Shown here piece by piece: positions 1 to 64,000 of a stretch of 64,000 bases of DNA. The first letter of the stretch is position 1. Every line of letters begins with the position of its first letter. Source of the stretch: Geosiphon pyriformis uo1 (Eukaryota > Fungi > Glomeromycota). The notes under the pieces were generated by a model, which was not told where the DNA came from, ran no database searches, and worked only from the letters and a program-made list of their open reading frames with translations. The stretch spans positions 551,684 to 615,683 of the forward strand of contig JAAOMT010000620.1 of NCBI GenBank assembly GCA_016748015.1. The letters are read 5' to 3'. The translations under genes were made by a program, and so were the position numbers.

Positions 1-286
1 GTAATTTTTGTTGAAATATATTACTGTGAATAACTCCAATTTCTAAATTATTTAATAAAATTATGAGGTAATTATTGGGGTTGTAAAAAGTAACTCGGAC
101 TTTCTTTGTTCCTTCTGGAATATAAATGTTTGGGATCAAAATATTATGTTCCAAGCAGACTTGTTTATTGGACTCAAAAATTTGTTGTGTGGTTGTTGAC
201 TTTGGGCAGGTGTAGATTTCCAGATGTTTTCCAAAGGGTGAGATAGTAATTGGTTGTGGAAGTCTGAAAATCTGGTAGGATTTGTT

Positions 287-2842
287 CTATGTGTTAAGAG
301 CTATATTAACTAGAACTGTGAATCTTCCAGTTGAACCAAAACCTTGGGTTCCTCTATCGCTTTTTCCTAATTGTTCTCTTTGATTGACTAGTTGCAAACC
401 CGAAATGTTGATTAAGGGTAGGTAAATAGCTTGGGCAATTTTTTCAGCATGTTCGATCTTGAATGGTTTGTCAGTTTCATTTTGAAGCATTACTGTTATG
501 TCTCCAGTATATCCAGCATCGATTATTCCTCCTTTGATATTGATTCCTTTGCTTGCCAGAGAGGACCGGGAGGCGATTTGAACCATTGCTCCTGGCGGGA
601 TTTCGAGTGCAATTTTGAGGTTGATTTTTGTGAGAGATTTGGGTTTGAGAACAAGAGTATTCTTGCCTGGATATCTTAGGTTATATCCAGCATCAATTTC
701 GTGTGCTTTTTTGGGTTTTATTCCTTGTCTGTTGTTGTTGAAGTATTTAAGTTGTAAGGCAGGCTGATTTTCAATAAGGTAGATGGGTGTTGTTTCAATT
801 TCTTCCGTTTCTTCCAGTTCTCCGAATTCAATTTCATTCTCATCATTTTCGCTGGGCAAGGGGATACTAAGAGCATAGCATTCAGGACACCATTGTTCAT
901 TGCAAGGCATAATGCATTTTTCACATAGCCTAATGTTCATTTGCTCTAATTGTTGAATTTGAGCTTCTTGGGTCAGGTAGGTATGACTTGCAATTTAATG
1001 GTAGACTTCTACTTTATCTTCATAATCGAATCCAGCTAATTCCATAGTGTATTCAATGTATTCTGCTTCCTTCATTTGATGAACATCTTCTTTGGTAGCT
1101 CTATTAATTAGTGCCATTGCTAAGTCGAAAATCATCTCGGCATCATGAGGGTAGTGATAAAGTTTGTTGAGAGCACTATTGTATGCTGGATTAAAGGGTG
1201 TTCCTCTTTTTACTTTTTCTGAAATTGATAAAGCATATTGGCAGGTCTGATTGCAGACGCCTCCTTTCATTGCTACATCAATCCAATTGCATTCTTCTGG
1301 TAGCATCTCTCCACAAGTCAAACAAGGAGTGTTGTTCCATTTTCCGCTTCTTTTTATTAGATGGCCCTATTGCTCTCTGTGGCAAGCCTTGCAATAATAA
1401 CAAGTATGATTTTCATATTCTTCTTTAGATGAAATGCAGGCTCCTATTGATGATAGTTTCTTGTGGTAGTCCTTACATTTAAGGGGAATATAGGGGTGTT
1501 GTTTTCTTAGTTTGGGTTTTGAGTAAGGTATATTCCATCCAGAGGTTTCAGGTTTAGTGTGTGGGGTAAAATGTTCTTGTTCTGTTTCATTGGCCCAGTT
1601 GGACGTTGATCCAAGAGCCATGAATGTTTCGATTATTGGTTTTTCTTCTTCTGGTTTAAATTCAAAAGCCGGGGCTTTTTCAGAGCATTTGTTGAATGTA
1701 CCACAAATGGCAGGTACCCGGGCATGTTGTTCTTGGTAGGAGATTGTTAACTCTTGTGTTTCCCAATTCAGATTAGCATTGGCTTTTTGAAGCCAATCAT
1801 TTCTGACGAAAGCTTGGTACTGGGGTGCGTCCATTACAAGAACTTTGACTGGAATAGTGATTCCATCAAGAGTGAATAGAAAATTGTCAATTTTTCCTAC
1901 TGGAATTTTTTTCATGCCATCAGCAGTGATGATTACTGTTTGAGCTGGTCGGTCAACATTTCTTTTCAACTGTTGCATTAACTGGTAGATAATAATGCTT
2001 CTGGCGGATCCACTGTTTAGGATCAAGTGAATTGGCTTTTCTTCTACTTCAGCTTCTGTGTACATTGCAGTGATGGCTTTTTGCTCATTAGCCGCTGCAT
2101 TGCTAAGCAAGAATGGTGATTCATTTGCTTCAAATTCAAAAGGAAAGATATTAAAGAGATTGGCGTTTTCAGCAATTCGGGCTGATGGAATAGTGGTGTG
2201 GTTATGAGAAGAGTTTCGTTGTTGTTGTACTGCAGCTCTACCTTCTGAGAGTGCAGTATGGTGAAAATCCTGTTCTTCCGGCATTGTTAAATAACTGGGT
2301 TGAGTGTAATAATGGTTGGGTCTTGGTTGAGTGGTATTTCGGGGAACCAATTGGTTGTTCGAACTGATTCTATTGTTGTTTACTTGGTATCAGTTTTGTG
2401 GTGTGAATTGATTTTGTGTAATCAGCCTTCGAGCAGGTACTTGATAATGTTGTGTGGGTGGTTGTTGGTATTGCTGTTGGATTGGCTGTAGAGTGGGCTG
2501 ATAATAGTTATTTTGGTATTGGGGTCTTGGTGGATAGTAAGCTGGTGGTGATGGTTGATAATAAGATTGCTGTGGTGGAGAGTAACGTTAATTACCCCTA
2601 TTTTGTTGGTCTCATTACAGCTTTCTGCAATCTCTTTTCCAGTGGCCAGAGATTCCACAGTAATGGCAATTCTGGGGCTGGTTATTGGAAAGTGGTGCAA
2701 AGTTATTTTGATTTCGTCTTTGGGGTAGTTGATATCTTTGGGGTTGTTGTTGTTGTTGGTTGGTAAAATAGTTTTCGACCTTCTTTGTGAGTTGGTCAAT
2801 TTTTTCCTCAGCTGCTGAGCTGGTTTTTCCAATTGCCAAATT
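287..2842 (-). pseudogene. gag C-terminus (CCHC) - aspartic protease - Cys-rich domain - dUTPase polyprotein, broken by in-frame stops
   Basis: ORFs ending at 2615, 1367, 995 and 287 share one frame. Motifs: CHYCGISGHWKRDC; LILNSGSARS (D-S-G site, D>N); dUTPase AGYNL, RSS, GIIDAGYTG, KIAQ, RGTQGFGSTG. Confidence 0.92.
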
Positions 2843-3832
2843 NNNNNNNNNNNNNNNNNNNNNNNNNNNNNNNNNNNNNNNNNNNNNNNNNNNNNNNNNN
2901 NNNNNNNNNNNNNNNNNNNNNNNNNNNNNNNNNNNNNNNNNNNNNNNNNNNNNNNNNNNNNNNNNNNNNNNNNNNNNNNNNNNNNNNNNNNNNNNNNNNN
3001 NNNNNNNNNNNNNNNNNNNNNNNNNNNNNNNNNNNNNNNNNNNNNNNNNNNNNNNNNNNNNNNNNNNNNNNNNNNNNNNNNNNNNNNNNNNNNNNNNNNN
3101 NNNNNNNNNNNNNNNNNNNNNNNNNNNNNNNNNNNNNNNNNNNNNNNNNNNNNNNNNNNNNNNNNNNNNNNNNNNNNNNNNNNNNNNNNNNNNNNNNNNN
3201 NNNNNNNNNNNNNNNNNNNNNNNNNNNNNNNNNNNNNNNNNNNNNNNNNNNNNNNNNNNNNNNNNNNNNNNNNNNNNNNNNNNNNNNNNNNNNNNNNNNN
3301 NNNNNNNNNNNNNNNNNNNNNNNNNNNNNNNNNNNNNNNNNNNNNNNNNNNNNNNNNNNNNNNNNNNNNNNNNNNNNNNNNNNNNNNNNNNNNNNNNNNN
3401 NNNNNNNNNNNNNNNNNNNNNNNNNNNNNNNNNNNNNNNNNNNNNNNNNNNNNNNNNNNNNNNNNNNNNNNNNNNNNNNNNNNNNNNNNNNNNNNNNNNN
3501 NNNNNNNNNNNNNNNNNNNNNNNNNNNNNNNNNNNNNNNNNNNNNNNNNNNNNNNNNNNNNNNNNNNNNNNNNNNNNNNNNNNNNNNNNNNNNNNNNNNN
3601 NNNNNNNNNNNNNNNNNNNNNNNNNNNNNNNNNNNNNNNNNNNNNNNNNNNNNNNNNNNNNNNNNNNNNNNNNNNNNNNNNNNNNNNNNNNNNNNNNNNN
3701 NNNNNNNNNNNNNNNNNNNNNNNNNNNNNNNNNNNNNNNNNNNNNNNNNNNNNNNNNNNNNNNNNNNNNNNNNNNNNNNNNNNNNNNNNNNNNNNNNNNN
3801 NNNNNNNNNNNNNNNNNNNNNNNNNNNNNNNN
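2843..3832. other. Assembly gap (990 N)
   Basis: Run of N. Confidence 1.
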
Positions 3833-4550
3833 GAAAGTCAACTCTTCTACAGGAATCTCGTCTGTAGGCTATCCTAATGATTGTAATAAGAAAAGAAAAG
3901 AAAAATAAAAGAAGTGTAAAAGAAATAGAATTTTATCAAGAGAAATGTTTTCTATCTAGGCCTGGAGTCACTAACAGTTTACTGAAATTGGTAGCTAATC
4001 AATTTCGAAATGTTAGTTGGGTTTTGGGGATTTTCCAAGTACAATAATTAAAGAATTTGGTTTTTCAAATTATTTGATATTTATTTCTTTTTGTGTGTAT
4101 AGGAACAGTTTTTAAGAAATAAATCTAAAGTAAGATACATTTTCTCGAAGAGAAAAGCTCTTCTTTTATACAACTTGTCATAACACTATTCTATGAACTT
4201 GAACTTTGCTATTTTCTACAATTTCACTGAACTAAAGATACATTTTGGCAAACTACAAGTTATTTCTGCGAACTATTAGATATTTCGGTGAACTATCCAT
4301 TATTTCAGCAAATTTCTATAAATTTCAGTGAACTTTGAATGTTACATAGTTTGAGGTATTGCATGATTGATCATCGCAATTAGGTTACATTTGTATTATA
4401 TACAATTTGGGTTATTAATTAAATGATAATTTCGGACATTCTTTGCTAATGTAATGAGTGATAATTTGAAATGATAATATATGCTAATTAATGATAGGAA
4501 TTATGAGATAATTTCATGCTAAATGATATCTCTAATTTTGTCTGGTAACA
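3833..4550 (-). repeat. LTR (subtype A), truncated by the gap
   Basis: Near-identical reverse complement of about 16822-17545; ends TCTGGTAACA on the + strand. Confidence 0.95.
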
Positions 4551-5140
4551 ATGTTAAGAGCAAAAAACTTTCTAACAGACACTTTAACTTGAAATTTGAC
4601 AATCTTTGAGTTGACTCACTTTTTTTCAAGAAAGATTTTAAGAGAAAGAAAAAGAGGCCCATCATCTTCATCTATGCCATAATTAATTGAGCCAAAAGGA
4701 GAGCCACAAACCAGGTTTGTAATCACTTTTTTCACTTTAGAGATGTTTGTCACTGAACCAAGAAAAAAATTATTATCAACACTAAAAGAAACATCATTAT
4801 CCCCATTATCACCAAATACACTGTCCATATCTGAATACACACCATGACTAAGATCAGGTTTGACCAGAGAGATATTTTTTTTATCTCCAGAATGCTTGAC
4901 ATTACCAACAGAAATCCTTTTCTTTTGAGAGAAAAAACCCCCAACAGGACCATGAAAAACCTCTATAGGTGCCTTCTTCTTAGACATAGTACCACCTGAA
5001 GCAGCAGCCAAATTCATCACAAAAGGATTATTTAATTAAAAAATGTTTGCAAGAGATAGCAAAAAAAAATAAAAACTTTTTTTTCAAAAAAATTGCTTTT
5101 TGGGGTTTTTTGAAAGTAAGAAAGAAAGAAGTTTTTTTTT
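4551..5140 (-). mobile_element. 5' end of a LINE (ORF1 N-terminus), interrupted by the Gypsy LTR
   Basis: ORF 4616-5020 ends with GSPFGSINYGIDEDD...L, matching GKPLGVIDYDTVDTEDD of LINE ORF1 at 11421. The sequence breaks exactly at the LTR edge. Confidence 0.75.
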
Positions 5141-5199
5141 ATAATAACAAATTTTATTTTAACTAATAAATACTTTGTTTATAATAAATTAAATTAAAA

Positions 5200-7690
5200 T
5201 AATACAAAATTAATTCTAAATTTATTGCTAAAACTGGCAAAATTAAAACTCAAACTGGTTTAATTTTATATTTAATAAATAAAATTTTTATTAATAATGT
5301 AATTTAAATTAAAAATAATCAAGTTATTATTTAAAATATTTTTAATATTACAAGTAAATTTTTTAAATTAATAATATTTTTATTAATAAAAACAAATTAT
5401 GACTATTTTTATTAATTAAAAAATCTAAATTTTTTTTTAAACATTAGTAAATTTTTAATTTTAATAATTAAAAAAAAAGTTATATAAATATCTTAATATT
5501 TATTTATTTATTTATTTATTAATAGTTATTTTAAGTCTAATTTAATTAAAACATATTTAAAGATTAAATTTTTTGAAACAAAATTTTAAAAAACCTATTT
5601 TAGAATATAAATTTCATTATTTAGTTTTAGTAATTTTATAGTTTATTATAAATTATAAATCTTAATTCAGCTTTATTTTAAAAAGTTTGTATAATAAATA
5701 AAGCATTATTATTAAAAAAAACTTAAAATTAAAAACTAAACTGCTTAAAAAATTTCTTAATAAAGTTATATTAACTTTTTTTATAATTTAAAAACATTTA
5801 AGTAAGTATAAATTGAAAATAAAATGGTTTTTGTAATTGTTTTTTCAAATATAAAATATATTTTAAGTAAATTTTTTAATTATTAAAGTTTGAATTTATA
5901 AATACTTAATTAAATATTAAAATATTTTTTATAATATTTTGTTAAATTAAAAATTAACTTTAAAAACGATTTTTTAATTAGTATTACTAAGATTTTTTTT
6001 AAATTATAAAATTTTTTTATTAAAATATGCTTAATATATTTTATTTTATTAATAATATATTAATTGTTTTAAATATTTTTGCTTTTTATAATATTTTTAT
6101 TCTTTAAAAAAAATTGAAATTGTATTTATTAAACAGTTATTAAACAAAAGTAATATGTAATTAAAACTATTTTTATTGTTAAAAAACTAGGTTTCAAAAA
6201 TTTTATATATAGATAATTGATTTTTTAAATTAAAAAATATTTAATAATATTAGTTTATTATAATTTTGTCTTAATAATATGTATAAATTAATTAATTTTA
6301 TTGTTATTAATACAAATTTAATAAATAAAAAACTAAATATTATAAATATATTTATTAATAATTCTTTGAGATTACTAAATATATTTATTTTAAACAGTAA
6401 AATAATTATATTTTTTATATTTTAATTTAAATATTGGTATTAAAATATTAAGTTTAGTTTTTTTAAAATTAAATAAACTATAAACAATTATATTAGTTTT
6501 AAAATATGTTTTTTCAGTTTTGTGATAATTAAATTAGATAATTAAGTAGTTTTAAATATTTATATATATAAAATAAGTTTAATATTATTAAATTTTCATA
6601 ATTGTTATTAATTTAAAAAATATTATATTAATAATATTATATATATATATAATTTAAGTATTATTTAATTTAAGATTAAAAGTTATTTAAATGTTTTTAA
6701 AAATAATTGTATTAATAATTTGATTAATAAAACTGTTTTTTCTGGTTTTTTATTTTTAATTTATATTAAATAAAATTTATTTTGGCTAATAATATAATTA
6801 TGTTTAATAATATTTATTATTTTGTTTATAATATTTTTAAAATTATTTATTATGTTTATTAAAAAGTTAAGTCTAATATTTAAGTTGTTAATAATAATTT
6901 GTTTAATAATATTAATAAGGTTTGTATTTTTTTAATAACTTATATATAATTGTTAATTTTATAAATAAATTCCTAATTAATTTATAAACATATATTATAA
7001 AAACAGTTTACAAAAAACTATTAGTTATTATTTAAAAAACTATATAATAAATATTATTTTAATGTTTTATGTATCTATTATAATAATATGAAATTTTTAG
7101 ATTATATTTTATATATATAATAAATGTAATTATTTATAAAGCTTTGTTTAATTTTTATGTTTTTTGTAAAAATTTTTATTTGGTGCTGATAATTTATTAT
7201 TTTTTGTATTATGTTTATTTTTATTAAGTATTTATAATATTATTATATATATAATTTTATATAAGAAATTAATTTTTAAAAACTGGTTATTTAAAACTCA
7301 ATTATTTTTTAAAAACAATAAAACTGTTGTTTTTAAGTTAATTATATTTATGTATAATATTATAATCAATTATTAAATAAATATTTAGATAATTAGATTT
7401 AATTATAAAATAGTTATAAAAAACATAATATTTTAATAAATAATAATTTTGTGTTTTTTGTTATTTGTAATTTGGTTTTATTATTTTTGAATAATATTGT
7501 ATATATGTTTATTATGTTTATTTTATTCTAATATAAATTGTAATATTACTATAAAAATAGATTTATAATATTGATTTAATTAGTTTAAGTAATTAGTTAC
7601 ATATAAAAAATATGTAATTTATATTTGTTTTAAAATACTTAATTATTGTATTATACTAAATAATATTTGTTAATTAATAAAAAAAATTAT
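5200..7690 (+). mobile_element. Hypermutated LINE relic (3' part of ORF2, 3' tail, poly-A)
   Basis: 7559-7630 aligns without gaps to the LINE tail at 21152-21225, almost only by C>T/G>A changes; A-run near 7680. Left boundary approximate. Confidence 0.7.
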
Positions 7691-8785
7691 TTTAATTTAT
7701 TATTATGTGTAAAAATAATTAATAATTTTACTAATATTATTAATATTTTTTTTAATAGTAAAAAGTTTTTTATATAATATTTAAAATAAAAAACATTATT
7801 AATTTTATAATTAAAACAACCAAAAAATTAATTTAAAAAAACAATAAAATTAATAATAAAAACAAAAAAAAAGTTAGAACAACTGTTTTGGCATAAAACT
7901 TTATATTAATAAAATAATTTATAAAAATCTTAAAACTAATCACAAATTTTAATAAAAACTTAAAAATATAAATATTTAATACTTAAAAGTTAAATAATTT
8001 AAATTTTAATCTTTAAAACAATATTAAAAGATTTTTATTAAATAAAATTTCTTTTTAAAATATTAATTTTAATAATATTATTATCTAATTTAGCTTAAAA
8101 ATTAAAAAAATAATACCATATTTTAATTATTAAGTAAAAATAAAAAATAAAAAACAAATATAATTATTATTAATAATAAAATTATAAATCTTGAAAATTT
8201 TTTATTAATAATAATATATATATAGATACATAAAAAAGCAATAAATTATAACAATAATATTTTAAAAACAAAAAAAACATTATTATTGTTTGTTTTTAGA
8301 TAAAAATTAGCTTATTATAAATATTTATAATTAAATTTTATTAAAAACACAAAAAACAAAATCAAATTAAAACCAAAACTATATTATCAAAGTTAAACCA
8401 AATTTTTTTTATTTAATTATTAAAATTATAATATTTAAAAACTTAAATTTAAAAAACAATTATATAAAAAAAACTATAATTAAATAATAAAATAATTAAA
8501 AATAATTATAAAAACAATATTTTTAAACAATATAACAATTTTTATTACTTGTTTAATATTATAATTAAAAAAAATCAAATACTAAAATTAATAATTTAAT
8601 AAAACAAAACATAATAAAAATATTTATTTAAGAATAACAAATTTATTATATTTTAAGTTTTTACATATTTTAAATATGTAATTATTGTTTAAAAATAATT
8701 GTCAAAAATATAAATAATAAATTTGTTTTAATAATATTAATATATTAATATGTAATTATATTTTAAAAAAGCAATAATTTTATAT

Positions 8786-11077
8786 AAAGAAATAAATAAC
8801 TCTTTGTCTCCTTAATTTTATGATCATGACTAGAGCAAAGAGTAAAAGAGTTGCACCTGATATTTGTTCTGAGATATCTAATAAAATTTCAACCAGAGAA
8901 GCTCTCTCTGTTGTAAAAGCAACTAGGCAAAACGTTTTAGAAGCCTTCCCTCTACTCAGTAATCGTGATAAGCTGCCTTTGATAGTCACTGAAGCAACTT
9001 TCTCATCTTTGGCTGGTTTTTCACCAGTCAAAGTCCCTTCAAAGAGACACACCTGAGTTAGTCCCAGTGTTGCCTCCACCCCAACCAAGAGCCCAAAAGT
9101 TTTTAATAATAGACCAGTGAATAAGCTGGTCTTCTCTTCTATAGATTCAACATTTGGTGCTTCTAGCACTATCTTTTTAAAAAAATGGTCAAAAAGACCA
9201 GAAGTTCAGAAAAGTGGGGGCAGTCATTTGCCTCTGCTATTGTTATACCGAACCCCTTTGTGGTTCCCAATGAGATCTTAGATAAGATTTCCATAGTATC
9301 ATCCAGCATGTTATCCAAGATGGGCCAAGATCAACCACTGGCTGTGTTGCCAAATGTGGTGTCTTTTGGCAGATTTTTACCAGTTTTAGAAGCAAAACAA
9401 TCTTTTTCTGTTGGATCATCTGTTCTTGGGAACTGGGCTGATCAAATGGAAACTGATTCATCTTCTTCTTTAGTTTCTGGTACTACTTCTGGTGATGCTT
9501 GGGAAACTATTACTAGTCATCAAAGGTTTGCTGGATGGGTGGTCTTCACTCTGGTGTCTGGTACTACTTTTAGGATCAAATTGGTTCATGTTAAGGCTGT
9601 TTTTCAGTCTGTGCATGGTTTCTTGGGTGCTAAATCTGTTTTAAAAGACAATGTGAAGTTTTTTTGTATGGAGTTTGCTTCTCAACAATTTTTGAAAGCT
9701 GCGTTTCTGGTTGAGCTTACAAGCTCTGTTTGTTTGGCCACTCTTAAAATTGCCAAGTCTTTGGTGGTTTCTGAATCTGGTTCCTCTCCTACTGCTATTG
9801 CACTGCATGATGTGTCTTTGGGTGTGTCTGCTGCTGACATTAAGTTGGCTCTCAGTGTGTTTGGTAGTGTCGCTCGTGTTGTGCTGAAGCCTGCTGGCAT
9901 TTGGCAGTACATGGTGGTTTATTTTGAAAAGTTGGACTCTGTTGTGTCTGCCTTGAAGCATTGGTCAGTCTTGATGGGCAAGAATAGTGTTAGAATTCTC
10001 CCTCTGGTAAATCAAAATGAGACTATTTTGTCTCATAATAAGTTTAAGGCCAAATTGGTCAACCTTCCCCCTAGTTGTACTGTCTTTGAAATCAGTGATA
10101 TGATTTCTCAGATTGGTCAAACATGTTTCATCCCTCATTCTCCTGATTCTGGTTGTCATTTCCAGTTTGTTTTGGTTACATTTGACTCTCAAGGCGATTT
10201 GGATTTTGCTGTAGTCAAGACTGGTACTCTAAGAAAATGCCGTATCTGGTGGGAAACTCCTGGCTGCCGGCGCTGCTTTAGGTGTCAAGAAATGGGCCAT
10301 CTGGCTGTGAATTGCAAGATTTCTCCACCTCCCACTCCCAAGGTTCCCAAGGTTTTCAAGTCTTATTTTGTGGGTTCTACTTTATATGCCAAGACTGCTG
10401 TTTCTTCTGGTCTTTCTGAGTTTCCTCCTTTGGTGGCTCTTTTGGCTGCTTCTGTTGCTGATCCTGCTGTTGGTTCTAGATTAGACTCTTTGGAAAAGCA
10501 GATTTCGGATTTGGCTGCTCTGGTTAAGTCTATTGTTGAGCCTGTTGGTTCTTTGGTTGCTTTGGTATCTCGTCTTCTTGATAATAATGCTGCTAAGGCT
10601 GTTCAGGTCGAGAAGGATCTTATTTCTATGAAAAGTGCTGCTAACAATTTTTCTAACCTCTTGGTTGGGGTCTCCAAAGACATTGCTTGTCTTAGATCTG
10701 AGGTTGACTTTGGTGATATGGATTATGATGGTATGCTGGCTGCTAAGCCTTCCTTTTTAAGTAAGGACACTATTGAGTGTGTTATTGCTTTGTGGTATAT
10801 GTCTGGTGCTAAAACCAGAAGCAATATTGAGTCTACTAGATTGTTTCTTAGTGAGTTTATTTTTGACTCTAGGAATTTGAATAGTATCATTGAAAGAATT
10901 TGTGAGTTAGGATTATTCTTACCTATTTTTGATTCAGCATAGTGAGTCCTTGATTGGGCCAAGTGTCTGATCACGTGTAGAAAACGCATGATTTACACCT
11001 ATAATATAATCCCTTATGTGGTATCATAGTTTTAGGTAGTATTTGGGTCTCGCTCATTAAAATATAATAAAAAAAAA
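8786..11077 (+). mobile_element. ORF1-only non-autonomous non-LTR retroelement
   Basis: LINE ORF1-like frame followed directly by the LINE-type 3' tail and poly-A (11069-11077), with no ORF2. Candidate TSD AATTTTATAT at 8776-8785 and 11076-11085. Confidence 0.8.
9185..10942 (+). CDS. LINE ORF1-like protein (RRM-like region, CCHC knuckle, coiled coil), 585 aa; ancestral start probably near 8820-8826
   Basis: CFRCQEMGHLAVNC knuckle. GIWQYMVVYFE...WSVLMGKNSVRI parallels GLWQKAIIELE...WSILIGKDAVRV of the neighbouring LINE ORF1. Heptad-like RLDSLEKQISDLAALVKS. Confidence 0.8.
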   Translation: MVKKTRSSEKWGQSFASAIVIPNPFVVPNEILDKISIVSSSMLSKMGQDQPLAVLPNVVSFGRFLPVLEAKQSFSVGSSVLGNWADQMETDSSSSLVSGTTSGDAWETITSHQRFAGWVVFTLVSGTTFRIKLVHVKAVFQSVHGFLGAKSVLKDNVKFFCMEFASQQFLKAAFLVELTSSVCLATLKIAKSLVVSESGSSPTAIALHDVSLGVSAADIKLALSVFGSVARVVLKPAGIWQYMVVYFEKLDSVVSALKHWSVLMGKNSVRILPLVNQNETILSHNKFKAKLVNLPPSCTVFEISDMISQIGQTCFIPHSPDSGCHFQFVLVTFDSQGDLDFAVVKTGTLRKCRIWWETPGCRRCFRCQEMGHLAVNCKISPPPTPKVPKVFKSYFVGSTLYAKTAVSSGLSEFPPLVALLAASVADPAVGSRLDSLEKQISDLAALVKSIVEPVGSLVALVSRLLDNNAAKAVQVEKDLISMKSAANNFSNLLVGVSKDIACLRSEVDFGDMDYDGMLAAKPSFLSKDTIECVIALWYMSGAKTRSNIESTRLFLSEFIFDSRNLNSIIERICELGLFLPIFDSA

Positions 11078-11420
11078 TTTTATATTAAAACAACTTTTAT
11101 TATAGTTTTATAATAAAAAATTGGTTTTTTTAAGTTTTAAATACTTGTTATTAATATTTTAAATATGTTTAATACTTATTATTAATATCTTAAATTTTTT
11201 TATAATTTTTTATATATTTATTATTAATATTTTAAATTGGTAACAAGTCTGGTTCAAGTTTAATTTAAAGTTATATAAAAAAAAACTTCTTTCTCTCCTT
11301 TGTCTAAAAATCCCAAAAAAAAGTCTATAGTTTTTTCGAAAAAAGTTTTTTACCATTCAGTATGATAAATCAAAACCATTTTTTGATTACAAGGCTACTG
11401 TTGGCTCTGTTATTGCTATT

Positions 11421-13220
11421 ATGAAGAAAACCATTAAAGCTTCTAGTTCTAAAAGTGGTTTCAAGGCTGTTGCATCAAGGAAGAAAAGAAAGAGTAGTGT
11501 GTTGAAAGAGAGTATTGATAATAAAAGGGTTGCTGCCAAAGCTCTCAGCGCTTGTTCATGGAGTTCTGAAACTGGTGACACTATGAAATCTGAGAGTATA
11601 GACATGGAGGAAGAATGCTTGATTGAAGAAACCAGTATAGATTATGATGATAGTGGTACTTTCACGGAAGGGAATCCTGATCAAACACCAAAAGGTTTGC
11701 ATGTGAAGACCAAGAAAGTATTAGGAAAGCCACTGGGTGTGATTGATTATGATACTGTCGATACAGAAGATGATGTGTTGGATGATTCTCTTTTTCTCCC
11801 ACCTTTTCTTCTGGCCAAACTGTCTGTTCAAGTGTCTGTTCACAAATTCTTTGCTTTAGATATTGATCTAGTGGTGGTGGCTGGAAAATCTTCTCATGAG
11901 AAAGTCAATTTTGTCAGAAGAATCTTTTCAGGAGTAAATGGTTTTGGGGGGGGCCTCTACCCCCTCAAAATTTGGTGGAATCATCCAGGCATCTTTCACT
12001 TCTAAAAAGGCAATGATGGCAGCTGCACAATTGGCAAATAATCATGGTGTTGTGGTAAACACCAATTTTAAGTGCCCCATTAACAATTGTACAAATTGGG
12101 CAATTGTGTTGAAAGAAATTCCTGTGAAAACTTCCATTGAGGCAGTGCGTGTAGCCATTTCTGAATTTGGGGTTATTAAGTCAATCAAGATGCAGTTGGT
12201 GGGTCTATGGCAAAAGGCGATCATCGAATTGGAGGATCAAATTCAGGCTGATCTCTTGACAGCTGAATGGTCTATCCTTATTGGGAAAGATGCGGTGCGT
12301 GTAGCCCAGGCTGATGTTGACAAACAAACGTGGGATGCCAGAGATGAGTTTAGGGCTTTGCTTTATACTCTCCCCATGGGCACCAATGCTCATGATCTTT
12401 GGGACTTCATTGATTCAGTTGGTGGGAAAACATGTGTTATTGAGTGCAGTTCTGTCAGTTATGTCTGAGCACACTGTGTCACTGTGTGTTTTGATTCTGA
12501 GAGTAGTCTTATTCAGGCGATAGCAAACACTCCTGTTATAAAAGGTGTTGGTCTCTGATGGTCTCGTTTAACTGCTGTACTGTGCTCAATTTGCAAAACT
12601 TCCGGTCATACTTCTCTTGCTTGTTATATTGCTGATGTGTTCTCAAGTCCTAAGAGCAAGAGAGTTCCTCTCTCAGCTCAGGATCAGTTCCATCTGGCAA
12701 AGATATATGAAAAAAATCTGCCTTTGTTTCTCGTCCTTTGGTTTTCAGTGGAAAAACTTGGGCTTTCATGGTTGGTAGACCACTTCTGATAGTGTCTTTT
12801 GGTGGTTTAGCTCAATCTGGTTCCATATCTTATGGTAAATCTCTCCTGACTGTTAATGGTAAATTGGAAGATTATTTGAAAAATATTGAAAGCAGTCTTG
12901 TCAGCCTCATGGGACAAATTGATGAGTTGGCTAAGAGATTGGACTCATTCGTGCCAGCAGTTTCCCAGCCTAGCCCTGGATGTTAGCTGCTGGTGACCCC
13001 CCCATCGCAGAATCAAGTAGAAGATATAGTGATGGGAGTGGATTTGGATGATGCCACTAGTGACAAGACTGCTGCTATTCTTGTTTCAACTGCCTCACCT
13101 GAGGTTGTGAAATTGGAAAACATGTTGGAAGGTCTCTCTGGTTTGGTCATGAGCCTATCAGCGCACTTGGACAGTTTGGCTTTGGCAGGTGGTGCTCTTT
13201 TTCTCCCTCTTTCTCAATAA
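11421..13220 (+). pseudogene. LINE ORF1
   Basis: Fragmented ORFs 11421-12005, 11938-12468, 12738-12986 and 12993-13220; degenerate knuckle CSICKTSGHTSLAC near 12580. Confidence 0.85.
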
Positions 13221-16200
13221 ATGGTCTGGTATGGAAAATTGCTACATGTAATGTTCATGGGTTGAACAATCCTGTGAAGCAAGATGATATCATTCGTTAG
13301 CACAAGGATATGAACAATTTGGTTTTTATTTTTACAGAGTCGAAGCTTAAAGGGAAAATTCATCCATGGTTGGCCAACAAATTTGATGGTGTTCAGGTTT
13401 TTACTTCTGGTTTGGATTCTGGTTCTTCAGATGCTGAGATGTTAATTGTCATGAATTCTTCTTTAGCAAAGCATGTTTGTAAGATCTCTGAGGTGTCTGG
13501 TCGGCTCCTATTTATCAAGTTGCTTTTCAAAAATAAACTTTCAGTGTCTATTTTGGGGCTCTATGCTGGTGCTTCATTGGTGGCTCGGTTTTTTTAGGCT
13601 AGTAAGATCAACTTTTTCATTGCTAAAGCCATTAATGAGTCTTTTTTTGTTATTCTTGGTGGTGATTTTAATAAGGATAGTTCACACAAATGTGCCAGCT
13701 TCAAAAAATGTTTTGATTTGGGTTTAATTAACTTTCTGGAGGGGAGCTCTTTTGTAAAGTCACCTACTTGGTACAATTCTTATGGTATCACTAAGACAAT
13801 TGATTACGTGTTTGTTTCTTCTAATTTGGTTGGTGCAGTGGTGGATTGTGGTGTGGATGACATTGAGGAATATTTTAATACCAATCACAAGGCCATTTAT
13901 GTTTCTGTGGGACTGGGTGGCCTGCTCGATGTTCAGCTGAATTCACTGCACAAATAAGCTAATAGAGATTTTTGGAAGTATGATATTAAAAATGCCAGTA
14001 AGATTAGGTGGTCAGAATTCAGGAATGCTATGGCTGCTAATACTGTTATGTTCTCAGATGAGTTTGTTGTAACTAAGCAGTTTTCTGACCTGGATGCAAT
14101 ATAGGACATTGTTCATAAGGTTATGATTCTTTCAGCTGGTAAAACGTTCAAGAAAAAATGGTTTAAGGATTTTGATTGTGTTTTTAATAAGGTATCTTTC
14201 TGGTTTCATAGACTGGAGCTACTTGTGTCTAAACTGGTAAAGGCTTCTTGGTTGGTTTCCGGCAAGAATTTTGCCTTGTTGTTGGATACTTGAAACAGAC
14301 TTGATTCTGTGGATGCTTTATCAGTAAAAGCTCTGTTTCTTTCTGGCACTGGTTTTGATGCAATCCATTCTGGGCTGGCTAAAGTAAGGAAGTCTTACCA
14401 CTCTTCTAAGTTATTGGAATCTAAGCATGCTAAAGAATCTCGTATAAGGCAGGCTATTGAGAAGAGAATGGAGAGTTTTGAGGTGGATAAGGGTCACACA
14501 ATTAGAAATGTTTTGGAGCATCTTTTTCATAAAGTGGTGTTGGATCATTTGGTAGATGGTGGGGAGTTGGTCTTGGAGCCTGATTTGGTTAAATCTAAGG
14601 TGGATGAAATCATGGAGGGTTGGACTAGAAAACGTGTGGTGGCTTCTGATATCTCTGGTGATTGGGCAAGACAGTTTCGGCCTTTGGTGTCTTCGATGGT
14701 GCCTTCTCTGATGTAATGCATTCAATCGGTTTTGATAAAATGTTTGGTGTTATTTCAAATTTGCCCGATGGAAAAGCGGCTGGTTTTTCTGGTATCACTA
14801 ATGAACTTTGGAAACACTGTGACAAGTCGGTCTTGGATATGCTTTTGGTGCTCTTGAATTTTTGTTTGGATTGTGAGTCAGTGTCTGGACCTTGGAGGGA
14901 AGCCTAGGTCTCAATGATCCCTAAACCTTACAAATGGGAAAGAGTTCTTACAAATACCCACCCTATTGCTTTAATTGAAACAGCTCGCAAGGTCTTTTCC
15001 AAGATTCTTTCAAATTGGATCTCTATGGCTTATAGCACTTTTGATGTCCTCTGCAGGGACAATTTCTCTGTCCTGAAAGGTATGTCTACTCATTCACCTA
15101 TCTTTGCTATTGGTTCAGTAATCAAAAATACTTTGGAAAAGGACTGAGAGTTGTGGCTGGTTTTACAGGATATGTGCAAAGCCTATGATTCTGTTGGTTG
15201 GAAGCATCTCAAGAGGAGTTTGATCAGGGTCAAAATGTGTGACAAATTTATCAGATTTTTTGGTAGCATTCATAATGGTCGTACTAACAGAGTGATAACA
15301 GATTTTGGTTTGACTAATAGATATTATGTTTATGATGAATTGGATCAAAGGGAGGTTTTTTCACTACTTCTCTGGCACATATTTTATGACTTGCTTTTGT
15401 GTGAGGTTAAGAGACAGGAGAGCATTTGTGGTTACAGGTTGATTTCTCATTTCATTTCTAAGACTGGCCAGGTGAAATCTTAAGCTGGACTGACATTGTT
15501 TCTGGTTGCTGGTGCTTTTGTTGATAATACTATCTGGGTCGGTAGCAGCCAAGCTGCTACACAACATATCCTCAATGTTGCTAGTAAGTTCTTTTGTTTA
15601 AATGACATTTCGATAAACAATGACAAGACTGTGGCCATTCCTATTAACTGTCAGGTCACTGCTTCTTACTTAACTATTGGTGGTATGCCAATTTCCATCG
15701 CTAAAAGAGGTAAACCTTATTGTTATTTGGGTATTTTTTTATCTTTTGATGGTCTTTTGAAGCCTAGCTTGGTTAAGGCACATTCAGATGTTTGGTTTTT
15801 TGTCAATCTCATTTTGAGAAAAGTTATTTCGGATAAACAGTTTGCTTATTTGGTGTCTTCAGTTCTCTTTCCTATCGTCAGCTATAGAACTCAGTTCAGT
15901 TTTATTCCTTTCAGTGTGTGTAATAAATGGGACGCTTTGATTCACAAGGGCCTAAAATCTAAATCTGGGCTGCCTCTGGACTTTCCCAATGATGCACTTC
16001 ATCATCTTTCCTTGTATAATTTAAAGACTTTTGAGCAAATTCAGGCTGAAAGCAAGTTGGCTTCTGTTATTGCTTTTGTGAATTCAGATGGTGTTTTGGA
16101 TCACTTGTTTTCTTATAGGTCTCATGATTTCCAGATTCTCAGCTGGCATCCTCGTTACCCTTTATTGTTTCCTGTTCATGTTAAAGTCAGCCCTTTAAAC

Positions 16201-17037
16201 AACTTTTTGGCAGGTGTGGTTCATATTTTTTCTGGGTGTAATTTGTCTTTGGATGGCTCTCTGGCTGGTGCTTTTTGTCTTCAGTGTGGTACTTCTATGT
16301 CTTTGGTACTCAGTAAGACAATTTTCTCCAAATGTGTTTCCTTCCTTAGGCATTATGGTATTGCTTTCATAGACCAGCTTTGTGACCAGAATGGCGTTGT
16401 TTTTGACTGGAAAACTTTCAAGTGTTAGAAAAGGCTGAACTCTCGTGGCCCAGTCCCCTTCTGGTTTAATCTCTTTGTGCATTTTCTTAGTGGTGTAGCT
16501 TCTCCTTTCAGTTGTTTTCCTTATAAAGGTGTTGGTGGTTCTTCTGACATCCATCAGTCTCTTGGTTCTGGTGTTATTTGTAATAATCTGTTAAGTGTAG
16601 GTGCAATAATCTGTTAAGTGTAGGTGCCACCCGTCTTTCTGTGTACACAGATGGGTCTCTGAGTAACTTGGGCACTGTTGACATGTTAGCTAGTACTGCG
16701 GTTTTCTTTGAGGACATTGATTCAGATCTGGATGTGGGGGTTTCTGGTTTGGTTTCTTCTACTTTGGCAGAGTTGTAGACCATTGCTTTAGCTCTGGAGT
16801 GTGTTCCTTCTTTTTGTTCAGTGTTACCAGACAAAATTAGAGATATCATTTAGCATGAAATTATCTCATAATTCCTATCATTAATTAGCATATATTATTG
16901 TTTCAAATTATCACTTATTACATTAGCAAAGAATGTCCGAAATTATCATTTAATTAATAACCCAAATTGTATACAATACAAATGTAACCTAATTGCGATG
17001 ATCAATCATGCAATACTCCAAACTATGTAACATTCAA

Positions 17038-17152
17038 AAGTTCGCTGAAATTTATAGAAATTTGCCAAAATAATGGATAGTTCACCGAAATATTTAATAG
17101 TTTGCAGAAATAACTTGTAGTTTGCCGAAATGTATCTTTAGTTTAGCAAAAT
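17038..17152 (+). repeat. LTR U3 array of six (TAG)TTCGCCGAAAT-like units, 20-21 bp period
   Basis: Cores at 17041, 17061, 17081, 17101, 17121 and 17142; present in all LTR copies of the family. Confidence 0.88.
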
Positions 17153-17202
17153 TGTAGAAAATAGCAAAGTTCAAGTTCATAGAATAGTGTTACAACAAGT
17201 TG

Positions 17203-17210
17203 TATAAAAG
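17203..17210 (+). promoter_or_regulatory. Putative LTR TATA box (TATAAAAG)
   Basis: TATAAAA is conserved in all A/B LTRs, lies about 50 bp downstream of the array, and is followed by AATAAA near 17288. Confidence 0.6.
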
Positions 17211-20200
17211 AAGAGCTTCTCTCTTCGAGAAAATGTATCTTACTTTAGATTTATCTTTTAAAAACTGTTCCTATACACACAAAAAGAAATAAATATCAAA
17301 TAATTTGAAAAACTAAATTCTTTAATTATTGTACTTGGAAAATCTCTAAAACCCAACTAACATTTTGAAATTGATTAGCTACCAATTTCAGTAAACTGTT
17401 AGTGACTCCAGGCCTGGATAGAAAATGTTTCTCTTGATAAAATCCTATTTTTTTTACACTTCTTTTATTTTTTATTTTTTTTCTTTTCTTATTACAATCA
17501 TTAGGATAGCCTACAGACGAGATTCCTGTAGAAGAGTTGACTTTCACAGCAAAGTAACTACACATTTTTAGTGAGCTTCCAGATGAGCAATTCCTGGGAA
17601 AGAGTTGACGTTTACTACAACGTAACTACATAAAGCAATTGGCACGGAATTGGCCATTTCACTCATAAGCCCAGCAAGTTCAAATTATAGGAGATAATTT
17701 GAAGTTAAAAATTCAGTTACTGGAGGTTCAACCACATCCAGAAAACGTAAATTCACAGCAAATAAGTATCAACAACATTACAGAAAAGAGACCAAAAACC
17801 TCCAGTAACATCAGTTAACTTGTTCTTGGAAAGCCAGATGGCTATCAATGCTTGCAGATTGGAGTCTTTATCAGTTGGTCTTGATTTCAGAAATTGTTGT
17901 TGGATTGAGTGTCATCACATTGCCAATGTTATTCATCGTAAAAATTTGAATATTAATTGGATTAAGGTTAAGGGCCATTCGGATGTTTCAAGCAACAAGC
18001 ATGCTGATGTGCTGGCTAAGAATGCTGCCCTTTCTGCCTGGCACCTGTCCCACTTGGTCAGTGAAAGATTTTTAAAGACTGGTATTAATATGGTTTCTAG
18101 TAATTCGAGGCATTTTATTTGTGATGTATTCAGGTCAATCCATCATGTGTATTGGAAGATTGGTTCTGGTTCCCAGTTTGTTCTAGATTGTTTGCGTGCT
18201 GATATTGACTGGCTGAGGTCTTCTCTGATGTGACACCCAGATTTCCACATGGCAATTGGTTTTACTAATATTCGGACAGCTGGCTTTCATACATATTTCA
18301 TGAAAGCCCTTCATCATTACTTTTCTGTTGCTATACGAAAGCGTCTGTATGATAAGGGTTATCCCAGTGTAGTTTGTTTGTTCTGTGGTGAGGTTGAAGT
18401 CTCAGACCATGTCTTTTCTTGCTCTTCTGATGTTGATAGTTGTACCAATTTGTTGAACACTTATGCAGCATTTTAGATGTGACTGTCAGTATGGCTCTGT
18501 GTAAGAGCTTTGTTTTCAGCAATTGGTATCAAGAGTCTGTTTTTGTTTACAAGAATCCTAAGATAGCAGTAGTTAATATTGTGAATTTTGTGCATAAATT
18601 TTGTCTTGCATTTTGTGATAATATCTAGCTGGTCTGTGTGAAACACCAGGCCATTATGGAGAAAAATAAGCTGATTCCATGTAATGATTTCATTCCTGTC
18701 ACTGTTTCTGGTTTTTCTACGCGGCTTTCAGCTGGGGTGATTAAGTTGTTGAGTGTTGCTGATGCACTTGGTATCAATTTTGGGTATTGTAAGTGTTGTT
18801 TGTTTTATGCAGGTGTTGAAAGCATGACATCTGTTCACATAAGTACATAGTGTTGTTTTAACTAGTCTGAGTATCTGGTCATGTATAGCAAAGGCATAAT
18901 TCATGCCTAGTTTAGATTATTTGTATGATGTATAGCACTAGGTAGCATTTGGACTCTACTCATTAAACTTTAATAAAAAAAAAAATTTTAAATTATATTT
19001 ATATTATAATTTTTTGTATATTTATTATTTTTATTTTAAATTATGTATTTATTAATAACTTTTATATATTTATTATTAATTTTTCAAGTTTTATTATTTA
19101 TTTTAATAATTATTAATTTTTATTAAGGTTTTTTAATTTGTTAAGATTTTTTTATATTTAATTTAAAATAATAATTAAATTGTACTATATTTTTTTATTT
19201 GATATAAATTTTTTTTGCATAATTTTTAAACATAAAAATCTATTAATAATATTATGTAGTTAAAAAACCAATTTGTTAATTTTAAAAACAATATAACCAG
19301 AAAAAAAAATTTCAATTTGGTTTTAAATATATATTTTAAAATAATGGTTTTTTTTAATAAAAACTAATTAATAAATCAAATTCTTAAAATTAAGTAATTA
19401 TAATTATATGTAAAAACAAAATTTTTTTTAAAATTAATAAAAATCAATTAAAATTTACTATATTAAACAATATAATTATGTATTAATTAAGATTAACTTT
19501 AATAAATATGTTTATACTACTATTATTTAAATAGAAAAAAAGATTTTTGTTTATAATTAAATTTAAATTAAATATTATAATTAATATAATTACAATAAAA
19601 TTAGGTTAAATATTAAAAAAAACAAAAAATCAATATCATATTTTTTATAAAAGAAAAAACAAACTTTAAAATAGAAACAGTATTTTAAAATAATTTTTTT
19701 TTTGGTATTTTAAAAAAATTAATAACAACAATAATAATAATAATAATAATAATTTTTTTTTGTTTTTTAACTTTTTTGTTTATTTAAACAAATATAAAAA
19801 AAGTGATAAAAAAAAATAATTTTATTATTAATTTACTATTAAAAATTTTTAAATTCTTTATAATAATAATAATTACATTAAAATTAATTTTAATTAATTA
19901 CTTAAAAAAAATCTTATTTTAAAAAAATTTTCTTAAATATTAAAACTAAAAAAAATAATATCAAAAATTAAAGTTGTAATTGTTTTATTTTTTGTTTTAA
20001 TTGTAATTATAAAAATAAAAAAAATAAAAAATTTTCAATTTATAATATTTTATATTAAAATTTAATATTTAAATTAAAAAATACACAAATAAATTAAAAA
20101 TATTCAAATTAAAAATATATTTATTAATAATAATTTATATATACAAATAAAAAATAATAATAAATTCAAAATTTTAATTGTTTATAATATATAATTAATT

Positions 20201-20258
20201 TTATAATTAAATATTTTTATTTTTTGGTTATTTATTTTATTTATTAATAATAATATGT

Positions 20259-21291
20259 GGTGTATCAGGGAATGATCGAGCCGACAGCATCACTGACACT
20301 GTGACTCTCTATAATTGGTCTCTCTCTTTTCGTGTTGATGAACATTTTTTGTTGGTGGATAATGGTATTGTGTCTAGTAATTCTAGACATTTTGTTCAAG
20401 ACGTTTTTTGTGCTGTTTGTCGGGCACGTTAGAAGGTCGGCTCCGGTTCTAAGTTTCTACCTAGAAACTTGCACTTGGATGTTGATTGGCCTAGCTCTTC
20501 CAGGGTTTGGCATCCTGAGTCGCATATGACAGCAGGTTTCACTAGCAGGCACACTGCTGATGTTTGTATTTACTTAATGAAGGCTTTGTACTATCAGCTT
20601 CCCGTGGCTGTTCGAAAGTGCATTTATAATAGATGTTACCCAAGTGTTTTGTGTCTGTATTGTGGTGAGGTGGAGGTATCTGATCATGTGTTTTCTTGTG
20701 TAATTGATAATTCAGCTCGTCGTTGGGTTTTGGAATCCTGTATGTTTTCTTGGAAGGCAATTTCTGGTCTTTTCATCTCTTCTTCTAATGTATTGCAGCT
20801 GTTGTTGATCTGTACTTCAGATTTCCTGGTGTTCTCAGCTCTTTACAAGAGTTTTGTTTTCAGAGGATGGTTTCGGGAGGCTGTTTCCGTCTTCTATGAT
20901 CTCAAGGTCATTGACATCAAGATTACTGATTTTGTATGCTTTCTTAGTGTCACTTTCAGGAATAACATTTGGTTGGTTTATGCCAAGCATTGCGCATACA
21001 TGAAAAAGAATGGCCTGATTTTGGTGGATGGCTCAATTCCTGTCTCAATTTCTGATTTGGTTTTGAGGTTCTCGGATGGTGGCATCCGTTTTGGTTTTTG
21101 CAAATCTTGTTTGTTTTTCTCAGGTATTGGTGACTTGGTGTCTGTTAATATAGATGTGTAATGTTGTCCTGACTGGCTCGAGTGGCTGGTCACGTGTAGA
21201 AAGTGCATGATTTGCACTTAGTTTAGATCATTTCTTTGATGTATAATTCTAAGTTGCATTTGAACTTTACTTGTTAAATAATAATAATAAA
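20259..21291 (+). mobile_element. 5'-truncated LINE (RNase H C-terminus, Cys/His motif, 3' tail)
   Basis: ORF 20469-21161 is homologous to about 18200-18850 (CLYCGEVEVSDHVFSC). TSD AATAATATGT at 20249-20258 and 21292-21301. Confidence 0.9.
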
Positions 21292-23408
21292 AATAATATG
21301 TAATTATAACTTTTACAATTTAAAAAACTTATTATTATAATAATTAAAACTGGTATATTATAAAAAAACAGTTTAATAAAAAACTTTTAATTATTAGTGT
21401 TATTACAAATATTAAATATTAAATTATTTGGTTTCAGTTTTGTATTGTATACTATTAATAATTATTAAAAGTTTAAAAAAAAACCTTTTTATTAAAAGTT
21501 TAAATTCCAAATTTGGTTTGTTATAACCAAATTAACCCAATTTTATAATGTAATATGTAAATACACTACGCCCATCTCTTATGAATATCGTCAAGAGCAT
21601 TCTTAAGCATTCGAACCAAATGAAAATGACCTGACGCTCTTTGCATGAAATTATACTTAAAGGGTCCACCATAACTCAATCAACACAAAACTTCGAATTC
21701 CAAATTGATACACAGAAAATCAGCAAAATGGCCAGTTTCCAGTATTTGAACAGGAGCATTCTGCTGCTCAGCAGAAGATACTACTGTAATCTCACCCCTT
21801 GACAAGATATACACTACTGATTTAAGAAAAAATTGACAAAACATACCATTAAAACACTCCCACTCATGACATTGATTATATTCTAGAGCTCATCACGGGT
21901 CGGCTAGCTATAGTTCGCGTCAATTATTACGAAGAAATTCAGTCGATTTGCAACCTTTTGTTTGGTGTAGAAGAAAAGGTAAATTATGTCTTTATGAATT
22001 TAAGAACACCAAGTTCTGATCTCATGTTTTGTACTTTAAATTTCCAAAATCTAGGAAAGATTGGTAACGCACGGCGACAATGGGAAAGTCTTCGAGAGTT
22101 GCAGCCTCCAACACACGATAACCATTTCAGTTATGAAGGTCATTGAAGAAGGAAATTTGGTGGATTGAGTCAACTGTTGGCCCCTTGTAAGCTCATGTTC
22201 ATTGAAATGAATAATTACCTTCCTTGCATTAATTTTACTTGTTTGAAAATTTTTCTTAATTTGAAGCCTAGATGCATTCGAATCTTCCACAATTTGTTAG
22301 TTGATTTCTTGATCATTGACAAAGGTGAAAGATCCAAGATGAAACTATAGACCAAACTGCAGGACAAAATTTTGCTCAATAATGGCTTAAACAGATGTCA
22401 ATAAACTTGCTCGAATTTGATGTCTCGATCAAATGCGTCAGGTAGAAAGAAACCATTATCTCAACAACGTTACCACGCATATCGTTATATTCATATTGCG
22501 GTGTCAATTTCAACTTTCTCTTCACAAACACACAACGCAATGTGCTCATTAAGAAGCAAGAAGCCTTTCCCTTGCAAGCTCATAAAGTAGTTGGGGAGGC
22601 ACAGCGCAGTTCAGGCTGTCTGAATCTGACAAGCACGAGTGACCGATAAGATGAATATATGTCCTGAAAGCTCGACACACTTTTGCCCAACTTCAAACAT
22701 TTTGGAGTAGTGCTTGCTGATAATTGCCCTCATTTTCCAAATCACAGGCAGAGAGCTAGAAATCCAAAATCTTCAAAGTACGGAATCCTAGAATGTAAAT
22801 ATAATTAATGCAATGCTCTAACCTTTGCAATTTCCAGATTCTTCTTCATGTTTGGTGGAGAGTTTAACCGCTTTTTTTCCTTCGATCTACTTCTTCGTCC
22901 GCTTTAACTGGTTTCGCTGGGATGACTCAAACACTAGCTTGGTTAAGTTATTTCAAAAGCATACATTCAGGACAGTTGCACTTCAGTTGAATGAAGACGC
23001 ACTTCCTCAACAAGCCCGCAGCTCAATAAAGTGCAACGACACGACCTTACGCAAGAAGGCTATTATATGTTTAGCCTCACTTAAGTAAGACGAGGACACA
23101 CCCCGCTATTAGAGCACGCAGCCCGCTATAAGTTGGTTCCTGGATGGTTTGCCTCTCGCTAGTTAATACCATAATGATTACAAATTATGCGCGTTTCGGG
23201 GCGAGTGTAAACTGCGAGCAGAAGGGAGATTTTGAGCGCCTCACTAAAGGTTATTACATGCCGGATTGATGGGGTTGGTATATGTCACATTGGCGAAAGT
23301 AGGAGATTGGTGTTGAGCTCAATATTTTAAAAAAAAATTTTTATCCGATTCACTGAGCCACTTCATGTGACGTCATTTTCACTTTTGTTGTACCTTTTGA
23401 ATTTATTG

Positions 23409-23446
23409 TACACACACACGCACACACACACAATATCACTATTCGT

Positions 23447-23478
<32 letters not shown>

Positions 23479-23484
23479 CATTAT
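23409..23484. repeat. (CA)n and (TAT)n microsatellites
   Basis: Direct reading. Confidence 0.9.
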
Positions 23485-23603
23485 AACGATTGAAGGGGGG
23501 TCCATAAAGAAATAGAGTTACGTGATCTAATTGCCCAGTTATTAAAACACTTCAGTAACATATTACTTTTCATATAATCATATTGGTAGGAATACTAGTT
23601 ATC

Positions 23604-23811
<208 letters not shown>

Positions 23812-23944
23812 TCCAATATACTATATAAGAGTATAATACTCAGTAATAAGGACGTTCACCCCAATATACTGGCTTTCTCTCGCTCTTACTAAACCACTCC
23901 TCATCTTCTAACAAAAACGCTTCTATTCAACCCTATTTTACAAA

Positions 23945-24629
23945 ATGCCTAAGGCCAAAACTGCCAAGAAAACTGCCACTGGTGAGTATTTTTCATATTT
24001 TCAACGTTTCTTTGATCATAAAAAGGTGTTTCCTAAGACACCTTCAAAAAGCTATATAGCAATGTTCGTACGGTTATAATGTAGCAGCGTGTCGTTCTTT
24101 AAGTCAGTGAACGAGTTTGTGTTTCAAAGTGAGCAAGTGGCCAAAGCCCACGTTATTTAATGATTTTTTTGTCAATTTATTGCATTGCTTTCAAGTCTCA
24201 CTTAGAACGCGACTGTTCGTATGGTCCCTCTATATGTCTTAAAGGATACATCCTCTTATGATTCTATATCAATTTAAAATAATATAATCATCCTTTAAAT
24301 TCTGTATCTATCTGTAGGCGGTAAAAGAAAGTTGTCTCCATACAATGCCTTCATGAAGTCTGAACTTCCAAAAGTGAAGGCCGAAAACCCAAACCTCGAA
24401 CACAAGGCAGCCTTTAAGTTGGTCGCTGAACGATGGAAGAATAGTCCTGATAATCCCAAGGTATATTTCTTTTCTCTTTGCCCACAACTCTTGATACTTA
24501 AAGGGTTATGACGTCATCAGTTTTTACATACAACATTTCTTTTACAAACTGCGTTCCCACGATTATATTTTTTTCTTCTATTCACATTCATTATCCCTTA
24601 TATTTTGTCTTTAGAATCAGGCGAGTTAA
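23945..24629 (+). CDS. Small YABBY/HMG-box-like protein, about 64 aa; exons 23945-23981, 24318-24460, 24615-24629
   Basis: GT-AG splicing gives MPKAKTAKKTATGGKRKLSPYNAFMKSELPKVKAENPNLEHKAAFKLVAERWKNSPDNPKNQAS*, with the S-x-YN-x-F...AF...A..W pattern of YABBY/HMG folds. Absent from the ORF track. Confidence 0.88.
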
Positions 24630-26060
24630 ATGGCTAATATTGACGAGCGTATCAAAGACCAACAACCCAACCAACCAACATGAAAAGGATAATGACGAAC
24701 TATCGAAACTATCGGCCTGTATTATCGGCTTAATTCAATTTTTTACTTTAATACATTTTCTGCGTTTCGAGTTAATACGTCTCAACTACGATTTTTATAA
24801 ATATATTCTTTTATCTTTCCTTTCATATCTTTGTTGCTTGTATACATTTTTTTTCTTTACTCTTACCCTCACACGCCCGTGACTTTATTTTTGCACTATG
24901 TCTCTTGCGATATAAAAAGATTTATTTTTACAAATTTGACAGACATTTATTTTCTCTCGCGAAAACTGTGTAAATGAGAACAGCTTTATTAAGAAAATAA
25001 AAACAGTGTAAAATTAAACCCATAAACCAACCACTCGTTCCAAGAATAAATGACTAAAATTTCTCCTATATTGTCTATCACTAACTTCTGATTTTTTCAT
25101 CTCTCATCTCTTTAGTTTACATGGGAGAGAAATTATGGTGCTATGTAAGCTACTACTTCTTGAACCATTCTGAGTAAACTTTCCCAAGGCTGTACAGGAA
25201 TTTCCTTTCTCTATCGAAATACCTTGGCTTAGGACATGAATAGTCATACCCCGTATTTTTTTTTTTGTTTTCTTGTTTATCCACACAATCAGCTTTTTTT
25301 ACCAATAGATAAAATTATGATACCCATGCTAGTCTAGGCCAAGAAATACATGAGCCATATGATCAAATGCTTATTGAAAATGTGAGACACAAATGCAAGG
25401 CAAGATCTTTTGGGAAATGTTTTGATCTTATGGAAATGATAATAATATCTTCAATGTAATTCAAAGATCATCTGATCATTTGTATTCCTTAAAGCTTTCG
25501 TTCAATCCTTTCATCGATGCCGCGTCATTGGTGCAAAAAATACTTAGAAAGGTATCAAAAGGATTTCCTTGCACGTCATACAAGCAAAGCTTATCTATAT
25601 CTCAATATACCTGTTATGACCGATTCTTTTAATTATTAATTGGGCGTTATGTATCCCACTAAATATATCGACAACATACACCAATCAAACGTTTGAGTAA
25701 TTGGTGTAAGTTGGAATTATGAAAATCTACCATAAATTTGGCTTTCAGGAGTAATACAAAATAAAAAATAAAACTGACCTAAACTGGTAAAGATTAATGT
25801 TATTCTTTGTTAAGGAAAGAGACAGGGTAAAAACTTGTGGAGCCATTCATCATATTAGCCCATTCCTATGCATTTTAATGCAACTTCAAAAGCTTTTGAG
25901 CGAACGTAATAAAAAAAGTTAGGTAAAGGAGGGAAAGATGATGCAAACTCAAATTAAAGTATTGTGTGATTATGATTGTCTATCCCTTTCCTTTAATCTT
26001 GGCTGGTTGTTAGGGAAAAAAACTCTATTTTAAGATTCGTAAAGTCTTTTTACCATTAAA

Positions 26061-26114
26061 TAGCGTCATCATGGTAGCGTCATCATCATGGTAGCGTCAT
26101 CATGGTAGTGTCAT
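26061..26114. repeat. 14-bp tandem repeat (TAGCGTCATCATGG, about 3.7 copies) upstream of KGD1
   Basis: Direct reading. Confidence 0.85.
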
Positions 26115-26384
26115 AATTTTTATGGATTCAATCTTTATAGAAATATGACAAAAAATTATGGTTCATTCGCTTTTCAAACCCAGTGATTCCCCCCGAATCA
26201 ATCTATTATATTACTGTAATAGGAAAAAAACGTGATAATCTTATAGATACTGTGAACCTAAGAAAATACTTTTACTTCAATTTCTTCTTCAAGATCTTGA
26301 GCTTCCGAACAATTCATTTTCTCAGATCTCCAAACTTAAAACCGATTGCTACAAGTTCACCCGCTATTTGATCAAGATTTCGTT

Positions 26385-29300
26385 ATGTCGAGCTCACTGC
26401 TGTTACTTCGCGGTGCAAGACCTGCTTTCAGATTTCTGAGTAAAACCCAGAATTTTTCATTTATAAAACCCCCACGATCTGGGGCTCTTGCACCGTCTTT
26501 CTTCGCGATTCGAACCAAAGTTTCCGCCGTAAACTCTTATCCAAACCCGAGCCCTGCTAATGATGTCTTTTTACAAGGCACCACTGCTGATTACATGGAT
26601 GAAATGTATCAGGCCTGGCTAAAAGATCCAAAATCTGTGCACTTATCTTGGCAAGTTTACTTTCGGAATATACAAGCTGGGGTAAGTTCGCAGCACGCTT
26701 TTCAAGCTCCACCAACACTCATACCAATCCCCATGGGAACTAGTCTCACCCCATCTGTGCAAGTTTCAAAAGAAGCACCAGATGTCACTGATTATATGAA
26801 AGTCCAGCTTTTGGTGAGAGCTTATGAAGTGAGAGGGCATCACATCGCCAAATTGGATCCACTTGGTATTCTTAATGCTGATCTTGATCCTTCTTCGCCC
26901 AGTGAATTGGATCCAGGATATTATGGTTTTAGTGAACGTGATTATGAAAGGACTTTTTCATTGGGACCTGGTATCTTACCTGGTTTTGCAAGGGTTAGTC
27001 CAAAAATGACCTTACGTGAAATAGTGGAGCGGTGCAAACAAATCTACTGTAAGTTAATTCACTTTTTTTTTGTAAAACCTTACCATATCACCATAGTCAA
27101 TAATCAAATTTCTGGAAATTTGAATACACTCAAGATTTCGAATGAGTTAAGGTTGCTTTCAGTGATGTCGTGAAAAGTGTGCTTAATAAATTAAAATTAA
27201 ATGAAAAAATATTCTTATCCGGACAATTCAATATTACTCGATCAAAAATTATAGCCAATATCAGTAACCTATAGTTCCACACATCTTTCTAGACATCGTC
27301 TAAATCTTTTCAAATTCAAAGACCAAATGCAAGTTTGCCTCTTTCTTGAACTTAAAATTTCTAGGTGGTACTATCGGCACAGAGTATATACATATTCCCG
27401 ATCGTGCCCAATGCGACTGGATTCGGGAAAAAATTGAAATTCCACAACCATTCAATTACACAAAGGAAGAAAAACATATGATTTTGGATCGCTTAATATG
27501 GAGTGATTCCTTTGAAAGGTTCGTTGCACAGAAATACCCTAACGAGAAAAGGTTCGGACTGGAAGGATGTGAGAGCCTGATTCCTGGTATGAAAGCTTTG
27601 GTAGGCTAAAGAAAATTATTTTATGTTATTTTTTCAAATTAAAACTAATCCATTTTTTATCTATGCCGATCAATTTTAACCTATTTCTTTAACATTTTCA
27701 GATTGATCGTTCCGTCGATTTGGGCATCGAATCAATTGTGTTGGGAATGCCACATCGGGGACGTTTAAACGTGTTAAGCAATGTCATTCGAAGGCCAAAC
27801 GAATCAGTTTTTTGTGACTTTCGTGGGACGATCGAGCCTGGTGAAGAAGGTTCTGGTGATGTTAAATATCATTTGGGTATGAACTTTGATCGACCAACAC
27901 CATCCGGGAAACTAGTTCACCTATCCCTTGCTGCTAATCCTTCTCACTTGGAAGCCGTGGATCCAGTTGTACTTGGTAAAACGCGAGCAATCCAGTTTTA
28001 TATGAATGATGAAAAGGAAAGACATCGCGCTATGGCTCTTTTGCTTCACGGTGATGCTGCCTTTTCCGCTCAAGGGGTCGTTTACGAAACAATGGGCTTT
28101 CATGATCTTCCAAACTATACCACTGGTGGAACCGTTCATATTGTAGTTAATAATCAAATTGGTTTTACAACAGATCCTCGATTCTCCCGTTCAACTCCAT
28201 ACTGCTCCGACATTGCCAAGATGGTAAACGCACCGATATTCCATGTGAATGGTGACGATGTTGAAGCTGTTAATTTCGTATGCCAACTTGCTGCTCAATG
28301 GAGACAAATATTCAAAAAGGATGTTGTAATTGACATTGTTTGCTATCGTAAACATGGTCACAATGAAGTTGATCAACCCAGCTTCACCCACCCAAGAATG
28401 TACAAGCAAATTAGTAAACAAAAACCCGTTCTCGACAAGTATGTAGAAAAACTAGTGGAAGATGGTACATTTACTCAAGAAGAAATCTTGGAGCATAGAC
28501 GATGGATTTGGAATACTCTAGAAGATAGCTATGCGAAAAGCAAAGACTACCAACCTACTAGTCATGAATGGCTATCGAGTTCTTGGCATGGTAAGTTTTT
28601 TAATTTTCGAAAATTGAAGAAACATTTATATTATTAACCACCTGATTTCCTTTATAGGGTTTAAGTCACCAAAGGAAATAGCAGAGGAGACCTTAGAAAC
28701 AAGAAACACCGGTGCCTCCATTGAGTCTCTTTCTCATGTTGGCGAAATTATTAGCTCATATCCAAAAAATTTCCATGTTCACCCTGCTCTTGCAAGGATT
28801 TTGGGTACTCGTGCTAAAGCAGTCTCAGAAGGGAAAAATATTGACTGGTCAACTGCTGAAGGTCTTGCTTTTGGATCTTTGCTTCTTGAAAATTATCATG
28901 TACGCCTTTCTGGTCAAGATGTAGAACGTGGCACATTCTCTCAGCGCCATGCTGTTCTTCATGATCAAGAAAATGAATTTCAATATGTCCCATTAAACGA
29001 TCTTGGAGCTGGACAAGCGCATTTCACTGTTTGCAATTCATCTTTATCTGAATATGGAATCCTAGGTTTTGAGCTAGGGTACTCCCTAGTCAGTCCTAAT
29101 GCCCTGGTTATCTGGGAAGCGCAATTTGGAGATTTCGCAAATAATGCACAATGTATAATTGACCAATTCATTGCTTCTGGGGAAAAAAAATGGCTTCAAC
29201 GTAACGGTTTGGTGATGCTCTTGCCTCATGGTTATGACGGACAAGGCCCTGAACATTCTAGCGGACGCATCGAACGTTTTCTACAATTATGCGACGATCA

Positions 29301-30152
29301 TCCATACATATTCCCTTCACCTGAAAAGATGGCACGTCAACACCAGGATTGTAACATGCAAGTTGTATACTGTTCCACCCCTGCTAATTATTTCCATGTC
29401 TTGCGAAGGCAGATGCATCGTGATTTCAGGAAACCTGTAAGCCTATCAAATCTATTTCTATTGTTTAATTCAAGTTATTTTAAAAAACATAACAAATGTA
29501 TTTTTTATTCCTTTTAGCTTATTGTTTTCACGTCCAAAAGTCTACTCCGTCATCCTTTAGCTCGATCAAATATTTCTGAAATGGTTCTTGGGACCAAATT
29601 CCAACGCTTTATACCTGAGCCTCATCCTGATTCCCTTGCGCCTCCGGAGGAAATCACTCGCCATATTCTCTGTACTGGACAAGTGTATTATGCACTACTT
29701 AAAGCTCGCGAACAGAACAATATAAATAATGTGGCTATTTCACGCCTGGAACAGATAAACCCTTTTCCATATGATTTGGTTGCAGAACATCTTGACAAAT
29801 ACCCCAACTCCGAAATTATATGGGCCCAAGAAGAGCCTCTTAATGCGGGCGCTTTCACTTATATTGCCCCTAGGATTCGTACTGTTGGAAATCAAACAAA
29901 ACATCATAAAGGTAAAGTACCTGATCAAATCTCTAGATTTTCCCACAGCATCAAGATCTTGATAAATAACTTTGCTTTTGTCATTTTCAAGGCAAAGCTG
30001 CGCAGCCCGCTACACGGCCCCCAGCCGCTTCACCGTCTACCGGTAATAAGAAGGTCCATATTCAAGAAGAACAAGATGTGTTATCTCAAGCTTTGAAAGG
30101 CAAAGTCCTAAAGGCGCAGAAGGTTGTTTCTGGTGTGCCTATTTGGGAATAA
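26385..30152 (+). CDS. KGD1: 2-oxoglutarate dehydrogenase E1, mitochondrial, about 1040 aa; exons 26385-27048, 27365-27600, 27702-28590, 28658-29436, 29518-29911, 29992-30152
   Basis: Motifs [71 protein letters not shown]. Five GT-AG introns keep the frame. Arg/Ser/Leu-rich N-terminal presequence. Confidence 0.97.
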
Positions 30153-30374
30153 ATATAGAAAATCATGTTGCCAGGACTTTTTAGGATAGAATTTCAATAT
30201 TGAATATTTATAGTTTGGATTTAGAAAGATTTTCCAAAAATTTTTATCCAACCAAAATACTTTGTTAATGCAATTCTGATAACCAATAAGAAAATTCTGA
30301 TATCATCTGTTAAACGTGAAGGGTTCTAAATCCTAACTTCTCGAAATATAGCTGCTCACTCAAAGACTTGAGAA

Positions 30375-31429
<1,055 letters not shown>

Positions 31430-31664
31430 ACCCTAGGTTATTCCGATGAGGAATTTGGAGAAATTTTGCTTATACATGTCATAATGATTCTACAAGCTCA
31501 TTATGTCTTTGATCGCCTCTTTCGTCCAGGCATACATGTGGCTTGATGAATTAACAGATGTCGGTCCAACTTTTCTACAAAGACTCGAAACACACAAGAA
31601 ATTGGAACATGGATTTGTTCATTTATTAAAGTCCGCCTGTTTTCGATTGCCTTTAAAATTTGCC

Positions 31665-33010
31665 TTAATCAGAATTTTCTTCATCCTCGGAGGTCTCCTC
31701 TTCGTTGCCTAGATTTTTCTGTTGGCCGATCGCTATTTTTGGTACATTCCTTTTGCTTTTCAATTTTCGTTTTCTTTTCCTCTTTCGATCGGTTTGAATT
31801 TTTTCAGCATTATCTTCTGACGACTGAACATCATTGGTGTTGCCTTGAATGGAACTAATCTCCTTTTTTTGTTCATTATTCCCTACGATTTTTTTAGCAT
31901 CCTCTTTATTTTTACTTTCCTGTTTGAAAACAGATAGTATTAGATTTCGATACATTTTAAATAACCAATTCAGTTTCAAAAATAATTAATTATACCTTTA
32001 GTTTCATCTCTTTTTCCACTTTTATAGTTGGGTTTTGGGGGTTCTTTATCGGGGCAGTGAGATTCTTTGGTTTTTTCTTTTTACAACTAAGAGGATTTGG
32101 TTGTTTTTGTCTTTTTCTTTTTTTCTTTCTTTCAAAAACTGATGAGAAATCAACTTGATCCTTTGATATACTCGAATTAGCTTTTTTTAAAAATAATAAT
32201 TCTTCAGAGGGAGGTAGAGTTTTTTCAAATTCGATCTTTTGAAATAAAATTAAGGAAAATGATTAAATATTTTTAAACCAGTTTAATTTTGAAAAGTTTA
32301 TCTTTACTTGTTTGGCTTTTTCCAGAGTTGAATTAGATGGTGGCTCAATTATCAAAACTGTCCTATTAATGTACAATAATGGAAGGCCCGGAATATGCCG
32401 TAATTTTTCACGGAGACGTCGATTTTGCGTTGCCACACAATATCTGTGCTCATTATGGGTACCTAATTCATAATTAAAGATTAATTCCCATCATAGGGAA
32501 ACTCGATCTTTACAAAAACGTATTGGGAGAGCGACATACCAATGATGGATTGAAGACAGTCCTCACTGGACACAGGTGACTTCCAATGACTACATGTACG
32601 TTTTTCAAATTGTTGTATTATTTGGGCGGCATGTGCTTCTTTATCACCATTTTGGCACAACTCAGTATAACTGCAAGTAGTGTACACTATCAAGTGATGA
32701 TAAGAGGTGATTTTCGTATGATCAATTAGTATTGAAATGAAGGAAATTTCTTAACTTTGCTTTGTTGCACCCTGCATGACTTTGGATAATTGAGTTTCGA
32801 GGTTTATTTTGTATTGAAGAGCCGTATAAAAGAAGTCACCGTCCACTTTGAAATTTATGATTAAAATATGGTGGTTTTTCATGACATTTGTTAGGAAAAC
32901 GGGGTTTAAGGACAACACATACAAAGAATTTGATATGGCTCCCTAAATCCAAAAGAGACGTTATATAAACCCATAAGACGTTTATATTGTTTCGCTCGTT
33001 TTTGACGCAT
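31665..33010 (-). CDS. UTP23: rRNA-processing PIN-domain protein Utp23, about 324 aa; exons 33010-32923, 32845-32756, 32686-32540, 32462-32308, 32235-31996, 31919-31665
   Basis: MRQKRAKQYKRLM...FGFREPYQILLDGDF, YCVATQ, IPGLPLLYI, PNPLSCKKKK. Spliced length 975 nt, in frame. Confidence 0.92.
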
Positions 33011-33094
33011 GGTAGTTGATTATCAAAAATTAAAAGTGAGGGCAGAATAAATATAATGACATTGACTTTAGTGCACAATAGATTTTTTTAATCT

Positions 33095-34290
33095 GTTTTG
33101 AAGAAAAATGTTTTTTTACAGATCTGCAAAACAATTAATTTCAAATTTTTAGTTAATTTTGTTGATTTGTAATAACTAATTAATTTTAAACTAAATTGTA
33201 TTAAAAATAGGAAATTGCTAAATCGACCCACCCTTTTTGCTAAATCGACTCATTCGCAACACGTGATATTAATATATATAGAATTTTATTATTTATTTAT
33301 TAGTAATTCTAATAAATTAAAATAAAAAATAACTTTTTTTTATATAAATTAAAATTAGATTATATATTTAATTTTTTATTATGCATTAAGTAATTTATAG
33401 TGTTTTATAATTAAAAAACACTTTATTGTAAATAGATCCAAATATTATAATCTTGTTTTTTATAAATTTTATATTTACATACTTGAATTTAAGAAGAAAC
33501 ATTTTTAACAATTTCAAATTAAGATAAATTTTATTAAATAGATGATTTTTGATGAGCAATATTTTGTTGAAAATGATTCAAAACATTTAAAGAATATTTT
33601 TAAGTTTATTAATTATTATAAAAACATAATTTGTATTTATTAAATGCCAAATAAAATAAAATTAATATAGATAAATAATTAATAAGTTTTATTTTTAAAA
33701 TAATGTTTTTAAAAGTAATAATATTATATAAATATAATCAGTAATTTTATAAAAAAATTTAATTACTTGTAAAATCAAAAAAAAATTTATTAAGTTTATT
33801 TTAAAGCTTTTTAATTATAAACTTATTAATATATTTTTATATATAATTAAATATAAAACTATAATATAAATGATATTATATATTATGAATAAATTAATTT
33901 AGCAAAAAAAATGGGTTAATTTAGCAATTTTTTAAAAATATAATATATTTTTTAAAGAGAAAAGTTTTTTTTATATATTTAATTATAATATTATTTTAAG
34001 TTTGAATATTTTTTTAATATTATTACAAACTTTTAAAAACTAAATATAAATTTTAGCAAACTACCAATTATTTTTAAAATTTTTAAATATTTGACAAATT
34101 TTTTAAATATTATATAATTTAAGATATTATATAATTTGATTATTATATTTAATTATATGTGTATATTATAAAAATTAAATTATTAATTAAATAATAAGTA
34201 ATAAAAATAAACAATATTATATATTAATTATTAATAAAAATTATAAAAGTAATTTTATGTTAATTAATAATAGTAAATACTTAAATAATA
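33095..34290 (-). repeat. Strongly decayed LTR relic, split by the TIR element
   Basis: 33950-33980 and 34240-34285 match the reverse complement of the family LTR after C>T/G>A changes. The match at 33100-33165 is weaker. Confidence 0.55.
33210..33932. mobile_element. Non-autonomous TIR DNA element (MITE-like; Mutator- or hAT-type)
   Basis: 62-bp gapless inverted repeats at 33210-33271 and 33871-33932; flanking TAAAAATA at 33202-33209 and 33933-33940. Confidence 0.82.
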
Positions 34291-35049
34291 ATAATAATAA
34301 TAAACTTTTTTTTATTATTTAAAGTAATTGATAATGTTTTTATTAATAAAATATTTATAATTATAAAAGCTATTTACCAATATTTTGTAAAAACACTTTT
34401 TTAAATAAAATAGTAATTAAACAATTTTTTATTAATTTAAACTCATTTTTTTATCTTTAATTAGAAGTTTGTTTTTTTTAAAATTCTGTTTAATAAATTT
34501 ACTTTAAAATAATCTTAATATAATTCTTGTTTTTTTCAAAAATTTCAAAGTATTTAATAACCAAATTATTTTTTTTCTATTTTTTTTTTACTGTTATTTA
34601 AATAGCCAAAAAAATTAAAACAATTAAAAAATAACTTTTTGAAATTTTAAAAAATTTTTTTCTGGTGTTTTTAATGGTTTTAGTTTTTTAAAACCAGTTT
34701 TTGGCTTTTTTTACCAGTTTTGTATTACTAATACCAATTATTGTGTTTAATTTTATTATGGTTGTAAATAAAAAAAAATTTATTTAAAACAATAATAATA
34801 AAAACATGTTAATTAATTTTAATTTAAATTAATTCTTAATTGTATTTTATAATAGATTAATAATAAATTTTTACCAGTTTTAAAAAAAAACAAAACATAT
34901 TTTTGTATATGTTTTACTTAATTAACTTATTAAATTACTTAATCTTAAAGATTAATTAAATAAAAACTAAAAAATTAATAACAGTTAATCCTTTTTTTTT
35001 AATTTTTTAATTACAATAAGAGCATAAAATTATTGAAAAAATAGTTTTT

Positions 35050-37790
35050 TTTCTTCTTTTCTCTTTTTTTTCTTTAATTATTTTTTTAATACACTTTTTT
35101 TTGTTGTGATAAAATTAGTAAGCTTTTTTACTAGTGGTTTTGGTTTGAGTTTAGCTAGTTTAGAGATCTACTTAAGTGCCAAGAAAAAATATGTAGAGAA
35201 TATCTATTTTTATAATGTATTTTACAAAAAGCCAAAAAAATTTGATACAGATATTGGTATAATTAACTTATTTGCTGGCTTTTTAAGACTTAAAGATATT
35301 AATAGATCTAGTAAAAAGTCTGTAGTATTTTGAAAAAGTAAAGTTGACAGTAAAGCTAATAGTATTAGTAGTCTGTTAAATATAGAAAATATAAAAAACA
35401 TAATTGCCAAGAAAATTAATTATGTAAATTTAAATACTTTAGTAGTTAATAAAAATATAGATAATACAATATTATAGAAAACTTGTACTTAAACATATAT
35501 ATTAAGTTATTCATTAAAAGTTTCTTTATTTGTAAATCTAAGCAATGACAAAGATATTTTAATGCTTTTATTACCTAAATTTGATAACTTTAGGCAACTT
35601 TTATTGTTTAAATTATGTGTTTTAAAAAAACAGAATTTTAATTTGACAAAATCTTTCATATTAAATATTGAGTTTTTTATTGTGTTTAGGAAAACTTTTA
35701 GTAATAAGTTATTGAATATAAAAAAAATTTTTTATCATGTTAATGATTTTAAGAAGATATTAACTCTCTTAAAATTTTTAGGTATTATTAGATTATTTTT
35801 TATATCTGAATTAAACTTGAACAAAGCTAAAGAATTGGTTATTTGTAAGAAAATCTTGGTTAATAATAATATTAAAAAAGTAAACAACTATATAAATTAA
35901 GAAATGATTATTAAGAAAATTCCAGTTGATTTTTTCAATTAGCTGTAAAGTTAATTTTTTTCAAATTTGATAAGATTATATTAATCAAGATATAGCTTAT
36001 TGGTCTTTGACAAAAGATCTTAGTAAAATTTAAATCATTAAAAATTGCTAATTTGGTCACTTTTAAATAGTTTGTATTTATAAAAAAAATTCTATTTATA
36101 TAACTAAGGCAGTAAATAACAAATAAACATAGATATTTAAAAATTTTTATTAAACTTTGTTGTATATCTTGCCAATTAGTACTACTATTTATGATCTTTT
36201 TAATTTGTTAGAATTATATAGTAAGAAAACTTGCTTTATTGGTCATAATCTAGATTTATATATGTATAACAAATGTGTTGTAGTTTGTTTTGTTGATGAA
36301 ACATTAAAAAAAGCTGTTATTGATTTTATTTCTGTTTTTAAAAATGTAAATTTACATTGAGTAAATTTTTCTTTGGTTTGTTATACTTAATACAAACAAT
36401 TTGGACATGTTTCTGGTATGTGTTTAATAAGTGAGAATTTAAATAGTCATAGTAAATAGATAATTAATTTTCAAAATCAGATTTTTTTAGTAAATATTTA
36501 TAAGAAAAAACAGATGCCAATTACTTGTTCAGTCTTATTTGGTGAGAAAACTTATTTCTTATATAATGCTTTTAATTTTTCTTGGTATTAATTTATCTTC
36601 AGATATTAAACTTTTTTTACTGGTTTTTTTGGAAGTAAATAATAGGTTTGTTGTTTTTAAGTACAGTTTTGCTAACTTTGTAAAACAAATTAACAAGCTG
36701 ACTAAGAAATTAAATATACTTAAATTAATAGATTTTTAGTTTAGTTTTAGATATTAGCTATTAGTAAACTCTTTATTATAAAATCAAAAAGCAGATATAA
36801 TAATAAGTAAAAATTTAGGTATAGCCACTTATAGTAAAATTATAGTAAGAACAGAGTCTTTAAATTAATCAATTGTCAAAAGATTTGAAGATAAAATAAA
36901 CAATTTATTAGTTATAATTATGAATTTGCTGGCCAAAATAAATAATAAAAGTTTAATTTTAGACATTTTTCTTTAACAATAACTGATTTAATCTAAAAAT
37001 TGCTATATGTAATCTTAAAGATATTAATATCTTTGCTAAATAACAAGATATTGTTTATTGATATATTAATTTGAGTAATATGATTTCTATTATTACAAAA
37101 ACTAAATTAAGATCTAATATTAAGCTTTGGATTATGAATAAATTTAAAAGTATATAAGTTTTCATATCTGATTTAGACAAAAATTTTCTTGGCACTAAGA
37201 TAACTATAATTATGAACAATTTTTTGGCTTGTCATGTCTCAAAAATTAACAAAATTTTGAACAGAATTATTTTAGTTTGTTTTTTATTTAAGAATAAACT
37301 CTCAATAACTATTTTGAAATTGTATATTAGTGTTTTTACTAAAGTTAGATTTAACTAGGCATTAAAAATCAAATTTTTTATTGCCAAAACAGTTAATTTT
37401 AGTATTTTTGTAGTTTTGAGTAGAAATTTCAATAAAAATAAATCCAAAAAAAGTGCAAGTTTCAAGTTTTGTTTGGATCTGAGTTTGGTTAATACATTTA
37501 ATAAATATTTATTAGTTAAAACTTCTATTTAAAGCAATTTTAAAAATATTAAAAAGATGTTAAATTTTATATTTGTAAATTAAAATCTGGTATCTGCAGT
37601 TATAAATCATAAAATTAATATTATATCAGAGTTTTTTAATATAAATTATAAAATAATCTTAGTTTCAGTTGGTTTAGATGGTTTTTTAAATGTTTATCTT
37701 AATAGCATTCATAAGCAAGCCAATAAAGATTAATAAAAATTCAAAATAAAAGATGCAGATAAAGTTAAATAAATGCAATTTAAGAAGTAT
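35050..37790 (+). mobile_element. Degenerate LINE (ORF1 and APE part of ORF2), truncated by an LTR insertion
   Basis: Colinear with about 11300-14020; for example AAAATTGCTATATGTAAT near 36995 versus AAAATTGCTACATGTAAT at 13235. Confidence 0.82.
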
Positions 37791-39367
37791 TATTATTCAT
37801 ATAAAAAGAAATAGCAGAAAAAAATAAAAAAAACATATTATAAAATAGACTAATAAGAGAATAATATTCAATAAATAAACACATTTTTAAAAAATTACAG
37901 AATATTTCCAGAAATAAGCATATTTTTAAAAAGTAGCATAAAAAAAAATAAAAATATGTAAGATCCTATATAATACAAATTATGTATATATAGCAAGAAT
38001 ATGAAAATAATAACTAAAAAAAAACAGTAATTACAAAATAGTAGTTAAAAATAAGTAATTATTCAATATCTTTTTTATTAAAAGATGGTTTTCTATAACT
38101 TGAAGTAAAATTATATTCATATTAATAAAAATATTTATTACTATTCAATTTATGTTGTTATTGCTTAATTAAAAAATATTAATCATTTTTATATTATTAA
38201 TAATTTAGATTGATAAAATTTAATATTTAACTATACTGGACCAATAGCTTTTAATCATGGCTATTAATAAAATACCAATTTTTTATTTTTATTTTTTTAT
38301 TTTTATTTTTTTGTTGTTTACTAATTAATTAAGAGATTAAATATTAAGTAATTAACATCAAAAATAACCTGGTAAAAGACTTGAAAAACAAGTATAAAAA
38401 ACTTAAAGATAGCTTACTAGAAAGACATAACTGCCAGAATAAACTGGTTATTATGCTAAAAACAGAAATTAGAAAAAAACCATTACTTAAATCTCTGTTT
38501 ATTATACAAAAAACTTAACCAAAATCTTTAAACTCTAAAACCTTTAGAAATCACTATTATTAACAGCTATTAAATATTAAATTATAGATTTGTTATTTGT
38601 TTTAATACTCCAAATAATTACTTATAACATTTAATGCTTTTTGTAAAATATAATCTAGCAGAAAATTAGTATCAATATTAATTATCTGAAAAAATAACAT
38701 ACTAAAAAACAACAAAAAAAAATTACTTAGAATTTACAAAATTTTTATTTCAGTATTACTAAATACATATGAAATTAACAAGTAATTACTAACCAGCAGA
38801 ATTAATCTTTAACTTCTATGTTAACAAAAAAATTATATATTATTTAAGAGACCAAGAAAATTCAAAAACTACTATCAGAAATTTTTATACAGAACTACTA
38901 CAACATACCAGCTTTTCACAAAATTATAGTTTTACTTTAATTCTTATAAAGATTAATCATAAAATTAAAAGATATATTTAGCAAAAATTTTCAATCATAT
39001 TCATAAACAAAGACAAAAACAGAATACAAATATCAGCAAATATACTTAAACCAATACAACCATCTAACTAAAAAAAACCCAGAGTTGTGTCTTTATTACA
39101 TCCATTTTACTATTATATACTAAGAAGTACAATCTATATATTATTAGAATCTGTATTATTGTTAACTGCAAAGACACTTATAACTTAAGTTTTATTTTAA
39201 AATAATAATAAAAAAACCAAATTATTAGAAACATATAGCAATTATTTCAAAAAATTTAAATCATAATTAGCAATACCATCAGAACTTTAATTACTATTAT
39301 CTTAACCAAATTTCGAATCTATTAGTAATTAGACAAACACTAATTTAGAAGAAAAAAAAGACAGCAC

Positions 39368-40328
39368 TGTTACCAGTAGAATTTTAGCTATTAATTAGCA
39401 TGAAATTACCCTTATAATTCCTATAATTAATTAGTATATTAATATCATTTCAAATTATCATTTATTATTTAATCAATTATCACATATCACGATTCAATTA
39501 AAATAGTCTAATTAGAATAACAGAAAGTAGGATGATCAAATTACACAATACTCTGAACTTAGTAACATTCTAAAATTCGCCGAAATTTACAGAAATCCAC
39601 CGAAATTATGAATAGTTCACCCAAATTGATCAATAGTTCAGCAAAATAACTTGTAGTTCATCAAAATGTATCTTTAGTTTGCCAAAATTTGAGCAAAGAG
39701 AAAAAATGCAAGTTCATAGACTAGTACTACAACAAGTTGTATAAAAAAAGAGCTTTTCTCTTCAAAAAAATATATCTTACTTTAGATTTATCACTTAAAA
39801 CCATTTCTACACACACAAAAAGAAATAAATATCAAATAATTTGAAAAAACCAAATTCTTTAATTATTGCACTTGGAAAATCCCCAAAACCCAACTAATGT
39901 TTTGAAATTAATTAGCTACCAATTTCAGTAAACTGTTAGTAACTCCAGGCCTGGATAAAAAACGTTTCCCTTAATAAAATCCTATTTTTTTTACATTTTT
40001 TTTTTTTCTTATTACAATCATTAGAATAGCCTACAGACAAGATTCCTATAGAAGAGTTGACTTTTACAGCAAAATAACTACACATTTTTAGTGAGCTTCC
40101 AGACAAGCAATTCCTGGGAAAGAGTTGATGTTTACTACAACATAACTACATAAAGTAACTGACAAGGAATTGGCCATTTTACTTATAAGCCCAGCAAGTT
40201 CAAATTATAGAAGATAATTTGAAGATAAATTCAGTTATTGGAGGCTCAACTACTTCTAAAAAACGTGAATTTGCAACCAACAGACATTTACAATATTCAA
40301 AAAAAGAGACCAAAAACCTCCGGTAACA
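39368..40328 (+). repeat. 5' LTR (subtype B)
   Basis: TGTTACC...GGTAACA terminal inverted repeat; direct repeat of 49213-50164. Confidence 0.96.
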
Positions 40329-40330
40329 TT

Positions 40331-40343
40331 TGGTGCTCTCCCA
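40331..40343 (+). promoter_or_regulatory. Primer binding site (TGGTGCTCTCCCA)
   Basis: TGG two nt after the LTR; a similar site lies at 59126. Primer tRNA not determined (3' end ...GAGCACCA, compatible with Ile(UAU)- or Thr-type tRNAs). Confidence 0.75.
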
Positions 40344-40373
40344 CGGAAATAACACAGCAACAACAAATTCAAA

Positions 40374-43300
40374 GTGGCGACCACACCAAACACAGCAACT
40401 CTAGAGTATTACCAGTCAATTTACACCCACTGCAAGCAAAGATTCAACATTCCAGACGGAATTGAAGTTGTCAAGAAATCAGTATACCAATACATTGAAA
40501 ACTGCATCAACAATTATCTTTTTGGAAACTACAACATTTCAGAAGTTAAAAGCAACCTCTACAATAATTTAGTGCACTATTCACAATTGGGAACAGAAAA
40601 CCTAAACAGTGAAACACTTGCTACCTACTTCCAAGAACTCAATTTTAACATTATTGAGTATTGTGAAAAAAAATACCCAGTACAGTCTAAATACTCTTTT
40701 GACTTTGAATCAGAGACAGAAACAAGCAACAAAGGCAAACAAAGATTGAAGCAATACTCAAGAACCACTCCAAACACTCCAACACTACAAAAGACAACTG
40801 CCAAACACTTGCAAACACCTGAACAAGGAACCAGTGTCAAATTACCACTTTCTATTACACTATTTCTAATTTCACTTGTTCAACCACAAACACCAAGTTC
40901 ACCACTTAACTGTTTCTCCAGACCAGAAGATTTTCAGTCACCTAAAAATTCTACTCAACAATAGAAACCAATATTAACAAGTGCCAATATCATTGATTAC
41001 TTACAGGAAAACGAAAGTAATCACTCAAAAAGCTTGAAAAGTGAAAAAACTGAATCAGAACCAGAAGAAATTACAGAAAATAAAAAAAAAATGGCAACTG
41101 CTTACATTGCAAAAATCCCAGAATACACTGGTAAAAACAATGATACCAGTCTTCAAGAATGGCTTGACAAAGTTCAAAAAGCAGGAAATGCAAATGGTTG
41201 GATTGCAGCAAGAATGCTTAAAGCAATTTTCTACTTTCTCCAAGAAACAGCAGAAGAATGGTTTGAAAACTTAGAAAAACCATTTGAAAACTGACAAGCA
41301 TTCAAAGATGCTTTTCTACAACAATTCACTGACAACAATACCTCTATCACTCTCAGAAACTGCTTTTGCAATATCAAACAAGAAACATCTGAAACTGTTA
41401 TGACCTATCTTGGAAGATTTAACAAACTTCTCAGACAAATCCGACAATTGGAAACCAATAACTACTATTCTGATGCTCAAATTTTGGATCAGTTTATAGC
41501 AGAGTTAAAAGACAAACTGATTAAGAAAGTCCGCCCACATGCTCCAGCAGACTTAGCAACTGCTATTAGACATGCAAAGAGCTATGAAATGGCAATGGAA
41601 GAAGCAAATCACACCAAGCTTGTAAACCTTGCAATTGAAGAAACCAGCTCAGCAGCTAAAGAGAAGATAGACCAATTCACAAAAAAGGTTGAAAGCTACT
41701 TTACAAACCAACAACCACAAAGATATCAACCCCCACAATGACGCAACCAAAACAATTTTAGATCACCATCCAACAACCAACCTCAAAATTGTCATTATTG
41801 TGGAATTCCAGGACACTGGAAACAAGATTGTAGGAAATTACAAAGAAACCAACAAAACAGGAGTAATCAACATTACTTTTCATCACAACAATCCTATTAC
41901 CAATCTCTACTATCAGTCTATTATTCACTAAAACCACAAAATCAAAACAGTTACTATTCACCAGCTCCACAACCAATGCAGCAACAATATCAGCAATTTT
42001 ACCCAATTCAGCCATATCAAACACCACCCACTCAACAATATCAAGTACCAGCAAGAAGATTGGTTCAACATAAACAATTCACATCCCAAAATCAACTGCA
42101 GAGTAACCACAACAGAATCAATTCAAATAACCAGTTGGTTTCCCGAAATTCTGGTCAGCAAAGACCCAATCACTATCACACTCAATCCAGTTATCTTACA
42201 ATACCAGAGAAATCGGATTTTCAACAAACTGCACTTTCTGAAGGTGAAGTTGCAGTACTAAGATCAAACCCTTCCAACCACATTATTCCACCAGTTCAAA
42301 TTGCCCAAAATACCAATTTGTCAGATATATTTCCATTTGAATTTGAAGCAAATAAATCACCATTTCTGCTTAGTAATGCAGCAGTCAATAAACAGAAAGC
42401 AATTACTGCTATGTACACAGAAGCTACAGTAAAAGGAAAACTCATTCACTTAATCTTAGATAGTGGATCGGCTGGAAGTATCATCACTTACCAGCTGATG
42501 CAACAACTCAAACAAAATGTAGACAGACCAGCTCAAACAGTTATTGTCACAGCTGATAATATAAAGAAGACTCCAGTAGAAGAAATTGATGATTTCCTCT
42601 TTTCAATTGATAAAATTACCATTCCAGTTAAAGTTCTTGTTATAAATGCATCCTAATACCAAGCCCTAGTCGGAAATAATTGGCTTCTCAAGGCCAAGCA
42701 AACCTACAATATATCATAGTACCTGCAACCTGTAGTATCTTTAACAAATGATCAGAAAAAGCCCCAGTATTTGAATTTGAAGAGAAGAAAGAAATGCCAC
42801 TTACTAAAACCTACATGGCTCTTGGATCAACATCCAATTGGGCTGAAGAAACAAAACAGGAGATTTTTGAAGAATCAAGAGGATGGAAGAAAGTTAGATA
42901 TTCTACACCAGAACCATGGAAACAACCACCCTATATTCCACTTAAATACAAAGATTGCAACAAAAAACTTTCATCAATGGGAGCATGTATTTCTCCAGAA
43001 GAGAAATATGAAACTTGTACCTATTACTTTTGCAAAGCATGTCATAGAGAACGATTTGAATCTCCAAAAAAAAGTAGAAAATGGGACAATACACCTTGCC
43101 TTACATGTGGAAAAATGCTATCAGAAGAATGCAATTGGATTGATGTAGCAATGAGAAGAAGAGTATGTGATCAAACCTGTCAATATGCTCTATCAATTTC
43201 GGAAAAAGTCAGAAGAAGAATACCATTTGATGCAGCATACAACAGTGCTCTCAATAAACTTTACCACTACCCTCATAATGCCGAAATAATTTTTGATTTA

Positions 43301-46300
43301 GCAATGGCATTGATCAATGAAGCCACCCAAGAAGATGTCCACCAAATGAAAGAAGTTGAATATATTGAGCATATCATGGAATTAGCTGGATTTGATTATG
43401 AAGATGAAGTAGAAACCTACCACCAAATTGCAAGCCACACATATCCGACCAAAGAAGCTCAAATTCAATGATTAGAGCAAATAAACATTCAATTGTGTAA
43501 AAAATGTGTTATGCCTTATAATGACCAATGGTGTTTAGAATGTTATGCTGTTACCGGAGGTTTTTGGTCTCTTTTTAGCTCTTGTATGTTTGTTGTAATG
43601 CTGTTAATTCACGACTATGAAAAGTGTTTGAACCTCTGATAACTGAATTTTATCTTCAAATTATCTCCTATAATTTGAACTGCTGGGCTTATAAGTGGAA
43701 TGGCCAATTCTGTGCCAGTTGCTTTGTGTAGTTATGTTGTAATAAATGTCAACTCTTTCCCAGGAATTGCTTGTCTGGAAGCTCACTAAAAATATGTAGT
43801 TATTTTGCTGTAAAAGTCAACTTTTTTACAGGAATCTTGTCTGTAGGCTACCCTAATGATTATAATAAGAAAATAAAAAAAAGAAAATAAAAGAAATGTA
43901 AAAGAAATAGAATTCTGTCAAGGAAAACGTTTTCTATTCAGGCCTGAAGTTACTAATAGTTTTACTGAAATTGGTAGCTAATCAATTTCAAAATGTTAGT
44001 TGGGTTTTGGGGATTTTCTAAGTGCAATAATTAAAGAATTTGGTTTTTTCGAATTATTTGATATTTATTTCTTTTTGTGTGTATAGAAATGGTTCTAAGT
44101 AATAAATCTAAAGTAAGATATATTTTCTTGAAGAGAGAAGCTTTTCTTTTATACAACTTGTTGTAACACTATTCCATGGACTTGAACTTTGCTCTTTTCT
44201 ACAATTTCACTGAACTAAAGATACATTTTGGTGAACTACAAGTTATTTCTGCAAACTATTAGATATTTCAGTGAACTATCAATTATTTTGGCAAATTTCT
44301 ACAAATTTCGGCAAACTTTTGAATGTTACATATTTCGGGGTGTTGCATGATTGATCATTGCAATTAGGTTACATTTGTGTTATGTATAAATTGGGTTATT
44401 AATTAAATGATAGTTTCGGACATTTTGCTAATGTAATAAGTGATAATTTGAAATGATAATATATGTTAAATAATGATAGGAATTATAAAAATAATTTCAT
44501 GCTAAATAATATCTTTAATTTCGTCTGGTAACAATGCTCTTAGCATTCCTCTGCCAGATAAAAATAATGAAAATGAAATCGAATTTGGAGTATCTGAACT
44601 AATAGAAAAACTACCAACCACCCCCATCTATCTTTTTGAAAAGCAACCATCTCTACAACTTAAATATTTTGACAATCATGGCCAAAAAATCAGACCAGAA
44701 AAAGCACACAAAATTGATGCTAGATATGATCTAAGATACCCAGGAAAAAATATTTTGGTTCTTCAACCAAAGTCCTTGACAAAAATCAATCTCAAAATTA
44801 CTCTTGAAATTCTACCAGGAGCAATGGTTCAAATTGCCTCCAGATCATCATTGTCAAGCAAAGGAATCAATATTAGAGGAGGAGTTATAGATGCAGAATA
44901 CACTGGAGACATTACCATCATGTTACAAAATGAGACAGACAAACCATTCAAAATTGAACATGCTAAAAAAATTGCTCAAGCAATTTAATTACCCTTAATC
45001 AACATTTTGGGATTACAATTAGTAAACAACAGAGAACAATTGGAAAAAAGTGAAAGAGGAATTCAAGGTTTTGGTTCAACTGGATGATTTACAGTTCCAG
45101 TAAACATAGCTCTTAATACACAAAATGAATCTTACCAGATTCTTCAACTTCTCCAGCCAATTACCATTTCACCTTTTGGAAAACATCACAAAATTTACAC
45201 TTGCTCAAAACCCATCACTACACAACAAATCTTTGAATCCAATGAACAAATCTGTTTGAAGCATGAAATTTCAATTCCAAACGTTTATATTCCCAAAGGA
45301 ATGAAAAAATTTTGAGTTACATTCTACAACCTCAATAATTACCTTATTGTCTTATTAAACAAACTAGAGATTGGAATCATACACAGCAATATTTTTCAAG
45401 ATGAAAACCCTTAAATTGTCTCTAATTTCATCGAAATTGTAAGACACACTCTACTTCCAAATTCAAATATCATTCCCACTACTGAAAACTATCACTTTTT
45501 AGAAGAAAAACTCTCTCAAATTAACATGGGTTCCTTAGAATCTTAACAACAAAGACAATTGAAACAATTGATAGCTGAATTTACAGATATATTTGCAAAA
45601 GACAACAATGACTTGGGAAAAACAGACATTGTTCAACATCAAATCCATACAGAAGATGCTCCACCAAAACATCAACAAGCTTATCGAGTGCCACCTGCCA
45701 GCCACCAATTCATTAGAGAAGAGGTCCAAAGAATGCTCAATAATGGATTGATTCAACCATCAAGAAGTTTTTGGGCCTCACCAGTAGTTTTAGTTAAAAA
45801 GAAAAACGGAAAAATCAGATTCTGTGTTAATTATAGACAACTGAATAGTGTTACAATTGGAGATGCCTATCTTCTTCCAAGAATTGATGACATGCTAGAT
45901 GCTCTAGGAAAAGCCAAGTTTTTCTCAACTTTAGACTTGGAAAGTGAATATTGGCAAGTCAAAATGGACCCAAAAGACTGACCCAAAACAGCATTTACCA
46001 TCCAGGGAGAAAACTATAAGTTTAATGTTATGCCTTTTGGATTCTGCAATGCACCAGCAACATTCCAGTGACTCATGGATGTTGTATATGAAGGACTCTT
46101 GTGGCAATCAGTAGTTGTCTATCTTGATAATACTGATGTATACTCACCAAGCCTTAAAACTCATTTCATTCACCTGCAAGAAGTTTTTCAATAATTATAA
46201 AAAGCAGAATTAAAGTTAAACATTGAGAAATGTCACTTTGGAAAAACAAGCTTGATCTTTCTTGGACACATAGTTAGTAAAGATGGAGTCAAACCAAATT

Positions 46301-46932
46301 CAAGAACAATTAGTGTTGTCAAAAACTTTCAAACTCCCAGAAATACTACAGAACTAAGAGGATTTGTAGGATTAGCCTCTTACTATCGAAAATTCATAAA
46401 AGGATTCTCAAAAATTGCCAAACCACTCAATTATCTTATCAACAAAAATGTACCATACAAATGGACTGAAGAACAACAAAAAGCTTTTAAAACTCTCAAA
46501 ACAAAATTGACAACAGCCCCAGTTCTTGCTTATCCAGACTTCAACAAACAATTCCAATTAGCTACTGATGCTTTACACATAGCATTTGGTGCCATCTTAT
46601 CACAATTAGATAAAAATGACCAGGAACAAGTTATTGTCTATGCCAGCAGAACTCTTAAGCCAACAGAACTCAAATATGGCTCAACTGAATTGGAAGCCAC
46701 TGCAGTCATCTGGGCTCTCAAACACTTTCAACAATACCTGAAGAATGGAAAAGAATTTGACATAATAACTAACAATATTGGCCTCAAATAGCTTAATAAA
46801 AAAAAAACTGAACAAAGTGCCAAACAGTCTCAATGGAATAACTTCCTAGCAGACTACAGATACATTGTACATCACAAACCAGAAAAACTACACACCAATG
46901 TTGATAGCTTTTCAAGAATGAAACAATATTAA
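40374..46932 (+). pseudogene. Polyprotein: N-terminal extension, gag, protease, Cys-rich domain, dUTPase, RT, RNase H
   Basis: Gag ATG at 41091; CHYCGIPGHWKQDC; ILDSGSAGS; dUTPase about 44690-45085; RT WASPVVLV, RFCVNYRQLN, MPFG, VYLDN; RNase H LATDA, ELEA. Interrupted by stops, a small deletion near 42700 and a solo LTR. Confidence 0.93.
43549..44533 (-). mobile_element. Solo LTR (subtype A) inserted antisense into copy 2
   Basis: TSD ATGC at 43545-43548 and 44534-44537; removing the LTR restores ECYALSIPL. Confidence 0.97.
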
Positions 46933-46999
46933 TACCAACATCAACACCAACAAAACACCAACAAACTTAACAGCAAAACAAACAACAAGATCAACAACA

Positions 47000-48332
47000 A
47001 TGGATCCAGAAAACTACAACAACATCAAAAACTATTTGGAGACTCTCACCATGTCGGAAAATTGGTCTCCAAGTGAAAAACATTGATTACAACACCAATT
47101 CAAACAATATTTTATACACCATAACAAAATATATTACAAAAATCATAAAAACCCAAACCAACCACTCAGATTAGTACAGAAAAATGAAAAAGAAACAATT
47201 CTATACAACATGTACACAGATTTTTCTTCAGCACACTTGGGAAGAGATGGAACAATTCAAAAAACTCTTGAACATTATTTTTGGCCTTACATGCAAAAAA
47301 ACATTCGACAATATGTAGAATCTTGTGATAGTTGTCAAAGAAGAAGAAGAACTTGCCCCACAGAACCTTTAAATCCAATCAAAGTTGGACAACCTTTTGA
47401 CAGAGTTGGAATTAATTTAGTTGGACCATTACCTATCACAACCCAAGGAAACCGTTATATTGGTTGCAGTGGATTATCTTACTAAATGGCCTGAAGCTAA
47501 AGTCATTCAAAGAGCAGATGCAAAATCAGTAGCAAATTTCATCTATGAAGACATTATCTGTAGACATGGATGCCCAATTGAACTCTTATCTGATCAAGGA
47601 ACATATTTTGTGAACAACTTGATACAAGAAATTTGTAAATGGTTCAATGTCAAAAAACCTCTATCATTACCTTATTACCCTCAAACAAATAGACTTGTAG
47701 AACATTTCAACAGAACATTGTGTGAATCTCTAGCCAAAGTCTCAACAGACTTTGAGCAGGAATGGGATATCTTTATTCCATTAGTGTTACTAGCATACAG
47801 AATGCTAAAACAAGATACTATAAAACACACACCATTTGATCTTATTTATGGAAGGACAGCAACATTACCAATTAATTTCACAGTGGAAACATACCCAGTG
47901 CAATCAATCAATAAAGAATACTTTCAAGAAACACTCCAAAGAAGAGCCTACACTCTTTTTAGTACACTGAAAGGAAAAAGAAGAATAGCAGCAACTCATA
48001 TTGAACATTCCCAAGCTCAACAAAAAGAAAGACATGACAACAAATTACCACCTATTACCAACGAATTTAAAGTTGGAAATAAAGTTCTCTTACACAGAAC
48101 TAAGACTGAAAAACAATGAAGTGGGAAATTTGAAAACAAATGGGATGGACCATTTTATATTCACGAAATTCTAGGCAATGAATCATACAAGTTAAGACTT
48201 GATGACAAAATACTAGCAAAAGTTGCACATGGAGACAGATTGAAACACTATCATTCCAGAAACAATCTTGAACCATTAATTCCACAAATTGATACACATT
48301 CTCTTTTAATTAATCCTGAAGATATTTCCTGA
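47000..48332 (+). pseudogene. Integrase (H2C2 zinc finger, DDE core, GPF C-terminus; no chromodomain)
   Basis: MDPENY start; AHLG...CDSCQ; GINLVGPL; LSDQG; YYPQTNRLVEHFN; KWDGPFYI. Frameshift near 47460. Confidence 0.92.
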
Positions 48333-48842
48333 AATTTAAAACCAATAATTATAATAGAACAACAACCAAACTTGAACACTTAAATTTTACAATAATTCTC
48401 TAATAAAAACACAAAGACAAAAATAGTAAATAAATTACAAAAACACCCAAACCCAAAAACAAATAAAAACTCCATATCCCAAAAATAATTTTTTTTATTC
48501 TCTCTTTTCATAATTAGTCAATTTTATCATGATTATTCTCCGAAATATTCAACAAATATCCCAAAAGTTAATGTTAGCCTTGAAAACACTTCCTGACTTA
48601 TTCATAATGATTAATAGAAGTTAAATTAATTACATGCAGAAAAAAACCACAGCTCCAGTAGCAAATCATTGACAGAACTATTACTCCTATAGAAGAAAAA
48701 CAAGAAGTCACTCTGAAAATAGATTACCAAGACTTTTGAAGTAAGCACTGGAAGAAAATCTTTTAATTGCTCTTATTGACATTCCACCAAATGCTACAAT
48801 ACAACAAAAACTTCTACTATTTCTCAATAAACAGAACAATAA

Positions 48843-49232
48843 ACACCTATCTATAAATACTTTCACATTGGAAAGACACTTTATAAACAAAAAATAGAAC
48901 TTGAAGCAACAAATCTCATTCCTGAAGCTATACAAAAACAAATCCATAATGAATTCAAAACAGCAGCTAGACCAACAAACACTCACTACAAACTTAGAGC
49001 AGCTTTTAGACTTTATGATTTGTTTAATACTTGTGAAAATGTTCTACAAAATCCAATACTGCAACCAATGAAAATCCAATACATTGGCAAACTCACAGAA
49101 CTGAAATTTCAACAATTTTCAGACCAGATTACTTCAATTATTTTGGATTACTATCTCAATATTACAGATAGTGCTTGGACTTCGACAGAGCTCAGTCTTG
49201 AGGAGGAAATTATGTTATCAGTAGAATTTTAG
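48843..49232 (+). pseudogene. Extra 3' ORF of unknown function (probably extends upstream towards 48530)
   Basis: 129 stop-free codons (TPIYKYFHIGKTLY...AAFRLYDLF...IGKLTELKF...EEEIMLSVEF*) ending inside the 3' LTR. Confidence 0.6.
49200..49209 (+). promoter_or_regulatory. Polypurine tract
   Basis: GAGGAGGAAA three nt before the 3' LTR. Confidence 0.8.
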
Positions 49233-50164
49233 CTATTAATTAGCATGAAATTACCCTTATAATTCCTATAATTAATTAGTATATTAATATCATTTCAAAT
49301 TATCATTTATTATTTAATTAATTATTACATATTACGATTCAATTAAAATAATCTAATTAGTATAACAAAAAGTAGGATAATCAAATTACACAATACTCTG
49401 AACTTAGTAATATTCTAAAATTCGCCGAAATTATGAATAATTCACCCAAATTAATCAATAGTTTGGCGAAATAACTTGTAGTTCATCAAAATGTATCTTT
49501 AGTTTGCTGAAATTTGAGCAAAAAGAAAAAGTCCAAGTTCATAGACTAGTACTATAACAAGTTGTATAAAAGAAGAGCTTTTCTCTTCAAAAAAATGTAT
49601 CTTACTTTAGATTTATCACTTAGAATCATTCTTACATACACAAAAAGAAATAAATATCAAATAATTTAAAAAAACCAAATTTTTTAATTATTGCACTTGG
49701 AAATCCCCAAAACCCAACTAACGTTTTGAAATTGATTAGCTACCAATTTCAGTAAACTGTTAGTGACTCTAGGCCTGGATAGAAAACGTTTCCCTTGATA
49801 AAATCCTATTTCTTTTACATTTCTTTTATTTTTTTTTTCTTTTCTTATTACAATTATTAGGGTAGCCTATAGATGAGATTTCTGTAGAAGAGTTGACTTT
49901 CACAGCAAAGTAACTACACATTTTTAGTGAGCTTCCAGACAAGCAATTCCTGGGAAAAAGTTGACATTTATTACAACGTAACTACATAAAGTAACTGGCA
50001 AAAAATTGGCCATTTTACTTATAAGCCCAGCAAGTTCAAATTATAGAAGATAATTTGAAGATAAATTCAGTTATTGGAGGCTCAACTACTTCTAAAAAAC
50101 GTGAATTTGCAACCAACAGACATTTACAATATTCAAAAAAAGAGACCAAAAACCTTCAGTAACA
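49213..50164 (+). repeat. 3' LTR (subtype B)
   Basis: Direct repeat of the 5' LTR; lacks one 20-bp array unit. Confidence 0.96.
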
Positions 50165-51867
50165 GCACTCAAAAAATTAATAATTAAATTTTGATTCCAA
50201 ATAATCCAAAAATTCGAATTCCAATTGTTTAAATTTACCAAAACCTAAACAATCCAAATTCCACTTCTATTTTTTAGCAAAACTTAATTCCAGTTACTCA
50301 GATCTATTTACTAATTGTACCAATAACTGCTTTTCAATTATTCTAACAACTTTTACCAATGGCATATGCACTTATTACCAAATTAAAAAAATTTACAAGT
50401 GTAGAAAACAATGCTTAAGCATGACTAAATAATGTGACAAAAATTATTACAGCCAACAAATAAGATAACACTAGAGTTTTGCAAGCAATTTTTTATTTCT
50501 TACAAGATATTACCAACTTATAATACTAAAATTTTGTAAACAAATCTCAAGATTTTAATATATTCAAAACTGTGTTTCTATAGTATTTTCAACAATTATA
50601 ATAGTATTAATTAACTGTTAATTAGTTTTACCACAATTAAGTAAGATAATAATAAAGCAGTCATTACTTATTTAGAATACTTCTATAAAAATCTATATCA
50701 AATTCAAGCAATCAATGCTAACTACTTTATAGTATTACAGATCTTAAATCAATTTATTTATAAATTATACAGTAGTTTGTTATAATAAGTACATTCATTA
50801 CATTCAAACATACTTTAAGACACAGTTATTTATATCAAAAATTTTGAATTGGTTAAACTCAAAACCAATTACATTCAAACCATAAATCTAATAATAAATA
50901 GATTATTTAAATTAGATACCAAATTAAAACAATTTGGAAAATCAATCAATCAGAAAATCAAGAAATACTTAGTTAATAATACAGCAATTTATTAATTTTT
51001 TCAATATTGTAATAATTAAAAAAATTCAAATTGGTTTTAGAATCAGTCATGTTTATTATTATTATCATCAAATTAACTATGACAATAAGAGATGTATCTT
51101 TGTTATTACTGTAGTAAACAAGAACATCTAAAAATGAATTATAAGACAAGATTAAATAACCAATAATTAAAAAATTAATATTAAAACCCCAATCACAGAT
51201 TTCAAACCCAAAATTATGTCAATAATTTGTTATTAGAACACTATTAATCCTATTATGTACCAATAATGTCCCAATTAATATATTCATTTTTTATTTATTA
51301 AACTTTAATACTAGTAATTTATCAAGTTTTACAACTATTAGTTATTTATTAATTCCAACAAATTCAAGTATCATTCCAAATTTTAATTTAATTACCAACT
51401 AAAAACCAAAGACCAAAAATTATTTACATCCAACAAAATTGGAGATCAGTAATAATTATGCATTAATCAATTTTCAGTGTATTAAACCAGTTATTAAAAT
51501 TATGTTCAAAAATTTCAGAAAATAAATACACCTAAAACCCAAATTCTTAGAACTATTTAAGTCTTTTGGTAATCTCAAAATCACAATATCTAATTTACTA
51601 GAAATCAACAAATCACTTACTAATAACATTCTATCAATAATTATCACCAAAGATAAATTATTAGTCACTATATTTTTTTTTGAGTTAAAAAACTCAAAAA
51701 ACACATTACTATTTAGTGAAATTGTTTTTGATATTAAATTAATTACTACAATATATATTGAAACCAAAATCAATGGCCAATTTATCAAACTAAGCTTTAA
51801 TAGTAGTTTAATCAGCAATATTATTATATAATAACTCATAAACCAATTAAATTGTTGAATTGATCAC

Positions 51868-54800
51868 TGTTATCCAATAAAAATTAACAAAAATCAAAAA
51901 GTAATAATATTATAATATATTAATTAATCATTAAATAACAATATAAATAGTACAGATTAATGAATAAAATTAAAAAATGTAATATGTACACAATAACATA
52001 CAAAATGTGCACAAATACATCTAATTTAATGTAATTATAAACAAATAAGCCAAGAAACACTCACAGTCAAACAGAAAGTCTAATAATTTATCAATTATTT
52101 ACTAATTAGTTAAAATAGACATGATTATATATAACTCAAAATATGTATATATATAATAGCTTTCTAACTAAAAAAAAAACATACAAGAAAAAAGAATAAT
52201 AAGAAATAAAAAGTCAATTAAATAAAAAAAATAAAAAAATTGAATTATAATCTCAAAAAAAACTAAACAATATGTCTGTTAAACTTTGTATTATCCACTA
52301 ATATTAAGATTAGTAAAATTGAAAACCTTTTTTTTATAATTTAATTCTTTGTAAATAACCAAAAAAGCCATTATCTTTTTTTCTACTATTGTTTTTTTGT
52401 TGAAAAAAAACAATAATGAAAACATTTAACATGTCAACAAAAACACAAATGAGATTCAAGCTTAAAAAAATTGAAAACATATTAAAAGGATATTAAAATA
52501 CATGAAATCACCTAAAAAATATTTGTAATATCTTGACTAAAATCAACAATCAACTTAAAAATCTGAAATAAACTTTTCATATTTTTGAAAAAAAATAATC
52601 TCTGATTAAAATTATTTTATAAATATTAATTTTGTTGAATTTTACTTTTATTTTAAATTTATTAAAAATAAAATACTGCTTTACTATAAGCAAAAAAATA
52701 CAAATATTTAATATTAGCATAAAATAAAAATAATATCTTTATAAGAGTCTTAAGAAAAGACAAAATCAGAAGTATAAGAATACAACAAAAATTTTTCTTG
52801 AAAAACTAGCATAGCAGTGGCTATTAACAGTAATTTTAACAAAAACATTACATCACATACTAAATCCAATAACAAAAATACTTACCAGAAAAAATTATCT
52901 AATATTTGCTAAGAAATTAAAAAAACTTACTAAGCTAATATTTAAATTCTTAAATAAAAGAAAATATTAATATATTAAACAGAAATTTAACATAAATCAA
53001 AAATAACACTAATCAAAACTGATATACATATTTTTGTATCAAAATTGAATAATTTACTATATTATTACTTGATCTGAAAAGCCATAGAAATTAATTATAG
53101 TATAATTACTAAAAAAAGAAAAAAACACTTATAACATTTGGTATTTACTTCAAAGTTCAAATTTAACTTATTTAAGCCATTTAAATCTTAACAATAATTA
53201 ATTGGGTAAATTAATAAATCAAAATAGCAGAATTAGTAACAATTACTAATTCTTTTAGCCAAAACCTATATTATTAATTTCCAAAAAAATTGGAATTTAC
53301 CTGATAATTGTTTTTTAGCTAAATCAATTTTTAACTATTATATATAATATCAAATTCAATATTTACTTAGGCAAGATTCAGAATCCTAAGAACAAAAACA
53401 AAGCCTATATTAGGAATTAATCTATTATATTACACTATTCAATACACAATCATTTTCAATAACTCTGATATAAATACATCAAAAAATTGAGAAATACATC
53501 TAAAAAAGTTTCTATTTACTTTTAACAAAAACAATAACCAAGATAACCAGTTAAAAATTTTAGTATAAACACTTTATCAAAAAATTATAAGTCAACAGCA
53601 AATTTTAATCTTATTATATAAAAAAATCTTAAGTTATATTATTAGAAACTTTATTCTATTATCTGTTATCAAATAACCAAATTAGTATATCATTAAAAAC
53701 TACATCCTTATCTATCACAAAAACAACTCCTAAATTTCTAACTATATTTACACTTTATTTAGAAAAAAAATTTTTGAAAAATTTATTTTAAGAAAATACT
53801 TGTTACAATTATTAAACCCATTTCCTTTACAATCAAACTTTTAGACCACTTGAAAACTTAAGTCTGAATCTAAATTAAAACCTAAGTTTAAACATAATCA
53901 AGAAAACAAAATACTAAAAAAAAAAGAAAAAAAATTTTTAAGTGAATTGAAACTAAAACTAATAGCTTTTTTTGTTCAAATATCTGTAAATCCTCAAAAA
54001 ATGACTGCTTTCTATATTACAAAATTGACTAATTTTACCAAAAAAGAAGAAAATAATCATATTTAAATTGAAAAAGCACAAAAAACAATTCTAGTAAATA
54101 ATTAAAATAAGACTTACAGCCTTCAAACTTTATTCTTCTTCTTAAAAAACACAGTTGATTCTTAGTATTAGAATTTAAATTCCAAATCCAATACTTTTGC
54201 ATGATTTTAAAATACATTCATAAAATATTTCTGCAACTTCAACACTATTATTAAACTTCAAAATAAATTCAGTATTATTAAATAACAATCCAATAAAACA
54301 GTGATTAAATATTTCAATAGATTTAATCATGTTTTATAATAAATTAGAGTTATAGAAAACAACTATTATACAGTTTTTCAGATTTTTAATCAGTTTGTAA
54401 AAGGATTAAGAAATAGTATCCTAAAACAAATAAGACCATAATATTTGAAAAATTTATCCCAAGTTGTTATATTGGCTTAAGATATTAAGTTAGCTAAAGA
54501 AAAAATTAATCACAATAAAATAGTAAACTTGGTAATAAATAACAATAACACCAAAGAACTAGAAGATAAGATTATTTAACTTAAAAAAAAATTATTTTAG
54601 AAGATAAAAAGTTATCTTGTCAGACTTCAAATATCAAATTAATATTAATTATTATAATAATAAAACCAAACATCCTTCCAAAATTGTGGCTATTAAAACT
54701 CAAATAAAAACCAACAGAATATACTAATATGTTATTATTATTAAAAATACAAACATATTAAAACTGAATAATAATTACTATAGTTCTATCAAAACATGCA

Positions 54801-57248
54801 AAGAAACAATTCATAGAATTTTATTTTCTAATAATTAATATTTAATATCTTAGAATTAATACTTAATATCAATTCAATAATATTCTTAACAATAATTATT
54901 ATGACAACAAAATCTGGTCCAGTCATAATGCTTAGTTCTATTATAACAACTATAGTAAACATCAACTTTCAAACTATATTTCCAAAACTTAAATTGAAAA
55001 AAATATATTTACTTCCAAATTCAAACTTTTTGGATTAGTTAGTAGCAAATACAATAATATTATAAAACCTAAGTTTAAATAATAATAAATAATACAATAT
55101 ATCTATATATTATTAACAAGCATTTTTTAATTTACCCAAACTACAGAATTTTTATAATACAGCATTTTACAAAGATCAGAATATTAGCACTATTAAAAGC
55201 TCTGCCATTAATACCAGTAAAAGCACCAGTATGATTTCTTTCATAATTATTACCAATAATAAAACATTAGCTGCCATATTTTCTTTTGAACTTGAGGAAA
55301 AAAAATTCATTTCTATTTTGTTTAGCAGAACTGCTTTAAATAAAAATAAGCCAATTATTATTATATATGCTAAGGCAAAAACAAATAGTAAACTTATCAA
55401 ACTGGTCTTAAAAAGTAGATTAACAAGAAACATTATTACTTTTTAATTAATAAATCAATTAAGTTATTAAATTGACAGAAACACCAGTACTTTTATTATT
55501 ACTACTAACAGAACCAAAATAGTGCCAATTAGAAAAATTGATTTCTTTTTCTTCAATATAAACAGAATAATCATTTTTACTAAAATATTAGTTATAAATA
55601 CAATTTAATGCCAAGCACTAGTCAAAAATGATTGATTAAAAAAAACAAATACCACTTTAGATTAGTTGACTTAAGAGTTATAACTAACATATTAGAGATA
55701 ATACATACAAGTATTTGTTACATATAAATATTTTAAAAAAAATTTCCACACAAACAATTTACTCCAGTTTGAATTTAAAAAAACATTAGAAATAAAAACA
55801 TTAAAACATATTAAATTAAGTAGAACAAAAACAACCATAAAAAACTACTACTTGTTTTTAGATAGACTAATAAAATTTTTAACTTTACACTATTGCATTT
55901 TTTTTGCTTTTAATATTACTAAAGTCATTAACCAAGATTACAATATTCAGTTTGTTAAAAGAAACTATTTTTTATAATGGCTTGTGTTGCTTATATAAAA
56001 ATAACTAACAAACCACTTACTACTATTGTAATTAATATTACAAAAAAACATATGAATATCCAAAATGATTAAAAAAATAAAACAAAACTTCTTATATTAA
56101 ATATGAAAAAATTTTATTTGATGAATATAACTAGATTGATATACAATTTAGAGAAGTTATATGTAATCTCACTTGTCAATATACCATTCTTATTACTGAC
56201 TGAATAAGAGAAAAAACTTTTTTTAACACTATTTATAATAAAATTCTAAATTACATATATTATTATTTATATAATACTAAACAACTATATAATATGGCTA
56301 AAGCAAATATATAAAGTAGAATAGTCAAAAAAATTTAAAATTGAAAGATACTGGCAGAAGTTATTGAAAAAATTATTAGATACAATTTTTTAGACTTTAT
56401 ACAAAAATCTTAAGACTATTATCAAGAACTTTGTCTTACACAAAAAAAGCAAAAACAATATTTTATGTAGATAAATACTTATCTGTATAAGAACTGCTTA
56501 ATTCTTTGTCAATTACAATAGTGTTTTAACTGTTAGCTCTAGTCCAAACTATCTGAAAAAACAGTTCAATCTGAAAATTATCCAAACCATAAAGCAAGAA
56601 ATGCAATTTTACAAATATTAGAGGTATTATTAAACAATTTACATATTTCTATCAATTTCTAATAAAAATTGAACATCAAATACTTTATTAATAACAACTA
56701 AAAAATTTTTTCAGAGTAAGTATATTTAACTAATGCTGAATTTGATCTCTAATATCTTGGAAACCAAACACTAATGTTAAAACTATTTGCCATTATTATA
56801 ATTGACTTAAAAATAGTGTTTGAAATACCAATTAGAGCCATAATACAAATGACTTTTTGATTTAGTATAGCCAAAAAAAAATTAATATTAAAAGAGAAAT
56901 TATAGACTCTGAATACACAAAAAATCTTATAGTTCTATTATGCAATAAATTAAATTGATCATATGTAATTGAACTAAAAAAAAAATAGCACAAGCAATTT
57001 TTTTACTTTTACTTTAAATTACCAAATTAATTACCACTAAAATCCAAAAAAAGTTAAGAGAAACCAAATATAGAATTTAAGATCTTGGTTTTATAAAAAC
57101 AGTTACACTACTCATTAACTACATAAAAACAATACAAAAAAACTTAGACATAATCTAAATTGATAAAATAATTACAATTACATTATTTAAAACATACTTA
57201 TTTAATACATATAAAAAAACAACAAAAAAGATTTTTTATTTGAATTAT
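51868..57248 (+). mobile_element. Degenerate Gypsy of a further family (LTR-like start, gag, protease, Cys-rich region, dUTPase)
   Basis: TGTTATCC at 51868 interrupts the older protease relic. Relics of gag (near 54000), protease (near 55390) and dUTPase (about 56700-57100). Confidence 0.68.
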
Positions 57249-58170
57249 TATTACTGGTAATTATTTAGGATGTTAAAACAAATAACAAACTCATAATTTA
57301 GTATTCAATAACTGTTAATAATGATAATTTTTAAAAATTTTGGTTGAGTTTTTTGTATAATAGATAGAGATTTAATTGATGGTTTCTTCTGTGAATTTTT
57401 TTCTTTAATATGATAGCTGATTTATTCTGACAATTATGTTTTTTTGGTAAGCTATTCTTAAATTTCTATTCTTGTTTCCAGATTTTTTATCAGGTTATTT
57501 TTAATATTAATTACTTAGCACTTAATCTTTTTAATCAATTAGTAAACAACAAAGAAAACAAAATAAAAATAAAAAATAAAATAAAAAATAAAAAATTAAT
57601 ATCTCATCAATAGTTATAATTAAGAACTATTAGTTTAGTGTAGTTAAGTATTAGATTCTATTAACATAAAGCATTAATAGTATAAAATAAATTAATATTT
57701 TTTTAATCAAGTAATGATAATATAGATTTAGATTATAATAGATGTTTTATTAATATAAATATAATTTCACTTCAAGTTATAAAAAACTATCTTTTGAAGA
57801 AAAGAATATTGTTGTTTTGAACTGAATTGTTTGTTTTTTTTGCTTCTAATATTCTCACTATATATACATAATTTATGTTATACAAGATTCTTTAAAATCT
57901 TTTAATTTCTTTAAAAGTAATTTTGGAATTCTGGAATTCTGCAATTTCTTGAAAGGAATCCTGAATTTTTTTTTTACTATGTCTATTTTATCTACTTATT
58001 ATAATTTCTAATTTCTATAAGTAATATTATTTTTTTCTTTTAATATTGAGCTTTATCAAAATTTCTTAAATCTTCTAGCTTTTCTAAATCTATACTGGTA
58101 GGTAAGTAAAGTTCCAATTTAATGACAATTTTTCTGAGATATCTGAGATTAAACTTTGTATTAATATCAT
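57249..58170 (-). repeat. LTR of the older family, reverse orientation
   Basis: Reverse complement matches about 37950-38629. Right boundary uncertain because a younger LTR is inserted at 58171. Confidence 0.72.
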
Positions 58171-61100
58171 TGTTACCAGTAGAATTTTAGCTATTAATTA
58201 GCATGAAATTACCCTCATAATTCCTATTATTAATTAGCATATATTATTATTATTTCGATTATTACTTATTATTTAATCAAATTATTAAATATTATTACTC
58301 AATCAATAATCCGATTTGTACTATAGAAATTAAGATGATCAAATTACACAATACCCTGAACCATTTAATATAGTCAAAATTCGCCGAAATAATTAATAGT
58401 TCAGTGAAATAACTTGTAGTTTGCCAAAATATATCTTTAGTTCACCAAAATTGTAGCAAAGAGAAAAGTGCAAGTTCAAAGACTAGTACTACAACAAGTT
58501 GTATAAAAAAAGAGCTTCTCTCTTCAAGAAAATGTATCTTCTCATAGTATCTTACCATAGTATCTTACTTTAGATATCTTATTTACAACAAATTACCTTT
58601 TACATATCTCAAATAAAAACAAAATATTCGAAAACCAAATTCTTTGATTATTACACTTGAAATTCTCTAAACACAACTAACATTTTGAAATTGATTAGCT
58701 ACCAATTTCAGTAATCTGTTAGTGACTCCAGGCTTGAATAGAAAACGTTTTCCTTGATAAAATCCTATTTCTTTTACATTTTTTTTATTTTTTTTTATTT
58801 TTCTTATTACAATCATTAAGGTAGCCTACAGATAAGATTCCTGCAGAAGAGTTGACTTTCACAGCAAAGTGACTACACATTTTTAGTGAGCTTCCAGACA
58901 AGCAATTTCTAAGAAAGAGTTGACATTTACTACAATGTAACTACACAAAGTAACTGACACAGAATTGGTTATTCCACTTATAAGTCCAGCAGTTCAAATT
59001 ATAGGAGATAATTTGAAGATAAATTCAGTTACTGGAGGTCCAACTACTTCCTAAAAACGTGAATTCACAGCAAATTAACACTTAACAACATTCAAGAAAA
59101 GAGACCAAAAACCTCTAGTAACATTTGGTGCTTTCTAATGGAAATAACACAGCAATAACAAATTCAAAGTGGTGACCACACCAGACACAACAACTCTAGA
59201 GTATTATCAGTCAATTTATACTCACTGCAAGCAAAGATTCAATATCCCAGACGGAATTGAAGTTGTCAAGAAATCAGTATACTAATACATTGAAAACTGC
59301 ATTAACAATTATTTTTTTGGAAATTACAACATTTTAGAAGTTAAAAACAACCTCTACAATAATTTAGTGCACTATTCACAGTTGAGAACTAAAGACTTTA
59401 ACAGTGAAACACTTGCTACCTACTTCCAAGAACTTAATTTTAACATTATCCAGTATTGTAAAGAAACATATCCAGTACAGTCTAAATACTCTATTGACTT
59501 TGAATTAGAGACAGAAACAAGCAACAAAGACAAACAAAAACAACATTCAAGTACTATTTCAAATACTCCAAAGACACCAAAGACGACTGCCAAACACTTA
59601 CAAACACCTAAACAAGGAACCAGTGTCAAATTACCACTTTCTATTACACCATTTCTAATTTTACTTGTTCAATCACAAACACCAAATTTACTACTTACCT
59701 GTTTTTCCAGACCAGAAGATTTTCAGTTACCTAAAAATTCTACTCAATAGCAAGAACCAATATCAAACACTAATCTTTTTGATTACTTACAGAAAAATGA
59801 AAGTAATCATTCAGAGAACCTGGAAAGTAAAGAAACTGAATTAGAACCAAAAGAAACTACAGAAAACAAAGAAAAAATAGCAACTGCTTATATTGCAAAA
59901 ATCCTAGAATTTACTAGTAAAAATAATAATACTAGCTCTCAAAAATGGCTTGACAAAGTCCAGAAAGCAGGAAATGCAAATAGATGGAATGCAGCAAGAA
60001 TGTTCAAAGCAATCTTATACTTTCTTTAAGAAACTACAGAAAAATAGTTTAAAAACTTAGAAGAACTATTTGAAAACTAGCAAGCATTCAAAGATGCTTT
60101 CTTACAACAATTTACTAATAACAACACCTTTATTACTCTTCACAATTACTTTTGTAATATCAAACAAAAAACATCTAAAATTGTTATAACCTATTTTGGA
60201 AGATTCAACAAACTTCTTTAACAAATTTAACAATTGGAAACCAATAAATACTATTCCAATACCCAGATTTTGGATCAGTTTATAGCAGGATTAAAAGACA
60301 AATTAATCAAAAAAGTTCACCCACATGTCTCAGAAGACTTAGCAACAGCTATTAGACATGCAAAAAACTATAAAATGACAATGGAAGAAGCAAATCATAC
60401 TAAACTTGTAAATCTTGCTATTGGAAAAACCAGCTCAACAGCTGAAGAGAAAATTAACCAACTTACAAAAAAAGTTGAGAACTATTTTACCAACTAACAA
60501 CAACAGCAACAACCACAAAAATATTAGTTATCATAGCAATAAAACCAAAACAATTACTCTTCATCAACAAACAGCCAAAACCAAAGTTGTTACTATTATG
60601 GAATTCCAGAACATTGGAAACAAAATTGCAGAAAGCTACAAAGAAACCAACAAAACAAGAGTAATCAACATTACTCTTCAATATAGCAATCTTATTATCA
60701 GTTTCCACCACCAGTCTACTATTTCTTAAAACTCCAACAGCAAACCAATTACTATTAATCTGTTCCACAGCAACAATATCAACAATCACTTACACAACAA
60801 TATCAATTACCAGCCCAAAAATTGGTTTAATACAACCAATTTACACCACAAAACTGTTTTTCAACAAACAACAATAGAATTAACTTAAACAACCAGTTGG
60901 TTCCTCAAAATTCCAGTCAGCAAAGATCCAATCACTACCACACTCAACTCAATTATCTTGTAATGCCTGAAGGATTGAATTTTTAACAAACTGCACTTTC
61001 TGAAAGTGAAGTTGCAACAACAAGATCAAATACTTCCAATAATACTATTCTACCAGCCCAAATTACCCAAAATGCCAACCTTTCAGATATATTCCTATTC

Positions 61101-64000
61101 GAATTTGAAGCCAATAAATCACCATTTTTGCTTAGCAATACAGTAATCAATAAACAAAAAGCAATTACAGCTATGTATATTGAAGCTGAAGTAGAAGAAA
61201 AATTCATTCAGTTAATTCTAAACAGTAGATTAGCTGGAAATATTATTACCTACCAATTAATGCAACAGCTTCAAAGAACTGTTGACAGACTAGTCCAAAC
61301 TGTAATTGTCACTGCAAATGATATGAAAAAGACACCAGTAGAAAAAATTAACAATTTCTTATTTATTATTGATGAAATTACCATTCCAGTCAAAGTTTTA
61401 GTCATAGATATACCCCAATATCAAGCTTTTATTGAAAACAATTGGCTTTTCAAGACCAATGCAAATTTAAATTGGGAAACCCAGAAATTAAAAATTTTAT
61501 ATCAAGGACAATACACTAGAGTACCTGCCATCTGTAATACTTTTAATAAAAAATCTGAAAAAAACTTGGTATTTGAGTTTGAAGAGAAAAAAAAACTACC
61601 AATCACTGAAATCTTTATGGCTCTTGGATTACCATCCAATTGGGCTGAAAAAACAGAACAAGAAATCTTTGAAAAAACCAGAGGATGGAATATTGTTTGA
61701 TACTCTATACCAGAACCAAGAAACAACCACCCTATATTTCACTCAAATGCAAAGATTACAAGAAAAAACTTTTATTAATAGAAGCATGTATTTCTTCAGA
61801 AGAGGATATAAAACTCACACTTATTACTACTGCAAAACATGCCATAGAGAACGATTTGAATACCCCAAATGAAGTGGAAAATAGGACAACACTTTTTGTC
61901 TTATATGTGAAGATATGCTACCAGAAAAATACAATTGAATTGATATTGCAATGAAAGAAGAAGTATGTAACTAAATCTGTCAATATGCCCTATCAATCTC
62001 AGAAAAAGTCAGAAGAAGAACACCTTTTTATGTAGCATACAACAGTGCTTTCAATAAACTTTACCATTATTCTTATGATGCTGAAATAATCTTTGACTTA
62101 GCAATAACTTTAATTAATAGACCCACACAAGAAAATGTCCACCAAATAAAAAAAGCTGAATACATTGAATACACTATAGAACTAGCTGAATTCAATTATA
62201 AAGATGAAGTGAAAACATACTACCAAATTGCAAGTCACATTTATCCAATCCAAGAAGCTCAAATTCAATAATTAGAGCAAATGAACATTCAATTGTGTAA
62301 AGAATGCATCATGCTTTGTAATAACAAATAGTGTCCAGAATGCTATGCTTTTAGCATTCCTCTGTCCAGTGAAAATGACCAGGAAAAAATTAAATTCGGG
62401 AAATCTGAAACAAAGGAAGAAATTGCAACAATATCCATCTATCTTACTGAAAACCAACCTGTTATACAACTCAAATACTTTGACAACAATGGACAAGGAA
62501 TAAAACCAAAAAAAGCCCATAAAATTGATGCAGGATATGACCTCAAATATTCTGGCAAAAACACTTTGTTTCTTCAACCAAAATTCTTAACCAAAATCAA
62601 TCTTAAAATTGCTTTTGAAATACTACCAGAAGCAATGATACAAATTGCTTCTCAATCATTATTGGCAAGCAAAAGAATTAATGTTAGAGAAGGAGTTATA
62701 GATACAGAATATACTGAAGACATTACCATTATGTTACAGAATGAAACAGACAAATCATTTAGAATTAAACATACTAAAAAAATTGCCCAAGCAATTTACT
62801 TATCCTTAATCAACATTTCAGAGTTACAATCAGTTAACAACAGAGAACAATTGGGAAAAAGTAAAAGAAGAACTTAAGATTTTGGTTCAATTAGATAATT
62901 TACAGTTCCAGTAAACATAGTTCTTAATACACAAAGTAAATCTTACCAGATTCTTTAACTTCTTTAACCAATTACCATTTCACTTTTTGGAAAACATCAC
63001 AAAATCTTGCTTAAAACCCACCACTACCCAACAAATCTTTGAATCCAATAAACAAATTTGTTTAAAGCATAAAATCTTAATTTTAAACGTTTATATTCTC
63101 AAAGAAATGAAGAAATTTTAAGTTACACTTTACAAATTCAATAATTATCCTATTGTCTTATTGAATAAATTAGAGATTAGAATCATATACAGCAACATCT
63201 TTCAAGATAAAAACCCTTAAATTGTCTCTAATTTTATCAAAATTATAAGACATACTCTATTTTCAAATCTAAACATCATTCTTACTACTGAAAACTACCA
63301 CCTTTTAAAAGAAAAACTCTTTCAAATCAACATGGGTCCCTTAAAACCCTAATAACAAAGACAATTGAAACAGCTAATAGCTGAATTTGCAGATATATTT
63401 GCAAAAAACAACAATGATCTTGAAAAAACTAATATTGTTCAACACCAAATCCATACAAGAGATGCTTCACTAAAACAACAACAAGTCTATCAAGTTCCAC
63501 TTGCCAGCCACCAATTTATCAGAGAAGAGGTCCAAAGAATACTTAATAACAGACTGATTTAACTATTAAGAAGTCCATGAACTTCACCAATAGTTTTTGT
63601 CAAAAAAAAAAAAAAAAAAATCAAATTTTGCATTGACTATTGCCAATTAAACAGTGTGACAATTGAAGATGTCTACTCTCTTTCCAGAATTGATGACATG
63701 CTAGATACTTTAGAAAAAACCAAGTTCTTTTCAACTTTAGACTTGGAAAGTAGATACTGAAAAATCAAAATAGACCTAAAAGATCGACCCAAAACAGCAT
63801 TTACCACCCAAGAAGGAAACAATAAGTTCAATATCATGTTTTTTGAACTCTATAATGCACTAGCAACATTCCAGCAATTCATGGATATTATATATAAAGA
63901 ACTCTTGTGACAATTAGTAGTTGTCTATCTAAATAACACTAATGTGTATTTACCAAGCTTTAAAGCTCATCTTATCTACCTGTGAAAAGTTTTTCAATAA
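58171..64000 (+). mobile_element. Ty3/Gypsy copy 3 (5' LTR 58171-59123, gag, PR, Cys-rich domain, dUTPase, RT; runs off the window)
   Basis: Colinear with 39368-46190 and more heavily mutated; LTR TGTTACCAG...CTAGTAACA followed by a PBS-like TGGTGCTT. Confidence 0.94.

Follow-up and report, generated by a model that had tools for sequence, protein, structure and literature searches.

Geosiphon pyriformis carries a decayed Ty3/Gypsy copy from a non-chromoviral lineage with a separate integrase that may be made by reinitiation

The window, a 64,000-nucleotide stretch of a Geosiphon pyriformis contig, contains an LTR retrotransposon (39368..50164) whose integrase lies outside Pol, and the question is how such an element makes and delivers this enzyme. 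Ty3/Gypsy elements and retroviruses ordinarily release integrase from Pol by cleavage, so that its amount is fixed and it is delivered into the particle; a lineage with a freed integrase must solve dosage and particle entry otherwise. The reading we slightly favor over its alternatives taken together is that a non-chromoviral lineage carries a separate integrase and a third frame (ORF3) over the polypurine tract (PPT), and that integrase would be translated by reinitiation on full-length RNA.

The element is best classified, from its sequence, as a decayed Ty3/Gypsy copy belonging to a broad non-chromoviral lineage. Comparison of the LTRs gave a 961-bp 5' copy (TGTTAC...GTAACA, 39368..40328) and a 952-bp 3' copy (49213..50164) with 90.75% identity, flanked by the target-site duplication (TSD) GCAC (39364..39367 and 50165-50168). 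All features lie on the forward strand unless stated. Hallmarks of Ty3/Gypsy elements are present, including TG...CA LTR ends, a primer-binding site (PBS), a PPT, a TSD, the domain order PR-RT-RH-IN, and an RVT_1-type RT. Pfam identified gag, zf-CCHC, protease, dUTPase, RT, RNase H, H2C2, and rve, in agreement with the gag-PR-RT-RH-IN set of the original prediction; an SH3_Tf2-1 match was weak and under its cut-off. The TSDs were also correctly predicted to be 4 bp, the length seen at all three testable insertions (GCAC, ATGC, and TCAG), none of which could be extended to 5 bp. Chromoviruses as a general rule have 5-bp TSDs. One such duplication, for the chromovirus SM-Tcn1, is described in a passage of PMC2864245. 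No chromodomain was matched by Pfam in the window element or in the Pfam annotation of 120 listed integrase homologues, so the element departs from chromoviruses both at the integrase C-terminus and in having a TSD of 4 bp rather than 5 bp. No env gene was found in the element, where the sole 3' ORF encodes a helical protein of ~150-230 aa without a Pfam match. Rfam gave no match for the window element and nothing credible for 14 relative loci.

Insertion and mutation have both altered this copy. A 985-bp inverted solo LTR from a sister subfamily (43549..44533, minus strand, TSD ATGC), overlooked in the original prediction, interrupts the Cys-rich region and is not part of the native element. 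It has 81% identity to the flanking LTRs and 88% to a solo LTR at 16822. Because ~1 kb of the interval is this nested insertion, the native element is about 9.8 kb long. The LTR pair differs by 55 transitions and 2 transversions, and the pattern of changes points to C>T deamination as the source of decay. RIP was rejected, since C>T changes occur in every context (18 before A, 17 before T, 12 before G, and 8 before C) and there is no TpA excess as RIP would give (TpA O/E 0.62, CpG O/E 0.13). Stops at 40962, 41294, and 48119 are private, with 99%, 98%, and 76% of contig depth reading otherwise. A ~40-nt deletion near 42697, just after the protease, breaks the frame in the window copy and is missing from copy B, and a frameshift near 47462 in the integrase core is a defect of the window copy only (25 contigs continue otherwise).

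A U5 RNA structure (40199..40327) consists of a 10-bp hairpin followed by an 11-13-bp stem around a ~65-nt variable loop, and this second stem closes on the LTR end. None of 200 shuffles was equally stable for the 5' LTR (z -3.3), the 3' LTR gave z -1.65, and the stem arms were kept and the loop diverged in 5/5 LTR copies. No folding signal outside U5 was consistent across the five copies; one segment at z -6.5 rests on a weak fold of -3.1 kcal. The claim of structured LTRs therefore stands for the two U5 stems and not for the remainder. The 18-nt PBS starts with TGG 2 nt after the LTR (40331..40348), and PBS-like sites of relatives start with TGGTGC. The PPT (49200..49212) lies inside ORF3.

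An N-terminal extension (40374..41090) runs in frame with Gag and has no in-frame ATG before 41091. Its putative start, GTG 40374, has A at -3 and G at +4, and the residue at this place is Val in 19 of the 22 gene models with the motif and Met in the other 3; the Gag extension is likely initiated here. Two other Geosiphon families carry weak homologues of the extension ahead of gag (E 6e-4 and 0.038), and the codon-position comparison used copies A and B, which are too close to each other. Of the ATG-less 5' coding extension claimed originally, the missing ATG and an open frame apart from the private stop at 40962 were observed, and the extension is putatively coding. The Gag capsid domain and CCHC zinc knuckle follow (41091..41840; Pfam PF03732, PF00098).

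Between the aspartic protease (42420..42700, PF13650) and RT, Pol carries three inserts. The Cys-rich insert (42878..43548) combines four conserved Cys pairs, predicted to bind zinc, with a helical domain, and another Cys cluster is cut by the nested LTR; eight Cys are conserved in 78-100% of rows, both close and diverged. Its structure model (pLDDT 73, residues 1-70 poorly modelled) found no match in fold searches at Foldseek E 0.001. The dUTPase (44680..45088, PF00692, E 2.5e-16) fits the trimeric type by five conserved motifs. These motifs are decayed in the window copy, and the commonest form of each is intact in gene models. A coding spacer of ~150 codons (45091..45540) precedes RT and aligns in the intact relative P0367; its likeness to dUTPase is not significant (E 0.11), so that a second, degenerate dUTPase is no more than a lead. 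The Cys-rich region, dUTPase, and spacer form a single frame in window copy C and in P0367, which is diverged. Transversions by codon position are 7/9/25 for the Cys-rich insert (versus copy C), 5/0/24 for the dUTPase, and 2/1/12 for the spacer, and this third-position bias indicates that all three are under purifying selection. These results bear out the three predicted coding segments. The dUTPase likely limits uracil in element cDNA.

A dUTPase between PR and RT is already known, as are 4-bp TSDs. PosPlaTy3-5 of Postia has dUTPase in Pol between PR and RT (a passage of PMC2864245), and part of PMC6431247 cites this position for fungi, rotifers, and the planarian Burro. The dUTPase-bearing fungal Gypsy elements (PosPlaTy3-5, Tuber Tmt1, and Phanerochaete elements) share dUTPase in Pol with the window element, and the passages describing them mention no separate integrase; the window element differs in lacking a chromodomain and in placing dUTPase between the Cys-rich insert and the spacer. 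Like the window element, the CsRn1 clade has a 4-bp TSD, no chromodomain, and no env, with varied gag/pol strategies (as described in part of PMC2582038). In those descriptions, however, the separate ORFs are gag and pol, with integrase kept in Pol, and the clade has a PBS for tRNA-Trp and, in contrast to the CCHC knuckle found here, a CHCC motif in Gag.

The separation of integrase begins at the end of RT and RNase H (45547..46932; PF00078, PF17919, PF17917), where Pol stops at a TAA (46930-46932). A 67-nt linker that is CAA-rich, ATG-free, and unstructured (46933..46999) leads to an ATG at 47000 in the +1 frame, upholding the claim of an integrase in a different frame with its own ATG. This stand-alone ORF (47000..48332) encodes H2C2, a DDE core, and an SH3-like C-terminus without a chromodomain, and terminates shortly past the SH3-like domain. 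A homologue search that allowed 383-2000 aa returned 174 matches, and the 120 listed are all integrase-only proteins of 383-438 aa. The first residue is Met in 115 of these 120, and 112 start in one column (median identity 48%).

Relatives were collected by a DNA scan of soil metagenomes seeded on integrase-core motifs, which yielded 80 loci; because of this seeding, the junction counts are unbiased toward the split. Loci were scored when the RNase H end and integrase ATG were both present, leaving 33 unscored (9 with the integrase start off the contig, 21 with no RNase H end, and 3 with no ATG near the model start). Pol stops before integrase in 47/47 scorable relatives as well as in the window element, so that the usual Ty3/Gypsy arrangement of integrase within the Pol polyprotein is found in none of them. 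Viral contigs gave one distant locus only. Sequence comparison shows that the integrase split is conserved lineage-wide, far beyond the Geosiphon genome; Rhizophagus irregularis has relatives that are intact. Like other canonical Metaviridae, Ty3 shares the order LTR-PBS-gag-PR-RT-RH-IN-PPT-LTR with the window element, and it is the best solved relative of both RT/RH (E 4e-30) and the integrase profile (E 5e-51). A single chain of 1547 aa contains both RNase H and integrase in Ty3, whereas the window element has integrase as an ORF of its own, with ORF3 after it.

Junctions vary in both frame and distance. Integrase is distributed 16/15/17 over the three frames relative to Pol, and stop-to-ATG gaps range from -8 to 206 nt, with one further gap of 1026 nt (48 junctions, the window element included). 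No single frameshift or readthrough fits all three frames and such variable gaps. Gaps are at most 6 nt in 8/48 junctions, including ATGA and TAATG overlaps, at least 24 nt in 40/48, and below 30 nt in 9/48. Overlapped and spaced junctions are interspersed among close relatives. The two trees were quick searches covering the window element and its relatives, with no named reference elements; the RT tree was read without the out-of-frame WINDOW_B row.

ORF3 (~230 codons, 48529..49232, putative start) is broken in the window copy by stops and a frameshift near 48840. It runs over the PPT and ends at 49232 within the 3' LTR, as expected from the predicted 3' ORF overlapping PPT/U3. Retroviral accessory genes can likewise overlap U3. 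The window ORF3 has 32% identity over 124 aa to the intact ORF3 of a relative (L002), and a profile built without either of them matches 48831-49139 at E 2.9e-5; this C-terminal part is a lineage-wide all-helical domain. The N-terminal half matches Geosiphon gene models and gave E 1.3 against L002. ORF3 was found in 20/37 relatives, in many of them intact, and in Rhizophagus as unnamed proteins, making it a compact, confidently modelled protein family (pLDDT 92) without annotation. Pfam and PDB sequence searches returned nothing credible, and DUF1016_N was dismissed (E 0.11, 1/24 members). Fold searches found no match suggesting function and none at Foldseek E 0.001; the best structural matches for ORF3 and the Cys-rich insert reached Z 4.8 and 5.1, and the lack of a match does not in itself make either fold new. 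An Atlas search returned unnamed eukaryotic clusters for 28/30 matches. ORF3 is likely a trans-acting regulator; alternatives include roles in integrase packaging, RNA export, or transcription. Another LTR element, Cer1 of C. elegans, likewise encodes an additional protein other than env: CERV, without which genomic RNA is not exported as it should be (part of PMC10309623). CERV, however, is made from spliced mRNA, and no sequence or fold link between CERV and ORF3 was found.

Features of the element fall in two tiers. Split integrase and ORF3 are lineage-wide. None of the 80-81 relative loci matched the Gag extension or the three Pol inserts (Cys-rich, dUTPase, and spacer), which belong to Geosiphon families and one metagenome relative. 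The original proposal of a distinct lineage with accessory proteins holds insofar as the lineage is non-chromoviral and widely conserves integrase and ORF3, although its features are not one bundle. Its likening to a complex retrovirus is an analogy, with no env and no splice-signal enrichment before integrase.

Four accounts of the split were weighed. That decay or faulty gene calling makes an ordinary Gypsy element look split, with extra frames, would suit a copy as heavily mutated as this one, with its transition-rich LTR pair and many private stops, but the split recurs at the same place in all scorable relatives, many of which have Pol and integrase frames that are long and open, ORF3 is confidently modelled and often intact, and the inserts show third-position bias. 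An artefact is highly improbable as an account of the split and extra frames together; for the split itself it is refuted by the integrase-only homologues, their common Met start column, and the relatives. Termination-reinitiation on the genomic RNA is, by our estimate, an evenly poised proposition. Gag-PR-RT-RNase H forms one long frame closing at the Pol stop, where ribosomes on full-length RNA would terminate, scan the AUG-poor linker, and reinitiate at the next AUG to make integrase. This would hold integrase scarce relative to Gag in an element without a gag/pol frameshift, and free integrase would have to reach particles by binding RNA or Gag. Polycistronic RNA whose downstream ORF starts at an AUG of its own is similarly used by caliciviruses, influenza B, the fungal CHV1 and HvV190S, the non-LTR element SART1, and cauliflower mosaic virus, and the UAAUG and AUGA overlaps that a section of PMC10275272 gives for viral stop-restart both occur among the relatives. 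Purine occupies -3 in 40/44 integrase ATGs, and 36 linkers contain 7 ATGs versus 27.6 in dinucleotide shuffles (0/200), a shortage absent from the final 500 nt of Pol. However, the control triplet CAT is also scarce (27 versus 45), so that base composition may account for some of the missing ATGs, and an AUG-free linker would equally fit an internal promoter or IRES at spaced junctions. The TURBS type in caliciviruses and influenza B combines UGGGA with a stop and start within ~20-30 nt (a section of PMC10275272), whereas the window gap is 67 nt, most gaps in relatives are longer than this limit allows, and UGGGA lies upstream of only 3/44 Pol stops. The cases named in that section include no LTR retrotransposon.

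Expression of integrase, and of ORF3, from their own subgenomic mRNAs through an internal promoter or splicing is rather unlikely. Foamy virus Pol is made from its own mRNA, and the good context of integrase ATGs and the AUG-poor linkers would suit this route, as would TATA-like words noticed on visual inspection ahead of ORF3 in a small number of relatives, among them L025, L029, and L034. Against it, and in favor of reinitiation, neither TATA nor branch-point/YAG motifs are enriched in the Pol-integrase linkers, where YAG is depleted; overlapped junctions would also require the RNA to begin within RNase H, a region with no shortage of ATGs. Less probable still is an IRES in the linker, with upstream translation irrelevant. 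It draws on a three-stem RNA found in a subgroup of relatives a few bases short of the integrase ATG, fully paired in 13/13 rows and with 4 pairs showing two-sided changes, far above slid controls, although the structure was drawn by eye from the same 13 aligned sequences that were counted. This RNA could be an IRES, which weighs against reinitiation, and with U5 it gives the predicted cis-acting RNA signals a basis that lies partly in relatives. The motif is, however, missing from the window element and matched only 13/81 loci, and overlapped junctions have no linker at all. The unstructured, CAA-rich window linker would also suit internal entry, given its likeness to A-rich translation enhancers.

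Reinitiation may be linked to ORF3, which occurs in 0/3 short-gap and 12/17 long-gap elements (Fisher p 0.049, on rows that are not independent), although five long-gap elements lack it. Help with reinitiation in the manner of the cauliflower mosaic virus transactivator is our first guess for ORF3, and a doubtful one. Similarly speculative is a major polycistronic Gypsy lineage of mycorrhizal fungi in which Gag-Pol, integrase, and ORF3 would be read from one RNA, ORF3, of a possibly new fold, would be the element's own reinitiation transactivator, as in caulimoviruses, ORF3-less families would overlap stop and start, and others would use the three-stem RNA. With their dozens of natural variants (overlaps, unstructured spacers, and a covarying RNA), the junctions lend themselves to work on how fungal ribosomes reinitiate once a very long ORF has ended. 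The window linker (46933..46999) is a place where loose contig ends and skips concentrate.

Neither a stand-alone Gypsy integrase nor the family of the window element was found described in the literature searched; Repbase, GyDB, Dfam, and a curated mycorrhizal TE library (PMC11952901) lay outside this search and may hold the family. LTR elements make up 41.2% of the G. pyriformis genome (a passage of PMC11952901). Recognizing the lineage would help to correct the annotation of mycorrhizal genomes: among the matches listed, 120/120 fragments of this family are annotated as hypothetical host proteins.

In the lineage of element A, a decayed Ty3/Gypsy copy at 39368-50164 on the plus strand, sequence comparison shows the integrase to be a separate gene. 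A protein search with the integrase core, allowing proteins of 383–2000 aa, returned 174 matches. The best 120 are all 383–438 aa long and contain integrase domains only, with a median identity of 48%. Met stands at the start of 115, and 112 share a common start column. Named fungal sources among the 120 are Rhizophagus irregularis (n = 2) and Entrophospora candida (n = 1); the remainder are metagenomic. Clusters of three matches (P0144, P0176, and P0183) include stand-alone integrases filed under Acidobacteria or Chloroflexi MAG names, which we infer to be misbinned eukaryotic, likely fungal, contigs.

A scan of soil-metagenome DNA seeded with integrase-core motifs retained 80 of 519 relatives (loci prefixed L). 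Both the RNase H end and the integrase ATG are present in 47, which could be scored; in the others the integrase start is off the contig (9), the RNase H end is missing (21), or no ATG lies close to the model start (3). The original prediction of an integrase in another frame with its own ATG holds for the window. The Pol stop precedes the integrase in 47 of 47 scorable loci, and all three frame offsets occur (16, 15, and 17, with the window included). Again including the window, the distance from Pol stop to integrase ATG lies between -8 and 206 nt at all junctions but one, where it is 1026 nt. A quick integrase tree places the window as sister of L002 (support 99), and both overlapped and spaced junctions are present among close relatives. 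RNase H and integrase are separate in this lineage but form a single chain in Ty3, the best solved relative. The available portions of PMC3248453, PMC2774666, and PMC4427930 mention no separate integrase, and the papers searched yielded no description of a stand-alone Gypsy integrase or of this family.

Removing three near-duplicates and an outlier from 48 junctions left 44, of which 36 have linkers (Pol stop to integrase ATG) of at least 20 nt. These 36 linkers contain seven ATGs compared with 41 in letter shuffles or 27.6 in dinucleotide shuffles, a signal weakened because the control triplet CAT is likewise low (27 observed vs 45 in shuffles). Upstream of the Pol stop, ATGs are not depleted, and a purine occupies -3 in 40 of 44 integrase starts. 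Gaps are ≤6 nt in 8 of 48 junctions, ATGA and TAATG among them, and at least 24 nt in 40 of 48. On these sequence features, there is about an even chance that the integrase is produced by reinitiation. In the accessible part of PMC10275272, overlaps of the ATGA/TAATG type are listed as forms of viral stop-restart. Fungal viruses, SART1, and cauliflower mosaic virus are named there as cases of reinitiation, the last with a viral transactivator. The same part gives TURBS systems a limit of ~30 nt, whereas most gaps in the present lineage are longer; the 44 junctions also have no enrichment of UGGGA.

Expression of the integrase from a subgenomic RNA is rather unlikely; neither splice nor TATA motifs show enrichment across the 44 junctions. 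Internal ribosome entry is less probable still. A three-stem RNA with 100% pairing and four covarying pairs lies immediately 5' of the integrase ATG in 13 aligned relatives (L022:96-133, L027, L028, L030, L035, L036, L042, L053, L054, L060, L071, L048, and L023). It has no match in Rfam and is absent from the window linker, which is CAA-rich and unstructured. Returning to reinitiation, the sole pointer to a role for ORF3, the third gene, which lies downstream of the integrase, is a hint from gap length: ORF3 is present in 0 of 3 short-gap vs 12 of 17 long-gap elements (p 0.049, with rows that are not independent). Most Pol frames of three-stem loci with the RNase H end on the contig extend 188–360 residues beyond RNase H, and these extensions have no match in Pfam. 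The ~200-nt linkers of L012 and L013 contain small ORFs of 31 and 61 codons, respectively, the latter overlapping the integrase start, and a P-loop-like domain directly precedes the integrase in L067:2-784.

The downstream ORFs of relatives form one family, found in 20 of the 37 loci whose sequence continues for 600 nt or more past the integrase; 19 of these 20 are seeds of the ORF3 profile. Over 124 aa, the window 3' ORF and its L002 counterpart are 32% identical, and a profile built without either of them still recovers the window ORF (E 2.9e-5). The profile search gave 32 matches, two of them named R. irregularis. The ORF ends in or just beyond the polypurine tract (PPT) in the window and in many relatives, in line with the overlap first proposed. 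An AlphaFold2 model is all-helical (148 residues, pLDDT 92), with no structural match in PDB and viral libraries (best Z 4.8) and no credible sequence match in Pfam or PDB. A helix-turn-helix-like ORF replaces ORF3 in L021:6522-6941, and L023:1506-1886 is similar to it.

Between protease (PR) and reverse transcriptase (RT), a Cys-rich domain, a dUTPase, and a spacer had been proposed as coding, and substitution patterns agree. Transversions between element A and copy C (minus strand, 11-4550) at codon positions 1/2/3 number 7/9/25 in the Cys-rich insert, 5/0/24 in the dUTPase, and 2/1/12 in the spacer, resembling protease (4/3/13). Eight cysteines are retained in 78%–100% of rows of the Cys-rich insert, whose model (pLDDT 73) has no fold match. 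The Cys-rich ORF (42752-43468) is 100% identical to G. pyriformis gene model G9A89_022494, and the best 120 of 272 matches are all G. pyriformis hypothetical proteins. A library-wide search gave 237 matches; of 10 distant ones looked up, P0367 comes from a metagenome contig, and the remaining nine are further G. pyriformis models. In P0367 a single open frame covers PR, Cys-rich insert, dUTPase, spacer, and RT; it has 43% identity to a Geosiphon model over 593 aa, and is sister of the window in an RT tree (support 96). None of the three inserts has a match in the 80 relative loci, among the matches listed, and they appear to be family-specific. The dUTPase in Pol is confirmed but is not new as a feature, since its position between PR and RT is already reported in the accessible text of PMC2864245 and PMC6431247.

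The Cys motif located between PR and RT in seven relatives (L018, L019, L021, L034, L055, L072, and L078) is a different one (CWC...CxxC), so Cys-rich inserts have entered this interval repeatedly. NUDIX hydrolase domains, a parallel to dUTPase, occur between PR and RT in L065 and after the integrase in L046:1876-2886. An in-frame TGA followed by CTA occupies one shared PR-RT place in four loci (L007:2745, L012:2498, L013:853, and L020:1515), which we take to be a readthrough context and likely a readthrough site.

The Gag N-terminal frame at 40374-41090 opens past a TAA directly behind the primer-binding site (PBS) and is ATG-free until 41091, as the original prediction of an ATG-less extension stated. 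It is likely coding: a second subfamily has 70% identity, and weak homologs precede gag in two other Geosiphon families. GTG 40374 is a putative start; this codon is Val in 19 and Met in 3 of 22 motif-bearing gene models, and the three Met could arise from G>A decay of GTG. Met-started extensions with a common His/Cys motif in six relatives (L003:3157, L005:2998, L012:7525, L019:5971, L023:2950, and L043:4109) do not match the Geosiphon extension. The expectation of structured LTRs was upheld for U5 only. Two U5 stems keep their arms while the enclosed loop has diverged in 5 of 5 copies (folding z -3.3 in the 5' LTR, -1.65 in the 3' LTR), and the rest of the LTR has no consistent folding signal.

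The LTRs of element A, 961 and 952 bp long, share 90.75% identity and are flanked by a GCAC duplication; an 18-nt PBS occupies 40331-40348, and the PPT spans 49200-49212. A nested 985-bp solo LTR on the minus strand (43549-44533), with its own ATGC duplication, had been overlooked; without it the element is ~9.8 kb. Pfam domains are gag, CCHC, protease, dUTPase, RT, RNase H, H2C2, and rve. A second copy runs from 58171 to the window end. Copy C, the third, has a single frame that stays unbroken, point stops excepted, from gag to the spacer by way of protease, the Cys-rich region, and dUTPase; one ORF of ~1870 codons terminating at TAA 46930-46932 is therefore likely for the family. The stops and frameshifts of element A that were checked are private to it. 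Short contigs from one DNA run (likeness at least 80%) number 36,061 and 28,998 on its two halves, a depth that indicates a large family, contig count not being copy number; LTR elements make up 41.2% of the G. pyriformis genome according to the part of PMC11952901 available.

The LTR pair differs by 55 transitions and 2 transversions. RIP is ruled out as the cause of decay by C>T/G>A changes in every context, a CpG O/E of 0.13, and a TpA O/E of 0.62, in agreement with Gigaspora, where RIP signatures were not detected in the portion of 10.1101/2021.03.30.436303 available. Element A is Ty3/Gypsy and not a chromovirus, and its layout is real, conserved, and unusual. The predicted 4-bp target-site duplications were seen (GCAC, ATGC, and TCAG) but are a known feature, as the CsRn1 clade likewise has 4-bp duplications and no chromodomain (PMC2582038, available portion).

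The TCAG duplication flanks a solo LTR (16822-17810) inserted in a region of decayed ORFs (9167-21160). This region, which probably represents another retroelement family, includes an ORF with a zinc knuckle at 9167-10939 and a fragment of RNase H at 17766-18230. Copy C contains an assembly gap of N (2846-3832; 990 N in the whole window). A tandem array with a spacing of 9–12 nt lies at about 23541-23760, and a host gene at 26340-30100 encodes a dehydrogenase E1 domain and is, by its sequence, presumably 2-oxoglutarate dehydrogenase E1.
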